Origin: a virus | Lineage: Duplodnaviria; Heunggongvirae; Uroviricota; Caudoviricetes | Reading direction: 5' to 3' (one strand) | DNA: 64,000 nucleotides | IMG/VR virus record: IMGVR_UViG_3300029906_000160 | In this document: positions 1 to 64,000 of the stretch, piece by piece | How the letters are laid out: each line of letters begins with the position of its first letter | Position numbering within the stretch: the first letter of the stretch is position 1 | Program-made: the position numbers and the translations under genes | Notes under the pieces: generated by a model | Database searches by the model: none | Told to the model about the DNA's origin: nothing | Seen by the model: only the letters and a program-made list of their open reading frames with translations

Positions 1-156
1 TGTATATCTTGGCATATAAACAGGCTTTGCATTCATTGTTCTATTAATAGCTCTAACTGAACCATTAGCATCAGTATAAACCATCTTTGAACTCTTTACA
101 ACAGGTGTGCTATAAACAAACTTTGCACGTGAATCTTTTCCATTAAACTCTTTCAT
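1..156 (-). CDS. hypothetical protein, 3' end truncated by window edge (starts MKEFNGKDSRAKFVYSTP)
   Basis: ATG at 154-156 on the minus strand; open frame runs to the window edge. Confidence 0.35.
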   Translation of the reverse strand, partial: MKEFNGKDSRAKFVYSTPVVKSSKMVYTDANGSVRAINRTMNAKPVYMPRYT

Positions 157-160
157 AATT

Positions 161-349
161 TTACTTTTTAAAATTAAAATAAAAAATAATAAGTATTATT
201 GATAAAATAAGATCAATTATCATTATAAAAATAAGAGGACTAAGTATCCAAAACCAAGTCCAGCAAATTACTCCAGTGATTTGGAGAACTATAAAAAGGA
301 TGGTCAATAAAATTGCTAAATTCCATCCTGTACAACCTATTCTTGCCAT
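161..349 (-). CDS. small hydrophobic membrane protein (2 predicted TM segments)
   Basis: ORF track; strongly hydrophobic 62 aa. Confidence 0.4.
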   Translation of the reverse strand: MARIGCTGWNLAILLTILFIVLQITGVICWTWFWILSPLIFIMIIDLILSIILIIFYFNFKK

Positions 350-1070
350 GTAAAATAATATGGATTATAAGTCGGAATATATTGTTCGTTGAGATAACTT
401 ACTTGGCGTACTAAAGTACCATTTTCAGATTTTTCCCAATCATGATTAGCAGAATGTAGGTGCCCGCATAAACAATATTTTACTTTCTTATTTTCTATTG
501 CTTCTCTTAAAGGTTGATTTCCTATACTATATGGCTTTTTTCCTAATTCATACCAACCAAAACATTTATCGCACAATCCGTAAGGAGCATCGTGACTTAA
601 TACAATATCACAATTTTCTGGAATTTCAGAATATTTTTCTTTAAGTGCATCATCACTTAACATATTCCACCAATTTCCAAATATTGTACAATAAGGAGTA
701 CCAAAAATCTTTAATTCTTTTATACCTTCGTCATCATCAAGATATTCAAAAGTATATTCTTGATTATGAAGATATACAGCCCTTCCTTTACATGGAGCTA
801 TTATGTTAGAATAAACACTAGGTGATTCTTCTCCCTCTTGTGCGAGATAGACGCTATGATTTCCACTTATAAATATAACTTTACTCCATACATCTTTAAA
901 TGGAAGATTAAGAACCCATGGTACAAACTCGTTTTGATACCATTTCTTTTGATAATGATGATTGTGATTTTTAGCTGGTTCAAGATCTCCAGCAAGCAAC
1001 ATTAAATCAAATGGTTTAGTTATCTCCGGTAAATGACCATGAAAATCAGAACTAGCTACTATGTCTAACA

Positions 1071-1071
<1 letters not shown>
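337..1071 (-). CDS. calcineurin-like metallophosphoesterase
   Basis: motifs SDFHGH, AGDLEP, SGNHS, SHDAPYG, CGHLH; no in-frame TGA; Trp written as TGG. Confidence 0.8.
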
Positions 1072-2696
<1,625 letters not shown>

Positions 2697-3155
2697 TTAT
2701 CCTAAATATAAATAATCTACATTTAAAGAGATCTTTTCATAGTTTCTTTTAGAGATATAATCATTTACACTATCTTCACTAGTAGAAACAAAAGCATAAT
2801 CTATATGTCCATATTCTTCAATAACAGAAGCAAGTGTCTCTCCAGTTTCAATTATATCATCAACAAAAATCACAATTCCTTCTGGTTCCTGTCTAGCGTA
2901 ATCATGATGAGTTACATGTTTACGTGATAGAATGATCTTAACATCTGTATAACCTGCATTATACAGTCCATTGATAACATAGCCACAACAAATAGCACCA
3001 GAAGTTCCGCGAGCAATTAATGTAATTGTATCTTTTTTATTAGTATTAAATAAAATTTCTAAAATTACTTTTTCTAGATAATTTGCTGCCATAATAAAGT
3101 TATTTCCAAAAATTGGATAAACAACTTCACCACATTTTAGTTTCTTAACTAACAT
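2697..3155 (-). CDS. phosphoribosyltransferase-domain protein (type I PRTase)
   Basis: PRPP-binding motif VIFVDDIIETGETL. Confidence 0.6.
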   Translation of the reverse strand: MLVKKLKCGEVVYPIFGNNFIMAANYLEKVILEILFNTNKKDTITLIARGTSGAICCGYVINGLYNAGYTDVKIILSRKHVTHHDYARQEPEGIVIFVDDIIETGETLASVIEEYGHIDYAFVSTSEDSVNDYISKRNYEKISLNVDYLYLG

Positions 3156-3158
3156 AAT

Positions 3159-3575
3159 TTAAGATTTGTATTTATTTTCAATTACAATGTATTCTTTTTT
3201 CTTAATTAAATTATTCCACAAATCAATAAACTGTTGTTCTTCTTCTGTATTTTCTCCAGTATTATATTGAATTAATTCTCCTTCAGAGGTTTCTTCAGTA
3301 ATTGTATCAGGAGTATTCCCTTCCCAAACTATTTTTTCATCATATTGAGATGCCAAAGCTTGATAAACTGGAGATTCCTGTAAAGTTTCTTTAACAAGAT
3401 CTGCAGACATTCTAATAATTGATTCTTTAGATGAATTTAAGATACTCATAAGAATTGTAGAAATAGTACTAACTAGATCTTGTGCAGAATTAACAGGATG
3501 TTCGTTTATTAAATCATGAAAAATTTCAAGGATTGATTCTCTTTCTTCTGGAGATACTTCTAAGTGTATTTTCAT
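3159..3575 (-). CDS. acidic hypothetical protein
   Basis: ORF track; 138 aa, translationally coupled to neighbours. Confidence 0.5.
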   Translation of the reverse strand: MKIHLEVSPEERESILEIFHDLINEHPVNSAQDLVSTISTILMSILNSSKESIIRMSADLVKETLQESPVYQALASQYDEKIVWEGNTPDTITEETSEGELIQYNTGENTEEEQQFIDLWNNLIKKKEYIVIENKYKS

Positions 3576-4696
3576 TAGAATCCAATTTTCTTTTTAGTTT
3601 CTTGTGATTTATAATTATCAGATATTTCTGAATTATATATTTCGGCAAGAGTCATTTCTTTTATTTCTGGGAGATTAAGTTTATATTTCTTATTAAGAGC
3701 TGCAACCTTTTCTTTACAAAGTGGTCTAAACTCATAATTTGCATAACAACGACCTTTACGAAGAAGAGCTTGATCAATCTTATTTATATCTGCATTAAAT
3801 GTACAGATAAACTTAATATTAAATATATCAGATAATAAACCATCTGACATATTAAGAATATTTGCTATTGCTCCACCAAAAGTATTTTCTGATCGCTCCA
3901 TAAGAATCTGTTCACAGTCTTCCAAAATAAATATAGAATCTTTATGTTCCAACATAAATGCTATAAATTCTGGTTGTGCTAGATGTCCTGCGATCGCATT
4001 AGTAACAACTATGTATTCTTTTGGATGTTGTGATAGCAAATGACGAATCATTGTTGTTTTCCCTGAACCAATCTCCCCACGCATGACAATTAAGCCTGAT
4101 TCCCGTTGATCTAAGAACTTTATAATATCATCGTATACTGGAAGAAAGTCATCATTATAATTTTCTTCTATACGAGCATCAGTTGGCTTAACTTTAGAAG
4201 TAATTGTGTAATAATCTCGTCCATCATACGCGATCAATTTAACTTCTGCTTCTTGAGGTTTCTCTTCTTTAAATGGAAGTTTAGATACAAGATCTTTTAT
4301 CTGTTCGTTAAGCTGTTCTATATCGCATATAAAGAATGCAGAAATACTTCCAGATTTAATTTCCCAAAGAATGTCGTCATTAAAAACACAAATTCCAAGA
4401 TCTTGATAATGACCATCAATATAAATATCTTCATCTAATTCTGGTTCTTCATCATCTCTATGAACTTCTTCTTCAACAGCACTTGTTTTTAATTCTGTTT
4501 TAGTTCTTGTAGACCAAACTTCTTTATGATTTGGAAATATCTCTTTAATTAAATCATCTGTAATTTTATCTACATCTACTTCTCTTCCATCAAAAGCATA
4601 TAAAAAAGTACTTGGAATAGCACCCATCTTTTGCATATAAAAAGCAGACTTAGATAAATTACCATAACTATTTAAACATTTTGTGTAATCTATCAT
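3575..4696 (-). CDS. AAA+ ATPase
   Basis: Walker A GEIGSGKTT, Walker B IFILEDCEQ, sensor/arginine-finger-like RKGRCYANYEF. Confidence 0.75.
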   Translation of the reverse strand: MIDYTKCLNSYGNLSKSAFYMQKMGAIPSTFLYAFDGREVDVDKITDDLIKEIFPNHKEVWSTRTKTELKTSAVEEEVHRDDEEPELDEDIYIDGHYQDLGICVFNDDILWEIKSGSISAFFICDIEQLNEQIKDLVSKLPFKEEKPQEAEVKLIAYDGRDYYTITSKVKPTDARIEENYNDDFLPVYDDIIKFLDQRESGLIVMRGEIGSGKTTMIRHLLSQHPKEYIVVTNAIAGHLAQPEFIAFMLEHKDSIFILEDCEQILMERSENTFGGAIANILNMSDGLLSDIFNIKFICTFNADINKIDQALLRKGRCYANYEFRPLCKEKVAALNKKYKLNLPEIKEMTLAEIYNSEISDNYKSQETKKKIGF

Positions 4697-4962
4697 ATTA
4701 ATTTTTATTAAAGAAAAAACTCTTTTATATTCACTATTAACTGAAATAAATTTATTATTGGAATAATAGACATTAACATTAATACGTTTGCTGTTAGTAA
4801 GTCTATCCTTCCATTAGAATATTCTCTATTTGTAAACCATGCGTTTAATAAACATGGAATAATATAAAACATACAAAAATAAAACATAATAAGATAATTT
4901 AAGCCTTATTTCAGGCTAGAGTTAACTTAACCTTAAAATAAGGCTGAAAATGTATCATAATT

Positions 4963-5052
4963 GTCTTAGAGCAGGAGCTGAACGGGTCGAACGCTCACCT
5001 GAGGCTTTGGAGGCCCCCTTTACGGTTTTGAAGACCGCTGTGCTACCATTAC
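4963..5052 (-). tRNA. tRNA with anticodon UCA (reads UGA); tRNA-Trp-like backbone; atypical 25-nt variable region
   Basis: acceptor GGAGCUU/AGCUCC; D-arm UAGUGUAAUGGUAGCAC; anticodon arm GCGGU-CUUCAAA-ACCGU (E. coli tRNA-Trp has ..GGUCUCCAAAACCG..); T-arm GAGCG-UUCGACC-CGUUC; 90 nt. Confidence 0.6.
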
Positions 5053-5168
5053 ACTAAGCTCCTATTAAAATAAAGAACTCTCTATTTGCTTAGATTTATA
5101 ATCTCTCTAAATATTTGTTCTTTTAATTTCTAATACAAATATATAAAGAAATTTTTAATCTTACAAAT

Positions 5169-5630
5169 TTATTTTTGAGAGTTCGAATCGGAAAAGAATG
5201 CAATTACTTTATCAGTAATTTCGTCGGTTAAACCAGTTTCATAATCAATTCCAAAGAATGGTTGACCTGGAATCATATCTGTACGATCATCGATTATACA
5301 CCATCGATCATCTTTAGTTAAATGTTGATCTACCCAATTCTGAATTTCTTTACCACGACTTAATTCTTTTGGAGAAAAGATACTCATTTCAGTACGACCA
5401 ATAATTACACCAGTTAAGCCAGCAGTATATAGTCTTTTACAAGAACAGTTAAAATCGTATCTCCAATCTGAAGACATAACAAGATATGCCCCTGTTTCAG
5501 AGCATATCCTGTTTAGCCTTTCAATACATTTTGGATCTAGATCCTCGTCTATTGCGTTTGGATGATATGATTGATACCAAGTCTCAGAATTAAGAGTTCC
5601 ATCAATATCGAACATAATAAAATTAGCCAT
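5169..5630 (-). CDS. HAD-superfamily hydrolase/phosphatase
   Basis: N-terminal FDIDGTL (DxDGT motif). Confidence 0.55.
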   Translation of the reverse strand: MANFIMFDIDGTLNSETWYQSYHPNAIDEDLDPKCIERLNRICSETGAYLVMSSDWRYDFNCSCKRLYTAGLTGVIIGRTEMSIFSPKELSRGKEIQNWVDQHLTKDDRWCIIDDRTDMIPGQPFFGIDYETGLTDEITDKVIAFFSDSNSQK

Positions 5631-6430
5631 TATATAAACTTATAAAATTCAGCAGATTCAAGTTTGGCATAATCTCTTAGTTCTTGCTCAAAATAAGGAA
5701 GTATATACTGTGCTACTTTTTGTCGCATCCAAGCTGGAACTCCTCCGTAATAAGCTTCGGCGATAGATCCTGCAATAGCAGCTTGAGTATCTGCATCTCC
5801 TCCAAGACTAATAGCAAGTTTAATCGTCTCTTCGTATGAACGACCTTCAAGAAAACATAAAATTGCTTCTGGTACTGAACCTTGACATGTGGCATCAAAT
5901 TTATAATCTGATCGTATATCATCAAGTTTTCTCTCAAGATTATATCCAAAATTATTAATAATATACGCCTTTATATAATTCTTTGTCTGTCCAATACGAG
6001 CGAGATAAATAGCAGATGCTGTAGCTTGAGCACCCTTTATTCCTTCTGGATCATTATGTGTACATTCAGCAGTAATCTTAGCATCTTTCATTACATCTCT
6101 AAGACAATGATTCATCCAAGCTACTGGAGAAACCCTCATTGCTGAACCATTACCGAATGAACCATAAGCTCCCATTTTAGGATCTACAAGCCACTTTCTA
6201 AACATTCCACCATATCCTACTTTTGGATATTTAAGGCCATACCAACGATAATAAGTTTCTATAGGGCTCTTTTTACCATCAACATACCATTTCATAGTAG
6301 CGATAGTCATTACTGTATCATCAGTAAATTTAGATCCTGGCTGAAACAAAAATGGATTTTTAGATTTAGTTCTATGATCTCCAAATTCGTAATAAGATCC
6401 GCAAACATCACCTATAATTGCTCCGTACAT
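5630..6430 (-). CDS. ADP-ribosylglycohydrolase (DraG/ARH family)
   Basis: family-typical glycine/acidic-rich signatures; C-terminal GGDADTQAAIAGSIAEAYYG. Confidence 0.8.
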   Translation of the reverse strand: MYGAIIGDVCGSYYEFGDHRTKSKNPFLFQPGSKFTDDTVMTIATMKWYVDGKKSPIETYYRWYGLKYPKVGYGGMFRKWLVDPKMGAYGSFGNGSAMRVSPVAWMNHCLRDVMKDAKITAECTHNDPEGIKGAQATASAIYLARIGQTKNYIKAYIINNFGYNLERKLDDIRSDYKFDATCQGSVPEAILCFLEGRSYEETIKLAISLGGDADTQAAIAGSIAEAYYGGVPAWMRQKVAQYILPYFEQELRDYAKLESAEFYKFI

Positions 6431-6437
6431 AATTTAA

Positions 6438-7118
6438 TTATTTATAATAAGCATTAAATGAACTTGCACTTATTTGTTCTATATGTGCGTTTTTTCTAAA
6501 TTCTTCAAGAGTTCTTGAATTACAGTAAGACATTGCTGAACGAAAATAACTAATAAAATTGTCACACCATCCAGCTAAAGTATATTTAATAGGAACAAGA
6601 GTTTCTATTCCTTCTGCTGTTTTTGTTGCTTCTCCACTTATTTCTGTTTGAGCTCTTTTTGTAGACATTCCATAATACTTACGTACTCTTTCGCCATTAT
6701 GATTAAATATAACTTTTCCACAAGCTTCTTCACTCATAGCAAATATCTTACCCAACATTACATAATCAGCACCAATTGCAAGAGCTTTGATTATTTGATC
6801 AAAATTAGAGAATCCTCCATCTGCAACTATTTTTGGAATAGATCTATAAGGACTGTAATAAATATATTTTTCTCCATCACAATTTTTTCGTTCTTTTCCA
6901 TTATACTCAGTTGAAACACTTACTGTATTCTTATGAAAAACTAATTTCTGAAGTAAAGAAACCATTGGATAATGAATACTCGAATTTGCCGAAGTAGTAC
7001 AATTGTGAACAACAAAATCATTAGCGATATATTGATGCTCTTTTTCAACTTCAATATCAAAAACCTCTGTAGATTGATACTTAATTTCTACAGAGGTTAT
7101 TTCTACAAAATTAATCAT
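6438..7118 (-). CDS. C-terminal split-intein half (IntC, 39 aa) fused to the C-extein of an IMPDH/GMP-reductase family enzyme
   Basis: N-term MINFVEITSVEIKYQSTEVFDIEVEKEHQYIANDFVVHN (intein blocks F/G ending HN) followed by CTTSAN (IMPDH catalytic-loop remainder); ADGGF..KALAIGADYVMLG TIM-barrel motifs. Confidence 0.8.
   Translation of the reverse strand: MINFVEITSVEIKYQSTEVFDIEVEKEHQYIANDFVVHNCTTSANSSIHYPMVSLLQKLVFHKNTVSVSTEYNGKERKNCDGEKYIYYSPYRSIPKIVADGGFSNFDQIIKALAIGADYVMLGKIFAMSEEACGKVIFNHNGERVRKYYGMSTKRAQTEISGEATKTAEGIETLVPIKYTLAGWCDNFISYFRSAMSYCNSRTLEEFRKNAHIEQISASSFNAYYK
7002..7118 (-). other. IntC split-intein segment
   Basis: blocks F and G; terminal Asn followed by +1 Cys. Confidence 0.7.
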
Positions 7119-8160
7119 ACATTAATTGTCTTATTTTATTTATTGTTTCTGGATTTTTAATATCATCTTTAGTTAAACGTAAAAATTTATATCCATTATC
7201 TTTAGCAAACTGTTCTTTTAATTGATCCCTTTCTTTTTCATCCTCTTTATGATATTTTCCTGTAGAATCATATTCGATTAAAACAGTTTTATTTATAAAG
7301 TAATCATAAATAACATATCCATCACTTAATTCAAACTTTTTTCCAAGTATAATTAAGTTTCCAATTTCAGGAAAATAAAATTTTAAAACTTGATAAAATT
7401 CAAATTCTTCATTAGAGTGAAGACCATAAGATAAATAAATATCTATTTCATCGCCATACAATCGTTTAAGATTTTTATAAACAGTTTCAGCAGATTTGGT
7501 TATTTTTTCATCATGTTTTTCGTTATAATATTTAACTAAAGAATGAATTGTATATTTTTGTGGATTTGCTTTAATCAAAAGATACATCCATGTATATGAA
7601 TTATTAGATTCTGTTTCGATAAAACCTTTACTCTCTACAACAAAATTATATCGATAAAAATCAGTTAATTCTGTGATTTCTTTTTCTGTACAAATTTCTA
7701 AAGCAATTCATACTTTTTTAAGAGTTCTTTTATCTATATTATATTGTTTTGCTACATCTATTAAAGGAGTTTCTTTATTAGAAAACATTTGAAAAGCTTC
7801 TGTAAAAGTTTTTTCATCATAACGATTCTTATACCATTGTTTTACATCAAAAGTATTCTTTAAAGATGGCTTTATTTTTTCTTTTATTTCTTGATTCGCT
7901 TGCTTAAGCATCCGCCCCATACAAGAATCTGTAGCATATTTATTAAATTCCCAACGCTTTCCTCCCGTACGTAAATGTAACGGATTTCCACAACCACAAG
8001 GGCATATAGGATGAACTCCGTTGTATCAAAATTTAACAATATAATCTTCTAATTCCATTTGATGATCTATTTTAATATGAGATCTCAATTTTGCTTTACA
8101 TGAACTTTCTTTTTCATATGTAAATTCTTTACCACAAATTTCGCATTTCAATGTTACCAT
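7111..8160 (-). CDS. free-standing homing endonuclease: N-terminal Zn-finger plus C-terminal Vsr/PD-(D/E)xK-like domain; 2 in-frame TGA read as Trp
   Basis: continuous 349-codon frame once TGA is sense (joins track ORFs 7111-7587 and 7708-7920 plus 7921-8160); CEICGKEF..CPCGCG; C-term VIYDYFINKTVLIEYDSTGKYH..DQLKEQFAKDNGYKFLRL. Confidence 0.65.
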
Positions 8161-8255
8161 ATTTTTAAAATTTTATAAGTTATACAATGTGCTATAGTTG
8201 TACCTCAACTACTAATACAAAAATAAGTATAAAATTTTAAAAATACAAATAAATG

Positions 8256-9047
8256 TTACACAATTTTATCCTCTACCAATAAATATTCAGAAGTTAAATT
8301 TTTTGCTTCAATATAAAAAGAATACTCAGATAAATTATTTTCTGTTACTTTATCTTTGTCTTTTTTATTTATAACAAGAAATTTATGATCTGGAGTACAT
8401 TTTATTTTATTATTTATCATTATTGTAGAATCGGTTGTCTTTTTAAAAGTAGAAACTACTTTTTGATTTCCAAAAATGGTTTTTACTTGTTCTCCAACAT
8501 CAATATCTTCGATATTCTTTTTCGTTCCATTTGCCATTGTAACTTTTGTTCCAGCAACAAAACAGCAACTTCCACCACCAATTCCACAACGAACATAGTC
8601 TATTCCTGCTCTAGCATATTCAAAATATGTATCTGGATTAGCTATATTACCCGCCATTATCTTAATCTCATCTCCGAACTTTTCTTTAGCTTGTTTACAG
8701 AGATTAAGAAGCCTCTTCATATGACCATTAGCTATATCTACACAAACATAGATAGTTTGAATTGGATGATAAAAATCAATCAATCTTTCAAATTCAGATA
8801 AAGATACAGCTATAAAAGTTTTATTAGATAAATCTAGTCTAGTTTCCCAATTAACTGACCTTGGAATAATAGTATTTATCTTATTATCTTGAAACATCTT
8901 CCAGTTATTTTCATCTATAACTGAGGTCATAGGCGCAGTAAATAATGGAAGCATACCATTATCCAAATAAGGATTACATTCACTTCTATGTTCTATTTCA
9001 GAAATGTCTGCTGGAACAAGACAAATGTCGTTAAATGAAAGTAACAT
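8256..9047 (-). CDS. N-extein of an IMPDH/GMP-reductase family enzyme (161 aa) fused to N-terminal split-intein half (IntN, 102 aa)
   Basis: ..YVRCGIGGGSC|CFVAGTKVTMANG (intein block A starting with Cys); block B CTPDHKF; ends with TAA. Confidence 0.8.
   Translation of the reverse strand: MLLSFNDICLVPADISEIEHRSECNPYLDNGMLPLFTAPMTSVIDENNWKMFQDNKINTIIPRSVNWETRLDLSNKTFIAVSLSEFERLIDFYHPIQTIYVCVDIANGHMKRLLNLCKQAKEKFGDEIKIMAGNIANPDTYFEYARAGIDYVRCGIGGGSCCFVAGTKVTMANGTKKNIEDIDVGEQVKTIFGNQKVVSTFKKTTDSTIMINNKIKCTPDHKFLVINKKDKDKVTENNLSEYSFYIEAKNLTSEYLLVEDKIV
8259..8564 (-). other. IntN split-intein segment
   Basis: blocks A (CFVAG) and B (TPDH) located in the last 102 codons. Confidence 0.7.
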
Positions 9048-9788
9048 TTTAAATAACTTTTCTAATTTATATTAATAAAAAATTTTGGATAATTTTATTA
9101 TGTATCTTCTTCATAATAAAACGACAAATATTGTAAAGCACGATGTATTCAATTGCATATATTATTTGTTCCAACTCTATAAGTGGATCTTGAATAAAAA
9201 TCTTTTGGATACGGAACACCTAGATAACGCACATCTTTTGTTTTTACTCCTATTTGAGAATTAACATATTCTTCCATTTCAGGAGTAAATCCATCTAATT
9301 CTATTTTAATTTTAAATGGACCTAATTCTTTATTTATTTCCACAAGTTAAAGATTTTATATTTTCTATATATACTCTAACAGAGTCATTAATTAAAAAAC
9401 AACCATATCTATCACTCCATTTAATAGAAGTAGTACGACGATCTCCAATTCTATATTTACGACCATCAAAAGTAATTATCTCTGCTATCATACACATATA
9501 AATTTTATTTTTTAACGTAAATAACCCTAACCAATTCTTTAATTGGAATTATAATAAATTCTGATAAATCATGAAATACTAATGTAATTAAAGTATCATT
9601 CTCTTCATATACCAGCCAATTCTTTTCTCCAATATAATAAAGAGTATCTTTAGTTACAATTCTATCTATTCTATAATTAGATTTATCAAAATTTGGTATA
9701 TCGTAAATCATAATAAAAAAATAAGCTCCCAGTTTATTTACTGAGAGCCTTGTGTATTAACTGTTTAATTCTTGTATAAATCTAATCA

Positions 9789-10358
9789 TTATATAACTTG
9801 CATATGAAGTCCCTTCATTATGTCAAGTGTTTTTTGATGCATTTCTGGATCATTAGATGCACAGCAATCACTATGTACTATAATTTCAGAACGAGTAAAC
9901 AAATTCTGAAAATTTAAAGCAACAGATAGAACACACATATTTGTTACAACTCCGCAGATATGGATTTCATATTCAGAATTTGGATCTAAACCAAATGGAC
10001 TTGCTAGTTTAAGACAATCATTTAAATTCCGAAAACCAAAAGCATCAACTTTAGCTATTTCACCAACCCGAACATTATCTACAAACTTTTTTAGTTCAGG
10101 AATTAGATTCCATCCTTCAGTTCCATATAAACAATGTGGAATTGGAAGATGTCGACCCTCTCTAGTTTGTGTGTATGTAGTATCACTATGTGTATCTAAA
10201 GTAAATATAACTGAAAGATTATCATCTACAAATTCATTTACTAGTTTAACAACATTAGGAACTATTGCTTTTGTATACTCATTACCAAGAACATTGTCGT
10301 TTATTAAAAAATCTTGCTGCATATCAACCACAACAAGAAATTTATTCTTTGTACTCAT
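9789..10358 (-). CDS. isochorismatase-family cysteine hydrolase (nicotinamidase PncA-like)
   Basis: VVVDMQQDF and catalytic-Cys motif CGVVTNMCV. Confidence 0.75.
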   Translation of the reverse strand: MSTKNKFLVVVDMQQDFLINDNVLGNEYTKAIVPNVVKLVNEFVDDNLSVIFTLDTHSDTTYTQTREGRHLPIPHCLYGTEGWNLIPELKKFVDNVRVGEIAKVDAFGFRNLNDCLKLASPFGLDPNSEYEIHICGVVTNMCVLSVALNFQNLFTRSEIIVHSDCCASNDPEMHQKTLDIMKGLHMQVI

Positions 10359-10722
10359 ATTTATTTAAATATAATGTTTTATTATTAAATTTAATTATTG
10401 ATCGAGTATATGGACGAGTTATTGGAATAACTGTTTCCACATATTTAGTTTCAGGAGTATCATAACATACAATTAATCTATTTTTAAATACTCCAGATAT
10501 CCATCCATTATAAAAAATATTATCTATTACAATTATTACATCATCATATAAGCTAATATTTTCTAATGTTTTATGATCTTTTATTTGTGGTTCTTCTTTA
10601 ATCCTCTTCCTCGTAAATAAACTCTTTATTTTTTCTACGAGATTCATTCTTTTTATGTTTTTTACTTGGATTTGATTTGTGTTTTTTAATTTTTTGAACT
10701 GTCGGCTGATAATCATCTTCAT
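10342..10722 (-). CDS. hypothetical protein
   Basis: ORF track. Confidence 0.45.
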   Translation of the reverse strand: MKMIISRQFKKLKNTNQIQVKNIKRMNLVEKIKSLFTRKRIKEEPQIKDHKTLENISLYDDVIIVIDNIFYNGWISGVFKNRLIVCYDTPETKYVETVIPITRPYTRSIIKFNNKTLYLNKYEYKE

Positions 10723-10864
10723 TTTCTTCCAGCCAATCCATTCTAAATTTTCCCATTTTGGAAATTAAAGAAAAATTAAATAGTTAAACTTAAGTAATAA
10801 AAATGTTGCTTCAACGTGTTGATTTAAAAGATCAATGTTTTAATAAGATTATAAGCAACATTAG

Positions 10865-10937
10865 TGGAACTTTAGGGATTCGAACCCTAACTCTTAGAAT
10901 GCAAATCTAAAGTGCTAACCATTATCACTAAAGCCCC
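10865..10937 (-). tRNA. tRNA-Ala (UGC)
   Basis: cloverleaf by hand; G3:U70; anticodon loop UUUGCAU; T-arm GGGUUCGAAUCCC. Confidence 0.7.
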
Positions 10938-11035
10938 ATAACATTAAATATTTAAATTAAAAATTAAAGAATTGATACTAAATGCCGCTACATACGAATT
11001 ATCAAATTCCATTTATAGTATTATAAGTATCAAGA

Positions 11036-11109
11036 GAGCAGCATAGGTGAATCGAACACCCATATTCAGATTGGAAGTCTGACATAATAACCGTTATACT
11101 AATGCTGCT
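11036..11109 (-). tRNA. tRNA-Gly (UCC)
   Basis: acceptor AGCAGCA/UGCUGCU; anticodon loop CUUCCAA; T-arm GGUGUUCGAUUCACC. Confidence 0.7.
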
Positions 11110-11185
11110 AATAATAGAAAGGCTTAGGACTTCTTTTGGTAAGTTTTACTCAGGATCCTGGAGATTTTCCCTTTCCTTTCTATTG

Positions 11186-11258
11186 AGCCTTCTGTCGGAA
11201 TCGAACCAACAACCTGAACTTTACAAAAGTCCTGCTCTGCCTATTGAGCTAAGAAGGC
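11186..11258 (-). tRNA. tRNA-Thr (UGU)
   Basis: acceptor GCCUUCU/AGAAGGC; D-arm UAGCUCAAUAGGCAGAGCA; anticodon loop UUUGUAA. Confidence 0.7.
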
Positions 11259-11265
11259 GTATCTA

Positions 11266-11831
11266 TTATTTTGTATATTTCTTTCGTTCTTTTCTTCCAT
11301 TACCTTTATTAGCACCTTTATACGTAGCAGTTAAAGAATGACAATTTGGACATAATAGTATTAAATTTTCTTCAGAATTATTTAAATAATTTCCATCTAT
11401 GTGTTCGACTTCTAATGGAATTTTATTAGTATATGGATTTGTTTCTCCTCACCCACATCTAGCACATTTATTATTATATTTTTTAAACAAATAACACTTT
11501 AAATAAGAACTAACTTGATACTCGCCTTTTAATCCTGTTTCTTTTCCCTCTTTTCAACGTTTTTCTCATTCCTTTTGTTCTCAATTTTGTTGACATTGGT
11601 GAGAACAAAATTTTAAGTGAGCTTTATGTAAATTCTGTCCACAATTAAGGCAAACGCCATAATCTTTTTCTTTTTGAGTTGTTAATAAAATATCTAATTT
11701 TATTGCTCATCTTTTTATAGTTCGTCAATTAACATTATATAGTCTTCCTATTTCTGCATAAGAAAGTTGTTGAACGTTAATTAAATTGTTTAATGTTTCT
11801 TTGTCAATCATTTTAAAAATCTACTGTAATA
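11266..11831 (-). CDS. HNH homing endonuclease with N-terminal HTH; 5 in-frame TGA read as Trp
   Basis: CARCGW..LEVEHIDGN..NLILLCPNCH; HTH LSYAEIGRLYNVNWRTIKRW; unreadable in the standard code. Confidence 0.75.
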
Positions 11832-12152
11832 ACCATTATACTAAAAAGGCAATAAATGTTACTAATACGTAGCCAACGGAGCATTTTATGGTTGCACAAC
11901 CTGGAGCAGAATACATAATTCCACACAGTACATGTTAAATAAGTATTATAAGTAACATAATGGCTTGCGGGAGTTGAAGGTAACGCTCCTCCGTACTCAC
12001 GTTAACAGCGTGAAGTTCTACTTTTGAACTAAACTCCCAACAATCTACTTTATCCTACATACGAAAAGTAGTAAAACGTATCTCCATACGATGAGATTCA
12101 TGAGCGACAGGGCTTCAAGATGCTACGATTCACTCGTCAGTGACTAATTATT

Positions 12153-12227
12153 GAGCGCCAGTGGGACTCGAACCCACGTAGAATGGCTTATGAGACCATG
12201 CTGGGACCATCTCCAGTCTACAGCGCT
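12153..12227 (-). tRNA. tRNA-Met/Ile2 (CAU)
   Basis: acceptor AGCGCUG/UGGCGCU; anticodon loop CUCAUAA; T-arm GUGGGUUCGAGUCCCAC. Confidence 0.6.
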
Positions 12228-12261
12228 ATATTGTATCGCATAAATGTTTATTTATAATATA

Positions 12262-12720
12262 TCAAAGAGTACCTTTACTCTTTATATTATATTTTTTCAT
12301 TAAATCTTTATAAGAAAGCCCAAGATGTTTATCGCTTCGAATTTGTTTTATTAATTCATTAGAATAAATTCTATTTGCTAACGCAGATTTCTTTATTCTT
12401 ACTTTTTCTGGAATATCAAACATATTATCAGAATTAGTTCCAATTTCAATATTTTCCTCTTTATTGTTTAAAGAATTTCCATCTAAATGTCTAATAACCA
12501 TATCTTTTTCATAAATCTTTTCTTTAAACTTTTTATATGCTTGAAATCTATGATGATATACCTTAATATTCTTTCCATTTAACTTAAAAGAAAAATATAA
12601 ATAAGGTTGTTTTCCTCTAGTTCCAACAATGTTGCCTTTTGGACTTGTAACAATTCCATCTTTAGAAATTACATAACCTTTATTTCAAGCTAATTCTTCA
12701 TAATGATTATAATTTACCAT
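12262..12720 (-). CDS. HNH (HNH_3-type) endonuclease; 1 internal TGA read as Trp; annotated stop is itself TGA
   Basis: YHHRF..VIRHLDGNSLNNKEENIEIGTNSDN; track ORF 12262-12501 extends upstream through a TGA to an ATG at 12720. Confidence 0.65.
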
Positions 12721-12741
12721 TTTTGTTATATTTTTATATTG

Positions 12742-12900
12742 TGACTCCTGTGGGACTTGAACCCGACGACCCCATCATTAATTTCAGACAAGTCTGGATA
12801 GTTGGGCACGATCCAACGACCTCCAGTTCCCAAAACTGGCGTTCTACCAACTGAACTACATCCAGAAAGTGATGTGCTCTACCAACTGAGCTAAGGAGTC
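12742..12900 (-). tRNA. tRNA-Lys (UUU)-like gene interrupted in its anticodon loop by about 85 nt that contain a complete tRNA-Pro
   Basis: 5' half GACUCCU-UA-GCUCAGUUGGUAGAGC-A-CAUCA-CUUU; 3' half UAA-UGAUG-..UUCAAGU..-AGGAGUC-A; perfect 7-bp acceptor and 5-bp anticodon stems between the halves. Confidence 0.5.
12793..12865 (-). tRNA. tRNA-Pro (UGG), nested inside the tRNA-Lys-like gene
   Basis: C1:G72 acceptor CUGGAUG/UAUCCAG; D-arm GUUCAGUUGGUAGAAC; anticodon arm CCAGU-UUUGGGA-ACUGG; T-stem GUUGG/CCAAC; 73 nt. Confidence 0.65.
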
Positions 12901-13009
12901 GCTCTTAAGATACTTATTTTAAACCTAACTTATCAATTAATGTAAATATAAACTTGTAAGTATCTTATTTTATGTTAATCTTCAGTATTATAAATTTCTC
13001 TAGTTACTT

Positions 13010-13081
13010 TATTGATGTTGGAATCGAACCAACGAACTCTGCGTGACTCGCAAATGTTAAAACCACTTAACTAATCAATTG
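13010..13081 (-). tRNA. tRNA-like, anticodon region GUC (Asp?) with non-canonical position 33
   Basis: D-arm UAGUUAAGUGGUUUUAAC; T-arm GUUGGUUCGAUUCCAAC; acceptor mismatch at 1:72. Confidence 0.45.
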
Positions 13082-13143
13082 ATTTTATAAGTAACTTAAA
13101 CTAAACCTATAAGTTTGAGTAAATTCAGGGACTTATAGGTACA

Positions 13144-13485
13144 CTAAATTTTTTCAATTATAATTTTAATATTTCCCCAACTTTTTGGAATCACATCTTT
13201 AAATTGAGATTCCCAAAGTAAAGATTGATTTGTAAAATAATAATTACCATAAATAGAAGAAATATAATGTTTTATTTGACTTATTTGCTTTTCAAATTCT
13301 TTATATTTTTTATTCTTCTTACTTATCTGGCATTGAGCTAATTCTAGATTATATATTTCTTCTAAACGAGGTTTGATATCATTTATATAATCAGAATATT
13401 CGATTAAATATTTATATTGAGATACTGTATATTTAAGTTTAGTATCATGAACATAAGTAATTTTATATTTACCTAAAGTTTTCAT
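13144..13485 (-). CDS. hypothetical protein
   Basis: ORF track. Confidence 0.45.
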   Translation of the reverse strand: MKTLGKYKITYVHDTKLKYTVSQYKYLIEYSDYINDIKPRLEEIYNLELAQCQISKKNKKYKEFEKQISQIKHYISSIYGNYYFTNQSLLWESQFKDVIPKSWGNIKIIIEKI

Positions 13486-13501
13486 ATTTAAATAAATTTA
13501 G

Positions 13502-13575
13502 TACTCGGTGGGAGATTCGAACTCACCGTGAAGGGAATGAAAATCCCTCATACTAACCAACTATATGAACCGAGC
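13502..13575 (-). tRNA. tRNA-Glu (UUC)
   Basis: anticodon arm AGGGA-UUUUCAU-UCCCU; T-loop UUCGAAU; acceptor GCUCGGU/ACCGAGU. Confidence 0.55.
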
Positions 13576-13576
13576 A

Positions 13577-13612
13577 AAAAAGAGGAGAGCTAGAACCCTC
13601 CTCGAACTAACA
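13577..13612 (-). terminator. putative rho-independent terminator (minus strand)
   Basis: minus-strand GAGGAG-(10 nt loop)-CUCCUC followed by UUUUUU. Confidence 0.4.
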
Positions 13613-13918
13613 AAGAAATGTTAGCGATTCGAAATGCTACTTATTTCAACGAGCTAATTTAAAAGATTAGAGTTTTAAAATGTTATTATAAGTAGCATAA
13701 TATAATTTTTTTTAAATTTAACCTTTTAATGTAACCTCTTTATTAATTGGATCTCATACAACAAATCAAAGATTTGTTTTTAGTTAACCATCCACTAACA
13801 TAATTAACTGCTCCTGCATGAGTTGAATCTATTGATAATTTTATTCTGTCTTCTATACTGCTCGTCCAGTCACAGTTATGAGAAATGGATTACTAACCGT
13901 AGCTCCATGAAAGTCATA

Positions 13919-14365
13919 TCAAGTACCAGCAGTCATCTGAATAGCACTAGCTGGTCTATCGTCCTGAAGTCTACCTGACATGCTATATGCGAATGAGGTA
14001 TTTATTGGTACTGTTCCTGTCACTCGTGTTATCTTAATCCCACTGATTGCTTTAGTCTCATGCCTATAGTCAAGATCAGGAGATCCATTAACCATATAAT
14101 TAACTGGATTAGTAGTAGATATCTGATATTGTACTTGCATTTGTCCATCATATCCTATTAATCCTTGGAATAGAATATAGCAGTAAATCCTTGCTGCTAT
14201 ATCAGCCTCCTGTACTAACTGATTATTACTATAAGTACCCTTTATAGTAAATTCACTAGCATTTTTAATATCTTGATACGTAGGACATTGAGAGTAAGTA
14301 TTAGGATAAGTTACCTTATATCCGAAATTATCATATAAATACTGATAAGTTGCAATTTTACCCAT
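13919..14365 (-). CDS. hypothetical protein
   Basis: ORF track. Confidence 0.45.
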   Translation of the reverse strand: MGKIATYQYLYDNFGYKVTYPNTYSQCPTYQDIKNASEFTIKGTYSNNQLVQEADIAARIYCYILFQGLIGYDGQMQVQYQISTTNPVNYMVNGSPDLDYRHETKAISGIKITRVTGTVPINTSFAYSMSGRLQDDRPASAIQMTAGT

Positions 14366-14510
14366 GATACACCTCCTCCCTTTCCTTAATTTGAGATTGA
14401 TTAAACTTTGTAAACATAATGATAATTAATTTAATTGTCAAACAATAATTGCTATTACTAGTTTACCGATTTCCTCATTATGTCAAGCAATTACGATAAA
14501 ACTATAATAG

Positions 14511-14585
14511 ATTGAACTCACAGTAGGATTCGAACCTACATCTTCCTATAATAATATAGGTGTTCTGTCATTAAACTACATGAGT
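14511..14585 (-). tRNA. tRNA-like element (T-arm UAGGUUCGAAUCCUA); identity unresolved (6-nt anticodon loop by hand)
   Basis: acceptor ACUCAUG/UGUGAGU with G:U pairs; canonical T-arm. Confidence 0.4.
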
Positions 14586-14690
14586 TAGTAAATTTCTAGT
14601 TACTAAATTATAGCAGAGTATTTAGTTATAGGATAATTCAGGAATAGTAGTATATAAGTTACTTACTTCTTGATTAGTTCTATTATCTAA

Positions 14691-15350
14691 TTATTTAATT
14701 AATACTTCATCGATTAAACCATAAGATTTTGCTTCTTCTGCATTAAACCAACAATCTCTATCTGCATTCTCTACAATTTGAGAATATATAATTCCTGTGT
14801 TCTTAGAAAGTATTTCATATAGAGTTTGTTTGTATTGTTTAATTTCTTCGTAAGCAATTTTTATATCTGATTCTTGAGTTCCTGGAGCAATTCCACCCAT
14901 AGGTTGATGAATCATTATCTTACTATGTGGTAATGCGAATCGTTTACCTTTAGTTCCACTAGATAATAAAACTGCTCCCATAGATGCTGCTAATCCAATT
15001 GCATAAGTTTCTACATTTGGAGATATATACTGCATCATATCATAAATAGCAAGTCCATCAACTATCGAACCTCCAGGACTATTTATAAATAATTTAATCT
15101 CAGTTTTATCATCCATTGTATTTAAATACAACAACTGAGAAGTAATAATATTAGCAACATCTGCGTCAATGTCTGTTCCAAGAAAGATAATTCTATCAGC
15201 CATCAATCTTGAAAATATATCCATAGTTGCTACATTATTTCGTCTTTCTTCTACAATAGTTGGACTTATAATATCATTAGTAAACTTTTGATAATCCCAC
15301 ATTTTATGAGATCCTACTCGCGAACTCAGAAACTTTTCGTAATCTTTCAT
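14691..15350 (-). CDS. clpP: ATP-dependent Clp protease proteolytic subunit ClpP
   Basis: catalytic-Ser region GLAASMGAVLL, His region MIHQPMGG; 219 aa; no TGA. Confidence 0.9.
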   Translation of the reverse strand: MKDYEKFLSSRVGSHKMWDYQKFTNDIISPTIVEERRNNVATMDIFSRLMADRIIFLGTDIDADVANIITSQLLYLNTMDDKTEIKLFINSPGGSIVDGLAIYDMMQYISPNVETYAIGLAASMGAVLLSSGTKGKRFALPHSKIMIHQPMGGIAPGTQESDIKIAYEEIKQYKQTLYEILSKNTGIIYSQIVENADRDCWFNAEEAKSYGLIDEVLIK

Positions 15351-15693
15351 TATATAAATATATTATTTTATCTTTTTTAACATCATAATATTCTGCATCA
15401 ACAGGATTGTAATGTCCCCAACATATAGTTACATCTGGAAACAAAGAATTAAATTCATTAAGTTCTTTACCTATAAATTCTTTAAATCCTGTATTATTTG
15501 CATGAATTTCATCAACATGAATTACAAACAAATTAATATCTAACTTATCGTAATAACATCTAAGTTTTATATCACGATATTTATTTGTAATTCTATTACA
15601 CAAATTCTTTATAGAAAATTCTAAAATTCTTCTAGCTTGAATTTCAGCCCAATCACGTATTTTATTTATTATTTTAAATATAAATTTTAGCAT
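15304..15693 (-). CDS. hypothetical protein
   Basis: ORF track; promoter-like motif 35 nt upstream. Confidence 0.45.
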   Translation of the reverse strand: MLKFIFKIINKIRDWAEIQARRILEFSIKNLCNRITNKYRDIKLRCYYDKLDINLFVIHVDEIHANNTGFKEFIGKELNEFNSLFPDVTICWGHYNPVDAEYYDVKKDKIIYLYNERLRKVSEFASRIS

Positions 15694-15744
15694 ATTTATA
15701 ATGATACTATTTGACTGAAGACTTATTAAATATTGTAAGTATCA

Positions 15745-16954
15745 GTCGTATATTTTATTTTATAAGCTTAATGTTATAATATTCACAGAGAGAATTTAAA
15801 ACATTTCTTTTAATGTTAAATATTTCAAATAGTTTCTGTTTTGTCTTATATTTACTTCAAGCTTCTAATAAGTCTTCTTTAGAAACTATAGGATTTCCAT
15901 TTTCATCTAATATAGACCTCAATTTTAATCATTTAGCGTTACATTCGCGAGAACAACAAACACTTTTTCTATCTTGAGGTTTATATTCTTTCCCACAAAC
16001 GATACAAATTCGTTTTGGAACAGGTTGTTTATTATTTAAACCTAACTCTGTTTTAGTAGATGGAAGATTATATTGTCTACATCATCTTCTAACAGTATTA
16101 TCTGTAACTCCAAATTGTTTAGCGATATTACGAAAACTTCTAGTTTGAATTGCTTCTTTTAATCATTCTTTTGTCGGATATTCTAAATTTGCGTTTTCAT
16201 TATTCTTTAATCTAGATTTTTGTAAAGTATCTAATCTAGATTTTGTACTACATTCTTTAGAACAAAAATCAGATGTACCAGAAAACTCTTTACCACAATA
16301 CTTACATTTCTTAATTTTGTGTTTTACTATAAGCTGATTTTCTTTCTTTATATTTTTACCACAATAATTATCTGTTATTGCATGACAATTTGGACACAAT
16401 AGTTGTAAATTTTCAATTCTATTATCAGTATTAATTCCATTAATATGATGGACTTCTAATGGAATTTGTTGTCCTTCTCATTCTGTTTTATTACATTTTT
16501 CACATTTTCATTCTTTTAATCCAAATTCCACTAATCTAATTTTTAATTTAGATTTTTGATAATCTGAATTTTCTTTAAATATATCTTCTTTAGTATATTT
16601 CTTTCTAACTTTTTCTTTTGTATTATCTATACAAAAATGAGAAGTATCAATATTATATTTTTCTATAATTTTGTTAATACGAGAATAATTTGTATTTGTC
16701 GCTCTAATTCCTAAATTTTTACAAACATCGTTTATATTCTTACATTTTGGAATTAAATCAACAATAATTTGTTCATATTCTTGTTTAGCTTTTTCTCGTT
16801 CGATTATCTTTTCTCTATCTTTTTGTCATTTAGTACCAAGATAATAAGCTACTAATGATTTTGTAGAATTACATTTTGATGCAATTTGAGTATAACTTAA
16901 TCCTTGATTATGTAATTCTTTAAATAATTTATATTTTTCTTCAGCTTCAGTCAT
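15745..16954 (-). CDS. HNH homing endonuclease with multiple HTH domains (about 402 aa); 7 in-frame TGA read as Trp
   Basis: LEVHHINGINTDNRIENLQLLCPNCH; C-terminal HTH ..NTVRRWCRQYNL with W=TGA; track shows only a 78-aa fragment (16163-16399). Confidence 0.75.
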
Positions 16955-17013
16955 TTTATAAAGAAAAATTAAAAATTAATAAAATCTTTTATATTTTAAT
17001 CTAAACAATATTC

Positions 17014-17088
17014 GTAGATCTGGCTGGGCACGATCCAGCAACCTTCTGAGTCAAAGTCAGATGTTCTAAACCAATTGAACTACAGATC
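17014..17088 (-). tRNA. tRNA-Gln (UUG)
   Basis: acceptor AGAUCUG/CAGAUCU; anticodon arm UCUGA-CUUUGAC-UCAGA; T-arm GCUGG-AUCGUGC-CCAGC. Confidence 0.65.
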
Positions 17089-17240
17089 TATTACCATATT
17101 TTTAGTTTGATTTGAATTCCAAACTAAAAATATTATTAAAAATGAAACTTAATTAATTTTGTAAAGTACAACCAAAGAACTAAGAAATTATTAATTATAT
17201 TATATTGTAAGTTTCATTTTATATATTTCAACGTTACTAT

Positions 17241-17313
17241 TACATGATATTGGAATCGAACCAATTACATTTTGTGCCTTAAGCAAATGCTCTACCTAAT
17301 GAGCTAATCATAT
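17241..17313 (-). tRNA. tRNA-like (anticodon loop region UUAAGGC; Leu?)
   Basis: acceptor AUAUGAU/AUCAUGU; canonical D-arm UAGCUCAUUAGGUAGAGCA; T-arm UUGGUUCGAUUCCAA. Confidence 0.5.
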
Positions 17314-17345
17314 TAGTTTTATAAGTAACGTATATTATCAATTAA

Positions 17346-17465
17346 AATGCTACTATTGTACGTGCTCTAACCATCTGAGCTATACGCAAAATGCGCAACC
17401 GGACTTGAACCGATGACCACGAGATTACGAATCTAAAACTTTGATTTTGTAAGTAGCAATTATTT
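17346..17465 (-). other. tRNA-derived modules in non-canonical order (T-arm AUCGGUUCAAGUCCGGU upstream of D-arm UAGCUCAGAUGGUUAGAGCA)
   Basis: hand alignment; no complete cloverleaf. Confidence 0.35.
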
Positions 17466-17800
17466 TATTCTGCCTTAATTATCTTTTTATCTTCATCAAG
17501 TTTATAGGGAGCTTTTTCCTCTTTATTAAATGTAGAAGCTGTTTCCATAAACTGATCAAGAAAATAACTTTTTAAATATCCGAAATGTGGATGAGCTTTA
17601 TATTTATTACAAAGCCAAGAGTAAACATTATCGTAATTTTGATTTACAGATCTTTTAAGTTTTCTATCTATTATGCGATAATCCTTATTCAGATCTTTAT
17701 CAACAGGAGCAACATTATAATATTCTGTAAAGTCTTTAGCCTCCTGCTTATGAGAATCTCGCATTGATTCTCTCATCGGCATATTATCAAAATCCTGCAT
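17465..17800 (-). CDS. hypothetical protein
   Basis: ORF track. Confidence 0.45.
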   Translation of the reverse strand: MQDFDNMPMRESMRDSHKQEAKDFTEYYNVAPVDKDLNKDYRIIDRKLKRSVNQNYDNVYSWLCNKYKAHPHFGYLKSYFLDQFMETASTFNKEEKAPYKLDEDKKIIKAE

Positions 17801-17884
17801 AATTAAATAAAATTAAAATGTTACTTTATAATAAAACTTGCCCGCAACAAGTCACGTAAACCATTCCGTCTTTCCAGAACATAT

Positions 17885-18235
17885 TCTAGAAGTTGGATTC
17901 GAACCAACAATTATTTAATAGTTTTATAAGTAACATAATTAATAAAAGTCTATTGACACTTTATACGTTGCTCTACTAATGAGCTTTATTGATAATTCAA
18001 TAAAAGGATTTGCACCTTTAACCTACGGGTTACAAGCCAGATTTTGTTTTATAAGTGTCAAATTATAAGTCTAATGATACATTTATACTTATGCTCTACC
18101 ACTGAGCTAATTAATCAATTTTTTGGCGATTAATACTGGATTTGAACCAGTTACCTTAAGTTCCCCACAATAGTTTTATATGTATCATATTTGGGAGTTA
18201 AAAGATATTCGAAATCTTTCCTTTTCAGTCACAGT
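17885..18235 (-). other. array of tRNA modules (3 canonical D-arms, 4 T-arms) interleaved with promoter-like motifs; order and acceptor complementarity suggest permuted or fragmented tRNA genes
   Basis: minus strand: T-arm(ACUGG-UUCAAAU-CCAGU)+AUUAAUC..GAUUAAU+D-arm(UAGCUCAGUGGUAGAGC); repeated pattern. Confidence 0.35.
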
Positions 18236-18291
18236 GAAATATGCTAGCCAATTACACCATTAACTCCATCTGCAAATATATAACAAAAATT

Positions 18292-18630
18292 TTATTCTTC
18301 CAAATTATTTTCAAAATTTATTTTTCCAACACAACTAACAAAAGTTGTATGAAATTTATCATCTTGAAAAATATAATAATTGTCCAAATAAGAATACGCA
18401 ACACCAACAAGTGTTTGAAGTCGTCCTTCTATTTTAGATTTTTCTCCAAAATGTTTTGCTGCTTCTTTTAGACATTCTGGAAATTCTTCTCCATCTAACA
18501 TTGTATCATATAATACAATATTTGGATCATAAACAGATATTTCTTCTCCTTCATCAAAAGGATTATAAAGAGAAGAGGGTCTATTTCTAAACCACTCTTC
18601 TCTTCGTAATATGTATTCAGGATCTCTCAT
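18292..18630 (-). CDS. hypothetical protein
   Basis: ORF track. Confidence 0.45.
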   Translation of the reverse strand: MRDPEYILRREEWFRNRPSSLYNPFDEGEEISVYDPNIVLYDTMLDGEEFPECLKEAAKHFGEKSKIEGRLQTLVGVAYSYLDNYYIFQDDKFHTTFVSCVGKINFENNLEE

Positions 18631-20498
18631 TATAGAACATTCTGTCTTACAAGGTCATAGCGATTTGATCTATAGAGACTCTGAAGTGGAGTATATACAT
18701 CAAATATATCCATATCCTTGAAGTTAGTAAGAATCTGCTCGATCTGCTCTGGATTACCTGGAACATACATAAAATTGTCTATTCCAGAAAACCTATTCAT
18801 ATCTACTCGATTCCATTTATCTATAACAATAGCGATGATAAATGGCTTATATCCGAAATACTTCTCACAACGGCGCATAAAATCATTCATACAAGCCTCT
18901 GGTGATCCCATTGATGTATTAAAGTCACCATCCGATATGATAGTCCATACAGGATAGTTCCTAAGAGCATCTAAAAGATCTGGATTGACCTCTGCCATAT
19001 TATGAAATCCTTCTGGAATTGCTGAAACATCAGTCCAACCTCCTCTATACTTGCATTCCATGAAATTAGCAATATTCAGATAATTATCATAGAAACTCTT
19101 TGTTGGATCTACAAATGCATGAGGAGCACAAGAGACATAACCATTATTTCTACGAGCAAAAATCTGATTTGGAGCAGTATTACGAGCCTTTACATCAATA
19201 TACTGATACAAGACTGAATCTGCACCAAACAATCCAAGCATATTTCGACCAGTATCATCTGGATTCTTAACAAGACATACAGAAGCCATAAACTTAGCAA
19301 AGTTAAATGGAGCGCCTTGCATAGAACCAGAATCATCAACAATTACGAGACTATTATATGGCAAATTTACTTTACCTACAAAAGACTCCAACTTCAGTTT
19401 ATCTACATTTCCATTTAATATGTCCTGATAGATAGACTTAAATGTTGATGCACCAGTAGTTACTTTAGCTTGCTTTTTAACTTCCTTAAGCTTTTCGAGA
19501 TCTTCAGTTGTGGCTTCTCCCTGTCTTACTTTCTCCTCAAGAACTCTCTGTTGAGCCTGAGCTTCCTCTTTCTGAGATTCCCACTCTGCATACCACTGAC
19601 GAAGATTAGGCCACTTAAACGTTCCATTCTCTTCGGGGAACTGTACTCTATTTCTAATTCTAAAACGGGCTCCTGCAGGCTGCTTATTAAGCCATTCAAT
19701 GAATTCATCGTGAGTGAATTCATTTATCTTACCTGTTGCAAAGAGTACAGCTTCATTTTCGCCATTATAATCCTTTCTCCACGATCTATAACCTCGAAAG
19801 TCAGAATAATTACCTTTATAGATGTAATCCCAACCCATCAAATCGCTTAATTCCTTCAAGAACTCAGCTTTAGCTTTCATGGCTCTAAGAGTTTCTGGGA
19901 GCATCTTCTGATGTTTAGATCTCTTACCAAGTCTCGGAAGTGTGAGGAACTTTGCAATAAGCTGCTTATTAAATGGATTGGAACCATTAATCACTTTATA
20001 GAAATACTCAGCAAGAATAGTTCTATAAGTTGGATTAGAGAGCATTGTATAAGTCTCAAGAACAGTTCCAGCTCTGTTTGTCTTTACTCTATTACGAAGC
20101 AGAGTATCAAAACAGTTATACTCATTAAACAGACCTGCAAACAAAAACTTCTTAAACTGTTCAAGATTCTTAGAAAGCAGCCAGTTAACAAATATAAAGA
20201 AGCTCTCACGACTTGACATTCCTCCAGAGTCAATCTTCTTTTTACCAAAGATATTATGCTGTCTATTGGTCACATCACCTATAGAAAAACAAAGAGAATA
20301 GAACATCTTTACTTTTTCTGGATCTTTAGATACTTCACGCCATGCTGCGTCAAGCTGATTTGTAGTTATATGATCATTATCCTGAAAAAGCTCAAGACAC
20401 TTCTTACATCCATAAAACGGATTCTCGTTTTTCTTATTAAATTCTACTTGTACCATAACTAAATTAAATTCAGTCTTTTTAAATATTCTTTTTCGCAT
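18630..20498 (-). CDS. von Willebrand factor A (vWA) domain protein, 622 aa
   Basis: MIDAS motif LVIVDDSGSMQG; about 12 Trp all TGG; no TGA. Confidence 0.65.
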   Translation of the reverse strand: MRKRIFKKTEFNLVMVQVEFNKKNENPFYGCKKCLELFQDNDHITTNQLDAAWREVSKDPEKVKMFYSLCFSIGDVTNRQHNIFGKKKIDSGGMSSRESFFIFVNWLLSKNLEQFKKFLFAGLFNEYNCFDTLLRNRVKTNRAGTVLETYTMLSNPTYRTILAEYFYKVINGSNPFNKQLIAKFLTLPRLGKRSKHQKMLPETLRAMKAKAEFLKELSDLMGWDYIYKGNYSDFRGYRSWRKDYNGENEAVLFATGKINEFTHDEFIEWLNKQPAGARFRIRNRVQFPEENGTFKWPNLRQWYAEWESQKEEAQAQQRVLEEKVRQGEATTEDLEKLKEVKKQAKVTTGASTFKSIYQDILNGNVDKLKLESFVGKVNLPYNSLVIVDDSGSMQGAPFNFAKFMASVCLVKNPDDTGRNMLGLFGADSVLYQYIDVKARNTAPNQIFARRNNGYVSCAPHAFVDPTKSFYDNYLNIANFMECKYRGGWTDVSAIPEGFHNMAEVNPDLLDALRNYPVWTIISDGDFNTSMGSPEACMNDFMRRCEKYFGYKPFIIAIVIDKWNRVDMNRFSGIDNFMYVPGNPEQIEQILTNFKDMDIFDVYTPLQSLYRSNRYDLVRQNVL

Positions 20499-20834
20499 TT
20501 ATTAGATACTGTTACACACTGATAATTTATAAGTTTATCAGCAACTTGTAACAGATATTCTTTTTCTTCTTCACCTGGAAGATCACAGACCTTTACATTA
20601 TCTATAAAACTTTTAAGTCTTATAGCAAAAGTTTGATCATTAACTAAACGATTCTCTTTAATTGGATTTTCCATTATAAAATACCTGCTTCGTAATCTAA
20701 TTTCTTACAGACGTTTTTAATTTCCCAATCCATTTCGGAAAGAAGCTTACGAGAAACTTTCTTTCCCGCAAACTTCTTGTCAAACTGCTTACTCCACGTT
20801 TCGTGGATTCGGCGAGAAGATGATTTACACATAA

Positions 20835-21269
20835 CTACGCATCAAGAGCTGCACGAGCTGCTTCAAGTTCTTTGAGTTTATCTTCAGGAGTCTTCTGACT
20901 TTCCTTAAGTTCATCAATCATCTTATCCAGATCAGCTTTCTTCTGTGCTATCTCATTCTGATAAGCAATGTATTTCTTCCATCCGATAACAAGATTGATA
21001 AGCTCACTGTCAGCTTTCATTACAGTAAGTTTACGCTGCTCTTCGTCAGTCATAGACCACTCATCTGCAGATTCCTTAGCAGCGATCTTCTTATCAAGAG
21101 CCTGTTTCATCTGTACAAGCGTATTTACTGTAGTCTGATGAAGAAGTTCCTGAATAGTAGCAGTTCCACCCATAGGAGTGCTGAAGAACCTATTGTTAAA
21201 TACTGCAAGATTAGCAGCATTAAACAACTTTACCTGATGGTCTTTTGTAAAATTGATTTTAGTTGCCAT
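20835..21269 (-). CDS. coiled-coil hypothetical protein
   Basis: ORF track. Confidence 0.45.
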   Translation of the reverse strand: MATKINFTKDHQVKLFNAANLAVFNNRFFSTPMGGTATIQELLHQTTVNTLVQMKQALDKKIAAKESADEWSMTDEEQRKLTVMKADSELINLVIGWKKYIAYQNEIAQKKADLDKMIDELKESQKTPEDKLKELEAARAALDA

Positions 21270-21271
21270 AA

Positions 21272-22306
21272 TTAAAATACATAATTAATAAATGAAGTTT
21301 TCTTTCTTCTAAGTATAATTTTTACATTATGTTCTTTAAGATGATAGATACGTTCATCTTTTGTTACCACATCTGGAATATATAAATCAGGACTAAAATA
21401 GAAATCTAACCAGTCTCCATCTTTATCCTTCTGGACATTTGAAGTACACCAAAAACCACTATCCCATCTTCCATCATCTTGTAGTTTTACTGTAGTTTTA
21501 TATATAGGTACTCCATCTTCTTCTTCAAATGCTTCGTAATAAGAAGATTCCATAAGAACATTCATATAACGAACAACTTGCTTTGGAGACTCTTTAAATA
21601 GATTAGAATCAGAACAAATTGACATAATTACATCAAATGTACATTCAGTCATTTTCTGAGAAATCTCTACAAGTTCTTCAATCCAATCCTTATTATCAAG
21701 AAGATCATTTCCTATATCTTGAACAGTATCTTCATCTAATCCAGTAAACTCCTTAAGAAAATGAATTCTAGACGGACGATTCTTCATCATAGAATTTATT
21801 CTATAAAATTCATTTGCAGTAAAGATAAAGATGTGATGAGTGTTATATGGACCATCGAGAAGACTTAAAAGTTTATTAGAATCTGCATTTTGTCCATCGT
21901 AAAGTTTTTCAAACTCATCAATAAGAATAACGCAATTTCCAAGAGCGGGGTCAGTTAAGAATGAGATGAACTCTGGATCGTCATAACCTTCAGATACAAC
22001 AATAACTGGAAGATTAAGAAGATTTGCAATAGCTCTTGCAGTGATTGTTTTACCCGCACCTTTAGTCCCAACTAACAATACTCCTAAATTGCGATCTTTA
22101 GAATTATATTTGGCGCAAACTCTTTTAGCAAATGGTACTATATCTCCATAAATCTTATTTGGAATCTGAATATCATCTATTAAATGAAGATAATAAGAAT
22201 TACTATCTTTATTAAATAAAATAGAATATGTTCCAAGTGGCAATTTATTTGGCAGACTTCCAAAATTGCCAAGAATAAAATTCTGTCCGTTTTGAATAAG
22301 TTGCAT
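21272..22306 (-). CDS. AAA+ ATPase (MoxR-like partner of the vWA protein)
   Basis: Walker A GTKGAGKTITARAIA; Walker B ILIDEFEKL. Confidence 0.65.
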   Translation of the reverse strand: MQLIQNGQNFILGNFGSLPNKLPLGTYSILFNKDSNSYYLHLIDDIQIPNKIYGDIVPFAKRVCAKYNSKDRNLGVLLVGTKGAGKTITARAIANLLNLPVIVVSEGYDDPEFISFLTDPALGNCVILIDEFEKLYDGQNADSNKLLSLLDGPYNTHHIFIFTANEFYRINSMMKNRPSRIHFLKEFTGLDEDTVQDIGNDLLDNKDWIEELVEISQKMTECTFDVIMSICSDSNLFKESPKQVVRYMNVLMESSYYEAFEEEDGVPIYKTTVKLQDDGRWDSGFWCTSNVQKDKDGDWLDFYFSPDLYIPDVVTKDERIYHLKEHNVKIILRRKKTSFINYVF

Positions 22307-22309
22307 AAT

Positions 22310-23200
22310 TTAACTAATTTCTTCTATTTCGTGAGACACGGTATCTAAATTAAGAAAAAATTGAACTTTTTCATATTTTCTAGGCAATCATATATTATCT
22401 TTTTCTGCATAAATTTTTTCAACAAAAAATTTTATTTCTTGAGAATTACAATTACGAATATAAGAACTACATCCAGTTTTTGTTTGTCTTTGAATAACTT
22501 TTGTTTTTAAACCAAAGTATTCTAAAAGCTTTTGCATTCCAGTTCAATCCTGATTATATGAACTAGTAATACTAAATGTTGTACTAAAAGTAGTTTTCTT
22601 AGACTGAATATAATAACATCCATCACCGTCTATATAACCTCTCAAAAAGTAAGATCAATATTCTTTTGGAACATAGTCTATAATTTTTTGATGTGATTCT
22701 ATGGATTTACTATATTTGCCTAATTGCTGTAATTGTTCTGCAATATCAATTCGATTTGTATGAATTTCAATTTGAGGTTTTCTGTTTTTTCTTATTTGAT
22801 GATAAATATTAAATTGCCCTAACTTTTGAAATATAGGAAATACTTTATCTCCGTCTTCTTGAACAATTTTAATAGATAAACCTCCTTTTTTAGAAATATA
22901 TCCATCTGCTCAAAAATATCCTAAAAAATATGCTAATTCTTTTGGAAACTTTGTTTTAGAAAAATCAATAGTAAAATCAAAATGTTTGTCTTGCTCACCA
23001 TTGAATGTTAAACTCTTTATTTCTTCCTCTGTGACATTAATTGGATGTTTGTTCGTTCCAATTTTTAAACGAGACCCCATTCCGACAATACTAGCAACAG
23101 TTCTATCTAATTTTTCTCCACAAACGATTGCTCCAAATTTTTTAAGATTCTGTTTTAAAAATTCAATTTCATCTTTAGTTCAGGATTTATTTTGTTTCAT
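22310..23200 (-). CDS. LAGLIDADG homing endonuclease (two motifs), free-standing; 5 in-frame TGA read as Trp
   Basis: LAYFLGYFWADGYIS and WSYFLRGYIDGDGCYY; 297-codon continuous frame only with TGA as sense. Confidence 0.75.
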
Positions 23201-23278
23201 ATTTGTTAAAACTTAAAATTAAAAAATCTCTTATTTTTATTAACAAATATATGACAAAATTTTTAAATTTCCAAATAT

Positions 23279-23737
23279 TTATAACTCTGAAACTTGATGT
23301 GATACTGTATCGATAACAAATGCGCGTCTACAATCTAAATCTACAAAATTTTCTAAAATTATGGGATTTTCCTTCGTTTGGGAATGTCCGAAAACCTGGA
23401 ATAAAGTATCGTCACAATCAGATTCACGAACATCATGCCAAATTGGAGAACCAGTAGAATACCAACCACCTCTTTCCCAACTCATTTCCCAAAATATTTC
23501 AGGAGATGCTTTATATATCTCATTTAGATAAATATCTGCATCAGTTTCTGGAAGTTTTAGATCATGACGCTTTAACCAATCTTTAGATACTCCTGCATGC
23601 GTGAACAGAGTATCATCAATTTGTTTAGCTATCTGAAAAAACTCTATATCTTCAGTATATATTTGATGTAATTCATCCCACCTAAAAGAATCTATTCTAG
23701 ATGCATTATAACTCGAATAAATATAGTGCCAATCCGT
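23279..23737 (-). CDS. C-terminal half of a PPP-family Ser/Thr phosphatase (lambda-PPase/ApaH-like)
   Basis: DTLFTHAGVS, VFGHSQTK motifs; frame opens right after a TAA with no ATG; 1 TGA read as Trp upstream of the first Met. Confidence 0.6.
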   Translation of the reverse strand, partial: TDWHYIYSSYNASRIDSFRWDELHQIYTEDIEFFQIAKQIDDTLFTHAGVSKDWLKRHDLKLPETDADIYLNEIYKASPEIFWEMSWERGGWYSTGSPIWHDVRESDCDDTLFQVFGHSQTKENPIILENFVDLDCRRAFVIDTVSHQVSEL

Positions 23738-23829
23738 TTATGTTCAATGTAAATCGTTAGTTTACACCCGTTATTAACTGCTTATACTTCATTTTCGTAT
23801 AAGACCTGACTATATCTTCACCTTCGACA

Positions 23830-24702
23830 TTACTCGTTAAGGGCGGAGCATTCCGAAGCACTTGCTTCTACCACCATTTCAGGAATAGTCGATGAACCTT
23901 CAACCTCATTAGAGGAAGCTTGGCTGCTGATTACCATCTCAGGCGTCCCAGCAATTAACTCCGTTTCACTTAATGATTTCTCATTAAGAGCACAAATTAT
24001 TTCTTCAAATTTTTTCTTTTTTCTTGGAAGGAAAACTGTTGCGTCTTTATATATAAAATCATAAAACTTTTTAATATTTTGTCTACCAGAATATTCCATT
24101 GTACAAATATCGGAATTAATTCTACGTGAGTTTAACTTAGTTTGTTTAAATCCTAGATTATCAATTAAATATTGTTGATAAGCTGAAATAAAAGAAACGT
24201 ATCCGGTAATATTAAATTTAACATTATGAATAATACGTTCTCTACGTCCCTCTTTTCGTGTGGGATCGTTTACTCACATTTTCTTTCTTTTTCCATTTCA
24301 AATACAACCGTCTCCATCAAAATAACCTCGCATAAAGTGAGAAATTAAATCTTCTGGGACTTGTCATTCTGTTGGTCAAGACAAATTTTTAGTTTTACGT
24401 TTAACACATCCTTGTTTTTCTAATGATTCTGCAATATGTTTTCCGTATACATAAAATCGAATTTGATCCTCATGATTTTCATTTGTATCTTTTCTAATAA
24501 GTAATGGATAATCCGATTTCATTTCTTCTTTTAATTTATCAACAACACATCTATCTTCAATTTGAAGTGATATTGATATCTCTCCAGTAGTTGGATGTTC
24601 ATGATTACATCCATCTGCATACAATAATCCAAGAAAATATGCCTTTTCTGGCGTATTTATCTCATCAAAATAAGTTTCATCATAATTATGTTTTCTTTTC
24701 AT
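23830..24702 (-). CDS. LAGLIDADG homing endonuclease between the two phosphatase halves; several in-frame TGA read as Trp
   Basis: KAYFLGLLYADGC and HFMRGYFDGDGCIW; joins track ORFs 24376-24702 and 23830-24099. Confidence 0.7.
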
Positions 24703-24765
24703 ATATTTATAAATTTAATTGATTTAACTTTACAAATATACAAATATTTATTATGATTTCCAAAT

Positions 24766-25014
24766 TTATTTTGATGATTTCCAAAAATTTGATAATTTAT
24801 GATTACCTAGTAAAAGAGTGACTCTATCAGGGTTTTGATCCTTAAAATTTAGTATATCTAAAAGATATTGTATAGAATTAGGATATTCATCTTTCCATTC
24901 GTATGGATAAGGATCAAGATAATCTCCTAAAAATATAATTGAATCATTCCACTTTTTTACAGCATCTTTCCAAAACTCACGAAGATGTAAATCGGGAATT
25001 ATTAGCGCTTTCAT
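24766..25014 (-). CDS. N-terminal half of a PPP-family Ser/Thr phosphatase
   Basis: IIPDLHL, FLGDYLDPYP, LLLGNHK (GDxHG / GDxxDRG / GNHE motifs). Confidence 0.7.
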   Translation of the reverse strand: MKALIIPDLHLREFWKDAVKKWNDSIIFLGDYLDPYPYEWKDEYPNSIQYLLDILNFKDQNPDRVTLLLGNHKLSNFWKSSK

Positions 25015-27980
25015 TTTAAAACTTTAAATCATAATGTTCATGCATATACTGACGAAGCTTTCTTTTAATAGACTTAGAAACGTAACCTTTAATTAAGCGT
25101 ACTTTTTCTTTATTAAAATCTATTATAAAAAGAGCTTTTTGCTTCTTGACTTTAAATAAGAGATTATTATTCTTATCATAGCCAAGAAGCATTATTTTAT
25201 TACGCATTACCAACCGAATTCTTTCTTCAACTTTTCAAGTCGAGAAAGTCCATCTTCGAGATTCTCCACTTCAACCTGAAGATTAATAATATCTTTGGTA
25301 TTAAGTGGAGATGTGGTTATTGCTACTTCAAGCTCGTCTTTCTTATCTGCCAGAGCATACTTGGTAGCTGAGATGTCCGCTGCAAGTTGCAGTTTTGCAT
25401 TTTCCACTGCTCTGTTGATTTCCCTCTGGGAGAGTTCCTCTGATGACAGTGCTTTTCCTTCTTTGAAATTTAATCTCATTTTCTTTTGTTTTATAAGGTT
25501 GTTCTATATTTATATCTTTAACTGGTTCTAAATGGGTAGTATCCAATGTTCTTGCCACCTTACGCCAAAAACCACATTTTTCAGTATTACTGAATACAAA
25601 CCAAGAGTTAATATTATGTTCTATATATGCCTTAAACCGCTGTAAACCACATTGTGAGAGACAATTCTTGATTGCTTCTTCAAGAATTTCTGGTTTAAGA
25701 TTAAGACATGGCCAATCTGGAATATTCCCAGCCGTTCTTGTACATGGTTTCCATTTATCTTGAGGATAATCACTATATAAGAAACCATTGTGTGCCTTAT
25801 CTGGAAATGCTAGTCCATTACAGTCCCTCAGATGCTCTACATCAGGTTCATTCCCTGACATGACTTGTCGTATCAATGCAAGACATAATGACCTCTGTTC
25901 TATCGAACCATCATTTAAATAATCTGATTCTTCTACAACATCAAACCATTGTGGAATCCAATAAAATTCTCTTGTATCTTTTAATCGATAACTAGTGGAA
26001 TCTCGTGCTGAAATCTTACTTATTTTTCCACAAAAAGTTCGCATGTCAGAATTAAAATAAGTTCCGTTGCACCTATGACTTTTATCTAAGGTTTTTTGTA
26101 TTTCTGTCCAAGACTTAATTCTTACTTTAGTTCCGATATCTAACATGATAAATAGTATCTATTGGCTGTTTTTGAGTATCATAAGTAATTTGAATTTTAT
26201 AAATTACTATTTCGTTATTTAGATATTTCCGAATGCCCTGTGTTTCATATTCAATTCTACTTGCCTGAAATATACCAACTATTACAAACCACAAAACAAT
26301 TATAGTTAAAACAACAATCCAAGCATCCTTTAACCAATCTTTAAAAGAATCATTATTTACTTTTATTAGTATCAGAACATACGTCAGCATCCCCAGAACT
26401 ATTCCGAGAAGTAGTATCACAAAATTCATAATTATTTATGATTTCAGAATATTTTTCAGTAATAAAATCACGAATTCTCTTTGGAAAATAAATTAATCTA
26501 TTTCGCATAGCATAATATGCTGCTTTAAGATTATTCCAAGAGTTAATAGATTCATCTGCAAGAACTACATCTCTAGTGCGCTTATGAGTTAATATACGCT
26601 CAAGAAGATCCTCTGCTTTAATTAACTGGAGAAATTTATTCTCTTCAAGAGATGGATTCTCAGTTACTAATTCAAGATTAAGATCATCTAAAGGCAACGA
26701 TAATTCATCAGTCATAGTATAGACAAGAAATTCTGTGTCAGAGTTTTTAAATTTGTATTTATTCAACTTCATCGAATATTTTATCTATCGCGTGTATAAA
26801 TTTATAGAAAGCATCTAAAAGAGATTTCTCTTGTTCTGTAGTAATCATATCAATATCACAGAAATAATCTAGACTATCTTTGAAATCCCTCCAAGTATTT
26901 GTAGCCTCATTCCAACCTCGTCCATATTTATCTATATTATCTGCAATATCTCTACAAATTTGTTCTTTGAGTTCTTCTTTTATGTCCATTAGTTTATTTA
27001 AGTGAATCTAACATTCCCATAAATGAATTAAAATCTTCCCAAAGATATTCGCCTTTTGTTTCATAGAAATTTTCAGATCCATTTTCAGCAATCCAATGAT
27101 CAAATTCTATTACGGCATTCTCACGATTTTTATCCTTTTTATATTGAGTAAGAATTTCAATTACTTTATCACAGACTTTATTTTTAGTTACCATTATAGT
27201 GAATATTCAATATGTGAACCTTCGGGCATAGTAACAAGAGCCTTTATAAACTCTTCTACAAAATTACAGAGTTGTTCATAAGTTCCCCAGCCATTTTCAG
27301 GATTAAACTGTTTAAAATGGTCTGGATCATTTTTAAGAACATATAAACAATATGCAAGATGAGCTATGTAAATATTGAGATAAACTCCAGTAAATGGAAC
27401 TTGTGTATCTCTCCAGAGTAAATCATAGAGATTATAATGTTGGTATTCTTCTTCAAAAGAAAGACAATCTTCAGCCATTTCTGCAAGATTATGGGTTATA
27501 TTTCTAGACCAAAACTCATCTGTTTCATATTCTTGTACAGGAACTTCGTCAATTGTGTGAAAGACATCAGGAAACTTTTGAAGACATTCTTCGGATGTTG
27601 CTTCTCGTGTAGAACCATTATCTCTTATAAAGATACCTGTACTTTTAACTATACGAGGTTCTGGACTTATAATAGTTATATCTAATGACATATATTTCTA
27701 TTAATTACATTTTGAAGTTTTAAAAATTCTTCATAAAGATTATGTGGTTTGACATAATTGTATATATCAAACGAATCTTCTTTTAATAGACTAAATTGTT
27801 CTTTCCGGAAATAGAAATGACCTTCATTTATATTGACTCGTCTATTATCAGATGGATCAAAATTAAAGGGATGTTTCATTACCATATCTCCAGAAAGAAC
27901 AACTCCTGAAATATATTCAGTATCATCTGGAATTACAACAGAATGCTTTTTGTTATAGCAATCTCGAAGATAAATAATCA

Positions 27981-28628
27981 TTATAATCTGATTTTATAGT
28001 AGTTAAGACGACTTTGTAAATCATCAATAGGATAATGTTCCTTTATATAAGAAATTTTTGATTTGAGCTTATCTTCATAATGAGGATCTGTAGCATATCT
28101 GTTTCCATTAATGTCTACAAAGTTTTCAAGTAGATCTTCTATTGTTTTGGATGGAAGATAATTATCAACAAGTAAAGCCAGATAAGGTATAACACTATCA
28201 TTAGGATTACTGAACTTATGCTGAATCTCACTGATGCTATGGCCGTCATAAGCACCAACATTCCAGACAGAATTAGTTCGAAAAGCCAAACCTTTGGTAC
28301 CAAAATGGCTTTCAACTTCTCCTTGAGCAAGCGTAAACGAAATCGGGATTCCATATTTTTCACAATTTTCTACTAATATAAGAGCACGTAATCCTGAATT
28401 AGGTGCAACTGAATCTATATAATATTGAGTAAGATCAACAAGATCAGATTTAACACCTTGATAAGAGGTTTGTAATTCTCTTATATATTCAGTAGCTGTA
28501 TCATATCCAGTTTGTTCTTCTTGTTTTGGCATTGACCATGTAAACGCAAGTATTGCGAATACAGCAACTACAACAAGACAAATTGAATTTATGATACTAT
28601 TCAATGTTACTTGATGTTCTATGTTCAT
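27981..28628 (-). CDS. membrane-anchored lysozyme-like / lytic transglycosylase-like protein
   Basis: N-terminal TM segment; AQGEVESHFG..GAYDG resembles the SLT catalytic region. Confidence 0.4.
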   Translation of the reverse strand: MNIEHQVTLNSIINSICLVVVAVFAILAFTWSMPKQEEQTGYDTATEYIRELQTSYQGVKSDLVDLTQYYIDSVAPNSGLRALILVENCEKYGIPISFTLAQGEVESHFGTKGLAFRTNSVWNVGAYDGHSISEIQHKFSNPNDSVIPYLALLVDNYLPSKTIEDLLENFVDINGNRYATDPHYEDKLKSKISYIKEHYPIDDLQSRLNYYKIRL

Positions 28629-29540
28629 AATTAAAATTTCTAGTTAATATAACAACTCCAAAAGCATCAGTTCTTTCAGAAACGAAATCAAAATTTTCTG
28701 CTATTTGAACATCTTCGTTATCTGTATTGAAACAATAAACTAATGCATCATCATCCGAGCATTTATTTAATTTAGCTTTGAGTTCTCTTACTGTTAACAT
28801 TACAATAATATTTTTGCTGTTTCACATAAATCTCTGAAGCAATTATGAAAATCTTTAGCCATTTGTTCTGAAGGGAATGATAACAATCTATGGCTTGTAT
28901 TCCACCTTACAACAGAAATAGGTTTGTTAAACATATCGTGTCTGCATATTATACAAAAAGGTTTCTCAAATTCCTCCTCATTCCCAACCCAGGCTTTTCT
29001 AAGTTGTCTTAACTGCATAAGAGCAAGAAAGGCTTCTGCTTCCTTTTTGGAAATACAGACATTTTTGTCAGTCTTCTTATCTCTTTGAACAGGGCCACTA
29101 TAGATTCCTATATTGGAAACAGAGTCAATATAAGCCTCTCCCTTTTGTTTAGGATACCTCTCACAGAACTTCTCCCAACTTCTTGGAGGTCCTTGCTTCT
29201 TTTCTCTTACAATATATGTGTCCCCATCCTTGATGAGTTCACAATTGTCTGGTATTTGAATTTTTACTTCATTCATAACTATTAAAGATTATTAAATTCT
29301 TCTTGTAATTCCTTAACCTTATTTTTCAGGGTAGATAATACCTCTTCCTGAAACTTTGAAGCGTCAATATAATTAAGAACTTCTCTTTCTTCGAATTCTT
29401 TTGGAAAACCAGAACTATCATAATTTTGTATAATAATACATCTAATTTTAGTAAGAGTTTCCCACCTGTTTATTGCCTCATGTAAAGATCTTATTTCTTT
29501 AAGAATTCTTTGACCTTTCGCTAATTGTTTTTCTGTCATA

Positions 29541-29697
29541 ACTATTCTCTATAATTAGGCCATATATAAACCATATTCATTTCTGGATCAAAATCAACAG
29601 AATCTATAAAATATCTATCGCCTCCAATACAAATTGAAAGAGATTTGTCATCAATCTTGTTGAGTTCATCTATGAATTCTTGTACTGTTGCTATCAT
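29541..29697 (-). CDS. small protein, TVxEL family (MIATVQEFIDELNKIDDKS..)
   Basis: 52 aa, below ORF-track cutoff; stop abuts next ATG. Confidence 0.5.
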
Positions 29698-29699
29698 AA

Positions 29700-29897
29700 C
29701 TATTCTTCTTTAAGTTCAACTGGTTTATCTTCCCATGTGAGGTCTCTACCGATAAGTTTCTTAATAGAACTTTTTGGTAAAATAATTGGTGCAGATAATC
29801 TCACATACATAGGACAAGTCCAATAATCCAAAACTCTATAAGGCTCTTGAGGAAATATTTTCTCAGTACCATCTTTATCTACTGCTACCCATGCCAT
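29700..29897 (-). CDS. Trp-rich 65-aa protein (paralog of 30056-30247)
   Basis: MAWVAVDKDG..WEDKPVELKEE vs MWIVRDKCGELW..WEDEEPRELILK. Confidence 0.5.
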   Translation of the reverse strand: MAWVAVDKDGTEKIFPQEPYRVLDYWTCPMYVRLSAPIILPKSSIKKLIGRDLTWEDKPVELKEE

Positions 29898-30054
29898 ATT
29901 ATTTCATTGGATTATATATAAGATTGATTTCCTCCCAAACAGGACTCGCTTCAACATCATTTATATAGATGTTTTCTTTAATACCAATTACACAAACTGT
30001 TTTGGATTTGTCATCAATCTCTTCAAGTTTATCTATTAATTCTTGTACTGTCAT
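29898..30054 (-). CDS. small protein, TVxEL family (MTVQELIDKLEEIDDKS..)
   Basis: 51 aa; TAA immediately adjacent to downstream ATG. Confidence 0.5.
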
Positions 30055-30055
30055 A

Positions 30056-30247
30056 TTACTTCAGTATTAGTTCTCTTGGTTCCTCATCCTCCCATTTGAC
30101 TTCAGAAAAGAAACTTTTATCCATAAGTCTAATCAGTGCTATTTCACCTGTAGAGCACCATTGGTCTTTAATTTTTTTAGGTTTTTCTACATGAAGCCAT
30201 AATTCACCACATTTATCTCTGACTATCCACATAGCTATTCCTCCCAT
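30056..30247 (-). CDS. Trp-rich 63-aa protein (paralog of 29700-29897)
   Basis: ORF track; paralogy. Confidence 0.5.
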   Translation of the reverse strand: MGGIAMWIVRDKCGELWLHVEKPKKIKDQWCSTGEIALIRLMDKSFFSEVKWEDEEPRELILK

Positions 30248-31591
30248 TCTACCTTTATGGTCTTTATATAGTCCTTGAATAGTTCTGTGTCCTTCAATGC
30301 AATCTCTTCAGATTCATAGAGGTCACTTTTGCATATTATTGCCCACCCCTTTTTCTTTTCAGGGAGCATCATAAGGTCATAGCAACAAGGGGAAGTAATT
30401 GATATTCCATCCTCATTATAGTGTAAGACAATCTCACGCCCATTAACCTCAACAAGGGCCACTATTGGGGCGGTACTTCCTTTCACATCAAAGCAGAGGA
30501 TTCTTACCTTTCGTCCCTCTCTTGTACAAACTGGATGCCCTGCCTTTGCAAGTTCAATATCAAATGGTTTCATAACTATTTATTTTCTGGAGTTGCTAAA
30601 TAAGTTTTAAAGCAAAATGCATAACCTGCATCAAATGCTTTGTCTACAAGTTCTTTAATGTTAATTTTTTTGTTTTTAAATTGTGAGAGAAGATCGTTCT
30701 TAACGTTCTTCATCTCTTTAACTGTTGGTATCATAATATTTAATAATTAATTTCAAATTAAAAATGGCACTATAAATAAAGCTCAAAATTATTTAAACTA
30801 ATATTATAAGTGCCATTGATTATGTCAGTATGGTATGTACGCAATATTTCTATTTAAAAAGAGAGTAAGAATCTATTTCCAACTATGATCAGTAGTTTCT
30901 AGAAAATTCTATTAGATTCCCTAAGAGTTGATAGGTGCTACGCGTTTGCAGAGCTATGCTAATGGTATACAGGACCAGTATTACTGGATGTATATTACTC
31001 TCTTTTAATTAGTACTCCTGAGAGGATTCAAACCTCTGTTACCCTTTTAGATGAATTTATATTCGAGGCGTCCTTGATCACTAGACGACAGGAGCATAAA
31101 CTAGTTTATAACGGAAAACTAGCAACCCGATCCATTTATATAGAACTTGAATAAACTACCAGTGTAACGCTTTGGATGCGTGTTGATTTCTGGATGAACA
31201 ACAACCTAACTTGTCTCGTCAATACGCAACGCTTCTATATTCACCCAAAGAAGTAAGGGCTAATTAAGTGCTGAGTACAGCTTACCTATATTAACATAGT
31301 TCGCGACCTATATTATCCTTAATTAGAATTCTTTATTTAATAGATTCTTGATTTTTTCTACAATACTTTGTTTTCCATTCTTTAATTTAAAATCTTCATT
31401 AAATATCATACCTAAAGTAAATATAAATGGAAATAAAAAATTACAAAATGGAATAAACAGAAAAACTAATCCAATTAAATACACCCACAATGGAGCTTTA
31501 AGTGGCTCTCCATTACATTCTCTTGTACTCTTTATATAGAAAAACCATATCCAGAAAATTAGAGATAAGATGGTAGTAAATGGATAAAACA

Positions 31592-32383
31592 TTACTTCTG
31601 GAGATTAAGCATCAGAGCTGCTTCTTCTCCCGTTACAACCTTCGGCAAGGTACCGTCCCATTTTTCAATCCACTGCTGCTGAAGAATTTCTGGAGTAAGA
31701 GCCTTTGTTCTAAGTTCATTAGCCTTCTTTTCAGCTTCTGCGGCAACTATCTTTTTCTCAGCTTCGGCTTTAACTATCTCAAGTTCTCGTTCTACACGAA
31801 GAGCATCTTGAGTAGCTTTATCTTTCGCCGCAATTGCTTCTTGAATTGAATTTGGATATGTAAGTCCAGTTGTAAGTCTTTCTAGATAAAAATTCTCATT
31901 TTCGAGTTCGTGACGAAGTTGATTTTCTATTGCAGTTTCTACAGAATCTCTATTAGAGGTAATTTCATCTGGAGTAAATTTATTTACTTGGATACGACAT
32001 GCATTAACTACAACTGTATAAAGTGTAGTGTTTACTATATCATCAAGATTAAGGCGATATTTCTGAAATATTTCTGGAGTTTTACCATCAATAATTTTTA
32101 TAGATACTGTTGGATCCATAGTAAACGCTAAACCTCCTTTTGCATTGACTGTAAATGCTGGATAATCAACAGTCTGAACAAAAGTTGGATATTCATATAC
32201 TTTAGTTGTCAATGGATTGAAAATCACCCAACCAGTAACAAGAGAAACCTCATCAACACCCTTATTAGAGCCATATAAATTTACCTTAATACCTTCATGA
32301 CCTGCATCAATACGAGTACATGAGGAAAAGGTAATAAGCATTGCAAGAATAGCAACAAAAATAAGTTTAATGTGATTCTTCAT
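31592..32383 (-). CDS. SPFH/band-7 (prohibitin/HflKC-like) lipoprotein
   Basis: signal peptide plus lipobox (LITFSSC); SPFH-domain pattern; C-terminal coiled coil. Confidence 0.6.
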   Translation of the reverse strand: MKNHIKLIFVAILAMLITFSSCTRIDAGHEGIKVNLYGSNKGVDEVSLVTGWVIFNPLTTKVYEYPTFVQTVDYPAFTVNAKGGLAFTMDPTVSIKIIDGKTPEIFQKYRLNLDDIVNTTLYTVVVNACRIQVNKFTPDEITSNRDSVETAIENQLRHELENENFYLERLTTGLTYPNSIQEAIAAKDKATQDALRVERELEIVKAEAEKKIVAAEAEKKANELRTKALTPEILQQQWIEKWDGTLPKVVTGEEAALMLNLQK

Positions 32384-32804
32384 TATTTTTAGATTTAATT
32401 GTGTTAATCAACTTAAAAGTCCATGAGAAAAAGATAATTGCCAATACAATGGCAAGAACGCCAGCAAGATTTGCAATACTGGATGGAATTGAAAGCAAAG
32501 ATCCAATCCCTGTAAGAGCCGCCATTAAAGCAGCAATCCACAGAATGTATAAACAAAATTTAACCATTTGGAATTATTTTATATGTTGTCGTTGTTATTT
32601 CTTCTTGAATTATATTATAATGTTCAAAGATAACTTTGTCTTTAATGGTATCTCGCCAAGCAATAGTTACAAAAATGCTAATAATAAACATAAGAACTGC
32701 CATTATATAAGATATAATACGAGTTCCTTTATCATCGTTATCTGAAAGACCTATAATCCATCCACATAACATACAACCGATAAATCCAAATAAAATTATA
32801 CCAA

Positions 32805-33158
32805 TCATGATATATCTTTATTTAAAAAGTTTCCAATTTTGGCGAAAAAACTTATTACTTTGTTTTCTTTTGGAATCAGAAATTCGTAATGTAAAGAGTC
32901 TGGGCAAGAACTTGCTAGAAACATTATACTTAAAAAGACATTAGCTACTGGAATCCATAAAAATAAAAATCCAACAACAATATACCAAATTTTAATTGGA
33001 ATCTTTTTTCTGTGTTTTGGATTTTCTTTAGCTAGTTCTATACTTGGAAATACAGAATATCCATTAGCTAGAGCCTCATATTTACATGAAGCAATACAAT
33101 ATGCTAGAATAAATAATAGAAGGGATATAATCCAAAATATCCAATAAACCATTGCCAT
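32805..33158 (-). CDS. membrane protein (part of the 31323-33158 cluster of small TM proteins)
   Basis: ORF track; hydrophobic. Confidence 0.45.
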   Translation of the reverse strand: MAMVYWIFWIISLLLFILAYCIASCKYEALANGYSVFPSIELAKENPKHRKKIPIKIWYIVVGFLFLWIPVANVFLSIMFLASSCPDSLHYEFLIPKENKVISFFAKIGNFLNKDIS

Positions 33159-33296
33159 ATTATATAATTTAATGATTAGACAAAATAAAAAACTTCAGCG
33201 TGCATCACTGCAGACTGGAGGACTTCCACTTATATGTGGATAAGTTAGTTAATCTTAGGTATAACTTCATTCTAACTTAAAAATTAAAGAGTATTG

Positions 33297-33611
33297 TAGC
33301 TCCGATGCGATTTGAACGCACACTTCCACTGCTGGAAAAGGGATTTTAAGCAAAAATACTTGATTCTTGGACTATCTCATTACCATGCGTATAAACGTTT
33401 AGGTATCGGACGCTCTAGTTGGTTATTAAGAAGACTAAACTTCTCCAATAGTCTCTACACGTTCAGTAATTGTAACTACTGCTTCGCTCGCCCTCTGTGT
33501 TTTCTCACTTCAGCCGAATTCATCCGATTATGCGATATAGATTTCTCTATAAAGGGGACTTCTGTCTAATATTGACAGTTCCCTCGTGTCTACCTATTCC
33601 ACCACGGAGCC
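33297..33611 (-). tRNA. tRNA-Leu (UAA) interrupted by about 229 nt in the anticodon loop (probable group I intron)
   Basis: 5' exon GGCUCCG-UGGUGGAAUAGGUAGACACG-AGGGA (cf. E. coli tRNA-Leu ..UGGUGGAAUCGGUAGACACAAGGGA..); 3' exon CUUAAAA-UCCCU-long variable arm-GUGCG-UUCAAAU-CGCAU-CGGAGCU-A. Confidence 0.55.
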
Positions 33612-33631
33612 TTATTTAATATTAATTTATA

Positions 33632-33772
33632 AGTAATACATCTGAATAAGCTGTACTCTTCTTATAAACTAAAGCAATTTCTTCATTTCCTGATATATTA
33701 TTTACAACTGTAGTGTTATCTGGAAGATCCTTTATAAATTCTTTTAGTTCTTTAACTGTCATAATCTTCAAA
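33632..33772 (-). CDS. small protein, TVxEL family (MTVKELKEFIKDLPDNTT..)
   Basis: 46 aa, not in ORF track. Confidence 0.45.
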
Positions 33773-33783
33773 ATAAGATATTA

Positions 33784-34272
33784 TTATTCTGTTTTATAAT
33801 AGAATTTTTTTGGTTTACGCTTAATTCCTAAGAAAGGTTTTCTTTGAATAAATGTATAACACTTTTTAGGAACAAAACAATCAGAAACTATTACATCATC
33901 ATTACCCCATATATTAGAACCTGCTGGTACTGTTCCCTCTAATATAGCAAAAGGACCCATACGTGCTGTTTCCATAAAAAGATCATCTTGATAATTTCTT
34001 AAATGTTGCTCTGGATCTTTTGTATAGAGATGAAGTCCAACATTTATATCATAATAGGTGTTTGACTGCAGAAAATGAGGTCTGGGAGTTATATGAGATA
34101 TTATACTTGATACTGGAAGAAAATACACTCTTCCTAGTTTCCATTCCTGTTTATAATAGATACTATTGATAGTAACTTTTTTGGAAGAAAGTTTATTAAT
34201 AGCAACTATTTTGTAGGCAACCATTGGTTCTCTGAGAACGATTGGTTCTATGTTATTTGTTATTAAACACAT
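33784..34272 (-). CDS. hypothetical protein
   Basis: ORF track. Confidence 0.45.
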   Translation of the reverse strand: MCLITNNIEPIVLREPMVAYKIVAINKLSSKKVTINSIYYKQEWKLGRVYFLPVSSIISHITPRPHFLQSNTYYDINVGLHLYTKDPEQHLRNYQDDLFMETARMGPFAILEGTVPAGSNIWGNDDVIVSDCFVPKKCYTFIQRKPFLGIKRKPKKFYYKTE

Positions 34273-34274
34273 GA

Positions 34275-34412
34275 TTACTCAATACAGATAAAGGTTTCTT
34301 CATCTCTAACTACAGTCACAGAGGACGATTCCAGTTTATATACATTAAATATTTTAACTGGAAGATTAGCAGGATACTTAGATAACTGCTGAATAAGTTG
34401 TTTTACTGTCAT
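34275..34412 (-). CDS. small protein, TVxEL family (MTVKQLIQQLSKYPANLP..)
   Basis: 45 aa, not in ORF track. Confidence 0.45.
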   Translation of the reverse strand: MTVKQLIQQLSKYPANLPVKIFNVYKLESSSVTVVRDEETFICIE

Positions 34413-34430
34413 AATTGAAAAGTTTTAATT

Positions 34431-34466
34431 AGTGGAGATATCGGGAATCGAACCCGAGTCTTTTAT
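34431..34466 (-). other. tRNA-like 3' fragment (T-arm UCGGG-UUCGAUU-CCCGA plus acceptor) bordering a 750-nt ORF-free region
   Basis: no matching 5' half found by hand; 9-nt direct repeat TGGAGATAT also at 34683. Confidence 0.35.
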
Positions 34467-35211
34467 TAATCCTATATAGTTTTTATTTATATGCTTAGTT
34501 AATTTTTCTAAACTAACAAAATAACTAAATTGATTAAAGAGTGTTTAGTAAAACTCTGAATTTAAAGAATTATAATGAAAAGAGCTATGCGAAACTATAA
34601 TTAAAAGGCATAGTGGGAGTAAAGAACTCTTTGAGTGTCTTCACTACTTTTGAGAAAAGATTTTTAATTCCGTTTATTTTTGGAGATATTTAAAGTAATC
34701 ACTTACTGCATAAAACATATACCAAATCAATAAAATCAAATCCAAGCATCCCCAATGCAAAGATAAGAAAAAGTTTTAAATATACAAATAAAAATGGATA
34801 CTAAGTATAAATAATTCGCCTGCCTTTCTAATTTCAAAATTGGACGCGCTATATAGCTATTTTATAAATATACTTAGTATCCAAATAAAAATGGAAGATC
34901 TGACTGTATGTTTAAGTAACCCAAAATGCTAGTTACATAACGCATAATCCCTACAGCTAGGCTCTATTCTCTTAAATAGACTTTAGCACCAGATCTTCCA
35001 AAAAATTGGTTATAAGGTTACCAACCCAGCCTAGGCAACTTTAATCTAGAATTCAGTTGCTTCGTTACTTCAGACGCCAAATAATATTGTCTGAGAGTCA
35101 CCTCTATCTTTAATATGTATATAAGGAAGCTGAGGAAGCTATTATACACATCCGGATCTTTATATACTTCTCCTAGTATAATCCGGCTATACTAAGAGGA
35201 CTTATAAAAGA

Positions 35212-35658
35212 TTATTTTCCGAGCTTTGAAAAGAGATAATCTATGAGTTCATCATTTGACATCTCTTCAAGCTTTTTCTCTGGTTTCTCCGAGCTTTCCT
35301 GTGGTTTCTGGGTATTGAGAATACGAGACTTTTCTTCTGAGATAATTTTGGTGATTTTCTCAAGAAGATTGTCAAGATATGCTGCAATACGCTCACGAAA
35401 TTCCGGTGATATTTCTGTAAGAACCGAAGTAGGAAGCATTACTGAACCAATAAGACTATCGAAATCGGATAAAAATATTTCTTTGATGCGAGGATCTGAA
35501 ACATCGGCTTTCAGGAACGTTTCATATTTTTTTCCTGAAAGGAGCGTATCAAGATCTTTGATGATCGCGTTGATTTCTTCTTTTGACCGAATATTAGCCT
35601 GGTCAAAGAGATTCTTAAGTATTTCTTCTATCATAATTATGGTATTTACCAGTCCCAA
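35212..35658 (-). CDS. hypothetical protein
   Basis: ORF track (the overlapping plus-strand ORF 35243-35695 is probably spurious). Confidence 0.4.
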   Translation of the reverse strand: MGLVNTIIMIEEILKNLFDQANIRSKEEINAIIKDLDTLLSGKKYETFLKADVSDPRIKEIFLSDFDSLIGSVMLPTSVLTEISPEFRERIAAYLDNLLEKITKIISEEKSRILNTQKPQESSEKPEKKLEEMSNDELIDYLFSKLGK

Positions 35659-36194
35659 TCAGGAACTGAGATTGATTCGTATTTCTTTCTCTTAGAAAAT
35701 ATTCTTTCTGCAATCTGGGAATAAAATTTCACTTTAGAGGGAGAAAGAGGTTTCTTGAGAGATTGTTTATGTGATTTACGGGACATAAAAGGTTTTTAAG
35801 GATGAATAGATATTAATTAAAGGATTTCGAGGAGTATTATCTATGTCGCCCGCATCGAGAGGGAAATTGGGGACATTTAAGGAAAGGGAAAGTTCAGGAT
35901 GGGGTGAGGAGGGGTGAGAGTGTATCCTCGCTTGCATCCCTCTCCAAAAATTTTTTAATTATTCTCCCTCGAACTCCCCAATCTCTCAACTCCCTATCGC
36001 AGCATCCTATGATTAGGCGGCACAGCTGCATTATAGTGAATTGTGAAGTACTGACCTACGAGCTGTTCACCTTTTTCAGTCACAATGCGCACACGACGCT
36101 TCGCCGTATATGCGCTGAGTTTTGTTTTTGACATGCGAAAATTTGTTAAAATTTGAGCTTTTATATAGTTCTATATTTATATAGTATTATATAG

Positions 36195-36290
36195 TTCGTG
36201 TGAAAATTCTGCACTTTGGTAGTGAAAAATCTGCACCCACCTATTGAAAATTCTGCACTTTCACTATGAAAATTCTGCACCCAATGAAAA
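36195..36290. repeat. iteron set 1: four copies of GAAAA(T/A)TCTGCAC at about 21-22 bp spacing
   Basis: direct reading. Confidence 0.8.
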
Positions 36291-36379
36291 AAAGTTTAAA
36301 TTTTGTTTGGATTTTCAGTGGGTTGAGATTTCGTGAAATCGAAACCATTATGTATAGTTCTTATGTATATTATGTATAG

Positions 36380-36475
36380 TTAGGGTTTAAAAATGTCGCG
36401 GAATAGTTTAAAAATGTACAGGTAATAGTTTAAAAATGTTGGGCTATAGTTTAAAAATGTTTATGATAAGTAAAA
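36380..36475. repeat. iteron set 2: five copies of TAGTTTAAAAATGT at about 21-22 bp spacing, followed by an AT-rich tract
   Basis: direct reading. Confidence 0.8.
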
Positions 36476-36589
36476 ACATATACATTTTTTATATTAAAAT
36501 TTGGATATTTCAATTTTTATGCGTATATTTGCTGTACATAAATAAACTAATTATAAACCTTAATCTATTTATATATGGACGAAAATAAA

Positions 36590-37408
36590 AATTCTCAGTA
36601 TGTTATCTTACCTAAAAAAGAGAATCTTCTACAAAAATACGAAATATTAATATATGTTTGTATTAGAAGATACATGAAAACAGCAACAATGGAAGCTTGA
36701 CCAGCATTAGATACAATTGTAAAAGATTCTGGATGTAGTAAACCAACAGTTATTAAGACTATTGATACTATTGAAGAAAAAGGTTATTTTAAAAGAATTC
36801 CAAAATCACAAGCTAAAACTACACCAAAACCAAAAGGTCGCGGATGTGTTTACGTATTTAATAATGCAAAACACTTTGAACCATTTAGTTATGACTTTTT
36901 AGATAATACTTCTTTATCTAAATCAGAAAAATTACAAATACTTTGTACTCAGCAATATATGGTATTAGATGAATCAACACAACAAGGTAAAATATCCTAT
37001 TCTGATAGGCAATTATCTGAACTTAGTGGATTAGATTATCGTACCATCAAAAAGAATCACGAAAGTCTAATAGACAAAGGTTATGCTAATCAAATTACTT
37101 TACAAACAAAAGATCCAATCACAGGTTTGATTAATAAAGAAACAATCTATCATTTAAATAAATTTGATCAAGCAATCGTATTTGCTATTAGAAAACATGA
37201 GCAACACTTAGCTCAACATGATACTCAAATTGAATCACTTGAAGAAAGAGTGCAAAAACTTGAAAAAATAGCAAAATCTAAAGATAAAGATAACGAATTG
37301 TTGATTAAAGAAAATTCAAGGCTTCGAAAAGAAATTGAATTACTTAAAATTTCTAAAGAAGCAATTGTTTTAGATATGCCATTAACAAAAGAGGAAGTTG
37401 GAGATTAA
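36590..37408 (+). CDS. putative replication initiator/organizer (two winged-helix/HTH modules plus C-terminal coiled coil); 1 in-frame TGA read as Trp
   Basis: ATG at 36590; TGA at codon 40 (MEAWPALD); track shows only the 36959-37408 fragment. Confidence 0.55.
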
Positions 37409-37427
37409 TCCAGCTCCCTCTTTCTTG

Positions 37428-37751
37428 TTATCCCCTGTTCACATGAATAACGCCTGTAAAATCAAATGTTCCGTACATTGACTCACGTACAAACGTATGA
37501 ATTCCCTCACTGAGAAGAAACTTTCCAGAATTGTTCCAGCGATATTCTCGTGTACCAGACTTTCTGGAGATCAAACCAGACTTTAAGAATCCTCTCATCA
37601 CTCTCTTTGCATATTGCTGGATAGTGGAAGTTTCTCCAAATATCCTCACAAAACTGTGAAGAGATTTAGTATATCCGCATGTACGAACATGCTTGATATA
37701 TAGAGCTGTATAAGTCTCAATTGGAGACCAACTCTTTAAATGCTGTTTCAT
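37428..37751 (-). CDS. hypothetical protein
   Basis: ORF track. Confidence 0.45.
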   Translation of the reverse strand: MKQHLKSWSPIETYTALYIKHVRTCGYTKSLHSFVRIFGETSTIQQYAKRVMRGFLKSGLISRKSGTREYRWNNSGKFLLSEGIHTFVRESMYGTFDFTGVIHVNRG

Positions 37752-38676
37752 TTATGTATAAGTTAACGACTTTTAAAAAATAACAGTTCAGCCGCCCCCA
37801 GTCTTGTTAGAACCGGGAGTACTGAACTGTTGGATAGCACATAACTACAAAAATAAGATTGCCAGTTCTTATTTAGGAATGGTTTAACGCAAGAACCATT
37901 AACGTTTTAAAGTTCGTCACATCTAACGAATAGATCCGGATCATCTAGAACTATTGTTCCGTCAGATCGCAGATCATAAGTGAGATCCGTTTCATCCTCA
38001 GCCAATATTAACCAAGGATGATCGAGATAACCATCGTTCTTTCCGAAACGAAGAATCTCAAACGAAAACTCTCTTTTTCTAGAAAATGGCTCAAAGTGTC
38101 TACCAAGTACTGATCGTACGTTGTAACCATATGACAACACAGTTACTGTCTTCGCTGTGCTATCTAGAACTTACTTCCAGGTCATGCCTATTTATTGTTA
38201 TTATCTTTTTTCTTTTTGCCATAAGGATTTGTCCATTGCTGACGCTTTGTATCTTGATCAGAATAGCTTGTTCCAAAATATACCCACATTATTTCGGGTA
38301 TAATGAACAATAATAGAAATATAAACATTCCCATAATTTATCGATTTAAATAATTAATAAATAACAGAGAGTATTTCACAACAGTCTCTGTTTGAATGCA
38401 TATGAAATGGAAGGCCTATGTAGATCGCTCTACCTCGATTTCTATCTTCTAGATAAAATCTTAGGCCTTTTAATTATAGAACTATCTGCAATATGATGTG
38501 TTATATAATGAGAGTTTATCCCTTCATTACTAACCTCATATCATCCTGCTGTATCTTTATAAGTCAGAGGATTTTTGACTTTAATAGTTCCATAATTCGA
38601 GATTATGTAATCACCATCCATATATCCACGGACAGTGATTACACTATATCTCGATTTTCTGGGGTCTCAAGCCAGA

Positions 38677-39189
38677 TTACGCCATTTCAGCATAAACTGG
38701 AATCTTCTGAGAGCGAACAACCTGCTTGTTGACAAGCTCGCCATTCTGCTCGATGACCTCAACCTTCGGCTTTCCTCCTTCGAACGCAGGAACCTGAATT
38801 TCACGCATACCGTTGCAGGTTAGCGTCTTGTGCTCGAACAGCCACTCCATGATCTGGGAGGCGTCCATATCCTCAAAGATAGGATATACGTAGTTCTGAT
38901 TGGCATCCCTCTTCTTCAGAGAGTTCAGATTGAACCATGACTGCTTCGGATCACCGTTTCTACGCTTTACCTCGCACATAACGAGTACGCAAGGATTCTG
39001 CGCTCCAGTGGGCGTTGCTTCACGATACTGTACATTGTCACGATCGAAGGTATATACTTCACCTTCGCGTCCAGTGTAGAAATTCTGGGTTACGAGGAGT
39101 TCTGACAATCTTGTTGCAGGATTCTCCATCTTCTTCACAGAGCCACGAAATGTAGGCTCAATAATCGTTACATTTGCTTCTTTTGCCAT
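38677..39189 (-). CDS. hypothetical protein in a GC-rich (about 50%) island
   Basis: ORF track; compositional shift. Confidence 0.5.
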   Translation of the reverse strand: MAKEANVTIIEPTFRGSVKKMENPATRLSELLVTQNFYTGREGEVYTFDRDNVQYREATPTGAQNPCVLVMCEVKRRNGDPKQSWFNLNSLKKRDANQNYVYPIFEDMDASQIMEWLFEHKTLTCNGMREIQVPAFEGGKPKVEVIEQNGELVNKQVVRSQKIPVYAEMA

Positions 39190-39298
39190 AATTTTGTTAT
39201 TTTATAATTTGTGTAGGGTAATGACATTAGTCTTGGTACACATATTATAAAAAAATATCCCATATGCGGATATACCACACATGGGATATTTGGAAGTG

Positions 39299-39808
39299 CT
39301 ACTTATCAGTAAATAGGTAGCAGATAAGCCGCACGGGATTATCATAGTCGGGCTTTCCAGCCTGCCTATCGAATCCTGGCTTATGTAGATCCAGAACACG
39401 GCTGACCTTAATGGTCTTGCCTGTGACCATCTCAGCTCTTTGGATGTCCTTCATGCTCGTGAGGAGCGGTTGACCGAAGTCATTCTCCTCACAGAAGAGC
39501 TGGTCTCTCTCTTCATCTAGAGGTGTACGCCTGAAGATGTTGAGCGGGAACCAGAACCACCCGAATCGCTCACAATGAGCAGCGATGTGCCCAATGTGAG
39601 TGATTGTTCCTGTACCAGTCTTGAATGGTACAGTCTTGAGTGCCTTCCCGAAAGTGATCACGTCACCTTCACGGAAGAACACTGGAAGACCTCTGTCAGT
39701 ATCTTCGCTCCAGACCTTATCCAGGTCTTTTGCGTCGATCTGCTGCCATCCGTTCTGCTGTGCAAGGAACTGAGCCTCTGATTTCACTGATGTCTCTTTC
39801 ATATGCAT
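39299..39808 (-). CDS. hypothetical protein in a GC-rich island
   Basis: ORF track; compositional shift. Confidence 0.5.
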   Translation of the reverse strand: MHMKETSVKSEAQFLAQQNGWQQIDAKDLDKVWSEDTDRGLPVFFREGDVITFGKALKTVPFKTGTGTITHIGHIAAHCERFGWFWFPLNIFRRTPLDEERDQLFCEENDFGQPLLTSMKDIQRAEMVTGKTIKVSRVLDLHKPGFDRQAGKPDYDNPVRLICYLFTDK

Positions 39809-40713
39809 TCGTGTGAGCTCATGTTAACGTACACCTCTCACTATCAACGTGTAGTACTGTCTAATACAGCGTGTTACACCGTGTAACTACATCAGTATTT
39901 TGATCAAACTACAGTATTTCTATTAGCTAGAAACATACAAAGAGCTAATAGTTCATATATCGTCTAACTAACAAAACGCTATGTTTATCGATACATAGAT
40001 CGCCACATTTATAGTGGAACTAGATCCCAGTTGGACTTCGAGATCCAATATATCTTTAGATATACCAACGAACTGGCTGGGATGATTTCTCACAGTTCTT
40101 CGAAGTCTTTCAGGAACTGGAGATATGCAGCTTTTTCTTGTGTATCCAGCATCTTTGTATTGTACTGGATCTTTACTTGTTCTTCGGCTCTGAATTCTGG
40201 CAGAGTTGAGAATCCATAGCCAATTTCACGAGCATCAGCTGCATGCTCTTGGACACAAAATGTCCAGCAGTTGTATGACATGTGATCATACTCAAATACA
40301 CTAAATTCGTGTCGTGCGCAACTTCTAGGGATTATAGATAATTTACCCGTTCAACGAGTAACGCAATATCTCTATTATCTGTGATATTAGAGAATTTAAG
40401 CCAACCGTTGCTAAATCGAGAAGCAAGTTCCTCAAATTCAATACCATGACGGTCTTTTACAATTTGACGAACCTTGTCAAGATCATCGACATGCTTGATA
40501 ATGCCAATGATGACCCCATTGTGGAAAACATTGTTACCAACAATGGAACATACATATGCAAAGTTCATAACCACAATTTATTTATTGTTTCCTGATCACC
40601 TTTGATCATTGCCCAGATGATTCTTGAGCAACGAATGATCTCACTGATCAGTATAGCGAGACAGAGAAGCCCCAGTGGTATTCCCACTAGGACTTGGAAG
40701 ATTCTCCAGAGTA

Positions 40714-40986
40714 TCATTTCTTTTCGATTATAGTGTACTCAAATCCAGCCGCCTCTAATCTTTCAATCCAGTCAAGTCCTTTCTGAACTTTCTGGCCGAA
40801 GAATGAGAACTCAACGCATTTGACAACACCTTGAGTCTTTTGTTTCTTGTACACCCGCTGATTGTAACGGGTCAGCTCTGCTTTCATTACATCAGAGCTA
40901 CTATTGTTTGCTCTGGTGACCACGGTAGAGTAGCAGAACTCTACTTTAGTCTCAACGACTGTGGATTTTTTGATTCTTTGTCTCAT
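40714..40986 (-). CDS. hypothetical protein
   Basis: ORF track. Confidence 0.4.
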   Translation of the reverse strand: MRQRIKKSTVVETKVEFCYSTVVTRANNSSSDVMKAELTRYNQRVYKKQKTQGVVKCVEFSFFGQKVQKGLDWIERLEAAGFEYTIIEKK

Positions 40987-40989
40987 AGA

Positions 40990-41238
40990 CTAGAACTTTT
41001 TGATATAGTTTTGCGTAAACACTTTGAGAGCACGTTTGATTCTATACTCTCTTCTAATCTCAACTGTTGGATCAAAGTGATAATCAAGATCCCATGTTGC
41101 AACAGTCCAGTATAAACCTTTTCTGTCCATGTAAGTTGAGATTTTAACGTCTGTGCCAGCCAGTACTGTTCTTCCTGTCCAGCTGATCGCTCCAGCAACT
41201 CTTGTGCGAGCAATTAATCGATTACTGTCAATGTACAT
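40990..41238 (-). CDS. hypothetical protein
   Basis: ORF track. Confidence 0.4.
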   Translation of the reverse strand: MYIDSNRLIARTRVAGAISWTGRTVLAGTDVKISTYMDRKGLYWTVATWDLDYHFDPTVEIRREYRIKRALKVFTQNYIKKF

Positions 41239-41460
41239 AATTTTAAAATCTTAGACCCTACCCGGGTACTTCATCGATTTGGATTTCATTTTCCATTTCG
41301 ATTAGGCAGGGGGTGATGTGAGTAAAGTGGCTTGTCATGTTCATAAAATATAGGGAATATTTATTTGGAAAATTAATTTTTAATACTTTTTGTATACCTA
41401 AACTAATTTTCACGCACCTTTATTTGGAAATTTCAAAAATTTTTCCTATCTTCACGGCAT

Positions 41461-42784
41461 GAATAGTATAGTATATAAACCACTTATTACTCGTGGAGAT
41501 CTCGCTACAGATACCACCAGTGGCTTAAATATATCTAATAATTCATCTTCTCCGACTTTTAAATACACTGGATACAAACCACAATATAATTGACGAGACT
41601 CCTCTGACTCTTCTACAGAATCTGAAACTACAGCTACTCAGGAAACTGCTGTAACTCCGGAAGATCACGAAGTAGATCAACAAATAGAATGGGAAGATCC
41701 CTCCACTATCAACTGAGAAACCACTCCCTCTACTGTAACTTCTATTGGAACTCAGCAACAATCAATAACTACTCCAATACAGCATGTATTTAAAACTCCA
41801 GACATAGATACCGGAGAAATGAAAGAATTTTTAGATGTATTAGCTGACGCAGGTATAGCAGTTAGAGTCACCTCTGGAGCGAGACCCGGAGCTAAAACAT
41901 CTTCAGGTAATACCTCATGACATTCACAAGGTCGTGCCCTAGATATAACACCAGTATCCGGAACAACAAGAGAAGATTTTAATAAATTAAAAGATCAGAT
42001 ATTAAATGCTCCTACTGTTATTAAATATATGCAGGATCATAATATTGGTATACTCGATGAAACTCTAGATGAAACTCTTCAAAAAACTGGAGGTTCAGGC
42101 TGACATTTTCACATAGGACCAGATCAAAGTGCTCTCAAAGGACTTCAAGCTTGACTTAATGATGCTAATCATCTGGCCAAACACGGAATGAAATTTCCTA
42201 TTTTAGCGAAACAAGGGACTAAGCTTCCAGTTATATTAGCCGCCAAAGGAACAAACATTCCTCGTAAGCAACAAAAACTTTATGATAGAGTAACAGAAAG
42301 ACTTACTCAACAGAATCAAAATAAGAATGTTTCTCCAATTACAGGACTTAAATATGAAGAGCCCTTACAACCGCTTGGACAAGAAATAGTTTCGTTTCTT
42401 CCTGGAATTGGGGATGTAATTGAAGCGGGAAATATAGTCAATGATATTAGAAACAAAAATTATTTACCTGCAATATTAGGTACAACTTTATTTTTATTAC
42501 CTGGAAATATCCCACAAATAGTTAGAAAACTCCCAGAAGGAACTAAAAATGCAATTAAAATTGAAACATTGCTTCCAGAAAGATTAGAATCTGGTGCAAT
42601 AACTAGAAATTATCTTCCAGAAAAAGTAAATGACAAATCAATAACTGATGCGATGCTTGATGTTCCTATTGAAATAGGTAATGCAAAAGATAAAGGTGGT
42701 GGCTTATATAACATAGTTGAGAATAAAATTATTTTGGATAAAAATATCGATAAAAATAATTATTCTGATGTTTTAAATCACTAA
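41461..42784 (+). CDS. peptidase M15-family peptidoglycan hydrolase (about 441 aa); 5 in-frame TGA read as Trp
   Basis: SWHSQGRALDI and GGSGWHFHIGP (H..D / H-x-H zinc-site pattern); track shows only 42188-42784. Confidence 0.65.
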
Positions 42785-42847
42785 TGGTCACATTGATTAG
42801 ATACACAAAGTACGCAGCCTTTAAATATATTAGGAACCTCTGGATTT

Positions 42848-43132
42848 ATGAAAGTACCAGAAGAAGAAATTCTTAAATTACCTACTCAGGTTCAAGAAAA
42901 ATTTCGTAAATATTTTGATCCTATTTCAAAACCAGGAACTACTCAGTTTACAACAGAAGTGGGTCCAAGATTAACACAATTGCTTAATTATGCTGGAATT
43001 AAAGATGGAAATAAAATTTTATCTTGAAAAGAATGAGAAGAAATAATAAATGCATATATAAAAGAACGTCCTTATAATATGAATATTTTAAAAGAATCAA
43101 TTAAAGATGAACGATTATTTACAAAATGAGCT
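42848..43132 (+). CDS. hypothetical protein (about 95 aa, TGA read as Trp)
   Basis: manual translation. Confidence 0.4.
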
Positions 43133-43652
43133 GAGACAAATTCAAAATAGAAATAATCTATTTGATAAATTTAGTATCGAAGCAAAAAATTATCTAAATG
43201 ATCCAACAGAAACATTATTAGAATTGCTTTGTATTTATCCAAATAAAATGTTTGAATTTAATCAAACAGTAAATGCTTTCTTATGAATTGATGAGTGATC
43301 AAGAAAATATAATAAACTATTTCCATTAGAGAATTTTGATAAAACATCTTCATATCAATCTTTTATTTGTATTAGAAATAAATGAATTAAATATAATTTG
43401 GCAGAATGATCTGAAAATGAAAAACGTTTTATAATCCCTGACAAAACCGTACAATTCTTTTCTATATATAATACAGAAGAAGAACTAATAAATAAATATT
43501 ACGGTGTAGAATCATTTTTTGATTATACATTTGAATATAATTTTGAAAGATCAAAACAAATAAAAGACCCTGATTTATATTCAGAATGGAGTTCATTATA
43601 TACCAATTCTCAAATTTATTTATATTTAATTACTAATTATGATATTAATAGA
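43097..43652 (+). CDS. hypothetical protein (about 185 aa, several TGA read as Trp)
   Basis: manual translation; overlaps the preceding gene end. Confidence 0.4.
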
Positions 43653-43717
43653 TAATTTAGCAACACTTGGCATCTGTCTTTTAACTATTTGTCTTTACAA
43701 ATTCTTTAAATATTTAA

Positions 43718-44436
43718 GTAATGGCAACACTCGCACAGAACATCAATAACACAATCGCTTATTTAGATGATATTCGAGACGCAATCATTAACACTGGTAT
43801 TGGAATGCCACTAGCTACTCCAGTTTCTGAATACGCTAATTGAATATCACAATTAGAATTTAAATTAATACTAGAAATATCTCAAGATTCATTTAACTTT
43901 AAAAATGATGGAATAGAAAAACAACAATTTGATCTTACGTGCAATTCTAATTGAGTAATTAATACTTTTCCATCTTGAATTACAGTAGATAAAACGTCAG
44001 GACATGGAGATGATGTAATTGAAGTATCTTGCGCGTATAATACTACATTGGAATCCAGATCTGGTACAATCACAATTACTTCTAATAATTTAAATAAAGT
44101 AATTAATATTACACAAGAAGCTCAAACTAGAGGAATTTGCAATATTCACTTTAGATCTGATTTTAATGTTCAATCAGGAATTCGTGTTGTTGGAGAACTA
44201 TTTTTAATTAGTAATCACAAAGTAGAAACTTCTATTTTATTTGATTTAATAAATGATGGTGCTCCAGTTGATTCATCTCCTTATTTATTAACTGATACTT
44301 GATCAATCAATAGAATTGAATATCAAGTACTAAGAAATGAATCTCCAATCGATAGTCAATGAATTGCAGATCCACCAGTTATCCATATAGGAAACGAAAC
44401 TTCGACTGAAATGTATATAACCTTTACAGATCCATA
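43718..44436 (+). CDS. hypothetical (structural?) protein, about 239 aa; TGA read as Trp
   Basis: manual translation; track fragment 44048-44302. Confidence 0.45.
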
Positions 44437-44437
44437 A

Positions 44438-44746
44438 TGAAGTATTTTTGAATATTTATAATTATTTTTCTTTTAACTTGTTGTGGAATTTCTAAAAATA
44501 TTTATTTGGAATATTATACATCAGAACCACAGCTTGTTATAGATTCTTTATATAATAGATATAATCTTATAGATACATCCAAATATGAAAATTGACATAA
44601 AATTCAATATTTTGGAAACGATTCTCTTGTTACAAGTACATATACTGAAATTTTTGAAATTGAAGATTCTTTATATATAACATCTATTACTGAAAAAGAA
44701 AATCAAGATACGGTTTTATTACGATTTAGAAAAGAAATAAAATAAT
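44438..44746 (+). CDS. lipoprotein (signal peptide plus Cys lipobox), possible spanin-like
   Basis: MKYFWIFIIIFLLTCCGIS..; TGA read as Trp. Confidence 0.45.
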
Positions 44747-45312
44747 GAAAACATTTGGATGTATTCAATCTGGAGAAAGTTCTAAAGATATTATATATAA
44801 TGGTACTTTATCTATGCCTTCTTATGTAAGAGAACCTATCACTCCTATTATTGATCAAGGTACTCTCGGTTCTTGTGTATCTCAATCTTTATATGAATTA
44901 TATGCTTTTTATAAAAATTTTAAGCATGAAAAACTAGATATTTCTCCAACTTATAGCTTTGATTTAAGAAAAGACAAATCAATTAATGGAATGCAACCGC
45001 GTGAAGCTCTTAATATTCTTCGACACAATAATAAAATACAATCTTATGCTCGTATTAATAATTCATTTGCTTTAAAAGACTCTATTATTGTAAATGGAGG
45101 AGCACTTATTGCACTTCCTGCTAAATCAGATGATCCAAATTTTTGAGATGGTTCATCCAATTTAGGTTATCATGCGGTTTGTGCTTATGGATTTGATAAA
45201 GATTTTATTTATTTTAAAAATTCTTGAGGAGTTAATTGAGCACAATCTGGGTGCTGAAAATTTCCATGAATTGATTTTACTCAAATTTTAGAAATATGAA
45301 CAATATTAACAT
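44745..45312 (+). CDS. papain-like cysteine peptidase (C1A family); TGA read as Trp
   Basis: catalytic Cys DQGTLGSCVSQS, His GYHAVCAYGFD, Asn motif NSWGVNW with W=TGA; track fragment 44745-45146. Confidence 0.7.
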
Positions 45313-45362
45313 AAAAAAGGAGACTCTCTTTCGAGGGCCTCCTTTTTTGTTTTATTATATAT
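45313..45362. terminator. putative bidirectional terminator between convergent genes
   Basis: AAAAAAGGAG-loop-CUCCUUUUUU. Confidence 0.4.
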
Positions 45363-45363
45363 T

Positions 45364-47805
45364 TTAATTTCCCATATAAAAATTATATCTTTCATAGACT
45401 TTTTTCAGCTGTTCTTCAGTTAGCTGTTCTTTAAAGGCTAGGAACTTATAGAATTTAAAGGTTGAAGAACCGTTAGATCCATCACTAGCAGTTCCAGGAG
45501 CAACACATCCTATGTATTTGGAAGTGTTAGTAACTCTACTATCACCTACTATAGCTACAGTAGTTCTTTTACCTCTAAGTGATGCAGCTGTTATTGTAGT
45601 GTTCTCCTGTCCATTTATATAGCATACAGAACCTTCTGGAACATCATAATAATATGCTAACTCAGTTCCTTCTTTGGATTCATTTATATCAATATTACCT
45701 AAATTTCCCTGACAATAGTATTCTGCTATATTATTGAGAGTGTTAGGAGCTTCAAATTCCATAATTAAGGTATTCCAAGTATCTCTATTAGTACTACCAT
45801 CTTTATTTAGAATATTGAAATAAGGAGAGCCATCCATACCTTTAAACTGGAAGAAATCAAAGAAGTTAGGAACTTGTTCAAATACAGTCTTTTCATTGCT
45901 GTAGAGAGCTAAAACTGACGTATTATAGTCTTCTCCTTTAAAAAGAACATATCCAGGATAATCAACAGAAACAAGTCCAGTATCTTCGTCTTTAGTAAAG
46001 ATAGTGTGGCTTACTATATTATCGCCAGCTGAGCTATATAGATGAGCGTCTACACTGGCACTATATAAATCATCTCCTTTAAAATTGGTTCTAAATGGAG
46101 GATAAACAACAATCTTATCATCCTCAAAAATAGGGTTTACTTTCTTTTGAACATTCCAAGCATATGCACAAGAAGATGAATCAATTTTATTTTTATTGAT
46201 TAGAACTGCGGGAATACTTTGCTCGTTACTCCAAGAAGTTAAATCTCCTACATTAGGATCATACCAAGCCCAACCAACATGAGTAGACAAGTCAACTACA
46301 GGAAAACAGATTATATAGAAATCAGTATTTGTTGCTATAAAATTTCCTTCAGCGTCTTTATCACAGAAAGAGCTTGGAATTTGGATATAAATATTATTAT
46401 TCTCAGTAAGAGAATGAACATTCGTTAAATCTATAACATTCATTCCTGAAGACAAAGCGTAATAAAAATCAACATTTTCCCCCGTATAACCGTCATAACA
46501 AGAAAATGATGCATCTGTAGAGAAGGTTCTACCAGAAGGAGTAGAAACATAAACACTAATTTTAGTACCCAATCCTCTAAAAGAAGACCCTGGGCAGCTA
46601 AAAAGTATCATGTTATAAAGACTATTAGTTGGACTTCCTGGAGGAGTAATTTTTGTTATATGATAGATTCCGTCTGATGGAGTATCATATTCACACCTTG
46701 AAGATATAGAACTAAAAATATTTGTAGCTCTTGCTACATTACTCAACTTATTATAATTCTTCAGTTGTGCATACAAGCCATTACCTGAATGGTCACAAAG
46801 CTGCCAAGCGCCAAATCCATAAGAATCTACATTAAAAGCACCATGATAATCTTTAGAAACATCAAAATAACATGCTGCATTGGGTAGTACATTCTTATTA
46901 TAATAATCTATGAGATAGTCAAGAGGAAGATCTCGATTTCATAGAATAAATCTGCTTACACAGTTAAGGTCATAATCAGGATCAAAAGAAATTACATTGT
47001 TATTTGACCCCTTTGAGCCTTTAGATAAAATTCCATTTGAAGAAATTGTTGACCATTCTTTAGAATTATAAATCAAAACTCCAGAATTAGGAACTGAGCT
47101 ATAGTTACCAAAAGAAAGTACAGAAGAGACACCTTCAACTGGAACTCTGATTTCAGTGCTATATGCTGAAACGCTGACAACCGTAGGAATAGTTAGGTCA
47201 GGAGCTAATGTTGAAACATTAGAAGGATTAATATCCTTGAAAACACAGATAACAGAGAACCCTGAATCAGGTTTGGTTCTCGCAGCAGGTAAACTGAGAG
47301 AAGCATAGTTGCTAGGTAAATTTATCTTACTGTTCTCATCACAGATAGGAAACTGTTTAAAATATAGATAACTTCCAGTTGGATCCCAAGCAGGATCTGA
47401 AGGTTCAAAAACATGTCTAAAGGTCGTTTTCCCTGAAGGAAGAATAATATTACAAGTTCCTCCAAATACTTGAATCTGTTCACCAGTATTATCTACTATA
47501 TATCCATTGCAATAATATGGATCAGTGGGAAGATTACCTATTGAAGTAAACTGAAAGAGAACATCTGAATTGAGTCTACTATATGTGGAAGTAATTGGCA
47601 AATTATATCCATTAAATGACTTGGAAAGTACATGAATAGAAATAGAATCAACAGATTGCTCTGTTATCTCAAAAGTGTCATCTGCTACTACTTGTGAAAG
47701 ATCAAATACATAATTGTTAGCATCACTAACATTCATATCTGAAGCGTCTACATCAAGAACAGGGGCAGGAAATGAATTATTAAGTAAATTACAAAAAGTA
47801 CTCAT
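45364..47805 (-). CDS. tail fibre protein (about 813 aa) with a single in-frame TGA at 46939-46941
   Basis: track ORFs 46939-47805 and 45364-46776 are in the same frame; 54 sense codons between them; no ATG or RBS for the downstream part. Confidence 0.6.
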
Positions 47806-47870
47806 AACTAAAACAATTTTATAAAAATATTTCCCCTCTAATAGAAACTACTAAAAGAGGGGAATATTAA

Positions 47871-49178
47871 TTAAAACTCACCCCAAACTCCAAGGTTGTT
47901 GATTATAGAAACTACATATCTATGATTGGCTCTTGTTATAGGTGCAACATCATTAACCCACTTTATACCATCTGCATAAGTGATGTTATAGAGAGTTGCT
48001 CCAACAGTAATATCATAGACTTTCTCTACAGTTGTTGCATTAGCAGGAATATTATAATCAGCAGTAAGTGTAGGTACTGTAGTATATACAGTTTGTTTAG
48101 ACTCTATAGTGTTAATAGAAGTTTGAAGCCCAGTTATAACAGTCTGAAGAGTTTGAGCATCTGCTGAATTAGTACCATCAAAACCACCTAATCCATAAAT
48201 GTAATGGTCTCCATTAATCTTAATCTCGTGAGCATTTTTTCTGTTAGTATTGGAAGAACCAATACCTACAGAATGAATTACCCTAACAGTGGAAGTGAAA
48301 GAATCATAAGACTTATTATACTTTCCTTCTGCATGTTCACATTCTGTTAAAGCCTGAGTGTTCTGTCCTTCGGCGTGAGAATTACCACCTGTAGCATTGG
48401 TGTTGGAACCTTCTGCATGAGAATAATCACCTGTAGCATTGGTGTTGGAACCTTCTGCATGAGAATTACCACCTGTAGCAGTGGTACCCCTGCCTTCTGC
48501 ATGAGAAGAACCGCCTGAAGCAGTGGTGTCGGAGCCTTCTGCGTGAGAATAACGGCCTTCAGCAGTGTTTCTGAAGCCTTCTGCATGAGAACAATCGCCT
48601 GTAGCAGTGGTGCTATCGCCTTCAGCATGAGAACAATAGACTGTAGCATTGGTCCGGGAACCTTCTGCATGAGAATTATTACCTGTAGCTTTGGTCTCGA
48701 TGCCTTCTGCGTGAGAATAACGGCCTGAAGCTACATTGGCATTACCACCTTCATAACTGTTAAAGATTTCACCGGTACCATTAGAATTAGGGTCTACTTT
48801 ACCAACTCCAGTAGCCTTAGGAAGAATCTCATTGATTGCACCAACTACAGTCTTATCTGTGGTGTTGAGAGTCTCATCAGTTGCATTCTGTTTATCAGCA
48901 AGTGCCGTATCTAAACCCGTAATCTTAGACTGAGGAAGTTCAGGAATATCGTCAGAAACAAGTGATTTCTTAGAAACTGAAACAACACCATTCTCTTGGG
49001 AAACAGAAGAAATTACCTCACCTGTGTCAGCAGATTGACCAGAAGAATCAAGAGCATTAATTGCTTTAGTAATATCAGCAGATACATCAATGCTATCAAT
49101 CTTACTATTAAGGGCTTTACCTTGTGCTGCACTTAAAGGAAGAGTAGTCTCATCAGAGTTAAGAGAGTTAATTACCAT
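47871..49178 (-). CDS. tail fibre protein with 11 tandem SHAEG-type repeats
   Basis: 435 aa; repeated ..SHAEG.[NT]T.ATG.. Confidence 0.6.
   Translation of the reverse strand: MVINSLNSDETTLPLSAAQGKALNSKIDSIDVSADITKAINALDSSGQSADTGEVISSVSQENGVVSVSKKSLVSDDIPELPQSKITGLDTALADKQNATDETLNTTDKTVVGAINEILPKATGVGKVDPNSNGTGEIFNSYEGGNANVASGRYSHAEGIETKATGNNSHAEGSRTNATVYCSHAEGDSTTATGDCSHAEGFRNTAEGRYSHAEGSDTTASGGSSHAEGRGTTATGGNSHAEGSNTNATGDYSHAEGSNTNATGGNSHAEGQNTQALTECEHAEGKYNKSYDSFTSTVRVIHSVGIGSSNTNRKNAHEIKINGDHYIYGLGGFDGTNSADAQTLQTVITGLQTSINTIESKQTVYTTVPTLTADYNIPANATTVEKVYDITVGATLYNITYADGIKWVNDVAPITRANHRYVVSIINNLGVWGEF
48320..48730. repeat. about 39-bp tandem repeat array (11 copies) inside the tail-fibre gene
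   Basis: direct reading; explains spurious overlapping ORFs 48347-48670 and 48543-48728. Confidence 0.75.
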
Positions 49179-49901
49179 ATTTTCAGTAAGAACCGAATGA
49201 GTAGTAACATTCTTAGATAAAGTACCAGAAGTATTAGTAATTGCTATCTCATTGAGCGTAAGACCTAATACAGAATCAAGTAAGTAGTATAAAGTAGTAA
49301 CATTACCAAGTATTCTGATAGATACTGAAACACTACCATTAGATATTGTTCCTACAATAATTCTATTATCTTGTACAGTGGCATTTAGATTATCTATACC
49401 GCCAATTGCAGTAGAAATTGATTCTGAATCTTCAGCAGAAAGAAGATTGGTAAGATTAATTTCATAAGGTACTACTAAATTTTCAGTAGCGTTAGTGATA
49501 TCTTGTATTGTTGCCGCTTTATTGGATTCTGCATTATATTCTGTGTTAAATGAAATTACATTTTGTTTAGAATCAACAGAATTCTTTAATTCATTAACTG
49601 CGTTTACGAGATTATCTTTTATCGTAGTTTCTAAAAGAGAAACATCTCCTATTGTGGATAATTTTTCAAATTCTTCGTCTGAAACACATTTAAAAAATTG
49701 TCCATGTGTTCAAATTTCTTTTGCATCTTGTATGAACACAATTGAAGTTCCAAGAAAATCACCAAAAGTTATACCGTTATCTGTTGATTCAGCATAACGA
49801 CTATTAAAATTGGATTTAGATTTAAAATGGATAAGTTTGTTATTAATTGTTGCCATTTTATAATATTTAAAAATTTTAAGTAATGAGATTGTTAGTCTTT
49901 A

Positions 49902-52394
49902 TTAATTTGTATTTATGTCCTCAATTAAGGACTGTAGTTGAGAAATAGTAGTATTTAAATTATTAATCTGACTTTCTAAAGACGTTTTCATTGTATTAAA
50001 TTCATCTTTAGTTATATACTTAGATAAATCAATGTTCTCTGGTTCTATACTAGTAATAGTTACCTTAATGTTACTATTTCCTTCAATAATAGTTCCATCT
50101 AAATTTATAAGTATTTCATATTTAGATACAACGTCATTGTTAGTATTAAGGCCAATAAATACTAATTTAATTTGATTTGCAGATTCAAATGCGGCATACT
50201 GAACAGGCATTCTGTAATAATAAGGATTGCCCATCAGCATAATACCATATTTAATATATTGAATTCCTTTATTAGCTATTTGCTTTTTTAATGCAGCTAT
50301 ATCTGAAACTCCAAACCATTCTAAAATTTCTTCTTGAGTATATACTCTATCTTCAGGACCATCTGATCCTCCAGAAGTTCTTATTGGAAAATTAACTTCA
50401 ATAGGTATTAATTCTATATCAGATTCAACAACAAGAGCTTCCTTTCCATCTGGAGTTTCAATTGTTGGTTTATCTGAAGAATTTAAATTAAGATGTACTT
50501 TAGATGTACCTACTTCAACTTGTTTTTCTTCATTATCTAATCCAGCATTATATATTCTTGCTCCAAGTAAACTAGAATTAGATTCACTTCCGCCAAAGTC
50601 TCCAAATACTTGTCCATTAGATGGAAGTACTATATTTTTAGTATTGTTATAATCAACCCAATCTACTTTAGATGTGATTTCTTCTTTAGTTGCTAAATTA
50701 CTAATATCAGATTTCTTAGCAAATGGATATTCATCAACAGCTAATGCAAAGGTTTCATTGACATACTGAATTTGATAAATAGTAGGAACAGTTCCAATCA
50801 TGAACATTAGATTAGCTGCACCGTTACCACCTGAAATATTACCAGTAGCGTGAATACAAGATTTATAATCCCCAGCAGAATTTCTATCCACAATTATTGT
50901 CTTATTCTCTCTAATAATTTCAATAAGACTTATAAAATCTATACCAAGAGCAGCTTCTATATTTGCACTTGATTCACCTGTTTCGAGTTCTGTTAAACCC
51001 TTTGTTTCAAATACATTGGGAACTTCTTCCTTTGTGACAAAATCAGATACATCTGGAAGTTCAGATTTAAGAGCATAATCATTTAATTCTTCCTTAGTCG
51101 CATATTCAGATAAATCAATATCTTCTGGCTCTATACTAGTAATAGTTACCTTAATGTTACTATTTCTTTCAATAACAGTTCCATCTAAATTCATGATCAT
51201 TTCATATTTAGATGCAACATCATCACGAGTATTTAATCCTACAAAAACTAACTTAATTTGATTTGCAGATTCAAATGCAGTATATTCGATAGGCATTTTA
51301 TAATACATTGGATTGCCAGATAATGAAATACCATAACGTAAATACATTTGACTTCCACGTGATATTTTTTGTTTAAGTTCAGGAACGCTAGTTACTCCAA
51401 ACCAATCAAAAATTTCTTCTTGTGTATAAACTTTATCTTGAAGTGATCGGATTGGAATATTAACTACATTAACTAATTCATCAGTAGTAGCAATTGTTTT
51501 CTTACCAGTAGAAGTTTCAATTGTAACATCAGAATCAGTGTTAATATTAGTATGTACTTTAGATGATCCAAGTTCGAGTTGTTTTGTACCATCGTAAACA
51601 GCAGCTTTAGCAACCGTTGCGTTTTCATCTCCATAATTACCAAGATAAGAACCTCCTTCTGGAAGTATAACATTTATGTTAGATTGTGTTTTCTCATCGT
51701 AAGCATATGGAATTTTATCTTTTTCAAGTCTACGAACTTCTGAATCACTATATTGAATCTTAGTTAAAGTATCTTCTGCAAGATTGATTATTTTATTAGG
51801 AGATTCCTCTATAATGCTAATACCTGCTCCAGGAAGTATATTTTTGGATTCCAAATTAGCTAATTTAGAATTTATTTCGTCATCTGCATCTTTTCTTTGA
51901 TCTATTTCTGCAACTAATGTTTCAGATAATTGTTTTGTGGACTCATTAATGACCACTAAACTATTATTAAGATTTTCATTAATAGAGTTAATAGATTTTA
52001 CAAGATTATTATTCAACGTCGAAATATCGGAATTAATTTTATCAGTACTTTCTTCAACTTCATTTTTTGTTGCATATATTGCTGCAACTTCGTCTTTAAA
52101 ACCTTCAAATTCTTCTTTATCAACGTAATCACCAACATCTTGTTTTTGGTTTACTTCATCATGGAGTTCGTTAATTGCATCAACTATACTTTTATTTAAA
52201 GTTTCAAGTCTATGATCGATTTTTGGTTGAGCTGCATCTAATTTTTGTTGTGCGTTTTCATCGAAAGCAACAATGATTTTATCAAATTCTTCTTTAGAAC
52301 CTGTAAATCCAGCTTTAACCGCATCATCATATGTTCCTTGAGTTAATCTTTGATCTATTTCTGTACCTGTGTATTTTGATTTATAAAACGCCAT
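49902..52394 (-). CDS. large tail fibre / adhesin, 830 aa, with an internal duplication of about 120 aa
   Basis: DNA 50030-50400 nearly identical to 51110-51480 (..NIKVTITSIEPE[DN]IDLS..). Confidence 0.65.
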   Translation of the reverse strand: MAFYKSKYTGTEIDQRLTQGTYDDAVKAGFTGSKEEFDKIIVAFDENAQQKLDAAQPKIDHRLETLNKSIVDAINELHDEVNQKQDVGDYVDKEEFEGFKDEVAAIYATKNEVEESTDKINSDISTLNNNLVKSINSINENLNNSLVVINESTKQLSETLVAEIDQRKDADDEINSKLANLESKNILPGAGISIIEESPNKIINLAEDTLTKIQYSDSEVRRLEKDKIPYAYDEKTQSNINVILPEGGSYLGNYGDENATVAKAAVYDGTKQLELGSSKVHTNINTDSDVTIETSTGKKTIATTDELVNVVNIPIRSLQDKVYTQEEIFDWFGVTSVPELKQKISRGSQMYLRYGISLSGNPMYYKMPIEYTAFESANQIKLVFVGLNTRDDVASKYEMIMNLDGTVIERNSNIKVTITSIEPEDIDLSEYATKEELNDYALKSELPDVSDFVTKEEVPNVFETKGLTELETGESSANIEAALGIDFISLIEIIRENKTIIVDRNSAGDYKSCIHATGNISGGNGAANLMFMIGTVPTIYQIQYVNETFALAVDEYPFAKKSDISNLATKEEITSKVDWVDYNNTKNIVLPSNGQVFGDFGGSESNSSLLGARIYNAGLDNEEKQVEVGTSKVHLNLNSSDKPTIETPDGKEALVVESDIELIPIEVNFPIRTSGGSDGPEDRVYTQEEILEWFGVSDIAALKKQIANKGIQYIKYGIMLMGNPYYYRMPVQYAAFESANQIKLVFIGLNTNNDVVSKYEILINLDGTIIEGNSNIKVTITSIEPENIDLSKYITKDEFNTMKTSLESQINNLNTTISQLQSLIEDINTN

Positions 52395-53025
52395 TGCACA
52401 AAATTGTTAAATTGTTATTATCTTGTATTACATAAGGTTCGCTTGACCAGAATTGTGTTGGTTCATAGCATATAAAAATTTGATCAACTTTATCTAAGAG
52501 TCCAGTAGACTGTTTAGGAATAAAGTATTCTACTACATCTGGATCTATTACTTCTAAATCTATAAAATATTGATATGTTGTTGGTTTATATATATAAAAT
52601 TGAAAATATAAAACCTTATCATCAGGATAATTTTCAAAATATGCTTCTAAATTATGAATATTTCCAACTCCCCATAATGATGCTCTTGGTGATCTATAAA
52701 CATCTCCGTGTACATCTTTAGGTTTATTTCCAAATCGTGTTAAACTAAAAGAAAACTCTTTAGTTGTATAAAAACTAACTATACAAGATTTCTTTTTAGA
52801 TAACATATTTAAATCAAGTAAAAAATAATTAGTATAAAGTTGATTTAAAAATAATGTATAACGATCACCATTTGGAATATGATCATAAGCATGTTTTAAA
52901 ATATCTCATGGTTGATCATTATCACTAGTTTCGTGTTTTAAATAATAATCTGGACCACCCGATGATATATATGTAAACAATGTTGAATTTAAAACTGTTT
53001 TATTATCTATAGGTTGGTATGCCAT
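52381..53025 (-). CDS. hypothetical (tail-associated?) protein, 214 aa; 1 TGA read as Trp
   Basis: track ORF 52381-52806 extends upstream through a TGA to an ATG at 53025. Confidence 0.5.
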
Positions 53026-53441
53026 TATTCTTCTATTTTAAATATTTGTTTTCTTTGTCTTCCTTTTGATCAAAGTCCTAAGTGAATCCATTGAGACTTC
53101 CCACTTTTTTCTATAATAGCTTGATCAAAAGATTTATCTTTTAAATAATCTACTATAAATTGTTTAAATTTAGTAAATTGTTTATTAATTGGATACATAT
53201 CAACTGCTCAGCCTTCACAGTGAGCTGATGTTGCTACTCCTCCAACTGCTTGATTCAATTCAGGACATCTGTATCCAGAATTAATACGAATTGCAGAACC
53301 TCAAGCTTCTCTCAAGGGATTTAAAAACTCTATTAGTTTTTTAAGATTTTCTTTAATATTATCTGGAGGAGTATTATCTATTCCTTGTTGTTCAGCTATA
53401 TCACTTTTAGAAAGTTCTTCAATTGTAAAGTAAGATTTCAT
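53025..53441 (-). CDS. peptidase M15A-type endolysin-like (L-Ala-D-Glu peptidase); 4 TGA read as Trp
   Basis: SGYRCPELN..SAHCEGWAVD (H-x6-D / H motifs); stop overlaps downstream ATG. Confidence 0.6.
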
Positions 53442-53823
53442 TTACTAATCTCTTAAAACAAACTTAAATATATGTTTTGCTCAAGCAAATCTATCTCTTA
53501 CTTCTTGATAACCTAAATTATTTTGATTATTATATGCTTCCTGTTCGAAACTTATGCTCCGGTATGCTCTAATCTTTCAATAAAATATATTACATATTAC
53601 TTTAATAAACCATTCTATTATATATAATAAGTAAAAGATTATCCAATTAATAAATCAAATAAACTTGTCATTCTTCTTATTTGGAATAAAGTCTTCACTC
53701 TGAAGAGTATGTATTGTCTCATGATTTAATGTTGTTTGTGATATTGGAGTATTTTTGTATTTTTCTCTCCTAATTAAATATCCAAACAAGTTCATACAAT
53801 AAAATCCAGAAAATGGAAGTATT

Positions 53824-54557
53824 TTACTGTATATTAATTTCACTTTTGATGTCTCCATTTTGTGTTTCTAATTTTTTACGAGCACGTCATTCTTTAGAAT
53901 ATTGTTTTCTATAAGCAGAAATTTGTTCTTTATGAGTTTCCTCATATATTTTACTAGTTTCTTTAATTTTTTCTTTGTTTTCTACTCTATATTGTTTCAT
54001 ATATTCTTTAATCTTTTTTTTATTACGTTCTCTATATTCTTTTTTCTTTCTTAACCGCTCAGCTCGTTGTTCCGGAGTTTCATTTAATAATTTTTGATGT
54101 CTTTTTTCTTTATTCTTTTCGTTATAAATTTTATCATATGCTTGTTTCTTTTCTTTATTTGCTTTAGTATAAGCTTTTCTACATTCAGATAAAGAATCAT
54201 AATCACAAATAGAAAATTTAGCATTTGGGTTTCTTCTTCCTCTACTGCCATTTCCTCCTTTTGTTAAGTTATATCCTAAATCTGGATAATCTTCTACATA
54301 TGAATGTAATTTTTCTATTCACAATATTTCTTGTTGATCTAATCTTTTATCACGAAGTTTTGGTGAAGTAGAACAAAAACAATAAAGAATTTTAAAATCA
54401 AAATTATCAATTCCATATTTTTGAATAGCTCGATCAATTAAACTTCGTCTATTGTCTCGAAGTTTTAAGTGTTCAGCCATTCTTCTTTTTAAATTAGCTG
54501 TTTGACCAACATATCTCTTTTTATTAATTTTATTTACATAAACATAAATTCATCCTT
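53824..54557 (-). CDS. GIY-YIG homing endonuclease; TGA read as Trp
   Basis: MIYKGWIYVYVNKINKKRYVGQTANLKRRMAEH..GYNLTKGG. Confidence 0.65.
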
Positions 54558-54805
54558 TATAAATCATTTTTCTTATTATCGTTTATTTTGTCTCTTCTAA
54601 ATGGCGACATAATTGCATCTATGCCAAGTAATCCAGAAGAACAATAAAAAAGAACTTCTGCAATTAAAGGAGCTTGTATGCACAATATCGTACAATAAAT
54701 AACTACGAATAAACATACAAGTCATCCAAGAAATCCAGCAATTCTTTTTGATGAGACTCCTGACCTTGACATAAAGATCTTCTGGAAATACTCTGATGCT
54801 TTCAT
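54547..54805 (-). CDS. small membrane protein, holin-like (about 85 aa, 1 TGA read as Trp)
   Basis: two hydrophobic segments; adjacent to the endolysin-like gene. Confidence 0.4.
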
Positions 54806-54808
54806 AAT

Positions 54809-55084
54809 CTATTTCTTATGCCAACGTCTTGCGTTTTGAGCAAATACGGCTTTCTTTCTTATTGCCGGATCGGGACTATTCTTTCCTCTTTGTATACATT
54901 CGTTTGTGACTTTTCCGTTACAATATTTTGTAAAGGATCCCCGATTTTTCTTCTTAATATGAATTTTGCCTCCACTTTTAAATATCTCTAATTCGTTATC
55001 GATCATATCTGGATAATCGATAGAATCTAATTCAATTTGTGTATATGCAAAATTCATCATTTTGTCTAATAATTCTGAAATCAT
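54809..55084 (-). CDS. hypothetical protein
   Basis: ORF track. Confidence 0.45.
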   Translation of the reverse strand: MISELLDKMMNFAYTQIELDSIDYPDMIDNELEIFKSGGKIHIKKKNRGSFTKYCNGKVTNECIQRGKNSPDPAIRKKAVFAQNARRWHKK

Positions 55085-55322
55085 CTTCTTAAATATTTTA
55101 AAATAAAATTTTTAAAATTTCTATAACTTTTATTTGGATTTTTGCAAATTTAATTATATTTTTGCAAATAACCAAATATGAATTAATATATTTATGAGAA
55201 TCATGATAATGTTTTATATAAAATCTTTACTATAATATTTTTATTAATTATTAAACGATTTGTAAAACAGGGAAATGAAAAGTTTAAAAGACAGTGGTTC
55301 TTTTATTGAGTGAATTGGAGAG

Positions 55323-55958
55323 ATGTCTGATGCAGTAGCTAATCACGGCTTATGGAAAATAATTAAAGGAACCATAGCTTTAGCTTTTGCATTAATTGTT
55401 CTTAATATTGCATTAAATCCAGAAATAGTATTTGACAAATTTACTCAATATACAGAACGTGTAGAAAGAGAAAATGTAGAATATAGAAGAGAAATAGATC
55501 CAGTTATAAGAGGTGAATTAAAGGAATTAGTTTATGCTACAGAAGCATCTCGTGCTTGTGTAATGGAATTTCATAACGGTACTTCCAATTTTTCATCTCT
55601 TGGTTTTTTGTATGCAGCTATGACTTATGAAGAAACTAGAGATGGTGTAGATAAAGTGTCTAAAGTTTATAGTGAAGTTAGCTTATCTTTATTTAATATA
55701 GCCGATGCAATGTATAATCGAGGGTTTTGATTTGGTAGTATTGATGATTTAGCTAAAATGGATTCTGCTTTAGCACAAGGAATTGCCGCTTCTGGTACAA
55801 AATGAGTTGCTGCATTATTACTTGAAAGCTCACGAGAACTTGGATTTTTAATTCTCTCTTTTGATTATATTCCACTAGATCAACAAAAGATTGGAAGAGA
55901 AATTAGACGTGTAGGTGTATCAATTGCATCTAAACTCGATTATATTCCAAGAACGTAA
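55323..55958 (+). CDS. hypothetical membrane-associated protein (211 aa; 2 TGA read as Trp)
   Basis: track 55323-55730 extends through two TGA to a TAA. Confidence 0.5.
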
Positions 55959-55965
55959 TTAAATA

Positions 55966-56904
55966 ATGTATATGCCAAGGTTAGATGGAAATGAAAGTTA
56001 TTATGATGGACGGTTAGTAGATAAAGAGACCGATTCAGTTGTGTATTTTGATGATACACACGAATATAAAGCTAAATCAGATGGTTTACAAGGTGTATCA
56101 GTTACAACAATGATACATTCATATGTTACTCCATTTGATGCTACTTTTTGAAGTTCATATAAAGCTCTTGAAGCTCTTTGTGAACCAGAAATTTTTGGAA
56201 TCTTAAAACCAAAATTACTTCAAACTAAAAGATTTAATAAGTCTATAATCGATAAATTAGATATTGATTTAGATGAATTTAATGTTAAAAAGCAAGAAAT
56301 ACTAGATTCTTACGATAGAAAAAGAGAGGCTTCTTGCGAATATGGAACAAAAGTTCATGCAGCTATAGAAAATGCTCTTTATGGTCGAGACCCTTCTACT
56401 TTAAAGAAATTCGGTCTCGGAGGTAAAATGGAAGTATTTAGAGGTAAGTATACGCTTGACTTAGGAACAGGAGTATATCCAGAGTTTATGATTAGCTATA
56501 GAGACGAAGATTTTCTATTATGTGGTCAAGTTGATCTATTAATAGTGCAAGGAAACGAGATTCACATAGGCGATCATAAAACAAATGAGAAAATTGAATT
56601 TAAATCATTCTATGATAAGTATAAGAAATCGCAAACTATGATGAAGTATCCATTAAATACTATTCAAGATTGTAATGGACAACACTATACTCTACAATTA
56701 AGTACTTATGCATGAATGATTCAGCAGTTAAATCCAAAATATGAAATTAAAAGATTGTTCATTCACTGAATCGATCATGACGGAAAAGAAAGTTTTATAG
56801 ATGTTCCTTATATGAAACAAGAAGTAGAAAAGATGCTCAAAGATTATAAGAAAAAACTTAAAATTCAGAGAGCACTTGATAGAGATAAACCATATATTAT
56901 ATAA
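55966..56904 (+). CDS. PD-(D/E)xK exonuclease (lambda-Exo/YqaJ-like), 312 aa; 3 TGA read as Trp
   Basis: VDLLIVQGNEIHIGDHKT..QLSTYAWMIQQL. Confidence 0.65.
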
Positions 56905-57179
56905 TGTCTAATGCACTTGATATATTACAGGGGCATATAAATGAAGTATTAAATAGAGAAGAAGATCTTTCTCAAAGTCGTTTAGAGATATGTAAACAAT
57001 GTCCTGGATTTAAAAACTCAGTTGCTTTTGGCCCTATATGTGATTCTACTAAATATATGTCTCCAGATGGTACAGATTGAGACTATAAATATCACGAAGG
57101 CTGAATTCGTCTTTGTGGCTGCAGACTTAAGGCTAAAACGCGATTAAAAAATGCCCATTGCCCTGTTAAAAAATGATAA
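56904..57179 (+). CDS. small Cys-rich (zinc-binding?) protein
   Basis: CKQCPG..CGCRL; overlapping TAATG start. Confidence 0.4.
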
Positions 57180-57238
57180 TGATAACATGTATACAAAAGA
57201 TATAAAAAATATTTACTCCTTAATGATAATGATTTAAT

Positions 57239-57634
57239 ATGGAAAATGTTGCAAAGAATATAGTAAATAAAAATATAAAGAATATAAATACAAATGATGT
57301 TGAAATAATTCCAGTTAATTTTGGAGTATTACTTAAACCCTATGAAGAAAACCCATATAGAAAGATTGAAACTACGGATTCGGGTCTCATAGTTGGTATT
57401 GAAAGTACTAAGAGATATAAATCAAATGAAACTGGAGAATATGAAGATAATCAACAACTTATTACATGTGGAAAAGTGTTGGCTGTTGGACCGGAATGTA
57501 AAAACGTTAAAGTTGGAGATGACGTTTATTTTCCAATGCATATCGCTACACCAATTCCATTTAGAAAGAAGGGATATTATGAAATTTCGGAGCAAAATAT
57601 TTACTGTGTGCTTCGACCAATTAATGATGTTTAA
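57239..57634 (+). CDS. groS: GroES-type co-chaperonin (Cpn10)
   Basis: PVNFGVLLKP..TDSGLIVG..GKVLAVGP..VKVGDDVYF mobile-loop/beta-barrel pattern. Confidence 0.7.
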   Translation: MENVAKNIVNKNIKNINTNDVEIIPVNFGVLLKPYEENPYRKIETTDSGLIVGIESTKRYKSNETGEYEDNQQLITCGKVLAVGPECKNVKVGDDVYFPMHIATPIPFRKKGYYEISEQNIYCVLRPINDV

Positions 57635-57636
57635 AT

Positions 57637-57870
57637 ATGATGAATTTAGAACCAGAAAAAATATTTTTCGCGCCTGGAGATTTAGTTGAAGTTAGGCACG
57701 ATATAGAAAATAAACCAAAAATGTTTGTGACAGAAAAAGTAACTAAATCTATTAAAGATAAAGATGGAAATGTTGAAAATGTATTCGTCGGCTTGCGAGT
57801 TAAGTGGTTTGATAAACAGCAGGTTCTTCATGAAGCAATATTTTCTACTAAAGATCTTAAACACGTATAA
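57637..57870 (+). CDS. small protein (DUF2158-like?)
   Basis: ORF track. Confidence 0.4.
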   Translation: MMNLEPEKIFFAPGDLVEVRHDIENKPKMFVTEKVTKSIKDKDGNVENVFVGLRVKWFDKQQVLHEAIFSTKDLKHV

Positions 57871-57872
57871 TT

Positions 57873-58148
57873 ATGCGAGTAAATATTTCAAATAATAATG
57901 TAATATCGATTGACTTTGATACAGTTGATCAAGTTATAGATTTTATAAAGAAATTTAATTCCAGTAATAGTATAACTGGCGGAACAAATCCTATAAAAAT
58001 AGATCCAAATGATTGGAAACAACCTTGGAATCCTTATAATCCTATTGTACAACCACTAGATGTTTATTATCGTAAATCAGACTTAGACACATATAAAGTA
58101 GCGGATCCAGTTCCAAATCCTTATACTGTTACAGCTAATACAAAATAA
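57873..58148 (+). CDS. hypothetical protein
   Basis: ORF track. Confidence 0.45.
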   Translation: MRVNISNNNVISIDFDTVDQVIDFIKKFNSSNSITGGTNPIKIDPNDWKQPWNPYNPIVQPLDVYYRKSDLDTYKVADPVPNPYTVTANTK

Positions 58149-58150
58149 TT

Positions 58151-58951
58151 ATGAATGAAGAACAACTAATAGAGTTTGTTAATTGACTTCCTTCAGTAGT
58201 TCCAGAATTTAAAAATGCAGAACCTGAACAGATCGTACAAGCCCTTAATCAGATGTATGAATCTGAAGAAGGACAACAAATGCTTTCACAGCTTTTTACT
58301 GCTTTTCAAGAATCTAAAGCTGATGCTCAATCACAAATGTTTAAAAAAGGTGGAAAACTTTCTCAGTTAGTTGAAAAAGCTAAGAAAGGTAAAAAGATGT
58401 GTTGCAAAAAGAAAGAAGTTCTTAAAGGTGGAATGGTTAACAAAATTACAGAGAAAATGCAAGAAGGAGGAGAATTAGCAACTAATACTTCTGCAAATAC
58501 TTTAAGTAATTTTGGTTTAATTCCTAAAGTAGACAGAGGAATTGACACATCTAAACTTAGGCAAAGAGGAACAACTCCAGCTTATGTAGGAGAACCAGAT
58601 TATTTTGGAACTTCGGAAACATGAACTCCATCTAAAAATAAAATTGGTGCAGATATTAAAAACGTATTTAATGGAAACACTTTACGTCAATATATAGTTA
58701 CAAAAGGGGAATGAGGAGTACCTAGAAAAGTATATAGAGAAATAACAAATTATAGTACTCCAGCGCAATCTGATACTATTTATGTTGATGCTCAAGGAAG
58801 ATCCGGAGTACGTAATCCGTCTTTTATTCAGAAAATGTTAGGAGATGCAAAACACAGTTCTGAATTTATGAACGGTATAGATCTTATTTTACAAGGATAT
58901 GATCCTATTCAATTATCTGGAAAGGAAGTTAGACAATCTCGTAAAAAGTAA
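58151..58951 (+). CDS. hypothetical protein, 266 aa (3 TGA read as Trp)
   Basis: manual translation; track fragment 58253-58624. Confidence 0.45.
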
Positions 58952-59544
58952 TGGAAATATTTATATTCGATAATGTAACTAATAAACTGCGAATCAATGA
59001 ATATGATATATTACTTATAAAAGAATTTGCTGATCTCTGAGATCAAAATAGAAACAAATGTGCTGAAGACAAAACTGGAGAGAAACGGCTTCTTGCCTAT
59101 AAAGAATTTACTTATATCTATTTGACTCTTGATTTTAAATCTCCTTATTTTAAATACCTAGAAAAAGATAAGCATGAAGCTGCACTAGCCGATTCTGGTC
59201 TAGAGGAATCTCATCTAAAAGATCCATTGTTCGTTGCAGCATATCATAAATATCAAGAGATACAAGAAGCCGATCCAGTTTTATCTCTTATAAAAACAGC
59301 ATATCATACATTATATAAAACTCAGGTTTTCTTAGATTCAATAGATTATAGTGAGAGAGATGATACGGGAAAACCAATATATAAGCCGAAAGATGTTATG
59401 AACGATATAGCAACAATCGGTAATTTAAGAGCAAAGCTTCAAGAACTAGAAGTCTTACATAAAACAAATATGGCTGCAGCATCTAAAGTACGTGGTGATA
59501 TTCAAACTGGATTTATGGAAGATTCTTATCCTTGACAGAAATAG
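58951..59544 (+). CDS. hypothetical protein, about 197 aa (TGA read as Trp)
   Basis: manual translation; track fragment 59122-59535. Confidence 0.45.
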
Positions 59545-59574
59545 ATTTAGTAATAGATAAGTAATAATAGATTC

Positions 59575-60384
59575 ATGGTAAAGAAAAGAGAGAGATTAGA
59601 AGATACGCCGGAATTTATGAAAAAATATGGTCAAGCTTTAAAGAGAATGGATGAACGTAACAAAACTGCAGAAGAAAAGAAATCCAAACTTAATAAGCAA
59701 GACTTACAAAAACTCCCCGGATTCGCAGAAAATTATGAAGAAAGTCTTATTCGACAATTATTCGAAGAAGATCTTAAGAAAAAGATTGAAAAATATCTTG
59801 GAGAAGATGATAAAGAATCGCAATATTATCAAGACTCATGAGAATTAAAACATCATAAAAGAGACGGATTGTGAGATGTTAAAGCTGATGAGAGAATTGA
59901 ATATTTTGATCCTGAGTTATCTTACGAATTAACTGGTTATCGTCCCATAACAATGACTGAAGGTTTGGACTTTGATCCAGAACCATTTAGAGAAGCAGCT
60001 AGAATTTATGAAGAAACTGGAAAATATACTGAATATCCAGCAGGTTGTAAACCATACAATGATTATTGAATGGAACAACTTAAACGATGTGCTGAAGGTT
60101 ATACCGTTGGAAAGTATAGAATAACTGGAGATCATTATTTCTTCTTAAATTTCTATCATATGCAAACCGTTAATAAGTCTAGTGCAAAACACGTAAGAGG
60201 TCGTATACAAAGCTTTCCAATGTTTGCTGTAAAACAGTATGAGTTCTTTCATTACGTAGAACTATGCGAATATACAGGACACGATGTTGTTATGTTAAAG
60301 GCAAGAGCTTTAAATATTATCTTGAAGCCATTAGCAGTAATGTTAATGTTAAATCCCGCAATATCGGTAAATACTGAGATGTAA
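59575..60384 (+). CDS. terL: terminase large subunit, N-terminal segment up to the Walker-A position (..DVVMLKAR)
   Basis: T4 gp17-like pattern ..FPMFAVKQYEFFHYV..VVMLKAR; 3 TGA read as Trp; frame ends 25 codons later in TAA. Confidence 0.55.
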
Positions 60385-60546
60385 ATACCGAGATAACTTG
60401 AAATCACAAGTATCGTAGAGCATAGAAGATGAGCGTTAAGAGAGCAATAATTCTTCCAAGAGTGTGGGCTCCATTATATGGATGAAAATATATGCCGAAC
60501 TATAAAGAACAACAATTTATAGAATTATGAGATAAAAAGCTCATAA

Positions 60547-60996
60547 GATAACAAATGAGGATTTTCAGAGATCTTAGCTGATCTTTGTGTTAGACCTTTC
60601 ATTACAACTCGTCAATTTAGAACAGTGGCCACTGCTGATTCTGATGGACACTTAGATCCATTACTTGATAAATGTTGGACTCAGCTTAACTGACTTAACC
60701 TTCATACTGATGGGGGTATGAAACGTTCACGCCAAAAAATCGATAATATTAAACAAAAGAGAGCATCACTTTTAAATAAAGAAGGAGTCGAATATGGATC
60801 AATGTCAGAAATAGAAGGAATTGTCGCAGATGATCCTAATAAGATTCGTGGCGATCGTGTTGAAAGATTAATATATGAAGAAGCTGGTTCTCAACCAAAA
60901 CTTATTAAAGCTTGAATACAAGGAAATGCATTAGTGGAGATAGGAGGTGAAAAGATAGGGGTTCGAATTGCCGGAGGAACGGGTAGATTAATGTAA
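60547..60996 (+). CDS. terL: terminase large subunit, central ATPase segment (Walker-B region)
   Basis: ..ADDPNKIRGDRVERLIYEEAGS.. (cf. gp17 [21 protein letters not shown]). Confidence 0.5.
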
Positions 60997-61022
60997 ATTA
61001 TTAACTAGTAATTTTTATTGTT

Positions 61023-61922
61023 ATGACTACAACAAAAATAGAACGTGAAAAAATAAAACAAATAATTATTGATGAATACATAAACACTCCAGAAAAAGAA
61101 AGAAGTTTAACTAAACTAGGAAATAAATATGGAGTTAAAAGACAAACAATTTCTAAATGATTAAAAGCTAAAGGATTTGAAATAATTAATTATCAAAATA
61201 GATGTAGAATTGACGAAACAGTTTTTGATAATATAGATACAGAAGAAAAAGCATATTGATTAGGTTTTCTTTATGCTGATGGAAATATTAGTACAGTAGG
61301 AAATCGTTTAGAAATGAATTTATCTTCTAAAGATTTAGATCATATGTTAAAATTTAAAAAATTTTTAAAATTAGAATCTGAAATTAGAATTGAGGATAAT
61401 CATGGAGAAGGAAAAGAAATTTGTAGATTAGCTGTCAGAAATAAACATATCTGGCAACAATTAAATGATAAAGGATGTGTTCCTTGTAAGTCTTTAATTT
61501 TAATATTTCCAGATAGGTCTATATTTAAATCAGAAATTTTAATTTATGATTTTATACGAGGATATTGCGATGGAGATGGAAGTTTAGGTATGTATATTAA
61601 AGAAAATACAAAAACTCATAAATGTTGAATATCTTTTGTAGGAACAAAAGATTTTTTAAATGGAATTGAAAATTTTCTTAATATTAAAGGAACAATTCGT
61701 AATAAAACTTGTACTAATTGACAAAATCAAGCTTATAATCTTAAATACGAAGGAGTAAAAGCTAGAAAAGTAGCAAGATTACTTTATGAAAATTCATCAA
61801 TTTATATGAATAGAAAATATAATAGATTTTTACAATTCTGCTCCTTTGAAGAGGGATCTTCAACAGCAAAATCGAGCAAAATCGAAAGACGCTGTAATGC
61901 GAATATCGAGGTAAATAACTAG
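61023..61922 (+). CDS. LAGLIDADG homing endonuclease inserted within terL; 4 TGA read as Trp
   Basis: AYWLGFLYADGNIS and FIRGYCDGDGSL; N-terminal HTH. Confidence 0.75.
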
Positions 61923-62079
61923 ATTGCGAAAGGCTAGTTATCACCGTAACGCGTAGTAATTGAATAAATATAATATTACCAAGAGTGCTCGACATCTAGA
62001 ACAGATGAAAATGTACGCTGAACTATAGAGAATAAGAATCTATAGAATTTAGAGATAAAAAACTCTAAAGATAACAAAA

Positions 62080-63261
62080 TTGGGTGATTCCGGAATTGCA
62101 CTTGCGGGATTATCTGAAATGTTTAATAATCCTCGTGCTTATAATGTATTACCTTACAAAAATAAATATACTCGTGATGGCAAGATTGCTTACACTGGTT
62201 TCTTCATTCCAGCTCATGAGTTCTCTTTAAATCCAGAATTTGTTGATTCTCGTGGAGTCACAGATTCCGTTAGATTTAAACAATGATATGAAGAACAACG
62301 AAAAAAGATGGAAGGTCAAGCTCTCTTAGATTATTGTGCAGAACACTGTTTTACTCCTGATGAAGCGCTTCTTAGACAAGGTGATAATATCTTTGACTCA
62401 ATTGTTATTTCTGAACGACTCACTCAAATTAGAGTATTTAAAGAAAATTATCAAAAACCTGAACCAACAGCACTTTTATGAGTTGGAGAAGAAAGAAAAT
62501 TTGTAAAAGCACAACCTCTAAGTACGAGTAAATTACTTGTTGTTGAACCTCCTCTTTTAGACATGGATGGAAATCCTTATAATAATTTATATGTTGCAGG
62601 AATAGATGCTATTGATATGGGTAAAGAAGATTCTGCTATAGATTCTGATGTATCTGATTTCTGCATTGTAATTAAAAAACGTGCATTTGGTATGGATTCT
62701 CCAAAATATGTGGCCATGTATAAAGATCGTCCACAGAAAATTAGAGATGCATACGAAATTGCTATGAAACTTTGTGTATGATATAATTGTAAAGCAATGT
62801 TGGAGTATACAAAAATATCTATACAAAAATACTTTGAACAATATAAAAAATCTCACTTATTTATGGCTCGTCCTGAATTTGCAGTATCGAATCGTGCAAA
62901 AAGAACCACAACTAAAAATCTTATTGGTTTACCTGCAACAGAATCTGTTATCAAGCATGGGTTGGAGTTAATCGAAATGTATGTTGAAGACTATTGACAA
63001 GATATTATGTTCGATGAAATGCTTGAACAACTTTTAAATTATTCTTATGAAGAAAAAAGAAAGTTTGATATTGTAGCAGCCTTATCAATGTGTGAGATTG
63101 GAGATGAAGCAATGCTGGGGTTCTCTGTTAAAAATGCTCAATCTACTAAACAAGAATGAAAAGACTACGGATATTATTATGATGAGAATGGGCATAAAAG
63201 ATTCGGAGTTATTCCAGATAAAAATAATAATATAATACAACCACCAAAATGACACTTTTAG
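62080..63261 (+). CDS. terL: terminase large subunit, C-terminal nuclease segment
   Basis: ..LLVVEPPLLDMDGNPYNNLYVAGIDAIDMGKEDSAIDSDVSDFCIVIKK.. (RNase-H-fold nuclease motif); several TGA read as Trp. Confidence 0.55.
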
Positions 63262-63560
63262 AACAAGAAATTCTTGATACTATTAACGAAGCTGTTGGAG
63301 GTAAATATATTGGTCAATTAAAAGTGTTTCATGAAGACAAAGTTGGATGAGTTCTTCTATTACACATGAACCAAGAACAAGCTCCAATGAATTTTGTATA
63401 TGATGGTACTTGAGAGCAGTTTAAGAAGTTCATTTATAACGAATTGCACTTTAGAAAAATGCATAAAGCATCTTTCTTTCAGGCAGTTCAAGAATTACCA
63501 TCGCTTATAGATAAGCATGGTGAATTAGAATTAGATTATGATACTGTAATAATCACATAG
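63249..63560 (+). CDS. hypothetical protein, 103 aa (2 TGA read as Trp)
   Basis: manual translation. Confidence 0.4.
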
Positions 63561-63561
63561 A

Positions 63562-64000
63562 ATGGACAAACAAAAAGAAATTGAAAGCATTAATAAATGT
63601 ATTCAAGATCTTGTCTACGAGAAAGTTGAGTTAAAAAAAGCTTATAACTATTATCACTGTATTCGAGATGCTGAACAATTTCGACATATAGAAGATAATT
63701 ATGGTATTGGTACACCAACATCAATCGGATTTACTCCACTTATCAAGAAGCATATTGATGTTTTAGTTGGTGAATATCTCGAATTAGATCCTGATTTGCA
63801 AATCACATGTAAAGATGAAAAGACAGTATCTAATATTATGAGAGATAAACAGTTAGAAATTAATAAACAAGTTTATAATTTATTAAAATCTAAATTACAA
63901 AATCTAATTGTACAGGTTTTTGTAGATAGAAAACAAGCAGCTAACGATCCTTATATAGAAAAGGAAATAGAAAAACTCAAAAAAGATATAGATAAAAATT
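63562..64000 (+). CDS. hypothetical protein (portal?), 5' part; continues beyond window
   Basis: open frame to window edge. Confidence 0.35.
   Translation, partial: MDKQKEIESINKCIQDLVYEKVELKKAYNYYHCIRDAEQFRHIEDNYGIGTPTSIGFTPLIKKHIDVLVGEYLELDPDLQITCKDEKTVSNIMRDKQLEINKQVYNLLKSKLQNLIVQVFVDRKQAANDPYIEKEIEKLKKDIDKN

Follow-up and report, generated by a model that had tools for sequence, protein, structure and literature searches.

A probable three-part mosaic accessory region carrying the remains of an NAD+ island in a TGA-recoding gut phage

Gene content of the span

The window (the whole stretch of DNA analyzed here, 64,000 nt, GC ~0.30) is part of a ~175-kb gut phage whose host is probably a member of the gut Bacteroidota. 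Between positions 2697 and 10358, all ORFs were found on the minus strand where the first-pass annotation had placed them, with packing by 1-nt overlaps and gaps of 0 to 7 nt as read from the coordinates. The five gene families that it had named were all present: a phosphoribosyltransferase (PRTase)-like protein (recognized by motif, family and fold rather than by a direct domain match), a HAD phosphatase, an ADP-ribosyl hydrolase of the ARH family, an IMPDH/GMP reductase (GMPR)-like enzyme and a PncA-like nicotinamidase. An intein, a homing endonuclease and the genetic code of the phage had been overlooked. While these gene identities are observed directly, all substrates named below are proposed from homology and neighborhood.

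The chaperone block

The PRTase gene is packed with genes for an AAA ATPase, a 138-aa protein, groL and a metallophosphoesterase. The five enzymes had been described as flanking groL and the AAA ATPase; the AAA gene (3575-4696, minus strand; 373 aa; Pfam AAA, E = 3.7e-6; phrog_14322, E = 5.6e-22), conserved in all relatives, does lie inside the span, whereas groL (1071-2696, minus strand) abuts its lower edge and, directly, the PRTase gene. The groL product is a GroEL-type chaperonin (Cpn60_TCP1 on identical contigs; 44-45% identical to Bacteroides phage groL), and its stop is overlapped by 1 nt by a calcineurin-like metallophosphoesterase gene (337-1071, minus strand; Metallophos; PADLOC PDC-S10, E = 1.8e-30). 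The acidic 138-aa protein (3159-3575, minus strand), whose ORF overlaps the AAA stop by 1 nt and is conserved in position in relatives, matched no family above threshold in Pfam, NCBIfam and PHROG profile searches. A hydrophobic 59-aa ORF (4708-4887, minus strand) is conserved in relatives at 47-86% identity.

The PRTase-like protein (2697-3155, minus strand; 152 aa) had no direct Pfam match of its own, and 1.84 billion representatives yielded only 35 relatives of it; within its family of 33 members, Pribosyltran was matched in 24 and PRTase-CE in 25. Foldseek searches with its AF2 model (pLDDT 86.7) returned xanthine-guanine PRTs (XGPRT) as the best, albeit weak, matches (E = 2e-5, TM 0.43-0.48, 14-20% identity). 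The model thus points to a divergent type I fold nearest to xanthine-guanine PRTs, and an NAD-type identity (NaPRT/NamPT, type II fold) was rejected, so that the place in an NAD module originally given to this protein was not borne out.

A fractured gene of probable purine metabolism

The IMPDH/GMPR-like gene belongs to the family first assigned to it (Pfam IMPDH), but it is split into two ORFs (8256-9047 and 6438-7118, minus strand) that carry the parts of a split intein, with an endonuclease ORF between the two halves. The first ORF encodes a 161-aa N-extein ending in GIGGGSC (8565-9047; Pfam IMPDH, E = 4.1e-14), followed by a 102-aa intein N-fragment that starts with CFVAGTKV and runs to a stop codon (8256-8564; Hom_end_hint, E = 1.8e-8; intein_Nterm TIGR01445, E = 3.1e-4, at 21.7 bits slightly below the 24.5-bit cutoff). 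The second encodes a 39-aa intein C-fragment ending in FVVHN (7002-7118; intein_Cterm TIGR01443, E = 3.2e-7, above cutoff) and, across the junction VVHN/C, a 187-aa C-extein that begins with the catalytic Cys (CTTS) and runs to a stop codon (6438-7001; Pfam IMPDH, E = 3.8e-26). Between them lies a free-standing Vsr-like homing endonuclease of 349 aa (7111-8160, minus strand; DUF559, E = 4.5e-5, above gathering score). This observed anatomy, with a split intein and an endonuclease between the gene halves, is the arrangement reported by Dassa 2009 (PMC2677866), and the intein is split at the same point as the published IMPDH-1 split intein and shares 38% identity with it over the whole length (E = 6e-26). 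The spliced exteins align without a gap over the junction to unsplit orthologs, for example that of sister phage L021 GIGGGSCCTTAAN. Judging from this homology, the halves would be joined post-translationally by trans-splicing, with the enzyme's own catalytic cysteine as the +1 nucleophile.

The spliced 348-aa protein matched 3r2g (1e-30) and GMP reductases (6e-26), had its best family scores with GMP reductase models, and carries a GMPR-like short flap (YYGMST...TAEG) without an Arg-Tyr dyad. Its homolog in the crAss-like phage cr108_1 lies between thymidylate synthase and RNR/dUTPase/PolI, and that in XacN1 is annotated as GMP reductase. By its sequence and homologs, therefore, the gene looks like one of nucleotide metabolism encoding a GMP-reductase-like purine-nucleotide enzyme.

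Such features, along with the GC content of ~0.30 and XGPRT as the top fold match of the PRTase, would also suit plain auxiliary nucleotide metabolism across all five genes, with no role in defense: a Gpt-like PRTase would salvage purine bases, the GMP-reductase-like enzyme would move G nucleotides to IMP/AMP for a 30% GC genome, the HAD phosphatase would be a nucleotidase, and PncA and ARH would serve as housekeeping of NAD turnover. We consider this unlikely: the fold match of the PRTase is weak, purine salvage offers ARH no place, and PncA-like genes, which are very rare among phage records (10/50,697), adjoin genes resembling those of NARP1 in both readable contexts (the present clade and the gut phage Phass-1). 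In NARP1-type pathways, the products that defense NADases leave behind, ADP-ribose and nicotinamide, are built back into NAD+.

TGA recoding and tRNAs

Translation table 11 breaks the endonuclease ORF at two in-frame TGA codons (8026-8028 and 7708-7710). In ENA contigs of identical DNA the gene caller gives 7111-8160 as one 349-aa gene, and the ortholog in the related phage L019 is 350 aa long. A tRNA with anticodon UCA, which reads UGA, lies at 4972-5063 (minus strand; ARAGORN; Rfam tRNA, 52 bits). On this evidence the phage recodes TGA, probably to Trp. The tRNA has a predicted extra hairpin in its variable region, and its counterpart in the related phage L022 is 75 nt long; tRNA-Sec identity was considered and rejected on the same Rfam match. 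A further 12 tRNAs were called by ARAGORN at 10.8-18.3 kb.

The ARH hydrolase and HAD phosphatase

The ARH gene (5630-6430, minus strand; 266 aa; Pfam ADP_ribosyl_GH, E = 1.5e-35; phrog_6572, E = 2e-50) had been called DraG-like, a label that is right as to family and imprecise within it: among solved structures, ARH3 enzymes match best (E = 1e-16), with DraG only a borderline match (E = 2e-4). Alignment shows the metal ligands (E15, TDD and GGDADT) to be retained, consistent with an intact ARH-family enzyme nearer to ARH3 than to DraG, which would release ADP-ribose from a conjugate or signal. Its stop codon overlaps the start codon of the HAD phosphatase gene (5169-5630, minus strand; 153 aa; HAD_SAK_2, E = 2.8e-25), whose product contains the motifs DIDGT and IIDD; a fold search with this protein gave nothing significant. 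ARH and the IMPDH-like gene are kept in 9/9 genomes, and because ARH is there whether NARP1 is present or not, its role may be independent of NAD rebuilding. On eight other viral contigs, ARH homologs had none of the other genes of the cluster nearby, and homologs of 41-52% identity on other viral contigs likewise had no NAD genes around them.

One such role would be to remove, together with the HAD phosphatase, ADP-ribose that a toxin or defense ADP-ribosyltransferase of the host has attached to macromolecules of the phage or of the host itself, in the manner of Tri1 and DraG and unrelated to NAD rebuilding. It has been argued that macromolecular adducts are the preference of phage ARG domains, and bacterial ARG systems are described as linked to chaperones and to phosphatases of the HAD or calcineurin type (Iyer et al. 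2022, PMC9503650). The intact, clade-core ARH of the window is likewise accompanied by a HAD phosphatase, an AAA ATPase, GroEL and a metallophosphoesterase, and it has partial NCBIfam matches to Tri1 and DraG. However, these matches fall far under the equivalog cutoffs (Tri1, 50 versus 490 bits; DraG, 38 versus 337 bits), the likeness to the bacterial systems is one of gene content only, and the Pfam listings for the window show no partner transferase; we regard this explanation as quite improbable. Still more remote is an RNA-repair set associated with the tRNA array, in which the HAD_SAK_2 phosphatase and ARH would act on 2'/3'-phosphate ends and on the ADP-ribose-1''-phosphate generated as a by-product when tRNAs are repaired. 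The HAD protein matches a Pfam family that takes its name from the "Swiss Army Knife" proteins of RNA repair, with a weak HAD_PNKP match, and one tRNA lies in the span with the 12 others beyond it; yet RNA ligase, kinase, Tpt1/KptA and RtcB were not seen in Pfam listings of the window, and two sister phages lack HAD while keeping tRNAs.

A probable NAD+ island in sister phages and its partial loss from the window phage

The PncA-like protein (9789-10358, minus strand; 189 aa; Pfam Isochorismatase, E = 6.7e-24) has nicotinamidases as its closest solved structures (5zn8, 1e-11; Pyrococcus horikoshii PncA 1ilw, 5e-10; Streptococcus pneumoniae 3o90). Alignment with PncA matches the catalytic Asp and Cys as well as the D-x-H...H metal motif (TLDTHS, PHCLYGTEGW), while a candidate catalytic Lys (IAKVDAF) lies close by but out of register, and the score is under the NCBIfam PncA cutoff (20 versus 174 bits). 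Nicotinamidase identity, as first proposed, is nonetheless well supported by these sequence comparisons. Directly 3' of the gene, between it and the remaining genes, a consensus scan placed a terminator-like hairpin (9723-9750, minus strand; 11-bp stem, then a T run).

In six of eight sister phages (L021, L024, L025, L086, L087 and L088), Namat-like, Prs/Adps-like and NadE genes stand exactly between PncA and the IMPDH-like gene, right beside ARH and HAD; the order in most is PncA, Namat-like, NadE, Prs/Adps-like, IMPDH-like, ARH, HAD. The 504-aa Namat-like protein matched 9W5X/9W5W, structures of phage Namat (PMC12774641), at 3e-100, versus ~1e-46 for ordinary NamPT; NadE matched TIGR00552 (E = 2e-53) and the Prs-like protein ribP_PPkin (E = 1e-10). 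These neighborhoods, observed directly, carry what by homology appears to be a NARP1-like NAD+ reconstitution set, which is extended relative to NARP1 by nicotinamidase and NAD synthase genes. In the window phage, ~4.5 kb of L088 has been exchanged for ~0.66 kb between flanks of 78-90% homology (blastn), and Namat, Adps and NadE were lost from the locus by this replacement. No tblastn match to the NARP1-like genes or NadE was found across the 64 kb of the window, nor was any adenylyltransferase or NAD synthase (Pfam listings, tblastn), although a NARP1 copy could lie in the ~110 kb of the ~175-kb genome beyond the window. What is left of the island is PncA, the intact ARH-type hydrolase and a translationally coupled HAD phosphatase; PncA would turn nicotinamide into nicotinate, with further steps only by host Preiss-Handler enzymes. 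Because the NARP1-like set is present in relatives and replaced here, the proposal of an NAD/ADP-ribose or anti-defense module fits the locus but only partly the window phage. Any anti-defense effect is suggested by homology and neighborhood.

On balance, we read 2697-10358 as a three-part mosaic accessory region of a TGA-recoding phage, made up of a decayed, putatively counter-defense NAD+ island, the fractured purine gene and the packed chaperone block, and not as a single five-enzyme pathway. In the latter, as the first-pass annotation had it, ARH would free ADP-ribose, HAD would trim it, PncA and the PRTase would carry nicotinamide via nicotinate to the mononucleotide, and the IMPDH-like enzyme would act in the same pathway. 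The genes are contiguous, on one strand and neighbors throughout the clade, and it is in the midst of the five that relatives carry the NARP1-like cassette; since the IMPDH-like gene stands between that cassette and ARH, it could conceivably have a role in an NAD module. The small PRTase family also occurs one gene upstream of Namat and Adps in the crAss-like Kolpuevirus (among 54 IMG/VR loci of the family, Adps is found in 19 and Namat in 14), but as these crAss-like loci come from related genomes, the adjacency may mark an insertion hotspot rather than a common function. Against one pathway stand the type I fold of the PRTase and its position in the chaperone block, ~6.6 kb from PncA and not with PncA or ARH, as well as the hairpin after PncA, IMPDH-like homologs found elsewhere in dNTP-metabolism modules, the absence of HAD and of PncA, each from some sister phages, and the adenylyltransferase and NAD synthase not found in the window. 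We therefore doubt the single pathway and favor the mosaic.

The link of PncA to NARP1 itself recurs independently in the unrelated phage Phass-1, which, like the sister phages, couples PncA and NadE to NARP1, in a single overlapping operon (PncA-Prs-Namat-139aa-NadE, the 139-aa ORF being small and HAD-like), a combination that would also suit the single-module view. Outside the window, Namat variants linked to PncA/NadE carry Ala in place of the nicotinamide-specifying Asp, a substitution that suggests the existence of an undescribed, nicotinate-routed NARP1.

Gene content of the metabolic locus

All of the gene families that the first-pass annotation had named between 2697 and 10358 are real, and every substantial open reading frame (ORF) in this span lies on the minus strand. 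The span encodes a small PRTase-like protein with no Pfam match of its own (2697-3155), an AAA ATPase (3575-4696; Pfam AAA, E = 3.7e-6), a HAD phosphatase (5169-5630; Pfam HAD_SAK_2, E = 2.8e-25), an ADP-ribosylglycohydrolase (ARH, 5630-6430; Pfam ADP_ribosyl_GH, PF03747, E = 1.5e-35), an IMPDH/GMP reductase family enzyme in two pieces (C half, 6438-7118, Pfam IMPDH, E = 3.8e-26; N half, 8256-9047, Pfam IMPDH, E = 4.1e-14) and an isochorismatase-fold, PncA-like nicotinamidase (9789-10358; PF00857, E = 6.7e-24). The observation is thus partly confirmed: that annotation had placed the genes correctly and had missed an intein, a homing endonuclease and the genetic code. Taken by itself, the window contains familiar families whose arrangement is decayed and is misread by gene calling with the standard code. 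ENA and Logan metagenome contigs 100% identical to the window were found, and megablast returned no near match to the span among 50,697 phage records. The host is probably a member of the Bacteroidota, judging from groL, which is 44 to 45% identical to groL of 167- to 179-kb Bacteroides phages, and from relatives of the ARH and IMPDH-like proteins found in gut Bacteroidota phages. PADLOC gave only weak or uninformative matches, with the exception of a metallophosphoesterase (337-1071, minus strand, after groL) that matches the candidate defence family PDC-S10 (E = 1.8e-30); crAss-like phage cr108_1 encodes a homologue of this protein (31% identity) two genes upstream of its IMPDH-like gene and just before thymidylate synthase. 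GC content is 0.39 to 0.41 at 38000-42000 and ~0.30 elsewhere in the window.

A NARP1-like cassette in sister phages and its loss from the window

By way of their PRTase, PncA and HAD homologues, eight sister phages (contigs of 164 to 177 kb) with the same locus were identified, in which a core order of IMPDH-like gene, ARH, (HAD), AAA, a 138-aa ORF, PRTase, groL and metallophosphoesterase is kept. Six of these phages (L021, L024, L025, L086, L087 and L088) have three extra genes between PncA and the IMPDH-like gene; in L024, for example, PncA and the three genes are at 10001-15428. These encode an NAPRTase-family, Namat-like protein of 503 to 504 aa that matches the phage Namat structures 9W5X/9W5W (PMC12774641) at E = 3e-100, against ~1e-46 for ordinary NamPT; NadE of 232 to 273 aa (TIGR00552, E = 2e-53); and a Prs-like protein of 270 to 273 aa (ribP_PPkin, E = 1e-10), which has 1003 phage homologues, the best of them adjoining NamPT in crAss-like cr85_1. 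By homology, the three genes are a predicted NARP1-type pair with additions, NARP1 being the phage pathway that rebuilds NAD+ from ADP-ribose and nicotinamide by means of Adps (Prs-like) and Namat. As in NARP1, the sister phages hold Namat-like and Prs/Adps-like genes, at the exact locus whose flanks are kept in the window; unlike in NARP1, the pair comes together with PncA and NadE, and NadE and small ORFs stand between its two members.

Namat, Adps and NadE were all absent from the 64-kb window by tblastn, and the window itself has no NARP1 pair. Blastn against L088, one of the sisters with the full cassette, showed homology running through PncA to window position 9709 and resuming at 9047, where the IMPDH-like gene starts, with ~4.5 kb replaced by ~0.66 kb. 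A remnant at 9342-9499 of the window matches a small ORF located between Namat and NadE in L024, and the PncA nearest to that of the window (91% identity) belongs to L086, which has the full set. Together, the interrupted homology, the remnant and the complete set in L086 show that the window phage is a deletion variant in which PncA was left as an orphan. The initial proposal of an NAD or ADP-ribose anti-defence module is partly supported: in the clade the locus, with the NARP1-type pair, PncA and NadE, is a putative NAD+ counter-defence island, but in the window phage its core is deleted.

An NAD theme is supported independently by Phass-1 (L085, OQ749652; 7998-12436), which has an overlapping operon of PncA, Prs-like protein, Namat-like protein (E = 2.6e-105 against 9W5X), an ORF of 139 aa with HAD-like motifs, and NadE. 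This gut phage is unrelated to the sister phages and comes from a clade in which TAG is recoded; its operon directly follows a tRNA array. Depleting NAD+ is a major strategy of bacterial immunity against phages, and no more than three routes by which phages rebuild it (NARP1 to NARP3) have been described. The clade, with members that have or lack the NARP1-like cassette, PncA, HAD and the intein, forms a natural knock-out series that could show what each accessory gene contributes.

The nicotinamidase and a possible nicotinate route

An Asp-Lys-Cys triad and an Asp/His/His metal site set PncA apart from other isochorismatase-like hydrolases. The window protein scored 85 bits for the Pfam isochorismatase model (cut-off, 27 bits), and in alignment to 1ILW and 5ZN8 its motifs 'VVVDMQQDF', 'TLDTHS', 'PHCLYGTEGW' and 'ICGVVTNMCV' match the Asp, metal site (Asp/His/His) and Cys positions of PncA; a candidate catalytic Lys ('IAKVDAF') is close to that of PncA but out of register in the alignment. 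Among solved structures, the protein comes closest to nicotinamidases (5zn8, 1ilw and 3o90), and the score for the curated PncA model stayed below the equivalog cut-off (NF008623, 20.2 bits against 174). The protein resembles bacterial and archaeal PncA (P. horikoshii 1ILW, B. subtilis 5ZN8), the enzyme of the first Preiss-Handler salvage step, in its isochorismatase fold, Asp, Cys and metal site, but differs from cellular PncA in being phage-encoded and in having no PncB, NadD or NadE partner in the window. As a limit on the NAD reading, a terminator-like hairpin (9723-9750) follows the gene. PncA-like genes were found in only 10 of the 50,697 phage records, one of them that of Phass-1, and a scan of IMG/VR with the single PncA protein returned nothing.

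The sister phages offer a context in which such an enzyme could act. In human NamPT, Asp219 sets specificity for nicotinamide (Khan et al., as cited in PMC7096376), and its counterpart in Namat, D215, is needed for activity, which falls 8-fold in D215A. Human NamPT and the characterised SPbetaL1 Namat share the motif GTDT at this site, and crAss-like Namat-like proteins, with no PncA or NadE nearby, have GSET (SFCGSETIPAI) and keep an acidic residue. The six cassette-bearing genomes of this clade have DKTAT (SFDKTATIPAI) and Phass-1 has DRTAT (SFDRTAT), so that Ala replaces the Asp of D215/D219 and Lys or Arg stands two residues earlier; in both, PncA and NadE are nearby. The residue switch tracks linkage to PncA and NadE, and loss of the acid with gain of a base is what a change from nicotinamide to nicotinate would need, with NadE then finishing deamido-NAD. 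Under such a scheme, PncA would deamidate nicotinamide to nicotinate, Adps would make ADPR-pyrophosphate (ADPR-PP), the Namat variant with Ala for the amide-specifying Asp would couple nicotinate and ADPR-PP into deamido-NAD, and NadE would complete NAD+. The ARH (ARH3-like) and HAD proteins might feed the pathway by converting ADP-ribose conjugates, cyclic ADPR signals or ADPR-1''-phosphate to ADP-ribose.

We infer this route for the relatives and not for the window, whose lack of Namat, Adps and NadE led us to reject a deamidated NARP1 there. That PncA, ARH, HAD and the small PRTase of the window are surviving accessories of an undescribed nicotinate-routed NARP1, whole in the sister phages and Phass-1, is conceivable but on balance rather unlikely. 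The NARP1 preprint makes no mention of PncA, NadE or nicotinic acid, and no paper combining NARP1 with a nicotinamidase was found in the literature searched. If true, the scheme would add a fourth route of NAD+ rebuilding, via nicotinate, that might evade any defence or inhibitor directed at nicotinamide. The importance of the locus, moderate overall, lies mostly in the presence/absence series and in this nicotinate-route hypothesis.

ADP-ribosylglycohydrolase and HAD phosphatase

Residues E15, T36-D37-D38 and D212/D214/T215 of the window ARH align with the metal ligands of ARH3, which is also its nearest solved relative (E = 1e-16). The label "DraG-like" that the hydrolase had carried proved imprecise: DraG structures were matched marginally (E = 2e-4 only), the DraG and Tri1 equivalog cut-offs were far from being reached (for DraG, TIGR02662, 37.9 bits against 337), and the Pfam matches in the neighbourhood included no transferase domain that could be a cognate partner. 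The protein shares the ADP_ribosyl_GH fold and conserved binuclear metal ligands with ARH3, DraG and Tri1 but is shorter (266 aa, against ~300 to 360 aa). A conserved ARH-centred module extending beyond the clade was ruled out, as eight IMG/VR contigs with ARH homologues had no other gene of the cluster within 10 kb. Synteny with the huge phages LR756501 and LR756500, which gave the best ARH matches, was likewise rejected, the ARH alone being common to both loci apart from a distant AAA and a NadE ~15 kb off.

The adjacent HAD protein has both 'FDIDGTLN' (the DxDxT nucleophile motif) and 'IIDDR' (acidic motif IV). A PDB sequence search with it returned no match, and a scan of IMG/VR with the HAD alignment returned one weak locus. 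In Foldseek, the structural check proposed at first pass, the HAD model (moderate, pLDDT 73) had no match below E = 0.001, and the PRTase model (confident, pLDDT 86.7) matched XGPRT at E = 2e-5.

The small PRTase

The PRTase contains a PRPP loop, 'VIFVDDIIETGETL', in which D99, D100, G105 and T107 are invariant or nearly so. Its family is tiny (35 matches in 1.84 billion representatives) and has motifs of its own (YP.G, RG.SG and RK..E.SH); Pribosyltran was matched by 24 of 33 members and PRTase-CE by 25 of 33, while the window protein itself has no Pribosyltran match and matches the retron PRTase effector model weakly. The best Foldseek neighbours of the model were xanthine-guanine and other 6-oxopurine PRTs (probability 1.00, TM 0.43 to 0.48). 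E. coli Gpt (XGPRT, 152 aa), the closest neighbour in both structure and sequence, is of equal length and shares the type I fold and the PRPP loop, but identity is only 14 to 20%, TM does not exceed 0.48, and the window family has its own motifs and relatives that also match PRTase-CE. Assignment as a type II PRTase (NaPRT/NamPT) was rejected, since the fold is not type II and the window gave neither a PF04095 match nor a tblastn match.

The first-pass annotation counted the PRTase and the IMPDH-like gene among the members of its cluster, and neither is demonstrably part of the NAD island. In the window, the PRTase sits in a compact block with AAA, the 138-aa ORF, groL and metallophosphoesterase (gaps of 0 to 3 nt or 1-nt overlaps) and lies ~6.6 kb from PncA. 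A scan of IMG/VR with the single PRTase protein returned nothing. In favour of an NAD link, in the crAss-like Kolpuevirus 'frurule' (L029, 5961-10029) the PRTase is encoded one gene upstream of Namat-like and Adps-like genes, and among 54 IMG/VR loci with this PRTase (L030-L083), Adps was found immediately downstream on the same strand in 19 and Namat in 14, although these genomes are related to each other and the counts do not represent independent events. In crAss-like phages, the ORF that follows the small PRTase is conserved and encodes 269 aa, and in some of these phages the Namat-like and Adps-like genes come next.

A fractured IMPDH-like gene with a split intein

The two halves of the IMPDH-like enzyme are encoded by ORFs on the same strand. 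The upstream ORF ends in 'GIGGGSC' plus an intein N-fragment of 102 aa (CFVAGTKV...), and the downstream ORF opens with a 39-aa intein C-fragment that ends in HN (...FVVHN) and is followed by the nucleophile at the start of 'CTTSANS'. Between them, at 7111-8160 (minus strand), is a free-standing homing endonuclease gene, a single 349-aa ORF with a C-terminal DUF559/Vsr-like nuclease domain, which is intact if TGA is sense and its two in-frame TGA codons are read through; exactly this ORF was also called by the ENA gene caller on identical DNA. A PDB sequence search with the endonuclease gave no match, and an AU-rich hairpin over its 5' leader is weakly supported (z-score of -2.0). The conceptually spliced product (348 aa) aligns without gaps over the junction with unsplit sister orthologues, for example 'GIGGGSCCTTAAN' in L021, and the +1 nucleophile of the intein is the enzyme's own catalytic cysteine. 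Intein and endonuclease were found only in the window and the sister phage L019, the gene being uninterrupted in the 7 other genomes of the clade.

A fractured arrangement of this kind has been described previously for IMPDH loci that carry "Vsr-like" endonucleases (Dassa et al. 2009, PMC2677866). The window locus resembles the IMPDH-1 locus of that study in host protein family, in having both halves on one strand and in the Vsr-like/DUF559 endonuclease between them, and its intein shares 38% identity (E = 6e-26), size and split point with the split intein published for IMPDH-1. The insertion points differ, however: the junction here is GSC/CTT with Cys+1, whereas that of IMPDH-1 is GGG/SIC (PMC7090010, supplement) with Ser+1 (PMC11168065), which places the window insertion two residues downstream. 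Further differences are that the window endonuclease needs two TGA codons to be read through, and that the source is a phage clade whose closest cultured relatives infect Bacteroides, whereas the loci of the 2009 study came from surface-water metagenomes. From its sequence, the gene is a known arrangement with a shifted junction, for which trans-splicing is predicted. A split intein that is kin to the fast IMPDH-1 intein yet has a native Cys+1 junction is relevant to protein engineering.

IMP dehydrogenases are characterized by a CBS subdomain and by an Arg-Tyr dyad in the flap that activates water. After conceptual splicing, an IMPDH/GMPR barrel with the catalytic Cys loop (GIGGGSC/CTTS) was recovered (3r2g, E = 1e-30), with no CBS insert in the 348-aa product and no Arg-Tyr dyad in the flap 'YYGMSTKRAQTEISGEATKTAEG'. 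The flap ('YYGMST...TAEG') and the length of the spliced protein are GMP-reductase-like, and the top family model was GMP reductase PRK05096, at 125 bits against an equivalog cut-off of 397. Phages of the crAss-like and Lak groups and other huge phages have homologues, and cr108_1, which is crAss-like, has its copy between thymidylate synthase and RNR, dUTPase, DNA polymerase I and a metallophosphoesterase, a nucleotide-metabolism setting. A scan of IMG/VR with the IMPDH-like alignment returned one weak locus. Compared with relatives, the window protein (6438-7118) is without a 33-aa insertion found in all four aligned unsplit orthologues and has a 14-aa insertion common to the sister phage L022 only. 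In the same block of L088 (13477-16429), groL is likewise interrupted, being in two Cpn60 pieces (92 aa and 454 aa) with a 372-aa LAGLIDADG ORF between them.

Recoding of TGA and a tRNA(UCA)

All genes of the span end in TAA or TAG. Taking TGA as sense raised the number of ORFs of at least 100 aa in the window from 77 to 141, and TGA was in frame in about half of the window genes and the stop codon of none. As a codon-by-codon comparison of TGA positions with relatives was contaminated by antisense ORFs and too sparse, TGG and TGA frequencies were used instead. The 35 TGA-containing genes had 4.4 TGG and 12.4 TGA per 1000 codons, against 12.7 TGG per 1000 in the 40 TGA-free genes, and this three-fold depletion of TGG exactly where TGA appears fits TGA encoding Trp. 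The metabolic genes of the span are TGA-free; the homing endonuclease genes and the block at 55 to 63 kb are TGA-rich. ORF lists made with translation table 11 miss or fragment such recoded genes, examples being 7111-8160, 11266-11811, 15755-16954, 22310-24702, 41459-45314 and 55275-63560.

The span includes a tRNA with anticodon UCA (4972-5063, minus strand), which matches the general tRNA model of Rfam (52 bits) rather than tRNA-Sec. It has A1-U72 and G73 and an anticodon arm like that of E. coli and other bacterial tRNA-Trp. An extra hairpin of ~21 nt occupies its variable region; the sister phage L022 has at this site a tRNA(UCA) (7331-7405) that lacks the hairpin and is of normal length (75 nt). 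The long arm raised the alternative that TGA encodes Ser or Sec, which is unlikely given the match to the general tRNA model, the depletion of TGG, and A1-U72 and G73, which with the anticodon arm are Trp-like; Trp remains the preferred assignment. Borges et al. are said to have reported in 2022 that phages with stop-codon recoding carry suppressor tRNAs. The window phage is the same as recoded phages in its in-frame TGA in about half of genes, its encoded tRNA(UCA) and the complete disuse of TGA as a stop, but unlike them in the extra variable-region hairpin.

An ARAGORN tmRNA call at 34432-34753 (minus strand) is probably a false positive, as a search of the whole window at Rfam gathering thresholds returned no tmRNA. 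At 10864-18266 (minus strand), 12 tRNA genes are interspersed with HNH-type endonuclease ORFs (11266-11811, 12226-12720 and 15755-16954) that contain 2 to 7 in-frame TGA codons each; the tRNA called at 14514-14585 is unusual in its anticodon loop but is supported by Rfam (tRNA, 49 bits). Three ORFs with LAGLIDADG-like motifs (22310-23200, 23830-24702 and 61023-61922), with 4 to 5 in-frame TGA codons each, suggest that the genome harbors many homing endonucleases.

Follow-up and report, generated by a model that had tools for sequence, protein, structure and literature searches.

The window, by which we mean the whole stretch of 64,000 nucleotides that was analysed, contains 13 tRNA genes and one tmRNA gene as called by ARAGORN. 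Only one of these tRNAs has the anticodon UCA, as the initial annotation had said, and its gene lies where that annotation had put it, with an AAA ATPase gene (3575-4696) on one side and a HAD phosphatase gene (5169-5630) on the other, a setting borne out by the gene map and by a Pfam HAD_SAK_2 match. The tRNA gene itself had been placed at 4963-5052. There is indeed a tRNA gene at this place, but its boundaries had to be moved, because the earlier span missed the first 11 nt of the acceptor and D arm and ran 8 nt beyond the 3' end. The gene and its parts, with the basis of each assignment, are as follows.

4971..5063, minus strand: tRNA(UCA) gene, 93 nt as called (ARAGORN, Rfam RF00005, cloverleaf MFE fold)
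4972-5063, minus strand: mature tRNA body, ending at the discriminator G73 (4972); CCA not encoded
5057..5063, minus strand: 5' strand of the acceptor stem, AGGAGCU, paired with 4973-4979 (AGCUCCU), 7 bp
5022..5038, minus strand: anticodon arm GCGGU-CUUCAAA-ACCGU, with the anticodon UCA at 5029-5031
5018..5021, minus strand: 5' linker AAAG from the anticodon stem to the extra arm, positions 44, 45 and beyond (fold, alignment)
5001..5017, minus strand: extra (variable) arm GGGGC-CUCCAAA-GCCUC, 5-bp stem and 7-nt loop with CCA at 5008-5010; the proposed pseudo-anticodon arm
4997..5000, minus strand: 3' linker AGGU, with a conserved GGU at positions 46-48 (alignment)
4980..4996, minus strand: T arm GAGCG-UUCGACC-CGUUC (fold, Rfam match, covariation)

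The covariance-model check that the initial annotation had proposed gave a clear result: RF00005 matched the gene at 52.4 bits, against a gathering threshold of 29, with an E value of 2e-8 and with model positions 1-71 matched full length. ARAGORN labels the gene 'tRNA-SeC' with the anticodon tca. In its MFE fold the gene forms a cloverleaf to which a single hairpin is added, and the anticodon UCA in the loop CUUCAAA, as first read, is supported by ARAGORN, Rfam and this fold alike. In the fold the acceptor pairs include A1-U72, G2-C71, G3-C70, A4-U69 and G5-C68. The D arm is GUGU-AAUGGUA-GCAC, with a 4-bp stem and a 7-nt loop, and one nucleotide only, A26, stands between the D stem and the anticodon arm, which is the canonical tRNA spacing.

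The variable region of 25 nt reads AAAG-GGGGC-CUCCAAA-GCCUC-AGGU, exactly the string that had been quoted before, and the idea that it might form an extra hairpin agrees with both the fold and the covariation described below. Class II tRNAs have such a base-paired arm between positions 45 and 46, and here too it is placed there because the conserved GGU of the 3' linker corresponds to positions 46-48. The loop of the extra hairpin, CUCCAAA, is the canonical anticodon loop of tRNA-Trp, a point that the initial annotation overlooked.

An identical tRNA(UCA) gene occurs in two other public contigs (ENA). ENA samples ERZ27239287 and ERZ27239273 are among those in which the phage is present. Because of these copies, and because 55 distinct relatives have the same architecture, the gene is not a chance match. 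A search of IMG/VR for syntenic relatives by way of the HAD protein yielded none, and the ENA contigs gave identical copies only. A promoter and terminator scan around the gene found nothing above the shuffled background. In the GenBank phage collection tRNA(UCA) had only partial matches, all in the 5' half; the genes matched are annotated as tRNA-Trp and belong to Bacillus phages, and the identity is 91-94% over 33-34 nt.

The major identity elements of bacterial tRNA-Trp are G73, the first acceptor pair and the anticodon nucleotides; in the acceptor stem G2-C71, G3-C70 and G4-C69 are strong and A1-U72 and G5-C68 minor (PMC9976931). The acceptor of tRNA(UCA) has G73, A1-U72, G2-C71, G3-C70 and G5-C68 of this bacterial set, with A-U at the pair 4-69, where most relatives have G-C. 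The earlier description of a Trp-type tRNA is sound. In the decoding anticodon, U34-C35-A36, C35 and A36 are kept and C34 is absent. The complete U-CCA-A motif is found in tRNA(UCA) only in the loop of the extra arm.

TGA as a tryptophan codon in the window

The window is a fragment of a TGA-recoded crAss-like gut phage. Its GC content is 31%, and its terminase is distantly related to Crassvirales terminases. It fits the 'Zeta' crAss-like phages (PMC7886860) because it has an intein in an IMPDH-like gene, a terminase split by a LAGLIDADG ORF, and many tRNAs together with a tmRNA. Nothing in the GenBank phage collection closely matched the window's first 20 kb. A greedy gene map was built with TGA as a sense codon. 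In this map 103 TGA and 143 TGG codons stand in frame, and some 40 ORFs use TGA as a sense codon. The regions of the map that matter here are the following.

337..40281, minus strand: early/replication block; standard code, TGG only, stops TAA/TAG; holds tRNA(UCA), the tRNA island and the tmRNA
40457..64000, no strand assigned: late/structural gene block; Trp mostly by TGA; includes the terminase pieces (per-gene TGA/TGG counts)
59575-60384 and 62119-63261: terminase pieces; the C-terminal ORF (62059-63258) has six TGA and no TGG (homolog searches)

The exceptions between 0.3 and 40 kb are five homing-endonuclease-like ORFs that encode Trp by TGA only. Pfam LAGLIDADG and HNH domains run through TGA codons. 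The 37 genes that have no internal TGA end in TAA (30 genes) or TAG (7 genes) and never in TGA, so that the recoded codon has been dropped as a stop in all of them.

We then considered which amino acid is encoded by TGA. In an alignment of 120 homologs of the C-terminal terminase ORF, the TGA columns are mostly W. This alignment was set aside as proof since it is partly circular, five of the six homologs checked being TGA-recoded themselves and translated in the database with TGA as W. A homolog that uses the standard table, P0093, is 58% identical and contains no TGA and six TGG codons. Opposite the six terminase TGA sites P0093 has TGG at four and TAC at a fifth. Two distant standard-code terminases, MT835470.1 and crAss cr55_1, have F/Y/C/L and F/E/Y/G at the TGA positions, in a poor alignment. 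Searches of PDB sequences with two TGA-containing ORFs gave no hit for one and only weak LAGLIDADG hits for the other. Because a standard-code homolog has TGG at four of the six TGA sites, the reading of TGA as Trp in the window is well supported at the level of sequence comparison.

The anticodon of tRNA(UCA) is complementary to a stop codon that stands in frame in the genes of the same phage, as is expected of a suppressor, and we regard this tRNA as almost certainly the UGA-to-Trp suppressor of the phage. It had been likened to the mycoplasma-type solution for reading UGA as Trp. The likeness holds for the tRNA, which is a Trp-type tRNA with a UCA anticodon, but the setting is a recoded crAss-like phage and not a mycoplasma-like cell.

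No HIGH/KMSKS signature of an aminoacyl-tRNA synthetase was present in the window, and no Pfam match to TrpRS or to a release factor was obtained among 18 window ORFs scanned and the genes in the 10 kb beyond its left end. Because no TrpRS was found in these 74 kb, with about 40-50 kb of the phage genome lying outside them, the host TrpRS is the presumed enzyme. Borges et al. also supposed that the host TrpRS charges such tRNAs (bioRxiv 10.1101/2021.08.26.457843).

The extra arm and its loop in related tRNA genes

Relatives of tRNA(UCA) were collected by several scans. The first scan of IMG/VR asked for a UCA anticodon arm with CTCCAAA 6-14 nt downstream. It returned 22 loci, against about 2 by chance according to a rough estimate, and 21 of the 22 are tRNA(UCA) genes of large phages. 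Two further scans were designed to remove the bias of the first. In the second scan the variable region was left free: a UCA anticodon arm and a T arm 20-32 nt away were required, and the sequence between them was unconstrained. Among the 65 distinct genes found in this way, UCCA was present in the variable region of every one of the 39 that have a 7-bp acceptor and G73, and in none of the 23 that are selC-like. The third scan required only the D arm and UCA. It gave 20 distinct genes, of which 15 have the arm, all with the loop NUCCAWA, and five are arm-less class I tRNAs with UUGGU or UAGGU as the variable loop.

All scans pooled, there are 55 distinct Trp-like genes that bear the arm. Together they have 46 distinct arm stems, the loop is NUCCAWN, and G73 is present in all 55. 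The most frequent arm loops are CUCCAAA and GUCCAAA (22 genes each), followed by UUCCAAC (4), GUCCAUA (2) and single variants. Arm pairs 2-5, adjoining the closing pair, are formed in 50-55 of the 55 genes. In an alignment of 30 sequences the arm helix is 92.5% paired, and compensatory changes occur in three of the four modelled pairs; one of these sites in the arm is CG in 12 sequences, GC in 7, AU in 4, GU in 4 and UA in 3. The structure signal of the whole tRNA in this alignment is far above that of shuffled and slid controls, and all 7 acceptor pairs covary in the relatives. The arm is also found on tRNA bodies with a long D stem (L026, L030, L031 and others). Some relatives have arms with 8-9-nt loops or with a mismatched closing pair. 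It is very probable, in our judgment, that the arm and its UCCA loop are under selection.

The loop of the arm was compared with the anticodon loop of ordinary tRNA-Trp. In 13 of 13 neighbouring phage tRNA-Trp(CCA) genes the anticodon loop is CUCCAAA, identical to the arm loop of tRNA(UCA), which thus carries, outside the anticodon position, a hairpin that copies the cognate anticodon loop. A normal tRNA-Trp(CCA) often lies beside the suppressor in related phages, and most relatives encode one. The window has no tRNA-Trp(CCA) of its own among the 13 tRNAs called.

As a control, the scan with the free variable region was repeated with the anticodon CCA. It returned 65 distinct long-arm tRNA(CCA) genes with G73, and their arm loops are GAAA (17 genes), GUAA (7 genes) and other short loops, none of which contains CCA. 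The same parser found CCA in the arm loop of 33 of 34 tRNA(UCA) genes with G73. The mimic is therefore present when the anticodon lacks CCA and absent when the anticodon is CCA (39/39 against 0/65), although these counts, like those over the 55 genes, come from related family members and are not independent events. A scan free of any anticodon requirement showed that the arm also occurs on Trp-like bodies that have the anticodons CUA (L175) and UCG (L098 and L102). The CUA gene sits 8 nt from a normal tRNA-Trp gene, and the UCG versions come from a Riemerella anatipestifer chromosome and a Flavobacterium MAG. These results show that the variable arm itself is common in phage Trp-type tRNAs, and that it is the UCCA loop that is tied to anticodons other than CCA.

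A candidate pseudo-anticodon and its place among known systems

We propose that tRNA(UCA) is a functional suppressor of a TGA-recoded crAss-like phage and that its extra arm serves TrpRS as a pseudo-anticodon, and we give this overall explanation a probability of about 0.6. The tRNA would be made early, as its gene belongs to the early block with the standard code and has the strand of the genes around it. Its UCA anticodon would read TGA in the late genes and the homing-endonuclease genes, resulting in the insertion of Trp, and the genes of the late block (40457..64000) would be its clients. The change of anticodon removes C34, a major identity nucleotide for TrpRS, and the arm, which has the dimensions of an anticodon arm (5 bp and a 7-nt loop), may take its place as a pseudo-anticodon. 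TrpRS, presumably that of the host, would read CCA on the extra arm, and the ribosome would read UCA on the real one, so that amino-acid identity would be uncoupled from decoding. The arm is predicted to sit atop the anticodon stem on its two 4-nt linkers, which should give it flexibility. Expression of the tRNA, charging with Trp and the contact with TrpRS are the predicted parts of this scheme. For the part played by TrpRS, judged from the sequence patterns, we would put the odds only a little above even.

The arm is not obligatory for a Trp-type tRNA that reads UGA, because E. coli TrpRS charges some tRNA(UCA)s (PMC12636597) and five related genes have no arm. In the same study 13 phage tRNA(UCA)s inserted Trp in an E. 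coli extract. A further counterpoint to the pseudo-anticodon is that the UCA version departs from the identity triplet at position 34 alone.

The alternative that survives best, which we nevertheless think unlikely, is that the arm is an inherited class-II-type variable arm and that what preserves UCCA is something other than TrpRS: a phage factor, for instance, an enzyme that modifies or processes the tRNA, or a tertiary contact. Long-armed G73 tRNA(CCA) genes are common in large phage contigs, as the 65 genes of the control scan show, so that the arm alone is not linked to suppression; and pairing between the CCA of the loop and a UGG in the D loop is conceivable, judging from the letters. 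An inherited arm would not account for the distribution of UCCA between the UCA and CCA versions in one and the same scan, nor for its recurrence beside CUA and UCG anticodons and on bodies of both D-stem lengths, short and long. The motif, moreover, copies positions 33-37 of the Trp anticodon loop.

It is much less probable that the tRNA is two-headed, with an alternative stacking that lets the CCA hairpin decode, and one tRNA thus serving both UGG and UGA. The second hairpin has the size of an anticodon arm, the 4-nt linker could serve as a class I variable loop, and the lack of a tRNA-Trp(CCA) in the window would suit such a double role. A single nucleotide, as is canonical, joins the first hairpin to the D stem, however, and most relatives have a separate normal tRNA-Trp(CCA). 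Many arms also break the rules for a decoding loop, having G first in the loop (the 32-equivalent), U after CCA (the 37-equivalent), loops of 8-9 nt or mismatched closing pairs. Because of the first three of these features, the reader of the loop would be a protein rather than the ribosome. U34 is, in addition, already able to wobble to UGG.

Two further readings we consider improbable in the extreme. One holds that the long arm makes the tRNA a substrate of SerRS, or of another class II-type enzyme, and that Ser is inserted at UGA, or that the reading of UGA is ambiguous. A long variable arm is recognised by SerRS through its size, and G73 occurs in tRNA-Ser (PMC9976931, PMC7373986). Yet homologs have TGG or aromatic residues at the TGA sites, the linkers that hold the arm are unusually long (4 + 4 nt), and 9 of 30 relatives have C2-G71, a SerRS antideterminant in E. 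coli tRNA-Leu (PMC9976931). The identity of a Ser, Leu or Tyr tRNA was not found in tRNA(UCA), given its G73 and the match of the TGA sites to Trp or aromatic residues; Leu and Tyr identity goes with A73, and G73 is an antideterminant for both (PMC9976931). In the other reading the anticodon arm was duplicated in tandem, which gave rise to the UCA copy, and the extra arm is a neutral leftover of that event. The two hairpins are adjacent and of the same size, with loops only one base apart (CUUCAAA and CUCCAAA), but their stems are unrelated in sequence, and a loop that is kept while the stem turns over by compensatory changes, in 46 versions, points to purifying selection.

A role of the gene in Sec insertion, as a selenocysteine tRNA (selC) or as something recently derived from one, can be dismissed: the ARAGORN label and the UCA anticodon, long variable arm and G73 that tRNA(UCA) shares with selC are not sufficient for membership, and although a subset of relatives has Sec-like long D stems and one of them (L030) reaches 47.7 bits on RF01852 (threshold 47), tRNA(UCA) itself has a 7-bp acceptor and 5-bp T stem and not the 8/5 layout (13-bp branch) of selC, a 4-bp D stem with a 7-nt loop and not a 6-bp stem with a 4-nt loop, and a higher score with RF00005 than with the tRNA-Sec model of the same Rfam clan, on which control selC loci score 64-82 bits (RF01852). 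The origin from tRNA-Sec that the initial annotation had raised is likewise unsupported for this gene by its layout, its D stem and its Rfam score. The scans also returned genuine selC genes, in which the acceptor has 8 bp and the arm loop bears no relation to that of tRNA(UCA). In addition, SECIS-dependent insertion does not fit the 103 TGA codons, which are spread over about 40 ORFs and align with TGG, and no selA, selB or selD was found among the ORFs scanned.

A wider generalisation can be put forward, tentatively and with slightly less than even odds: phages and some bacterial mobile elements may have evolved a portable 'tryptophan identity cassette', made of a Trp acceptor and an arm copy of the Trp anticodon loop to which TrpRS attends instead of the anticodon proper, that leaves the anticodon free to become UCA, CUA or UCG. 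With such a cassette, any chosen codon would be reassignable to Trp in a host with standard machinery. There are also tRNA(UCA) genes with U73 and 5-nt (A/C)UCCA arm loops, and these might follow the same principle for another synthetase, for example GlyRS reading NCC.

The recoding of UGA to Trp in late genes by a phage tRNA(UCA) is already known, and what is new is the 25-nt region with its anticodon-mimic arm. Phages with a tRNA-Sup(TCA) have been published as the Zeta and other crAss-like phages and as Agate, Jade and Lera (PMC7886860; bioRxiv 10.1101/2021.08.26.457843; PMC12386605). Like the phage of the window, they have a UCA tRNA, use TGA as Trp mainly in late genes and the standard code in early genes, are low in GC, encode many tRNAs and are rich in introns and inteins. 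The papers on these phages give the anticodon and a guess at the isotype ('Trp or Arg'), and the extra arm and its CCA loop are mentioned neither in them nor in a functional screen of phage suppressor tRNAs (PMC12636597). They leave open how a standard-code host TrpRS would charge the tRNA, and the field has stated as its question how a host synthetase that reads the anticodon charges a stop-codon suppressor tRNA correctly. A natural pseudo-anticodon, if true, would answer this question for Trp. It would account, too, for the labels 'SeC' and '???' that tRNA finders give to such genes, and for the genes that they overlook. In tRNA(UCA) the synthetase and the ribosome would each have a triplet of their own to read, a separation for which no earlier natural tRNA is known. 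The design suggests suppressor tRNAs and sense-reassigning tRNAs for an unmodified synthetase, with uses in genetic code expansion and tRNA therapeutics.

The tRNA-Trp(UCA) of Mycoplasma and Spiroplasma resembles the gene of the window in its Trp identity, in the change of CCA to UCA and in reading UGA. It is an ordinary class I tRNA, paired with a co-evolved TrpRS. The tRNA of the window differs in that it has an added arm and presumably must use the TrpRS of a standard-code host. The selC tRNA and the class II tRNAs for Ser, Leu and Tyr likewise carry a long variable arm at this place, between positions 45 and 46. Class II arms have short loops, tight junctions and no anticodon-like motif, and selC has the 8/5 layout and a 6-bp D stem, whereas the arm of the window tRNA has a 7-nt loop of the U-turn type with CCA and is joined by 4-nt linkers.

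Mimics of an anticodon loop that are bound by a synthetase are known from the E. coli thrS operator and from the yeast AspRS mRNA, and swapping the triplet swaps the synthetase (PMC7373986). These mimics are regulatory and are not aminoacylated, in contrast to the mimic of the window, which lies in cis on the tRNA to be charged. In a literature search that left most subscription journals outside, no natural pseudo-anticodon or anticodon-like variable arm was found, only an engineered case. In that case the V-arm of an allo-tRNA was built as a pseudo-anticodon, and it enhanced aminoacylation modestly (Mukai 2020, PMC7590224). As in tRNA(UCA), a hairpin in the V-arm of the allo-tRNA mimics the cognate anticodon arm and the real anticodon is that of a suppressor; in the allo-tRNA the hairpin served to recruit the anticodon-binding domain of the synthetase. 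The allo-tRNA is synthetic, has a 9/3 chassis and the triplet GUG, and was used with a HisRS to which an extra anticodon-binding domain had been fused; the tRNA of the window is natural, has the 7/5 layout, is Trp-specific and would presumably be charged by an unmodified synthetase.

TGA-using ORFs and interrupted genes in the window

We found five ORFs of the early region and tRNA island, lying amid standard-code genes, that use TGA for Trp and contain no TGG at all, together with two genes that are interrupted. Their positions are as follows.

11266-11811, minus: early-region ORF with Trp as TGA only
12226-12720, minus: early-region ORF with Trp as TGA only
15755-16954, minus: early-region ORF with Trp as TGA only
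22310-23200, minus: early-region ORF with Trp as TGA only
23830-24702, minus: early-region ORF with Trp as TGA only
59575-60384 and 62119-63261, plus: terminase large subunit in two pieces (region 59575-63261)
61023-61922, plus: LAGLIDADG ORF dividing the terminase pieces
6438-9047, minus: IMPDH/GMP-reductase-like gene, intein-interrupted
8256-9047, minus: Hint N-terminal part
6438-7118, minus: intein C-terminal part

Translation of the TGA-only early ORFs should rely on the suppressor tRNA. Three ORFs scanned against Pfam were homing endonucleases, with an HNH domain in 15755-16954 and a LAGLIDADG domain in both 22310-23200 and 61023-61922; a LAGLIDADG-like motif was also seen by eye in ORF 23830-24702, whereas ORFs 11266-11811 and 12226-12720 carry no annotation. 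The LAGLIDADG ORF 61023-61922 divides the terminase gene, and TGA codons occur in both terminase pieces as well as in the intervening ORF (3/3). The terminase interruption is probably a self-splicing intron. In the IMPDH/GMP-reductase-like gene the Hint N-terminal part and the intein C-terminal part share one frame, and between them lies an ORF (7111-8160) in a different frame with two TGA codons.

Variants of the Trp-type scaffold

The pattern scans of other contigs and genomes, whose tRNA loci carry L-numbers, yielded seven tRNA(UCA) genes with a Sec-like long D stem (L026, L030, L031, L056, L060, L061 and L070). All have a 7-bp acceptor stem and G73, and retain an arm loop of GUCCAA(A/G) or UUCCAAC. 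L030 was at the threshold of the Rfam tRNA-Sec model (47.7 vs 47). These genes may link selC-like scaffolds with the Trp suppressor family.

Phage tRNAs that combine G73 with a CCA (Trp) anticodon can also bear a long variable arm. The scans gave 65 distinct examples (loci L185-L284, among them L188, L221 and L220), whose arms end in short loops, GNRA or others. A subset has class II-like D arms, and we know of no description of a class II-like tRNA-Trp. Five further tRNA-like genes (L104, L128, L142, L154 and L160) have a D arm common with the suppressor family and a D-to-T gap of about 46 nt containing GGCAUCCAAAUG; ARAGORN made no call for any of the five, which may be tRNA-Trp genes carrying an insertion or intron.

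Changed discriminator bases and anticodons

Several long-armed tRNAs differed at position 73 or in the anticodon.

L035, L055 and L082, viral contigs: tRNA(UCA) with U73
L098, 7276-7367: tRNA(UCA) with U73
L098, 7276-7467: tandem long-armed tRNAs, Riemerella anatipestifer RCAD0997 chromosome (NZ_CP081184.1)
L102, 6077-6259: tandem long-armed tRNAs, Flavobacterium MAG
L175, 7800-7892, plus: amber-suppressor tRNA, IMGVR_UViG_3300028805_000058 (146 kb)

The four U73 genes have G1-C72, a 6-bp variable arm and a 5-nt arm loop (AUCCA, AACCA or CUCCA). Because this loop holds both NCC (Gly-type) and CCA, their identity is ambiguous, and they might come from phages that read UGA as Gly (code 25). In the tandem pairs, one member is a tRNA(UCA) with G1, U73 and the arm loop CUCCA, and the other is Trp-like (A1, G73) with the arm loop CCUCCAA and anticodon UCG, of the Arg CGA/CGG box. 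The UCG tRNA may be an adaptor that turns a sense codon to Trp, on a bacterial chromosome.

L175 has anticodon CUA (loop CUCUAAA) in a Trp-like body with G73, and its extra arm, GAGGU-GUCCAAA-GCCUC, is of the same kind as that of the window tRNA(UCA). A normal tRNA-Trp(CCA) lies 8 nt upstream. L175 could convert TAG to Trp instead of the usual Gln.

Other RNAs of the window

4900-4948, minus-strand AGCCUUAUUU...AAAUAAGGCU: long hairpin directly downstream of the tRNA(UCA) 3' end
14514-14585, minus: tRNA with odd anticodon loop (Rfam 49.2 bits)
34432-34753, minus: phage-encoded tmRNA

The hairpin, possibly a signal for processing or termination, was not called by the terminator scan, and its Rfam matches were at chance level only. 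The tRNA has a 6-nt anticodon loop, AUUAUU, flanked by CCUAU and AUAGG, and ARAGORN assigned it no anticodon (output '???, ta'). The tmRNA encodes an unusual tag ending in ...FNYSFA. Whereas the typical bacterial tmRNA tag ends in ALAA, the tags of relatives (L006, L009, L010, L019 and L132) end in SFA or AFA.

Follow-up and report, generated by a model that had tools for sequence, protein, structure and literature searches.

A predicted split intein and a TGA-containing homing endonuclease gene fracture an IMPDH/GMP-reductase family gene in a crAss-like phage

The fractured-gene architecture, which combines a split intein with a free-standing endonuclease gene, was first described in 2009 (Dassa et al. 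2009, PMC2677866), and overlaps of 6-69 bp between the ORFs are typical of it (PMC2677866). IMPDH-1 is an active split intein that trans-splices efficiently and is used as a protein-ligation tool (PMC11168065; PMC7090010). Its junction is GGG/SIC (PMC7090010), with Ser at +1 (PMC11168065). The prototype of the EDxHD/Vsr-like homing endonucleases is I-Bth0305I (Taylor et al. 2011, PMC3239194; PDB 3r3p). TGA recoding has been described in gut phages, namely the Zeta crAss-like phages (Yutin et al. 2021, PMC7886860), the Lera phage (PMC12386605) and the Agate phages (Borges et al., bioRxiv 10.1101/2021.08.26.457843). In the Agate phages, an intron endonuclease in an early gene shows statistically preferential use of TGA, and a delayed production of the endonuclease was proposed (Borges et al., bioRxiv 10.1101/2021.08.26.457843). 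According to the summary of the work of Gibb and Edgell in PMC2677866, the nrdA gene of Aeh1 is fractured by the mobE endonuclease.

We analysed a stretch of phage DNA of 64,000 nucleotides, referred to as the window. The original prediction, made from the letters alone, placed in it an IMPDH/GMP-reductase gene fractured by a split intein. Our analysis supports this assignment: PF00478 and intein models match both halves, and colinear uninterrupted homologues exist. The predicted ends of the halves are also correct, with minus-strand ORFs at 8256-9047, ending in the 102-aa intein segment, and at 6438-7118, starting with the 39-aa segment. The features of the locus and the nearby tRNA gene are as follows.

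8565..9047, minus strand: N-extein of the IMPDH/GMP-reductase family, 161 codons, ending ...GIDYVRCGIGGGSC (ORF list; Pfam IMPDH, E 4e-14; colinear with uninterrupted cr108_1 and L002)
8259..8564, minus strand: intein N-fragment, 102 codons, CFVAGT...CTPDHKF...LLVEDKIV (Hom_end_hint, Vint and Intein_splicing matches; 38% identity to the IMPDH-1 split intein)
8256-8258, minus strand: TAA stop closing the N-half
8161..8255, minus strand: 5' UTR of the endonuclease gene, with a predicted Bacteroidetes-type promoter motif and an A/U-rich hairpin (folding; motif counts; conservation in L006 and L007)
7111..8160, minus strand: free-standing homing-endonuclease gene, 349 codons and TAA
7111..7118, minus strand: 8-nt overlap (ATGATTAA) in which the C-half start codon falls inside the 3' end of the endonuclease ORF (sequence)
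7002..7118, minus strand: intein C-fragment, 39 codons, MINFVEITS...DIEVEKEHQYIANDFVVHN (Intein_splicing profile positions 119-155 of 155)
6438..7001, minus strand: C-extein, 187 codons and TAA, beginning CTTSAN (Pfam IMPDH, E 4e-26; alignment with the intein-free allele CSIGSGNNCITASN)
4972..5063, minus strand: phage tRNA with anticodon UCA, a putative TGA suppressor (ARAGORN; Rfam tRNA, 52.4 bits; fold)

The N-half encodes 263 aa, in which ...YVRCGIGGGSC is followed by CFVAGTKV...CTPDHKF...LLVEDKIV and the TAA stop. The C-half encodes 226 aa, MINFVEITS...DFVVHN followed by CTTSAN.... The endonuclease ORF has its own start and stop and lies between the two intein fragments, as in a fractured gene. 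The accessory features reported in PMC2677866 are also present, namely the overlap of the endonuclease and C-half ORFs and the 5' UTR hairpin. The predicted resemblance to an architecture known from environmental phage sequences holds (Dassa et al. 2009, PMC2677866). L006, L007, L008, L012 and L014 carry this fractured locus too, interrupted at an identical site. We consider it highly probable that the locus represents a fractured gene of a TGA-recoded, crAss-like gut phage, with a split intein before the catalytic Cys, a Vsr-like endonuclease gene between the halves, and the mechanism outlined below.

The joined exteins comprise 348 aa (161 + 187), one more than the 'about 347 aa' predicted, and match PF00478 with an E value of 8e-44; each half also matches this model separately (E 4e-14 for the N-half, 4e-26 for the C-half). 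The joined exteins align in one piece, over 100% of their length, with the cr108_1 'dehydrogenase' (47.5% identity) and with homologues from Lak phages and further large phages that are uncultured. L002 is an intein-free allele, 69% identical and colinear with the joined exteins, and the intein-less site of its type reads ...GGTAATAAC/TGTATTACC.... The proposed alignment to GuaB/GuaC succeeded in part: the Pfam superfamily domain is reached, but the extein falls far below all NCBIfam IMPDH/GMP-reductase equivalog cut-offs, the best being GMP reductase with 125 bits against a cut-off of 397. As judged from its sequence, the extein is a divergent member of the IMPDH/GMP-reductase family that reaches only the Pfam superfamily domain.

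Both halves also align to inteins, as anticipated. The full-length match to the IMPDH-1 split intein (38% identity, E 6e-26) has the same split point, and the fragments are 102 and 39 aa long, compared with 101 and 40 aa in IMPDH-1. Pfam Hint and Intein_splicing models match both parts. All splicing residues are present: Cys1, the block B TxxH, the block F Asp and the terminal His-Asn, followed by Cys+1. C1, T62/H65, D128, H135 and H145-N146 are invariant in seven alleles that are 37-92% identical. The locus thus shares with the known fractured IMPDH loci and IMPDH-1 the enzyme family, the order of N-half with intein N-fragment, endonuclease and C-half with intein C-fragment, the homologous intein with its split point, the 3' overlap of the endonuclease ORF and the 5' UTR hairpin. 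It differs in its occurrence in gut phages, rather than marine or estuarine samples, and in the recoding of its endonuclease gene with TGA. The insertion also lies two residues further downstream, at GGGSC/CTT instead of GGG/SIC, so that the +1 residue is Cys rather than Ser. This residue is the enzyme's catalytic Cys, in the IMPDH loop, and the junction GIGGGSC/CTT with Cys+1 is common to all six gut-phage alleles. The sequence comparison indicates that the intein is homologous to IMPDH-1 yet inserted at another point, exactly at the catalytic Cys. The IMPDH split-intein family thereby gains a second site, and the widely used IMPDH-1 ligation tool gains natural Cys+1 relatives. At -1 the loop has a non-canonical Cys, where the IMPDH consensus has Ile. 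We infer that the half-proteins associate through the intein fragments and trans-splice, which would produce the loop GIGGGSC-CTTS and an active enzyme of ~348 aa. As the intein sits exactly at the catalytic Cys, the active-site loop would be disrupted in an enzyme that is not spliced.

The endonuclease was predicted to be a free-standing 349-codon gene with a zinc-finger N-terminus and a Vsr-like C-terminus, and the ORF at 7111-8160 agrees with this description. From the N- to the C-terminus, the protein has a C2H2 zinc finger, a CPCGCG cluster, a helical DNA-binding region and a Vsr-like nuclease domain. Its C-terminus matches Pfam DUF559 with 25 bits, the catalytic domain has a Vsr-type nuclease fold, and the AlphaFold2 model of the protein has a pLDDT of 83.6. 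There are 47 full-length homologues. None of the zinc-binding or putative catalytic residues varies in 45 homologues; D286, E296, D298, H304 and D312 are among these constant positions, and their spacing resembles that in I-Bth0305I, with no residue-level superposition obtained. Searching PDB sequences with a profile of the endonuclease family returned chance matches only, with no sequence-level match to I-Bth0305I or Vsr, and NCBIfam contained no match for the endonuclease. The relationship to Vsr is visible only in the fold and the DUF559 match. I-Bth0305I differs in having NUMOD repeats in place of the N-terminal C2H2 zinc finger, CPCGCG cluster and HTH-like helices, and in residing in a group I intron rather than between split-intein halves. 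The endonuclease is under purifying selection, with a dN/dS of 0.067 against a relative with dS 0.40. It would be expected to cleave intein-less alleles, such as that of L002, near the insertion point.

The endonuclease is readable only with TGA as Trp, as had been noticed. Its frame contains exactly two TGA codons, codon 45 (8026-8028) and codon 151 (7708-7710), and zero TAA or TAG, which has a probability of 3e-13 for 349 codons at this base composition; the remaining two frames on the same strand contain 27 and 31 TAA or TAG. Trp is nearly invariant in the homologues at codon 151 and is present in the closest homologue at codon 45. TGA and TGG are swapped at Trp positions between the window endonuclease and a 93%-identical relative. 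Five Trp codons of the gene are all TGA in L006 and three of them are TGG in the window copy, so selection for TGA is not absolute. Trp is probably inserted at the UGA codons of this gene. Standard-code gene calling cuts the endonuclease into three fragments, a point of practical importance for annotation.

The tRNA(UCA) gene is located ~3 kb from the endonuclease gene and is conserved in L015. Its long extra arm is atypical of tRNA-Trp, so that charging with Trp is no more than likely. A promoter-like motif is found upstream of the tRNA gene (5136-5167). Bacterial tRNA-Sec has an 8-bp acceptor stem. We rejected the ARAGORN label 'tRNA-SeC', since the acceptor stem here has 7 bp and TGA aligns with Trp.

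In-frame TGA is present in all eight homing-endonuclease genes of the window, which belong to four families. In the early region (~35 kb), the TGA/TGG counts are 26/3 in six endonuclease genes and 3/88 in the other genes of that region (Fisher p 8e-20), and five of these six genes are entirely without TGG. L007 has the same pattern, with 4/0 in its endonuclease gene and 0/20 in 12 neighbours. Late genes contain 56 TGA and 24 TGG, and the genome has ~30% GC. As a whole, the genome is that of a TGA-recoded phage that encodes a tRNA(UCA). In the IMPDH halves, Trp is always TGG and TGA does not occur, and so they read the same under code 11 and code 4. The claim that the selfish element and the gene interrupted by it use different codes therefore needs correction: the recoding is phage-wide, with a tRNA(UCA) and TGA in the late genes as well as in every endonuclease gene, and the contrast is between gene classes inside one phage, not between two codes.

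The phage is a crAss-like gut phage, with a genome of probably ~177 kb. Its crAss-like TerL is only 27% identical to Crassvirales and 41% to a gut phage, which places it in no named clade. A megablast search with 25 kb of window sequence as query gave no match among 50,697 phage records, so this set contains no close sequenced relative. The TGA-free early genes, the Bacteroidetes-type promoter motifs and the crAss-like TerL suggest a host that uses the standard code. Like the TGA-recoded gut phages described before, this phage has a tRNA(UCA), uses TGA for Trp mostly in late genes, keeps its early and replication genes in the standard code, and is rich in introns, inteins and endonuclease genes. 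Unlike in the Zeta, Lera and Agate phages, a recoded endonuclease gene is found here inside a split-intein fractured gene, and TGA use extends to eight of eight endonuclease genes in four families. The metallophosphatase and TerL genes of this phage also look intron-interrupted.

The hairpin in the endonuclease 5' UTR is ~20 bp long. Its 5' arm (8228-8247) lies in the spacer of the promoter motif (8218-8249), and its 3' arm (8158-8177) extends over the AUG of the endonuclease gene. Its z scores against shuffled sequences are -1.77 in the window, a weak value, -2.91 in L006 and -5.87 in L007. The motif, TTTG-N19-21-TAnnTTTG, was found 11 times against 2.07 expected, and the copy in front of the endonuclease gene is kept in L006 and L007. 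A sigma-70 consensus scan of the locus gave fewer matches than in shuffled sequences, and no terminators were found, which made it uninformative, unlike the search for the Bacteroidetes-type motif. As summarised in PMC2677866, Aeh1 nrdA/mobE similarly has a promoter placed within a hairpin, which in read-through transcripts masks the site where endonuclease translation starts; in that summary it has no intein, and its promoter is of the T4 late type (TATAAATA), in contrast to the predicted Bacteroidetes-type motif (TTTG...TAnnTTTG) here. The endonuclease gene and the suppressor tRNA carry the same promoter-type motif. They may thus be made simultaneously, which weakens a strict 'late-only' reading.

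We propose that cutting by the endonuclease would lead to copying of the whole cassette, intein halves and endonuclease gene together, into related phages at co-infection. Synthesis of the endonuclease could be restrained at two levels, the hairpin and the UGA codons. In read-through transcripts from the N-half, the hairpin would bury the endonuclease AUG; transcripts starting at the hairpin-embedded promoter would not include the 5' arm, leaving the AUG free. Independently, the two UGA codons would halt translation unless enough of the phage suppressor tRNA is available. The same dependence would apply to the other seven homing-endonuclease genes of the window. As the start of the C-half lies within the 3' end of the endonuclease ORF, rebuilding of IMPDH may be partly tied to the code switch. 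It is conceivable, if doubtful, that stop-codon recoding is a general leash on selfish DNA in this lineage, with the nucleases made only after the phage switches code.

The TGA codons may instead have no regulatory role, having accumulated by AT-biased drift from TGG in genes not needed before the suppressor tRNA, or by movement of endonuclease genes between TGA-recoded phages. This has a substantial chance of being correct, though short of even, and would leave the fractured-gene reading unchanged. It agrees with the TGA-heavy late genes and the low GC content, with the TGG codons at three of the L006 TGA positions, which imply that both codons are tolerated, with the retention of the cassette with only TGG in the standard-code L008, L012 and L014, and with the single promoter type of the suppressor tRNA and endonuclease gene. 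Against this reading stand the early genes, in which TGA hardly occurs outside the six endonuclease genes, a pattern repeated in L007, and the lack of any TGG in five of these six; the preferential use of TGA in the Agate intron endonuclease is a further point against it (Borges et al., bioRxiv 10.1101/2021.08.26.457843). A more radical view is that the endonuclease gene is a decaying pseudogene whose TGAs are real stops, so that only a 44-aa zinc-finger peptide is made. The standard code indeed leaves pieces of 44, 70 and 158 aa, the gene callers of some assemblies split the gene likewise, and homing-endonuclease genes often decay after fixation. However, the frame is free of TAA and TAG, the TGAs fall at Trp positions and swap with TGG, the putative catalytic and the zinc-binding residues are invariant, and a tRNA(UCA) is encoded 3 kb away. 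We rejected decay on the dN/dS and the TGA/TGG interchange and regard it as extremely improbable.

Two other explanations concern the intein. The halves may not trans-splice, either because the insertion inactivated the gene or because the intein fragments merely hold a non-covalent complex together. Ligation is not proven by the sequence, the -1 Cys is non-canonical and the extein is divergent. On the other hand, the splicing residues are invariant across alleles that differ widely, the first 57 codons of the C-half have a dN/dS of 0.01 (against L006), the homologous IMPDH-1 splices efficiently (PMC11168065; PMC7090010), and the arrangement, with the intein at the catalytic Cys, persists in phages from ~39 kb to 397 kb. 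A failure to splice is therefore unlikely. Alternatively, the endonuclease gene could sit in a self-splicing group I intron within a contiguous mini-intein gene, RNA splicing then restoring a cis-splicing intein. The interrupted appearance of the metallophosphatase and TerL genes and the reported intron richness of Zeta crAss-like phages (PMC7886860) lend this some plausibility. Yet non-coding sequence amounts to only 95 nt upstream of the endonuclease gene and none downstream, where the ORFs overlap, which is too little for an intron core. Rfam detected no group I intron at the gathering threshold or at E<=1. A stop codon closes the N-fragment and an ATG opens the C-fragment, at the canonical split point seen in IMPDH-1. 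We consider an intron very hard to credit here and retain the split-intein fractured gene.

The confinement of in-frame TGA in the early block to homing-endonuclease genes is a replicated case, and makes code switching as a timing or containment of selfish elements a testable idea. This exact locus is present in at least 23 contigs. It occurs in further recoded phages and in standard-code phages on contigs of 363-397 kb; L008, L012 and L014 are standard-code relatives with the cassette. The fractured-gene class thus reaches beyond marine metagenomes into abundant gut phages, crAss-like ones (~177 kb) as well as those on the 363-397 kb contigs.

The original prediction of an IMPDH/GMP-reductase gene split by split-intein halves was right in its main interpretation, and the finding is real. 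The two ORFs, the intein fragments and the middle frame were all found where it had placed them, on the minus strand, and are listed here together with the suppressor tRNA:

8256-9047, minus strand, N-half ORF (N-extein and intein N-fragment), 263 aa
7111-8160, minus strand, endonuclease frame, 349 codons with a TAA stop and TGA at codons 45 and 151 only
6438-7118, minus strand, C-half ORF (intein C-fragment and C-extein), 226 aa
4972-5063, minus strand, tRNA with anticodon UCA (TGA suppressor), 92-93 nt

Residues 1-161 of the N-half form the N-extein and terminate in YVRCGIGGGSC. The last 102 residues start with CFVAGTKV, contain CTPDHKF and end in LLVEDKIV, followed by TAA. The C-half starts with 39 residues (MINFVEITS...DFVVHN) and continues with CTTSANSSIHYP. 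In Pfam searches, the IMPDH model (PF00478) matched the N-half with an E-value of 4e-14, the C-half with 4e-26 and the joined exteins with 8e-44. Hint-type models matched the C-terminus of the N-half, and residues 1-39 of the C-half aligned to the final 37 positions of Intein_splicing. These matches confirm the domains of both ORFs. The C-terminus of the middle protein matched DUF559. With the local base composition, the probability of no TAA or TAG across 349 codons is 3e-13; the remaining two frames on the same strand contain 27 and 31. The C-half ATG and the endonuclease stop overlap by 8 nt, an arrangement typical of fractured genes (PMC2677866).

The joined 348-aa extein aligns in one piece and over its whole length to uninterrupted genes, including a 'dehydrogenase' of the crAss-like phage cr108_1 (47.5% identity) and homologues in Lak phages and further large uncultured phages. 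The 177-kb viral contig L002 carries an uninterrupted allele that is 69% identical, in which CSIGSGNNCITASN aligns to CGIGGGSC/CTTSAN in the window. This intein-free allele places the intein exactly before the catalytic-loop Cys, which doubles as the +1 nucleophile of the intein. The joined extein is about as large as a GMP reductase and contains no CBS insert. It scored far below every NCBIfam IMPDH/GMP-reductase equivalog threshold (125 bits vs 397), and we therefore name it an IMPDH/GMP-reductase-family enzyme without assigning a reaction.

The fused intein fragments align over their full length with the split intein IMPDH-1 (38% identity, E-value 6e-26; IMPDH-1 sequence as given in the PMC7090010 supplement) and share its split point. 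IMPDH-1 originates from the three fractured IMPDH loci found in ocean-survey data by Dassa et al. (PMC2677866), and serves as a fast, orthogonal trans-splicing tool (PMC7090010, PMC11168065). Its native junction is GGG/SIC (PMC7090010), and Ser+1 is essential (PMC11168065). In contrast, the window and five other gut-phage alleles have the junction X/C(T/L)T, which lies two residues downstream and puts Cys rather than Ser at +1. All seven aligned inteins share an invariant Cys1, Thr and His of block B, Asp and His of block F, and terminal His-Asn. Given this invariance of all the splicing residues, we strongly infer from the sequences that the two halves trans-splice.

A search of 5.8 billion proteins found 47 homologues of the endonuclease with 40-93% identity, nearly all of them full length (about 345-375 aa). 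The predicted zinc-finger N-terminus was borne out by a C2H2 pattern (C6, C9, H28 and H33) that is invariant among the homologues, as are a CPCGCG cluster and, in the C-terminal domain, D286, E296, D298, H304 and D312. The Vsr-like relationship was not visible by sequence in a search against the PDB. The protein is a distant branch with a DNA-binding N-terminus of a different kind. The same fractured IMPDH locus is present in every homologue context examined, namely on the contigs L006 (endonuclease 93% identical to that of the window), L007 (171 kb, 58%), L008-L011 (up to 397 kb, 48%), L012 and L013 (up to 363 kb, 47%) and L014 (40%). At least 23 contigs of up to 177 kb, derived from several samples, carry the window's C-half exactly, and the locus looks alike in all those that extend far enough upstream. 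Two of the loci on the phage contigs of 363-397 kb adjoin transposase genes, an IS1595-type DDE transposase gene in L008 (1906-2880) and an IS605 OrfB/TnpB-like gene in L012 (327-1553).

The endonuclease gene was predicted to be readable only with TGA as Trp, and comparison with its relatives agrees. The second TGA (codon 151) is at a nearly invariant Trp position (KKVW), and the first (codon 45) aligns to a Trp of the closest homologue. Trp is encoded by TGA/TGG 5/0 times in L006, 2/3 in the window and 4/0 in L007. The genes of the window and L006 (879-1928) are 92% identical in nucleotides and differ at three of their five Trp codons, which are TGG in the window and TGA in L006. Because L007 has TGA at the Trp positions it shares, TGA may have reverted to TGG in the window lineage. 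The dS and dN between the window and L006 are 0.40 and 0.027; the resulting dN/dS of 0.067 indicates that the gene is functional with TGA read as Trp. The suppressor tRNA has an acceptor stem, D arm and anticodon arm that look like those of tRNA-Trp (A1-U72, G73, loop CUUCAAA), but its variable region bears a long extra arm of 5 bp, as in class II tRNAs, and either TrpRS or SerRS may charge it. A Bacteroidetes-type promoter motif (5136-5167) lies ~70 nt upstream of it. Another tRNA-like gene (14514-14585, minus strand; Rfam tRNA, 49 bits; AUUAUU context) has an anticodon loop that is not 7 nt long, and ARAGORN named no anticodon for it.

Genes in the window are of two kinds. TGA is used heavily by the structural, lysis and packaging genes, such as those for TerL, M15 peptidases and tail fibres. 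The early genes (minus strand, 337 to about 35,600), among them chaperonin, AAA proteins, ADP-ribosylglycohydrolase, the IMPDH halves and isochorismatase, use TGG and are nearly free of TGA. Six Pfam-confirmed homing-endonuclease genes in the early block, the Vsr-like gene among them, depart from this. The other endonuclease genes with in-frame TGA are:

11266-11811, early HNH gene
12226-12720, early HNH gene
15755-16954, early HNH gene
22310-23200, early LAGLIDADG gene
23830-24702, early LAGLIDADG gene
53824-54567, late-region GIY-YIG gene
61023-61922, late-region LAGLIDADG match, weaker

The six early endonuclease genes have 26 TGA and 3 TGG codons, whereas the 37 other early genes have 3 and 88 (Fisher p 8e-20). 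Together, the two late-region genes have 7 TGA and 1 TGG. All eight homing-endonuclease genes in the window contain in-frame TGA. The seven non-Vsr genes have almost no TGG, even amid TGA-free early genes and tRNA genes. In L007, the endonuclease gene has a TGA/TGG count of 4/0 and its 12 neighbours 0/20. The proposal of a selfish element in a different code from the gene it splits does not hold as worded: the IMPDH halves contain TGG and no TGA, and are thus code-neutral. The phage belongs to the TGA-recoded gut phages already known. A ~177-kb contig, a TerL distant from Crassvirales, many endonuclease genes and Bacteroidetes-type promoter motifs are traits that in combination fit the Zeta crAss-like group of Yutin et al. 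(PMC7886860; PMC12386605), to which the phage may belong. In Agate phages, an intron endonuclease located within an early gene prefers TGA, a preference proposed to delay endonuclease production (Borges et al., 10.1101/2021.08.26.457843).

Within the 95 nt that separate the N-half from the endonuclease gene lies TTTG-N20-TATTTTTG (8218-8249), which agrees with the Bacteroidetes promoter consensus. The motif TTTG-N19-21-TAnnTTTG occurs 11 times in the window vs 2.07 +/- 1.21 expected, a five-fold enrichment reached in none of 100 shuffles. Most copies are just upstream of genes, including the suppressor tRNA, the tRNA array, both early LAGLIDADG genes, a tmRNA-like gene and late-operon starts. 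This distribution suggests a Bacteroidota host, and one promoter class common to the suppressor tRNA, endonucleases and late genes. L006 and L007 keep the motif ahead of their endonuclease genes, although the spacer sequence differs. The promoter spacer (8228-8247) can also pair with 8158-8177, AUG included, in a long A/U-rich hairpin (z vs shuffles: window -1.77, L006 -2.91, L007 -5.87) that is absent in the standard-code relatives L008 and L014. In read-through transcripts from the N-half, the hairpin would bury the endonuclease start; transcripts begun at the putative embedded promoter would lack its 5' arm. The same design was described for fractured genes and Aeh1 mobE (PMC2677866), although the promoter type in the window differs.

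The architecture, host gene family, intein family and endonuclease fold were already published in 2009-2012, and recoding as a means of silencing an endonuclease inside an early gene was put forward in 2021. Relative to the literature examined, four aspects appear to be new: intein insertion at the catalytic Cys with Cys as the +1 residue, the spread of the cassette across gut phages, including the 363-397 kb contigs, a fractured gene combined with TGA recoding, and in-frame TGA in eight of eight endonuclease genes of one phage.

The tmRNA-like gene (34430-34753, minus strand) was called tmRNA by ARAGORN and matched Rfam RF00023 over its full length (44 bits, gathering score 47, E-value 4e-16), with a promoter motif (34758-34788) directly upstream. 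A metallophosphatase gene (23279-25014, minus strand) also seems to be split into an N-part (24766-25014) that stops just past the GNH motif and a C-part (23279-23737). They flank the TGA-coded LAGLIDADG gene 23830-24702, which has a promoter motif of its own. This split gene shows no intein motifs, and the interruption is therefore probably an intron or an intein-less fracture. The large terminase (59575-63261, plus strand) is broken into three or more pieces (59575-60384, 60718-60996 and 62119-63261), all containing TGA, with the LAGLIDADG gene 61023-61922 between the last two.

Follow-up and report, generated by a model that had tools for sequence, protein, structure and literature searches.

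The one earlier report of an endonuclease probably blocked by recoded UGA until late comes from Borges et al., whose study reportedly appeared later in Nature Microbiology in 2022. In the preprint (bioRxiv 10.1101/2021.08.26.457843), a recoded group I intron endonuclease in an early gene of TGA-recoded 'Agate' phages preferred TGA over TGG; it was one of three significant families and was read as blocked until late suppression. In Zeta crAss-like phages the code changes between TGA, TAG and standard over short phylogenetic distances, late genes are the main site of recoding, and one example carries TGA in PolB exons and intron ORFs alike (Yutin et al. 2021, PMC7886860). The T4 endonucleases I-TevI, I-TevII, I-TevIII and segB and Aeh1 mobE are restricted to late times; in T4 both this late restriction and a ribosome-free intron core matter, the latter because it preserves splicing (Edgell, Gibb and Belfort 2010, PMC2988022). 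Among their 'fractured genes', Dassa et al. (2009, PMC2677866) described a phage split-intein IMPDH with a free-standing Vsr-like endonuclease ORF between the halves, in a text that nowhere mentions TGA or the genetic code.

In this study we analysed a stretch of 64,000 nt (the window) from a phage that reads TGA as Trp, a recoded genome with its own Trp-like tRNA of anticodon UCA. Like the Agate phages it has low GC, TGA rare as a stop, a suppressor tRNA and a TGA-preferring endonuclease in an early-gene group I intron. Unlike that report on one gene family, the pattern here extends to eight of eight endonuclease genes in four families, with a fifth, PDDEXK_5, showing it in relatives; the contexts are intron-borne, split-intein-associated and free-standing, a TAG version exists in relatives, and the codon share was compared with a neutral expectation and found equal. 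Many introns and inteins, tRNA arrays and code switching are shared with Zeta-group crAss-like phages (145-192 kb), although the papers on these phages do not contain the contrast between endonucleases and early neighbours made here (PMC7886860, PMC12386605). TerL is crAss-like, with crAss-like, Flavobacterium and Cellulophaga phages as nearest matches and ~28% identity to classified crAss-like phages; the relatives have genomes of 172-177 kb, and possible membership among the classified (Zeta) phages is a lead rather than a result. Endonuclease recoding, once reported for one family, is thus general here. It is not universal, since the annotation of Lera, a TGA-recoded phage of the Zeta crAss-like group, marks at least three endonuclease rows as lacking a suppressed stop (PMC12386605).

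Table 1. Features of the window discussed in the text, with in-frame TGA and TGG codons
Feature	Position	Strand	TGA:TGG	Evidence
Trp-type UGA-suppressor tRNA, anticodon UCA	4971..5063	-		ARAGORN; Rfam tRNA 52.4 bits; sequence and fold
C-terminal intein half (ends ...FVVHN), then IMPDH-like C-terminal part (starts CTTSANS)	6438..7118	-	TGG only	phrog_9582
Vsr-like (DUF559) endonuclease gene	7111..8160	-	2:3	Pfam DUF559 E=1.7e-5, 25.1 bits vs cut-off 20.6
IMPDH-like N-terminal part and N-terminal intein half (...GGGSC/CFVAGTKV)	8256..9047	-	TGG only	phrog_9582; tblastn with L002, L018 IMPDH proteins
HNH endonuclease gene, free-standing, tRNA array, tRNA-Thr/tRNA-Asn gap	11266..11811	-	6:0	Pfam HNH
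HNH_3 endonuclease gene, tRNA-Pro/tRNA-Met gap	12226..12720	-	2:0	Pfam HNH_3 E=4.7e-6
HNH + HTH endonuclease gene	15755..16954	-	7:0	Pfam
LAGLIDADG endonuclease gene, free-standing, metallophosphatase/AAA ATPase gap	22310..23200	-	5:0	Pfam LAGLIDADG_3 E=4.7e-15
Metallophosphatase exons	24799-25014, 23282-23734	-	0:7	Align with uninterrupted phosphatases of L002, L018
Group I intron splitting early metallophosphatase gene	23735..24798	-		Rfam Intron_gpI 69.5 bits, E=3.8e-17
LAGLIDADG ORF in phosphatase intron	23830-24702	-	4:0	
Endolysin (M15 peptidase), late gene	53025..53441	-	3:1	phrog_894 E=5e-32
GIY-YIG endonuclease gene, free-standing inside lysis cassette	53824..54567	-	3:0	Pfam GIY-YIG E=5e-9
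Large terminase gene, three pieces	59575..63261 (59575-60307, 60559-60978, ~62085-63261)	+	10:0	phrog_6681
Second intervening sequence of large terminase gene, with LAGLIDADG ORF 61023-61922	60979..62118 (approximate boundaries)	+	4:1 (ORF)	Terminase pieces match phrog_6681

The preliminary description had listed three HNH, three LAGLIDADG, one GIY-YIG and one Vsr-like gene (Table 1). All eight are present and confirmed by Pfam, with ORF limits 10-36 nt from those first given; one earlier HNH boundary, position 12262, is a TGA codon followed by a TAG at 12226, although this second TGA (12262-12264) of the HNH_3 gene could be a genuine stop instead. Each gene is a single ORF when TGA is counted as sense and, as had been noted, appears in the ORF list only as fragments under the standard code. 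The per-gene TGA:TGG ratio proposed as a check runs from 2:3 to 7:0 (33:4 overall). Every gene holds at least two TGA codons (two to seven), the first at codon 6 to 109 and upstream of the catalytic motif in all eight; in the Vsr-like gene they lie at 8026-8028 and 7708-7710.

The claim that these codons stand at Trp-plausible sites was borne out by homologs. In HNH 11266-11811, TGA codons 86 and 121 align with Trp encoded by TGG in the L003 and L005 homologs. Among 22 homologs of HNH 15755-16954, W159 is invariant and W291 at least 90% conserved; four orthologs keep six to seven TGA codons, and the one TGG falls at W291. The 20 homologs of LAGLIDADG 22310-23200 all share W97 and W219, and in an alignment with I-TevI, TGA codon 83 of the GIY-YIG gene falls on the Trp in 'FWIKEL'. 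TGA and TGG are swapped between orthologs, and the large terminase pieces likewise show TGA/TGG interchange with the L001 ortholog.

The endonuclease genes lie on mobile inserts, seven of the eight being missing from at least one close relative. The insert 22321-23277 (LAGLIDADG) is missing from L018 and the GIY-YIG gene from L001, which also lacks the ORF part of the terminase intervening sequence; a group I intron match was not found for the LAGLIDADG 22310-23200 locus, nor an Rfam intron match for 60979-62118. HNH 15755-16954, between tRNA-Gln (17014-17089) and an ORF (15304-15693) just upstream of ClpP, lies in a region with 90% identity to L018, compared with ~75% in the flanks. In the IMPDH-like gene, the arrangement is that of Dassa et al.: an extein-plus-N-intein ORF and a C-intein-plus-extein ORF with the free-standing Vsr-like ORF between them. 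Here, however, the Vsr-like ORF carries TGA while both intein-extein ORFs are TGG-only, and L002 and L018, whose IMPDH genes are uninterrupted, lack the whole insert of ~1.7 kb. The phosphatase gene likewise combines two codes in one transcription unit, with TGG-only exons and a TGG-free intron ORF. This ORF overlaps the ribozyme core (23786-24008), and its four TGAs (24274-24378) all lie 5' of the core.

For the comparison that follows, 'early' and 'late' are labels assigned solely by gene function and strand block, late genes being recognised by content (endolysin, large terminase, peptidases). The eight endonucleases, at 33:4, differ sharply from the remaining 48 ORFs in the minus-strand block (161-34412), at 5:105 (Fisher p=3.6e-23). 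Their neighbours had been described as standard-code genes without any TGA. This early block holds five TGAs (four near the ORF end, one at 17 codons before the end of a 59-codon ORF), and two endonuclease genes, GIY-YIG and LAGLIDADG 61023-61922, sit among lysis and packaging genes that are themselves TGA-using. Non-endonuclease ORFs of the three TGA-using blocks (lysis, packaging, tail) show 59 TGA to 10 TGG, no different from the endonucleases (p=0.77). Hence TGA use is universal in the endonucleases of the window, yet not exclusive to them, and the special class implied by the preliminary description dissolves. With the A-ending share over the purine codon pairs of Lys, Glu, Gln, Leu and Arg as neutral expectation, the endonucleases have a TGA share of 0.89 against an A-ending share of 0.88; early genes reach only 0.05 despite an A-ending share of 0.75. 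As the endonuclease TGA share equals the A-over-G third-position preference, the selected feature is TGA avoidance in early genes and not enrichment in endonucleases. The data say that early genes are the special class, and that endonucleases represent the unconstrained default.

It might nevertheless be possible that TGA was positively favoured in the endonucleases as a timing or dosage device, so that a gate at UGA would be an adaptation and not a by-product. The phage would benefit by protected intron splicing and the avoidance of early DNA breaks, and the endonuclease may gain by coinciding with replication and recombination. In favour of this are the presence of at least two TGAs in every gene with the first always ahead of the catalytic motif, the position of all TGAs of the intron ORF upstream of the core that it overlaps, the significantly TGA-preferring intron endonuclease family of Borges et al., and T4, where other mechanisms hold the endonucleases back until late. 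In addition, five orthologs of HNH 15755-16954 together have 34 TGA to 1 TGG, where ~4 TGG would be expected at 0.88; this excess is weak, however, as the orthologs are non-independent and our own binomial estimate gives p ~0.07. The agreement of TGA share and A-ending share leaves no excess to explain, the Vsr-like gene retains three TGG, and the Lera endonucleases listed without TGA fit slow drift after recent recoding. We therefore regard positive selection as possible but doubtful.

The suppressor tRNA shows the Trp-type features A1-U72, G5-C68 and G73. Its variable region bears an extra 5-bp hairpin whose loop, CUCCAAA, is a copy of the tRNA-Trp anticodon loop; this hairpin is conserved across the family, where its covariation was analysed, and may be a newer finding than the TGA pattern. 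The host of this phage is most likely a standard-code organism. A host that decodes UGA as Trp on its own, with the TGG-only early block explained otherwise (for example by recent acquisition from standard-code genomes or expression-linked codon bias), is very unlikely. Infection of recoded hosts is on record for some recoded phages (Borges et al.), but this phage carries its own tRNA(UCA), the avoidance extends over 48 ORFs with diverse functions whose synteny is kept in several relatives, and the nearest TerL matches are to phages of Bacteroidota hosts, which are not known to depart from the standard code. The relatives, moreover, alternate among TGA, TAG and standard coding, as is known for Zeta crAss-like phages.

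The contrast was repeated in five further TGA-recoded genomes (L018, p=8e-11; L025, p=0.003; L057, p=7e-7; L058, p=3e-6; L059, p=8e-4). Relatives with an amber-suppressor tRNA, or with an endonuclease ORF broken under the standard code, have in-frame TAG in their endonucleases instead; pooled over three TAG-using relatives, TAG and Gln codons stand at 7:37 in endonucleases compared with 5:253 in other genes (p=4e-4). In L005 and L024 the endonucleases contain in-frame TAG and not TGA, which speaks against their having been imported from a donor with code 4. Shared ancestry with such a donor had been offered as an alternative in the preliminary description; genes taken ready-made from code-4 organisms or their phages, those of mollicutes for example, would retain foreign codon usage. 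In favour of this, the endonucleases are clearly mobile and have a higher AT content than the genes around them (GC 0.259 vs 0.314; GC3 0.111 vs 0.184). But homologs of HNH 11266-11811 and HNH 15755-16954 in L003 and L021 carry TGG at the same Trp columns, with TGA shown to be a real stop for L021 only, adjoining one such gene; contigs of 143-176 kb from this phage group carry the nearest homologs; the third-position bias of this genome's own late genes matches the endonuclease TGA share; and the present homolog sets show no nesting within code-4 cellular lineages or their phages. Foreign origin thus appears very unlikely as well. That the TGAs are true nonsense mutations of genes dying late in the homing cycle is the most improbable reading of all: endonuclease genes often degenerate once fixed and these are fragmented under the standard code, but TGA alone interrupts them (no TAA, TAG or frameshift), it occupies Trp columns, several of them invariant, in genes that with almost no TGG would otherwise be missing Trp, orthologs of 68-87% identity are still full-length and have TGA at the same sites, and the terminase and endolysin genes carry TGA as well.

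The explanation that we favour, and consider quite likely as a whole, is that early genes avoid TGA, unconstrained genes drift to it, and the endonucleases are gated by UGA. Genes needed before the suppressor works, namely those with auxiliary and early roles in the minus-strand block (0.1-34.4 kb), would be under strong selection against TGA. Unconstrained genes (lysis, packaging, tail and the eight endonucleases wherever they lie) would drift towards A-ending codons as fast as the genome's A-over-G third-position bias dictates. Several observations count against this model: tRNA(UCA) is itself encoded within the supposed early block; non-endonuclease ORFs with TGA occur inside the standard-code block of the window (13853-14365) and in relatives (L002 13983-14678; L057 7740-8429 and 8670-9281; ligase and Thy1 of L025); the Vsr-like gene is mixed; and tail-fibre-like genes, presumably late, are mostly TGG with one TGA each. 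The earlier suggestion that translation of the endonucleases has to wait for active UGA suppression agrees with the tRNA, the Trp columns, the TGAs ahead of the motifs and the TGG-only exons, and from these we infer the timing.

In conclusion, since the endonucleases use UGA while their early neighbours avoid it, they are probably made only late, after UGA suppression. On reaching the first UGA in an endonuclease ORF, ahead of the catalytic motif, the host ribosome would stop, and full-length enzyme would appear only after tRNA(UCA) is charged and abundant, even where the ORF is part of an early transcript or sits within a group I intron or split intein. In the phosphatase intron, ribosomes would be halted by the four UGAs ~270-370 nt before the ribozyme core, which should safeguard the splicing of the early phosphatase transcript. 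As in T4, endonuclease ORFs within early or middle transcripts would remain untranslated until late; there, RNA hairpins that hide the RBS, late promoters and autorepression achieve this, whereas here termination at UGA until the suppressor tRNA acts is proposed, so that the two would work alike through unrelated mechanisms.

The window has about 30% GC and is gene-dense. When ORF calling treated TAA and TAG alone as stops, a compact map was obtained in which the genes split into two classes, one reading tryptophan from TGG only and the other almost only from TGA. The TGG-only class occupies one minus-strand block (here called early, as judged from gene function and strand blocks) and the TGA-using class lies in two plus-strand blocks and a lysis cassette (see table). 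TGA is frequent in the endolysin, terminase and peptidase genes, and two tail-fibre-like genes are the exception with one TGA each. TGA as a true stop is rare or absent: 100 selected ORFs are compact with TGA read through, gaps are few and short, and TGA could end no more than about three early ORFs, followed by a short extension. Stop-codon counts of these ORFs are not independent evidence, because the calling itself allowed only TAA and TAG. The phage is recoded from TGA to Trp (code 4) in its late genes, with a contiguous block of other genes that is compatible with the standard code. From the avoidance of TGA in the early block and the similarity of the large terminase (TerL) to crAss-like phages we infer a standard-code host and a code switch during infection. 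TerL is 26-29% identical to proteins of crAss-like, Flavobacterium and Cellulophaga phages and 42% identical to the unannotated human-gut record MT835470, and contigs with close relatives measure 172.9 and 176.9 kb. Such a profile agrees with that of the Zeta group (PMC7886860), and the phage is a candidate member of this group of crAss-like phages, the leads being TerL similarity and the 172-177 kb relatives. A megablast of 45364-52394 against GenBank returned no near-identical phage genome.

Features of the window, with in-frame codon counts (TGA read as Trp) for individual genes
Feature	Coordinates	Strand	TGA:TGG	Details
Early block, TGG-only genes	161-34412	-		GroEL, two AAA ATPases, ADP-ribosylglycohydrolase, IMPDH-like gene, ClpP, metallophosphatase, tRNAs
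Trp-type suppressor tRNA, anticodon UCA	4971-5063	-		92 nt; Rfam tRNA 52.4 bits
IMPDH-like fractured gene	6438-9047	-
C-intein half and C-extein	6438-7118	-
Vsr-like (DUF559) gene	7111-8160	-	2:3
N-extein and N-intein half	8256-9047	-
ORF with TGA near 3' end	9098-9277	-		TAA/TAG 16 codons further
tRNA array	10.8-18.3 kb
HNH gene	11266-11811	-	6:0
HNH gene	12226-12720	-	2:0
ORF with TGA near 3' end	13853-14365	-	1:0	TAA/TAG 21 codons further
tRNA-like gene	14514-14585	-		Rfam tRNA 49 bits
HNH gene	15755-16954	-	7:0
YrlA (Y RNA-like) match	17361-17421	-		38.9 bits, sub-threshold
YrlA (Y RNA-like) match	18056-18177	-		27.2 bits, sub-threshold
LAGLIDADG gene	22310-23200	-	5:0
Phosphatase group I intron, ribozyme core	23786-24008	-		Rfam Intron_gpI 69.5 bits, E=3.8e-17
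LAGLIDADG gene, phosphatase intron	23830-24702	-	4:0
ORF with TGA near 3' end	32796-33158	-		TAA/TAG 2 codons further
tmRNA-like gene	34430-34753	-		Rfam tmRNA 44 bits, E=3e-14
Segment of raised GC	~37400-41300
TGA-class block 1	41.3-45.3 kb	+		M15-type peptidase, papain-like peptidase
Tail-fibre-like gene	45364-47805	-		TGA at codon 289
Tail-fibre-like gene	47871-49856	-		TGA at codon 49
TGA-class lysis cassette	53.0-54.8 kb			endolysin phrog_894, E=5e-32
GIY-YIG gene	53824-54567		3:0
TGA-class block 2	55.3-63.6 kb	+		exonuclease, TerL in three pieces
First TerL intervening sequence	60308-60558	+
Second TerL intervening sequence	~60979-62118	+
LAGLIDADG gene, second TerL insert	61023-61922	+	4:1

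All eight endonuclease genes that the preliminary description had proposed are present, in the families assigned there (Pfam). Seven reach the curated Pfam cut-off; the LAGLIDADG gene within TerL scores 21.8 against a cut-off of 22.5 and is backed by 29% identity to the LAGLIDADG gene of the phosphatase intron (E=7e-20). Every one of the eight carries at least two in-frame TGA codons, as had been claimed, and together they hold 33 TGA and 4 TGG, compared with 5 TGA and 105 TGG in the remaining 48 early-block ORFs (Fisher p=3.6e-23). Of these five TGAs, four are close to the end of an ORF; two probably precede the true start, and the others could be real early stops with a short extension. Six endonuclease genes are situated inside the TGG-only block, while the GIY-YIG gene and the LAGLIDADG gene of TerL stand among TGA-using genes. 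The non-endonuclease ORFs of the three TGA-using blocks (59 TGA, 10 TGG) do not differ from the endonucleases (p=0.77).

Comparison with homologs bears out the suggestion that these TGAs stand at Trp positions, several of the columns being invariant. For the HNH gene 11266-11811, the homologs of two more distant relatives have a TGG-encoded Trp opposite TGA codons 86 and 121. W159 of the HNH gene 15755-16954 is invariant and W291 at least 90% conserved among 22 homologs, and W97 and W219 of the LAGLIDADG gene 22310-23200 are invariant among 20 homologs that include NCBI and JGI proteins. In the GIY-YIG gene, TGA codon 83 falls on the Trp of FWIKEL, a motif of I-TevI. TGA and TGG interchange between genomes in TerL and in five orthologs of the HNH gene 15755-16954. 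The conservation of the Trp columns (22 and 20 homologs) and the HNH ortholog comparison rule out that the endonucleases are simply pseudogenes broken by TGA.

The same contrast was found in other TGA-recoded genomes. Endonucleases and their neighbours had TGA:TGG counts of 10:0 and 3:73 in the ENA contig NODE_107 (L018; p=8e-11), and in four further phage loci of 5:1 and 11:45 (L025; p=0.003), 14:1 and 6:28 (L057, including a PD-(D/E)XK endonuclease; p=7e-7), 7:1 and 0:23 (L058), and 6:0 and 5:19 (L059). It extends to the other recoded stop. For TAG we used three relatives with an amber-suppressor tRNA or an endonuclease ORF broken under the standard code. In one of them, which has a tRNA-CUA (L005), an HNH gene carries two TAG and a PDDEXK_5 gene one (the two genes at locus positions 15834-16280 and 17257-18051); in another (L024), two LAGLIDADG genes carry two and one (6431-7315 and 8001-8849), and the larger neighbour genes in both loci have almost no in-frame TAG. 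Pooled over the three relatives, TAG and Gln codons number 7:37 in endonucleases and 5:253 elsewhere (p=4e-4). It had also been suggested that the endonucleases share ancestry with a code-4 donor, which would account for their TGAs by descent. This origin is contradicted by homologs in other phages, which have TGG, and it is ruled out by the TAG codons of endonucleases in relatives that appear to recode TAG. One homolog of the HNH gene 15755-16954 has four TGG and no TGA, in a phage that uses TGA as the true stop of adjoining genes. The pattern is not universal: in Lera, a published TGA-recoded Zeta crAss-like phage, three endonuclease ORFs are given without suppressed stops (PMC12386605 Table S1). 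The recoding of Lera was judged recent by its authors (PMC12386605), and its unrecoded endonucleases fit a slow drift after recent recoding.

On which genes does selection act? Among two-fold codons with a purine in third position (Lys, Glu, Gln, Leu, Arg), the A-ending share is 88% in the endonuclease genes, where TGA makes up 89% of the Trp codons; the two plus-strand late blocks show 83-90% and 89-96%, respectively. For the early block the A-ending share is 75%, yet TGA accounts for only 5% of Trp codons. The TGA share thus follows the A-ending share in endonucleases and late genes, which places these at an unconstrained equilibrium, and falls far below it in early genes, which are constrained. 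Five orthologs of the HNH gene 15755-16954 together have 34 TGA and 1 TGG, slightly beyond 88%; this excess over the neutral share is unconvincing, and the orthologs are non-independent. The simplest reading is that early genes have to be decoded while UGA suppression is still absent, a demand to which endonucleases are not subject. The proper emphasis is hence that early genes shun TGA and that all else, endonucleases included, does not.

Three early-block ORFs (32796-33158, 13853-14365 and 9098-9277) end shortly behind an in-frame TGA, which may be a stop early in infection and give short C-terminal extensions after suppression begins. Among them, 13853-14365 is function-unassigned, lacks an endonuclease signature and is an exception within the standard-code block; its counterpart in the relative IMGVR_UViG_3300029904_000001 (L002 13983-14678) has a TGA:TGG count of 3:1 and a candidate counterpart in L057 (7740-8429) one of 2:1. 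The two tail-fibre-like genes use TGG for Trp, and their single TGA links what would be two standard-code ORFs. It could act as a single UGA gate or, in 45364-47805, alternatively serve a suppression-dependent fusion of two products. ARAGORN predicts a tmRNA with a tag peptide at 34430-34753, where the Rfam score falls just short of the gathering score (47); a tmRNA carried by a phage that manipulates termination may be relevant. In the tRNA array, the tRNA-like gene is given no anticodon by ARAGORN and its anticodon loop is apparently 6 nt long (AUUAUU), and the two YrlA matches (gathering score 69) may be further tRNA-like RNAs. The segment at ~37400-41300 has a GC of 0.39-0.43, much above the rest, and a reversed third-position bias (A-ending share 0.44 versus 0.75-0.90); its short minus-strand ORFs had no PHROG match, and it may be a foreign island.

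Catalytic-domain signatures, together with presence/absence polymorphism at precise sites, mark the eight genes as predicted homing endonucleases. Seven of the eight inserts are missing from the syntenic regions of the relative IMGVR_UViG_3300029904_000001 (L001/L002) and/or of L018, among them the GIY-YIG gene, the ORF in the second TerL insert, the IMPDH split intein with the Vsr-like gene, the LAGLIDADG gene 22310-23200 and the phosphatase intron with its LAGLIDADG gene. Around the two small HNH genes of the tRNA array the surroundings are too rearranged for empty sites to be defined. L018 in turn has another LAGLIDADG gene (3 TGA, 0 TGG) that splits the homolog of the window gene 18630-20498. 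The region of the HNH gene 15755-16954 (window 15695-17151, L018 9804-11260) is 90% identical at the nucleotide level between flanks, including ClpP, of about 75%, which suggests that this gene spread laterally between related phages recently.

One endonuclease gene lies in a group I intron, one between split-intein halves, one in an unclassified TerL intervening sequence, and five are free-standing. The phosphatase intron, the sole confirmed intron-borne case of the eight, was missed by the whole-window Rfam scan at both thresholds and detected only in a targeted 1.6 kb scan. The phosphatase exons align with uninterrupted phosphatases of L002 and L018 and contain 0 TGA and 7 TGG, whereas the ORF within their intron has 4 TGA and 0 TGG. 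Targeted scans gave no Rfam intron match for the TerL inserts, neither group I nor group II, or for the surroundings of the LAGLIDADG gene 22310-23200. The first TerL insert holds no ORF and is not present in L001; the second TerL site of L001 has an insert without ORF (~9764-10000), and 33 nt towards the 3' end of the first window insert (60521-60553) share 94% identity with L001 9954-9986. The IMPDH-like gene is uninterrupted in both L002 and L018, where its product has 335 and 365 aa, respectively. In the window its intein ends read as C...HN/C straight from the sequence, so that the locus has a fractured-gene layout with a putative split intein; it shares this layout with the locus of Dassa et al. 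2009 (PMC2677866), work that yielded the IMPDH-1 split intein.

How might the code contrast act on these elements? In every endonuclease ORF the first UGA stands at codon 6 to 109, ahead of the catalytic motif. Translation would be ended there by the host release factor for as long as the phage tRNA(UCA) is scarce or uncharged, and endonucleases would then be produced only late. In the phosphatase intron the same arrangement would keep early ribosomes out of the ribozyme core: the intron ORF (24702 down to 23830) extends 179 nt into the core, and since its four UGAs (24378-24274) are all upstream of it, early ribosomes should never get there. The proposal of the preliminary description that endonucleases are translated only once UGA suppression is active is thus supported by the codon pattern, the tRNA(UCA) and the contrast between intron and exons, while the late timing itself we infer. 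In the td intron of T4, ribosome entry into the core impairs splicing, and T4 uses RNA hairpins and late promoters to hold its endonucleases off until late times (PMC2988022). The outcome proposed here would be the same, a late endonuclease and a ribosome-free core, but reached by another route, the in-frame UGA. The idea of late gating is not new. Borges et al. (bioRxiv 10.1101/2021.08.26.457843) described in their TGA-recoded "Agate" phages an early-gene group I intron endonuclease that prefers TGA and proposed that in-frame stops block its production until late; one of our eight genes, the phosphatase-intron ORF, has both features. TGA codons have also been noted in intron ORFs of a Zeta-group PolB gene (Yutin et al., PMC7886860).

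The suppressor tRNA(UCA) carries A1-U72, G5-C68 and G73, and was compared with the E. coli tRNA-Trp sequence. These three are bacterial Trp identity elements (PMC9976931). ARAGORN labels the molecule a selenocysteine tRNA, which is ruled out by its 7-bp acceptor stem, 4-bp D stem and Trp-type identity elements. It is also unlike selC. Its variable region folds into an extra hairpin. Exact matches to its anticodon stem-loop occur at 31 viral loci, and a tRNA of the same type, with the three Trp identity elements in each member, is carried by at least 15 of these, the largest contig being 230 kb; the extra hairpin occurs in L033, L035, L037-L039, L041, L042, L044, L045, L049, L052, L053 and L056. 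Across 13 aligned members this helix has 5-6 bp, with compensatory changes at four of six pairs, and its 7-nt loop is CUCCAAA or GUCCAAA in all, CUCCAAA being the anticodon loop of ordinary tRNA-Trp(CCA). The literature searched gave no description of such an extra arm or such a tRNA identity mechanism. It is conceivable, though rather doubtful, that what opens the UGA gate is a novel type of suppressor tRNA, whose extra arm would show the CCA identity element to host TrpRS as a decoy anticodon arm, so that Trp charging is kept despite the UCA anticodon. Alternatively, the extra arm is possibly left over from a duplicated anticodon arm and conserved in another role. A suppressor tRNA with an anticodon-like arm might be of interest for orthogonal Trp/UGA translation systems.

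Beyond the precedent of Borges et al., our analysis adds eight genes in four families, with a fifth in relatives, and three insertion contexts, as well as replication across genomes and both recoded stops and the finding that endonucleases sit at neutral codon expectation. One practical lesson concerns annotation, as under the standard code all endonucleases, the terminase and the lysis genes fragment. Because selection acts on early genes and not on endonucleases, the density of recoded codons is usable as a readout of the genes that must be translated before the code switch. The phosphatase exons and their intron ORF, one transcript in two codes, offer a natural test of ribosome exclusion from a ribozyme core outside T4. 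A single published case, one Agate intron endonuclease family, thereby becomes a general pattern over five families, and recoding may be, as a weaker proposal than the decoy arm, a general containment system for selfish endonucleases in TGA and TAG codes alike.

Follow-up and report, generated by a model that had tools for sequence, protein, structure and literature searches.

A tRNA-Pro Gene Nested in the Anticodon Loop of a tRNA-Lys Gene in a TGA-Recoded Phage and Its Relatives

Closest Described Systems

Lak megaphages harbor tRNAs with "enigmatic" tRNA-containing introns (Devoto et al., bioRxiv 10.1101/356790; Nat Microbiol 2019). The locus analyzed here, part of a 64,000-nucleotide stretch of phage DNA (the window), resembles them in that a phage tRNA is interrupted in its anticodon loop by a short insert that is not of the group I type and that folds as a tRNA, and in both systems some relatives carry insert-free alleles. 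The geometry is different. The outer tRNA of the Lak phages is split after nucleotide 36; ~27-31 nt of spacer come before the inner tRNA, whose 3' end is 0-1 nt from exon 2, so that an RNase Z-type cut would set the 3' splice site. In the present family, in contrast, the inner 5' end abuts exon 1, the spacer lies on the 3' side and an RNase P-type cut would set the 5' splice site. The inner elements also differ, being odd tRNA-like sequences in Lak and high-scoring tRNA-Pro or tRNA-Arg here. Two nested Lak-A1 cases were located in L090, a Thr(UGU) (7524-7338, minus strand) and a similar Tyr(GUA) (15168-15004, minus strand); the Lak tRNA-Pro, to which the window tRNA-Pro is 87% identical, is not nested. 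The GAAAN motif, the Lys/Asn pairs, the covariation and the HNH-linked block transfer reported below are not described by Devoto et al. (bioRxiv 10.1101/356790), and no paper describing a mechanism for such nested introns was found in full-text literature searches. Given the Lak precedent with its mirror-image design, the phenomenon is not new in kind. What appear to be new are the geometry, the bona fide inner tRNAs, the GAAAN rule, the two NUU-type outer species, the comparative proof of selection, and the HNH-linked mobility.

During T4 infection, tRNA-Lys is cut by PrrC, its ends are healed by Pnkp and the nick in the anticodon loop (3'-OH and 5'-P) is sealed by Rnl1. The tRNA species and the loop are the same at the present locus, the final sealing that we propose is what Rnl1 does, and one of the window genes codes for a HAD phosphatase from an RNA-repair family. 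The break is built into the gene here, whereas it is inflicted by a nuclease in T4; RNase P would leave a 3'-OH directly, making healing unneeded on that side, and neither Rnl1 nor Pnkp was found among ~50 ORFs scanned in the window. The position of the break is not the same either. A first-pass annotation of this DNA had pointed to the loop as the place where PrrC attacks tRNA-Lys. The PrrC site is 33|34, 5' of the wobble U34, but the gene is split after U34 (34|35) in the relatives and after U35 (35|36) in the window copy.

Zeng, Bonocora and Shub reportedly described in 2009 a collaborative homing in cyanophage psbA, involving an intron and a free-standing homing endonuclease. Here too a free-standing endonuclease gene adjoins the interrupted gene and is co-inherited with it (94% identity in the block vs 76-77% in the flanks), and the homology with the uninterrupted L004 locus ends exactly at the insertion point. 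The "intron" is, however, a tRNA and not a ribozyme, and an HNH_3 target at the insertion site is putative. Discontinuous tRNA coding sequences that need cuts and ligation to mature are also known as the split, permuted and multi-intron tRNA genes of Archaea and red algae. Those depend on a bulge-helix-bulge, EndA and RtcB, none of which is evident here, and belong to another domain of life.

The Nested Locus and Its Relatives

The window is part of a TGA-recoded phage of ~170-180 kb (~175 kb) with 31% GC. Reading TGA as Trp nearly doubles its ORF content (18.7k vs 11.0k amino acids), a tRNA(UCA) is encoded, and TGA codons are densest in homing-endonuclease and late genes. AAA is the most used codon (63.7 per 1000) and AAU the third (56.3 per 1000). 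A tRNA cluster extends over 10.8-18.3 kb with three HNH genes in between, and an intein-split IMPDH-like gene and a LAGLIDADG-split phosphoesterase gene are present elsewhere in the window. The nested gene lies within this cluster, and its parts are listed in Table 1 with the other features discussed.

Table 1: Features of the nested locus and of its surroundings (positions in the 64,000-nt window).
Feature	Position	Strand	Description	Basis
tRNA(UCA)	4971-5063			
Stand-alone HAD phosphatase, RNA-repair type (HAD_SAK_2)	5169..5630	-		Pfam PF18143, E=2.8e-25; weak HAD_PNKP match
HNH gene	11266-11811			
tRNA(CAU)	12153..12227	-	last gene of the co-transferred block	ARAGORN, Rfam
Free-standing HNH_3 homing-endonuclease gene	12226..12720	-	164 aa, two in-frame TGA read as Trp; directly downstream of the nested tRNA	Pfam PF13392
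Exon 2, outer tRNA-Lys	12742..12780	-	39 nt: UAA, anticodon-stem 3' strand, variable loop, T arm, acceptor 3' strand, discriminator A	sequence, joined ARAGORN call, covariation
Spacer CUUGUCUGAAAU	12781..12792	-	12 nt, ends in the motif GAAAN	sequence, comparison with relatives
Inner tRNA-Pro(UGG)	12793..12865	-	73 nt, C1:G72, without encoded CCA	ARAGORN, Rfam RF00005, covariation
Exon 1, outer tRNA-Lys(UUU)	12866..12900	-	35 nt: acceptor 5' strand, D arm, anticodon-stem 5' strand, loop CUUU	sequence, joined ARAGORN call, covariation
Perfect 11-nt inverted repeat UAAGAUACUUA / UAAGUAUCUUA	12906..12967	-	arms 40 nt apart; ends 6 nt upstream of the outer tRNA	
ClpP gene	14691-15350			
HNH gene	15755-16954			

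Read on the minus strand, exon 1 is GACUCCU-UA-GCUC-AGUUGGUA-GAGC-A-CAUCA-CUUU and exon 2 is UAA-UGAUG-GGGUC-GU(C)GGG-UUCAAGU-CCCAC-AGGAGUC-A. The 85-nt insert between them consists of the tRNA-Pro, whose first base directly follows the last base of exon 1, and the spacer, and the whole precursor is 159 nt long. The inner gene has a full cloverleaf, is called as tRNA-Pro(tgg) by ARAGORN and scores 60.7 bits against Rfam RF00005 (gathering threshold, 29 bits). ARAGORN run on the sequence without the 85 nt gives a tRNA-Lys(ttt) with the 7-nt loop CUUUUAA, across the predicted exon-exon junction GAGCACAUCACUUUUAAUGAUGGGG (as a 25-mer, GAGCACATCACTTTTAATGATGGGG). The joined gene has the features of a tRNA-Lys(UUU): a 7-bp acceptor stem, a D arm, a 5-bp anticodon stem, the loop CUUUUAA and the discriminator A73. 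An independent search for inverted repeats also returned both acceptor repeats, the outer one of 7 bp and the inner one, as perfect. The first-pass annotation, which had proposed a complete tRNA-Pro(UGG) inside the anticodon loop of a tRNA-Lys(UUU), was thus correct to the base, with every element lying on the minus strand where it had been placed. It had not mentioned that the outer T stem of the window copy is imperfect (GU[C]GGG/CCCAC): its 5' strand has an additional, bulged C, for which reason ARAGORN draws only three clean pairs there. The bulge is found in the window and in L072, and the other three nested versions have a perfect T stem.

In the native sequence the outer tRNA was called neither by ARAGORN nor by Rfam, and the intron mode of ARAGORN, a check proposed in the annotation, did not call the nested gene. 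ARAGORN and an Rfam scan of the 64-kb window found no other tRNA-Lys. As a control, each of ~231 called tRNAs (window and related loci) was deleted together with 0-21 nt downstream and ARAGORN was re-run. A spanning tRNA was uncovered only by this tRNA-Pro and its orthologues and, in relatives, by a tRNA-Arg. The nested arrangement is therefore more than chance.

Relatives were retrieved via the neighboring ClpP, giving syntenic loci with 75-100% ClpP identity. ClpP homologues with <=70% identity (P0057, P0061) were set aside; they belong to an unrelated 312-kb phage without synteny. Downstream of the same conserved leader, the orthologous site is found in three states: nested, uninterrupted and wrecked. 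The inverted repeat upstream of the window gene is, judged by eye, also upstream of the orthologous gene in relatives. Among the nested loci, the outer gene occurs in five distinct versions and the inner tRNA-Pro in four types (Table 2), the latter scoring 52.9-65.4 bits with Rfam, which also confirmed the inner boundaries. The window sequence is found, identical, in at least five independent assemblies (L010-L013, L015). L072 keeps the bulged-C allele with one T-loop substitution, and its ClpP is only 75-77% identical to that of the window phage. In L003-L005 the same site carries an uninterrupted tRNA-Lys with a separate tRNA-Pro 10 nt further on. In the wrecked loci L070/71, an HNH gene bearing a tRNA-Lys of its own has been inserted and cuts the resident Lys gene short at the D loop, and the tRNA-Pro has decayed.

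Table 2: Versions of the nested tRNA-Lys/tRNA-Pro gene.
Loci	Outer acceptor	Inner tRNA-Pro	Spacer
Window, L010-L013, L015, L072	GACUCCU/AGGAGUC	type A	CUUGUCUGAAAU
L006	GAUUCCG/CGGAAUC	type B	CGACUGAAAG
L008/9, L016	GACUCCA/UGGAGUC	type B	CGACUGAAAA
L017/18	GAUCUCA/UGGGAUC	type C	CGACUGAAAU
L068	GACUCCA/UGGAGUC	type D	CUAUACUAGAAAA

A second nested pair, a tRNA-Asn(GUU) enclosing a tRNA-Arg(UCU), is present in L006, L008/L009 and L068. The inner tRNA-Arg is high-scoring (62-66 bits, Rfam), the two outer acceptor stems (UCUCCGU and GCUCAUG) are unrelated in sequence and both fully paired, and the predicted exon-exon junction is GCAGCAGACTGTTAATCTGCGGG. All Lys and Asn versions follow one design. 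Exon 1 abuts nucleotide +1 of the inner tRNA with a zero-nt junction, the inner tRNA has no encoded CCA and the next base is a C, a spacer of 10-19 nt carries GAAAN directly before exon 2, and the joined loop is exactly 7 nt long (CUU|UUAA for Lys, CUG|UUAA for Asn). In the window the split lies one U further 3' on both sides (CUUU|UAA vs CUU|UUAA in the other Lys versions) and the register is kept; it can also be read as CUU|U...GAAA|UUAA, the phosphodiester bonds cut being ambiguous between both readings. By eye, no pairing of the spacer with the exons or the inner tRNA was consistent across versions. Both outer tRNAs have U35-U36-A37-A38 and decode the first and third most used codons, AAA and AAU.

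Conservation and Spread of the Nested Gene

To follow the outer stems across versions, seven joined sequences were aligned, five nested and two from unsplit orthologues. All 147 base-pair cells were paired (147/147), with double changes in 14 of 21 pairs, and none of 500 shuffles reached any of the outer-pairing measures. When the 3' partners were slid out of register, the pairing fell to 33-40%. The nested copies alone have seven outer pairs that vary on both sides, at 100% pairing in the five outer sequences, and no nested copy has a broken outer pair. The inner tRNA-Pro stems covary across the four sequence types. Run blind on six full-length nested precursors, RNAalifold recovered the outer acceptor, D, anticodon and T stems as well as the inner acceptor, D and anticodon stems, 18 of its 38 predicted pairs being compensatory. 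The single-sequence minimum-energy fold did not give the full nested cloverleaf, with an uninformative z of -1.47. Should the insert be mobile, some of the outer covariation could predate the insertion, having been inherited from intact alleles.

These comparisons show that the predicted cloverleaf-within-cloverleaf fold is conserved, and on this comparative evidence the nested tRNA gene is real and conserved rather than a decayed one-off. The outer halves thus co-fold in covariance analysis, as the first-pass annotation had supposed, and its alternative of a decayed pseudogene is at odds with stems kept by compensatory changes across five outer versions. It had also named, as evidence that would count against it, related phages with an uninterrupted tRNA-Lys at this site, the window copy being clearly decayed. 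The first half was found, in L003-L005, but the nested copy is not clearly decayed and is conserved in several diverged lineages.

The nested gene is linked to the HNH_3 gene directly downstream of it. The window and L072 share a block from 12917 to 12035, with the nested gene, the HNH_3 gene and the tRNA(CAU), at 94% identity, whereas the ClpP and isochorismatase genes of the same two phages are only 76-77% identical. A 93%-identical block in common with the unsplit L004 stops exactly at 12866, the 5' junction. Judged from these identities, the nested gene and the adjacent HNH gene have moved between diverged genomes as one block. The high identity of the block compared with its flanks, the stop at 12866 in L004 and the damage in L070 together point to a gene conversion driven by the endonuclease and starting in the anticodon-loop DNA. 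The insert probably destroys the target of the homing endonuclease and so protects its carrier, much like the intron in collaborative homing, which would explain its spread and persistence. This link, absent from the first-pass annotation, offers a different reason for the arrangement. Homing immunity explains the spread of the insert, yet a maturation route is still required if the outer tRNA is used.

Proposed Maturation of the Two tRNAs

We consider it somewhat probable that the locus is a functional, evolutionarily maintained two-in-one gene, from which both tRNAs would be made by RNase P-initiated splicing and ligation. The 159-nt precursor would first fold as a cloverleaf inside a cloverleaf, a step with comparative support. 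RNase P would then cut at the inner +1, giving tRNA-Pro its mature 5' end and leaving exon 1 with ...CUUU-3'OH. We infer this role of RNase P from the zero-nt junction of every version; the 5' junction is where RNase P cuts in any pre-tRNA. The 3' end of the CCA-less tRNA-Pro would be freed by RNase Z or an equivalent, leaving a 5'-P spacer on exon 2. A cut after GAAAN, suggested by the conservation of the motif, would remove the spacer, either by an endonuclease or by a 5'-exonuclease with a stop signal; we know of no enzyme documented to cut after GAAAN. The exons would be kept together by the acceptor and anticodon stems, and a 3'-OH/5'-P ligase of the T4 Rnl1 type, from the phage or from the host, would seal the loop CUUUUAA. 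The first-pass annotation had proposed that release of tRNA-Pro by RNase P and RNase Z would cut the tRNA-Lys precursor exactly in its loop. This interpretation is supported in part. It fits the 5' side, where exon 1 ends at the inner +1 in all versions, but on the 3' side the spacer of 10-19 nt would remain on exon 2 and a further cut would be needed.

The ligation step is the weakest link of this pathway, since no ligase was found among the ~50 window ORFs. A search for repair enzymes, which the annotation had recommended, was made with Pfam and PHROG among these scanned ORFs of the 64-kb window, which covers about one third of the genome; it found no Rnl, RtcB, kinase/Pnk or splicing endonuclease (EndA). 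The HAD_SAK_2 phosphatase is the only RNA-end-healing candidate there. It is conserved throughout the phage family and may be tied to the nested tRNA; a search for its homologues returned stand-alone family members only, with no informative domain fusions.

The conservation of the arrangement across diverged relatives suggests an undescribed route for tRNA cutting and rejoining in the bacterial world. More specifically, and only tentatively, we propose a tRNA-splicing pathway undescribed in Bacteria or their viruses, in which RNase P would make the 5' splice cut, a second cut would follow GAAAN and a repair-type ligase would join the exons, two tRNAs would come from each precursor (Lys and Pro, or Asn and Arg in relatives), and the insert would serve as a homing immunity that spreads with the HNH gene. 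Since the inserted intron is a tRNA in its own right, RNase P could take on the cut at the 5' splice site. Provided that the outer tRNA does mature, the bacterial world would have a form of ligase-dependent tRNA splicing that uses RNase P as a splice-site nuclease and no ribozyme intron, and the locus would provide a short, concrete substrate for testing the "enigmatic" introns of megaphages. The outer genes are missed by standard tRNA finders, so the tRNA repertoires of large phages are underestimated, which bears on what is inferred from them about codon supply, the recoding of stop codons and evasion of anticodon nucleases; the tRNA-Lys missed here decodes the most used codon. The locus also presents a tRNA that acts like a mobile intron, giving immunity in conflicts over homing endonucleases, and the nested gene is a natural counterpart to engineered tRNA scaffolds.

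It is rather unlikely, in our view, that only tRNA-Pro is made and that the outer Lys halves are never ligated, serving instead as a structured leader/trailer scaffold by which processing is guided or stabilised, or, as a nicked mimic of tRNA-Lys, as an anticodon-nuclease decoy, or being kept for homing immunity. Neither a ligase nor a spacer-removing enzyme was found among the ~50 window ORFs, and the T-stem bulge of the window copy, the HNH linkage and the block transfer are all in line with this explanation. Processing of the outer ends would not depend on a sealed loop, since the acceptor/T-arm half of a tRNA is what RNase P and RNase Z act on. A scaffold or decoy, however, needs no exact CUUUUAA (Lys) or CUGUUAA (Asn), yet every version gives these loops, including the one with the shifted split. 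Also retained are the discriminator and both the D and the T arm of a specific isoacceptor, and the codons read by Lys-UUU and Asn-GUU rank first and third in use in a window without any other tRNA-Lys.

We regard as improbable that the locus is a dead tRNA-Lys, a recombination scar left when a rearrangement driven by a homing endonuclease moved a neighboring tRNA-Pro into the tRNA-Lys gene. Such an event is suggested by the tandem tRNA-Lys and tRNA-Pro, 10 nt apart, of L003-L005 and by the bulged C of the window T stem, and real damage of this kind is seen in L070, with its truncated Lys, its HNH gene with an own tRNA-Lys and its decayed Pro. A scar would not be expected to occur as five nested versions with compensatory changes and zero broken pairs, nor to be repeated in the design of an Asn enclosing an Arg, nor to have exact junctions and an exact loop register, and the bulged-C allele is itself preserved in L072, whose ClpP is only 75-77% identical.

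A conventional intron, whether a self-splicing group I intron (defined by a P1-P9 ribozyme core of at least ~200 nt and by a terminal G) or an archaeal/eukaryal BHB intron removed by a splicing endonuclease and RtcB, would suit the anticodon-loop position and a genome with abundant group I introns, inteins and homing endonucleases, but it is hardly credible for an insert of just 85 nt of which 73 are a cloverleaf, with no Rfam intron or ribozyme match at E<=1, a last base that is A, U or G across versions instead of a conserved terminal G, only 3-4 nt separating the inner acceptor stem from the outer anticodon stem on the 5' side, so that a bulge-helix-bulge cannot form, and a split at 34|35 (35|36 in the window) and not at the canonical 37|38. 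A hammerhead or other small ribozyme was likewise rejected, as there was no Rfam match and a CUGAUGA-like string was not conserved.

The phage family was found solely in gut-type metagenome assemblies of ENA and Logan. Exact and gapped pattern scans of IMG/VR, JGI metagenomes and GTDB genomes gave chance matches only, and a ClpP-based scan of IMG/VR gave no match. The family was not found among GenBank phages, where the nearest ClpP is that of Lak, with 53% identity; a 622-aa vWA-like protein likewise had no match among GenBank phages. This protein was considered as a Ro60 orthologue and rejected (no Pfam, PHROG or PDB similarity), its homologues being uncharacterised, one of them with DUF2828. 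It adjoins YrlA-like RNAs.

Nested tRNA genes in relatives and Lak phage

A second nested pair, a tRNA-Asn(GUU) enclosing a complete tRNA-Arg(UCU), was found in three syntenic relative loci retrieved through the neighbouring ClpP gene (L006, L008, and L068). The tRNA-Asn is broken after G34, and the insert consists of the tRNA-Arg and a spacer of about 18-19 nt with the GAAAN end. Unlike these nested genes, the tRNA-Asn of the window (11967-12038) is not interrupted. The inverted repeat upstream of the outer tRNA-Lys ends 6 nt from that gene (see the table). By eye, the same 11-nt repeat seems to be present upstream of the orthologous tRNA-Lys of the relatives, nested or not.

In the Lak-A1 megaphage locus, a tRNA-like element (acceptor CUACAUA/UAUGUAG) also lies inside the intron of the tRNA-Tyr(GUA). 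In both Lak cases, tRNA-Thr(UGU) and tRNA-Tyr(GUA), the anticodon-loop bases immediately 5' of the split are complementary to the first bases of the intron (UUGU/ACAA and CUG..CAG).

Coordinates of the features, on the window unless a locus is named
Feature	Position	Strand	Remark
tRNA with anticodon UCA	4971-5063	(-)	ARAGORN label 'SeC'
HAD_SAK_2 phosphatase (stand-alone, RNA-repair-type) and adjoining ADP-ribosylglycohydrolase	5169-6430	(-)	
IMPDH/GMP-reductase-like gene	6438-9047	(-)	intein-split
Perfect 11-nt inverted repeat	12906-12967		TAAGATACTTA/TAAGTATCTTA, arms 40 nt apart
tRNA-like modules	17361-17421, 18056-18177, about 17930-18040	(-)	permuted order
Conserved 622-aa protein	18630-20498	(-)	C-terminal DDSGSM (vWA-like) motif
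Second calcineurin-like phosphoesterase gene	23279-25014	(-)	broken by LAGLIDADG endonuclease ORF (23830-24702)
tmRNA, phage-encoded	34430-34753	(-)	ARAGORN call
GC-richer stretch, ~3.5 kb	38000-41500		GC 0.39-0.44 vs 0.31
tRNA-Asn(GUU) enclosing tRNA-Arg(UCU)	L006:12831-12990; L008:12666-12830; L068:10777-10940		second nested pair, in relatives
tRNA(CAU)	L008:11338-12542		apparently split after D arm
Lak tRNA-Tyr(GUA) with intron	L090 (MK250015.1 485000-534999), 15168-15004	minus	

Permuted tRNA-like modules

The tRNA-like modules of the window run from a T arm through an acceptor-like stem with a short closing loop to a D arm; one even carries GCCA at its acceptor-like stem. The repeated motif ACUUAUAAAAC comes after every module. 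Relatives (L017/L018) also carry such a module. The window's modules match the Rfam family YrlA (bacterial Y RNA) at 38.9 and 27.2 bits, both below threshold, and no Ro60 orthologue could be demonstrated. The conserved 622-aa protein has more than 1200 homologues, many of them about 58% identical and on phage-sized contigs of ~95-105 kb; DUF2828 is present in one.

TGA recoding and interrupted genes

TGA is a sense codon in this phage, alongside the tRNA with anticodon UCA. Its usage is nearly confined to homing-endonuclease and late or structural genes, with TGG in the early genes. The HAD_SAK_2 phosphatase, with the ADP-ribosylglycohydrolase as its neighbour, lies just upstream of the suppressor tRNA; near this locus, relatives also have NAPRTase, NAD synthase, and nicotinamidase genes.

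A Hint domain closes the N-terminal part of the IMPDH/GMP-reductase-like gene product and ...VVHNC opens the C-terminal part, with a DUF559-type endonuclease ORF (7111-8160) between the two. The N-terminal 82 aa of the interrupted phosphoesterase are encoded by 24766-25014, and 23279-23485 is likely its C-terminal piece. The apparent insert in the tRNA(CAU) gene of L008, about 1.1 kb with an HNH_2 endonuclease ORF (11447-12466), may be a group I intron; the corresponding tRNA(CAU) of L006 is intact.

Overlapping short ORFs occur in several frames of the GC-richer stretch, which had no Rfam match and no Pfam match for its two longest ORFs. The tmRNA scored 44 bits in Rfam (E=4e-15), slightly below the 47-bit threshold.
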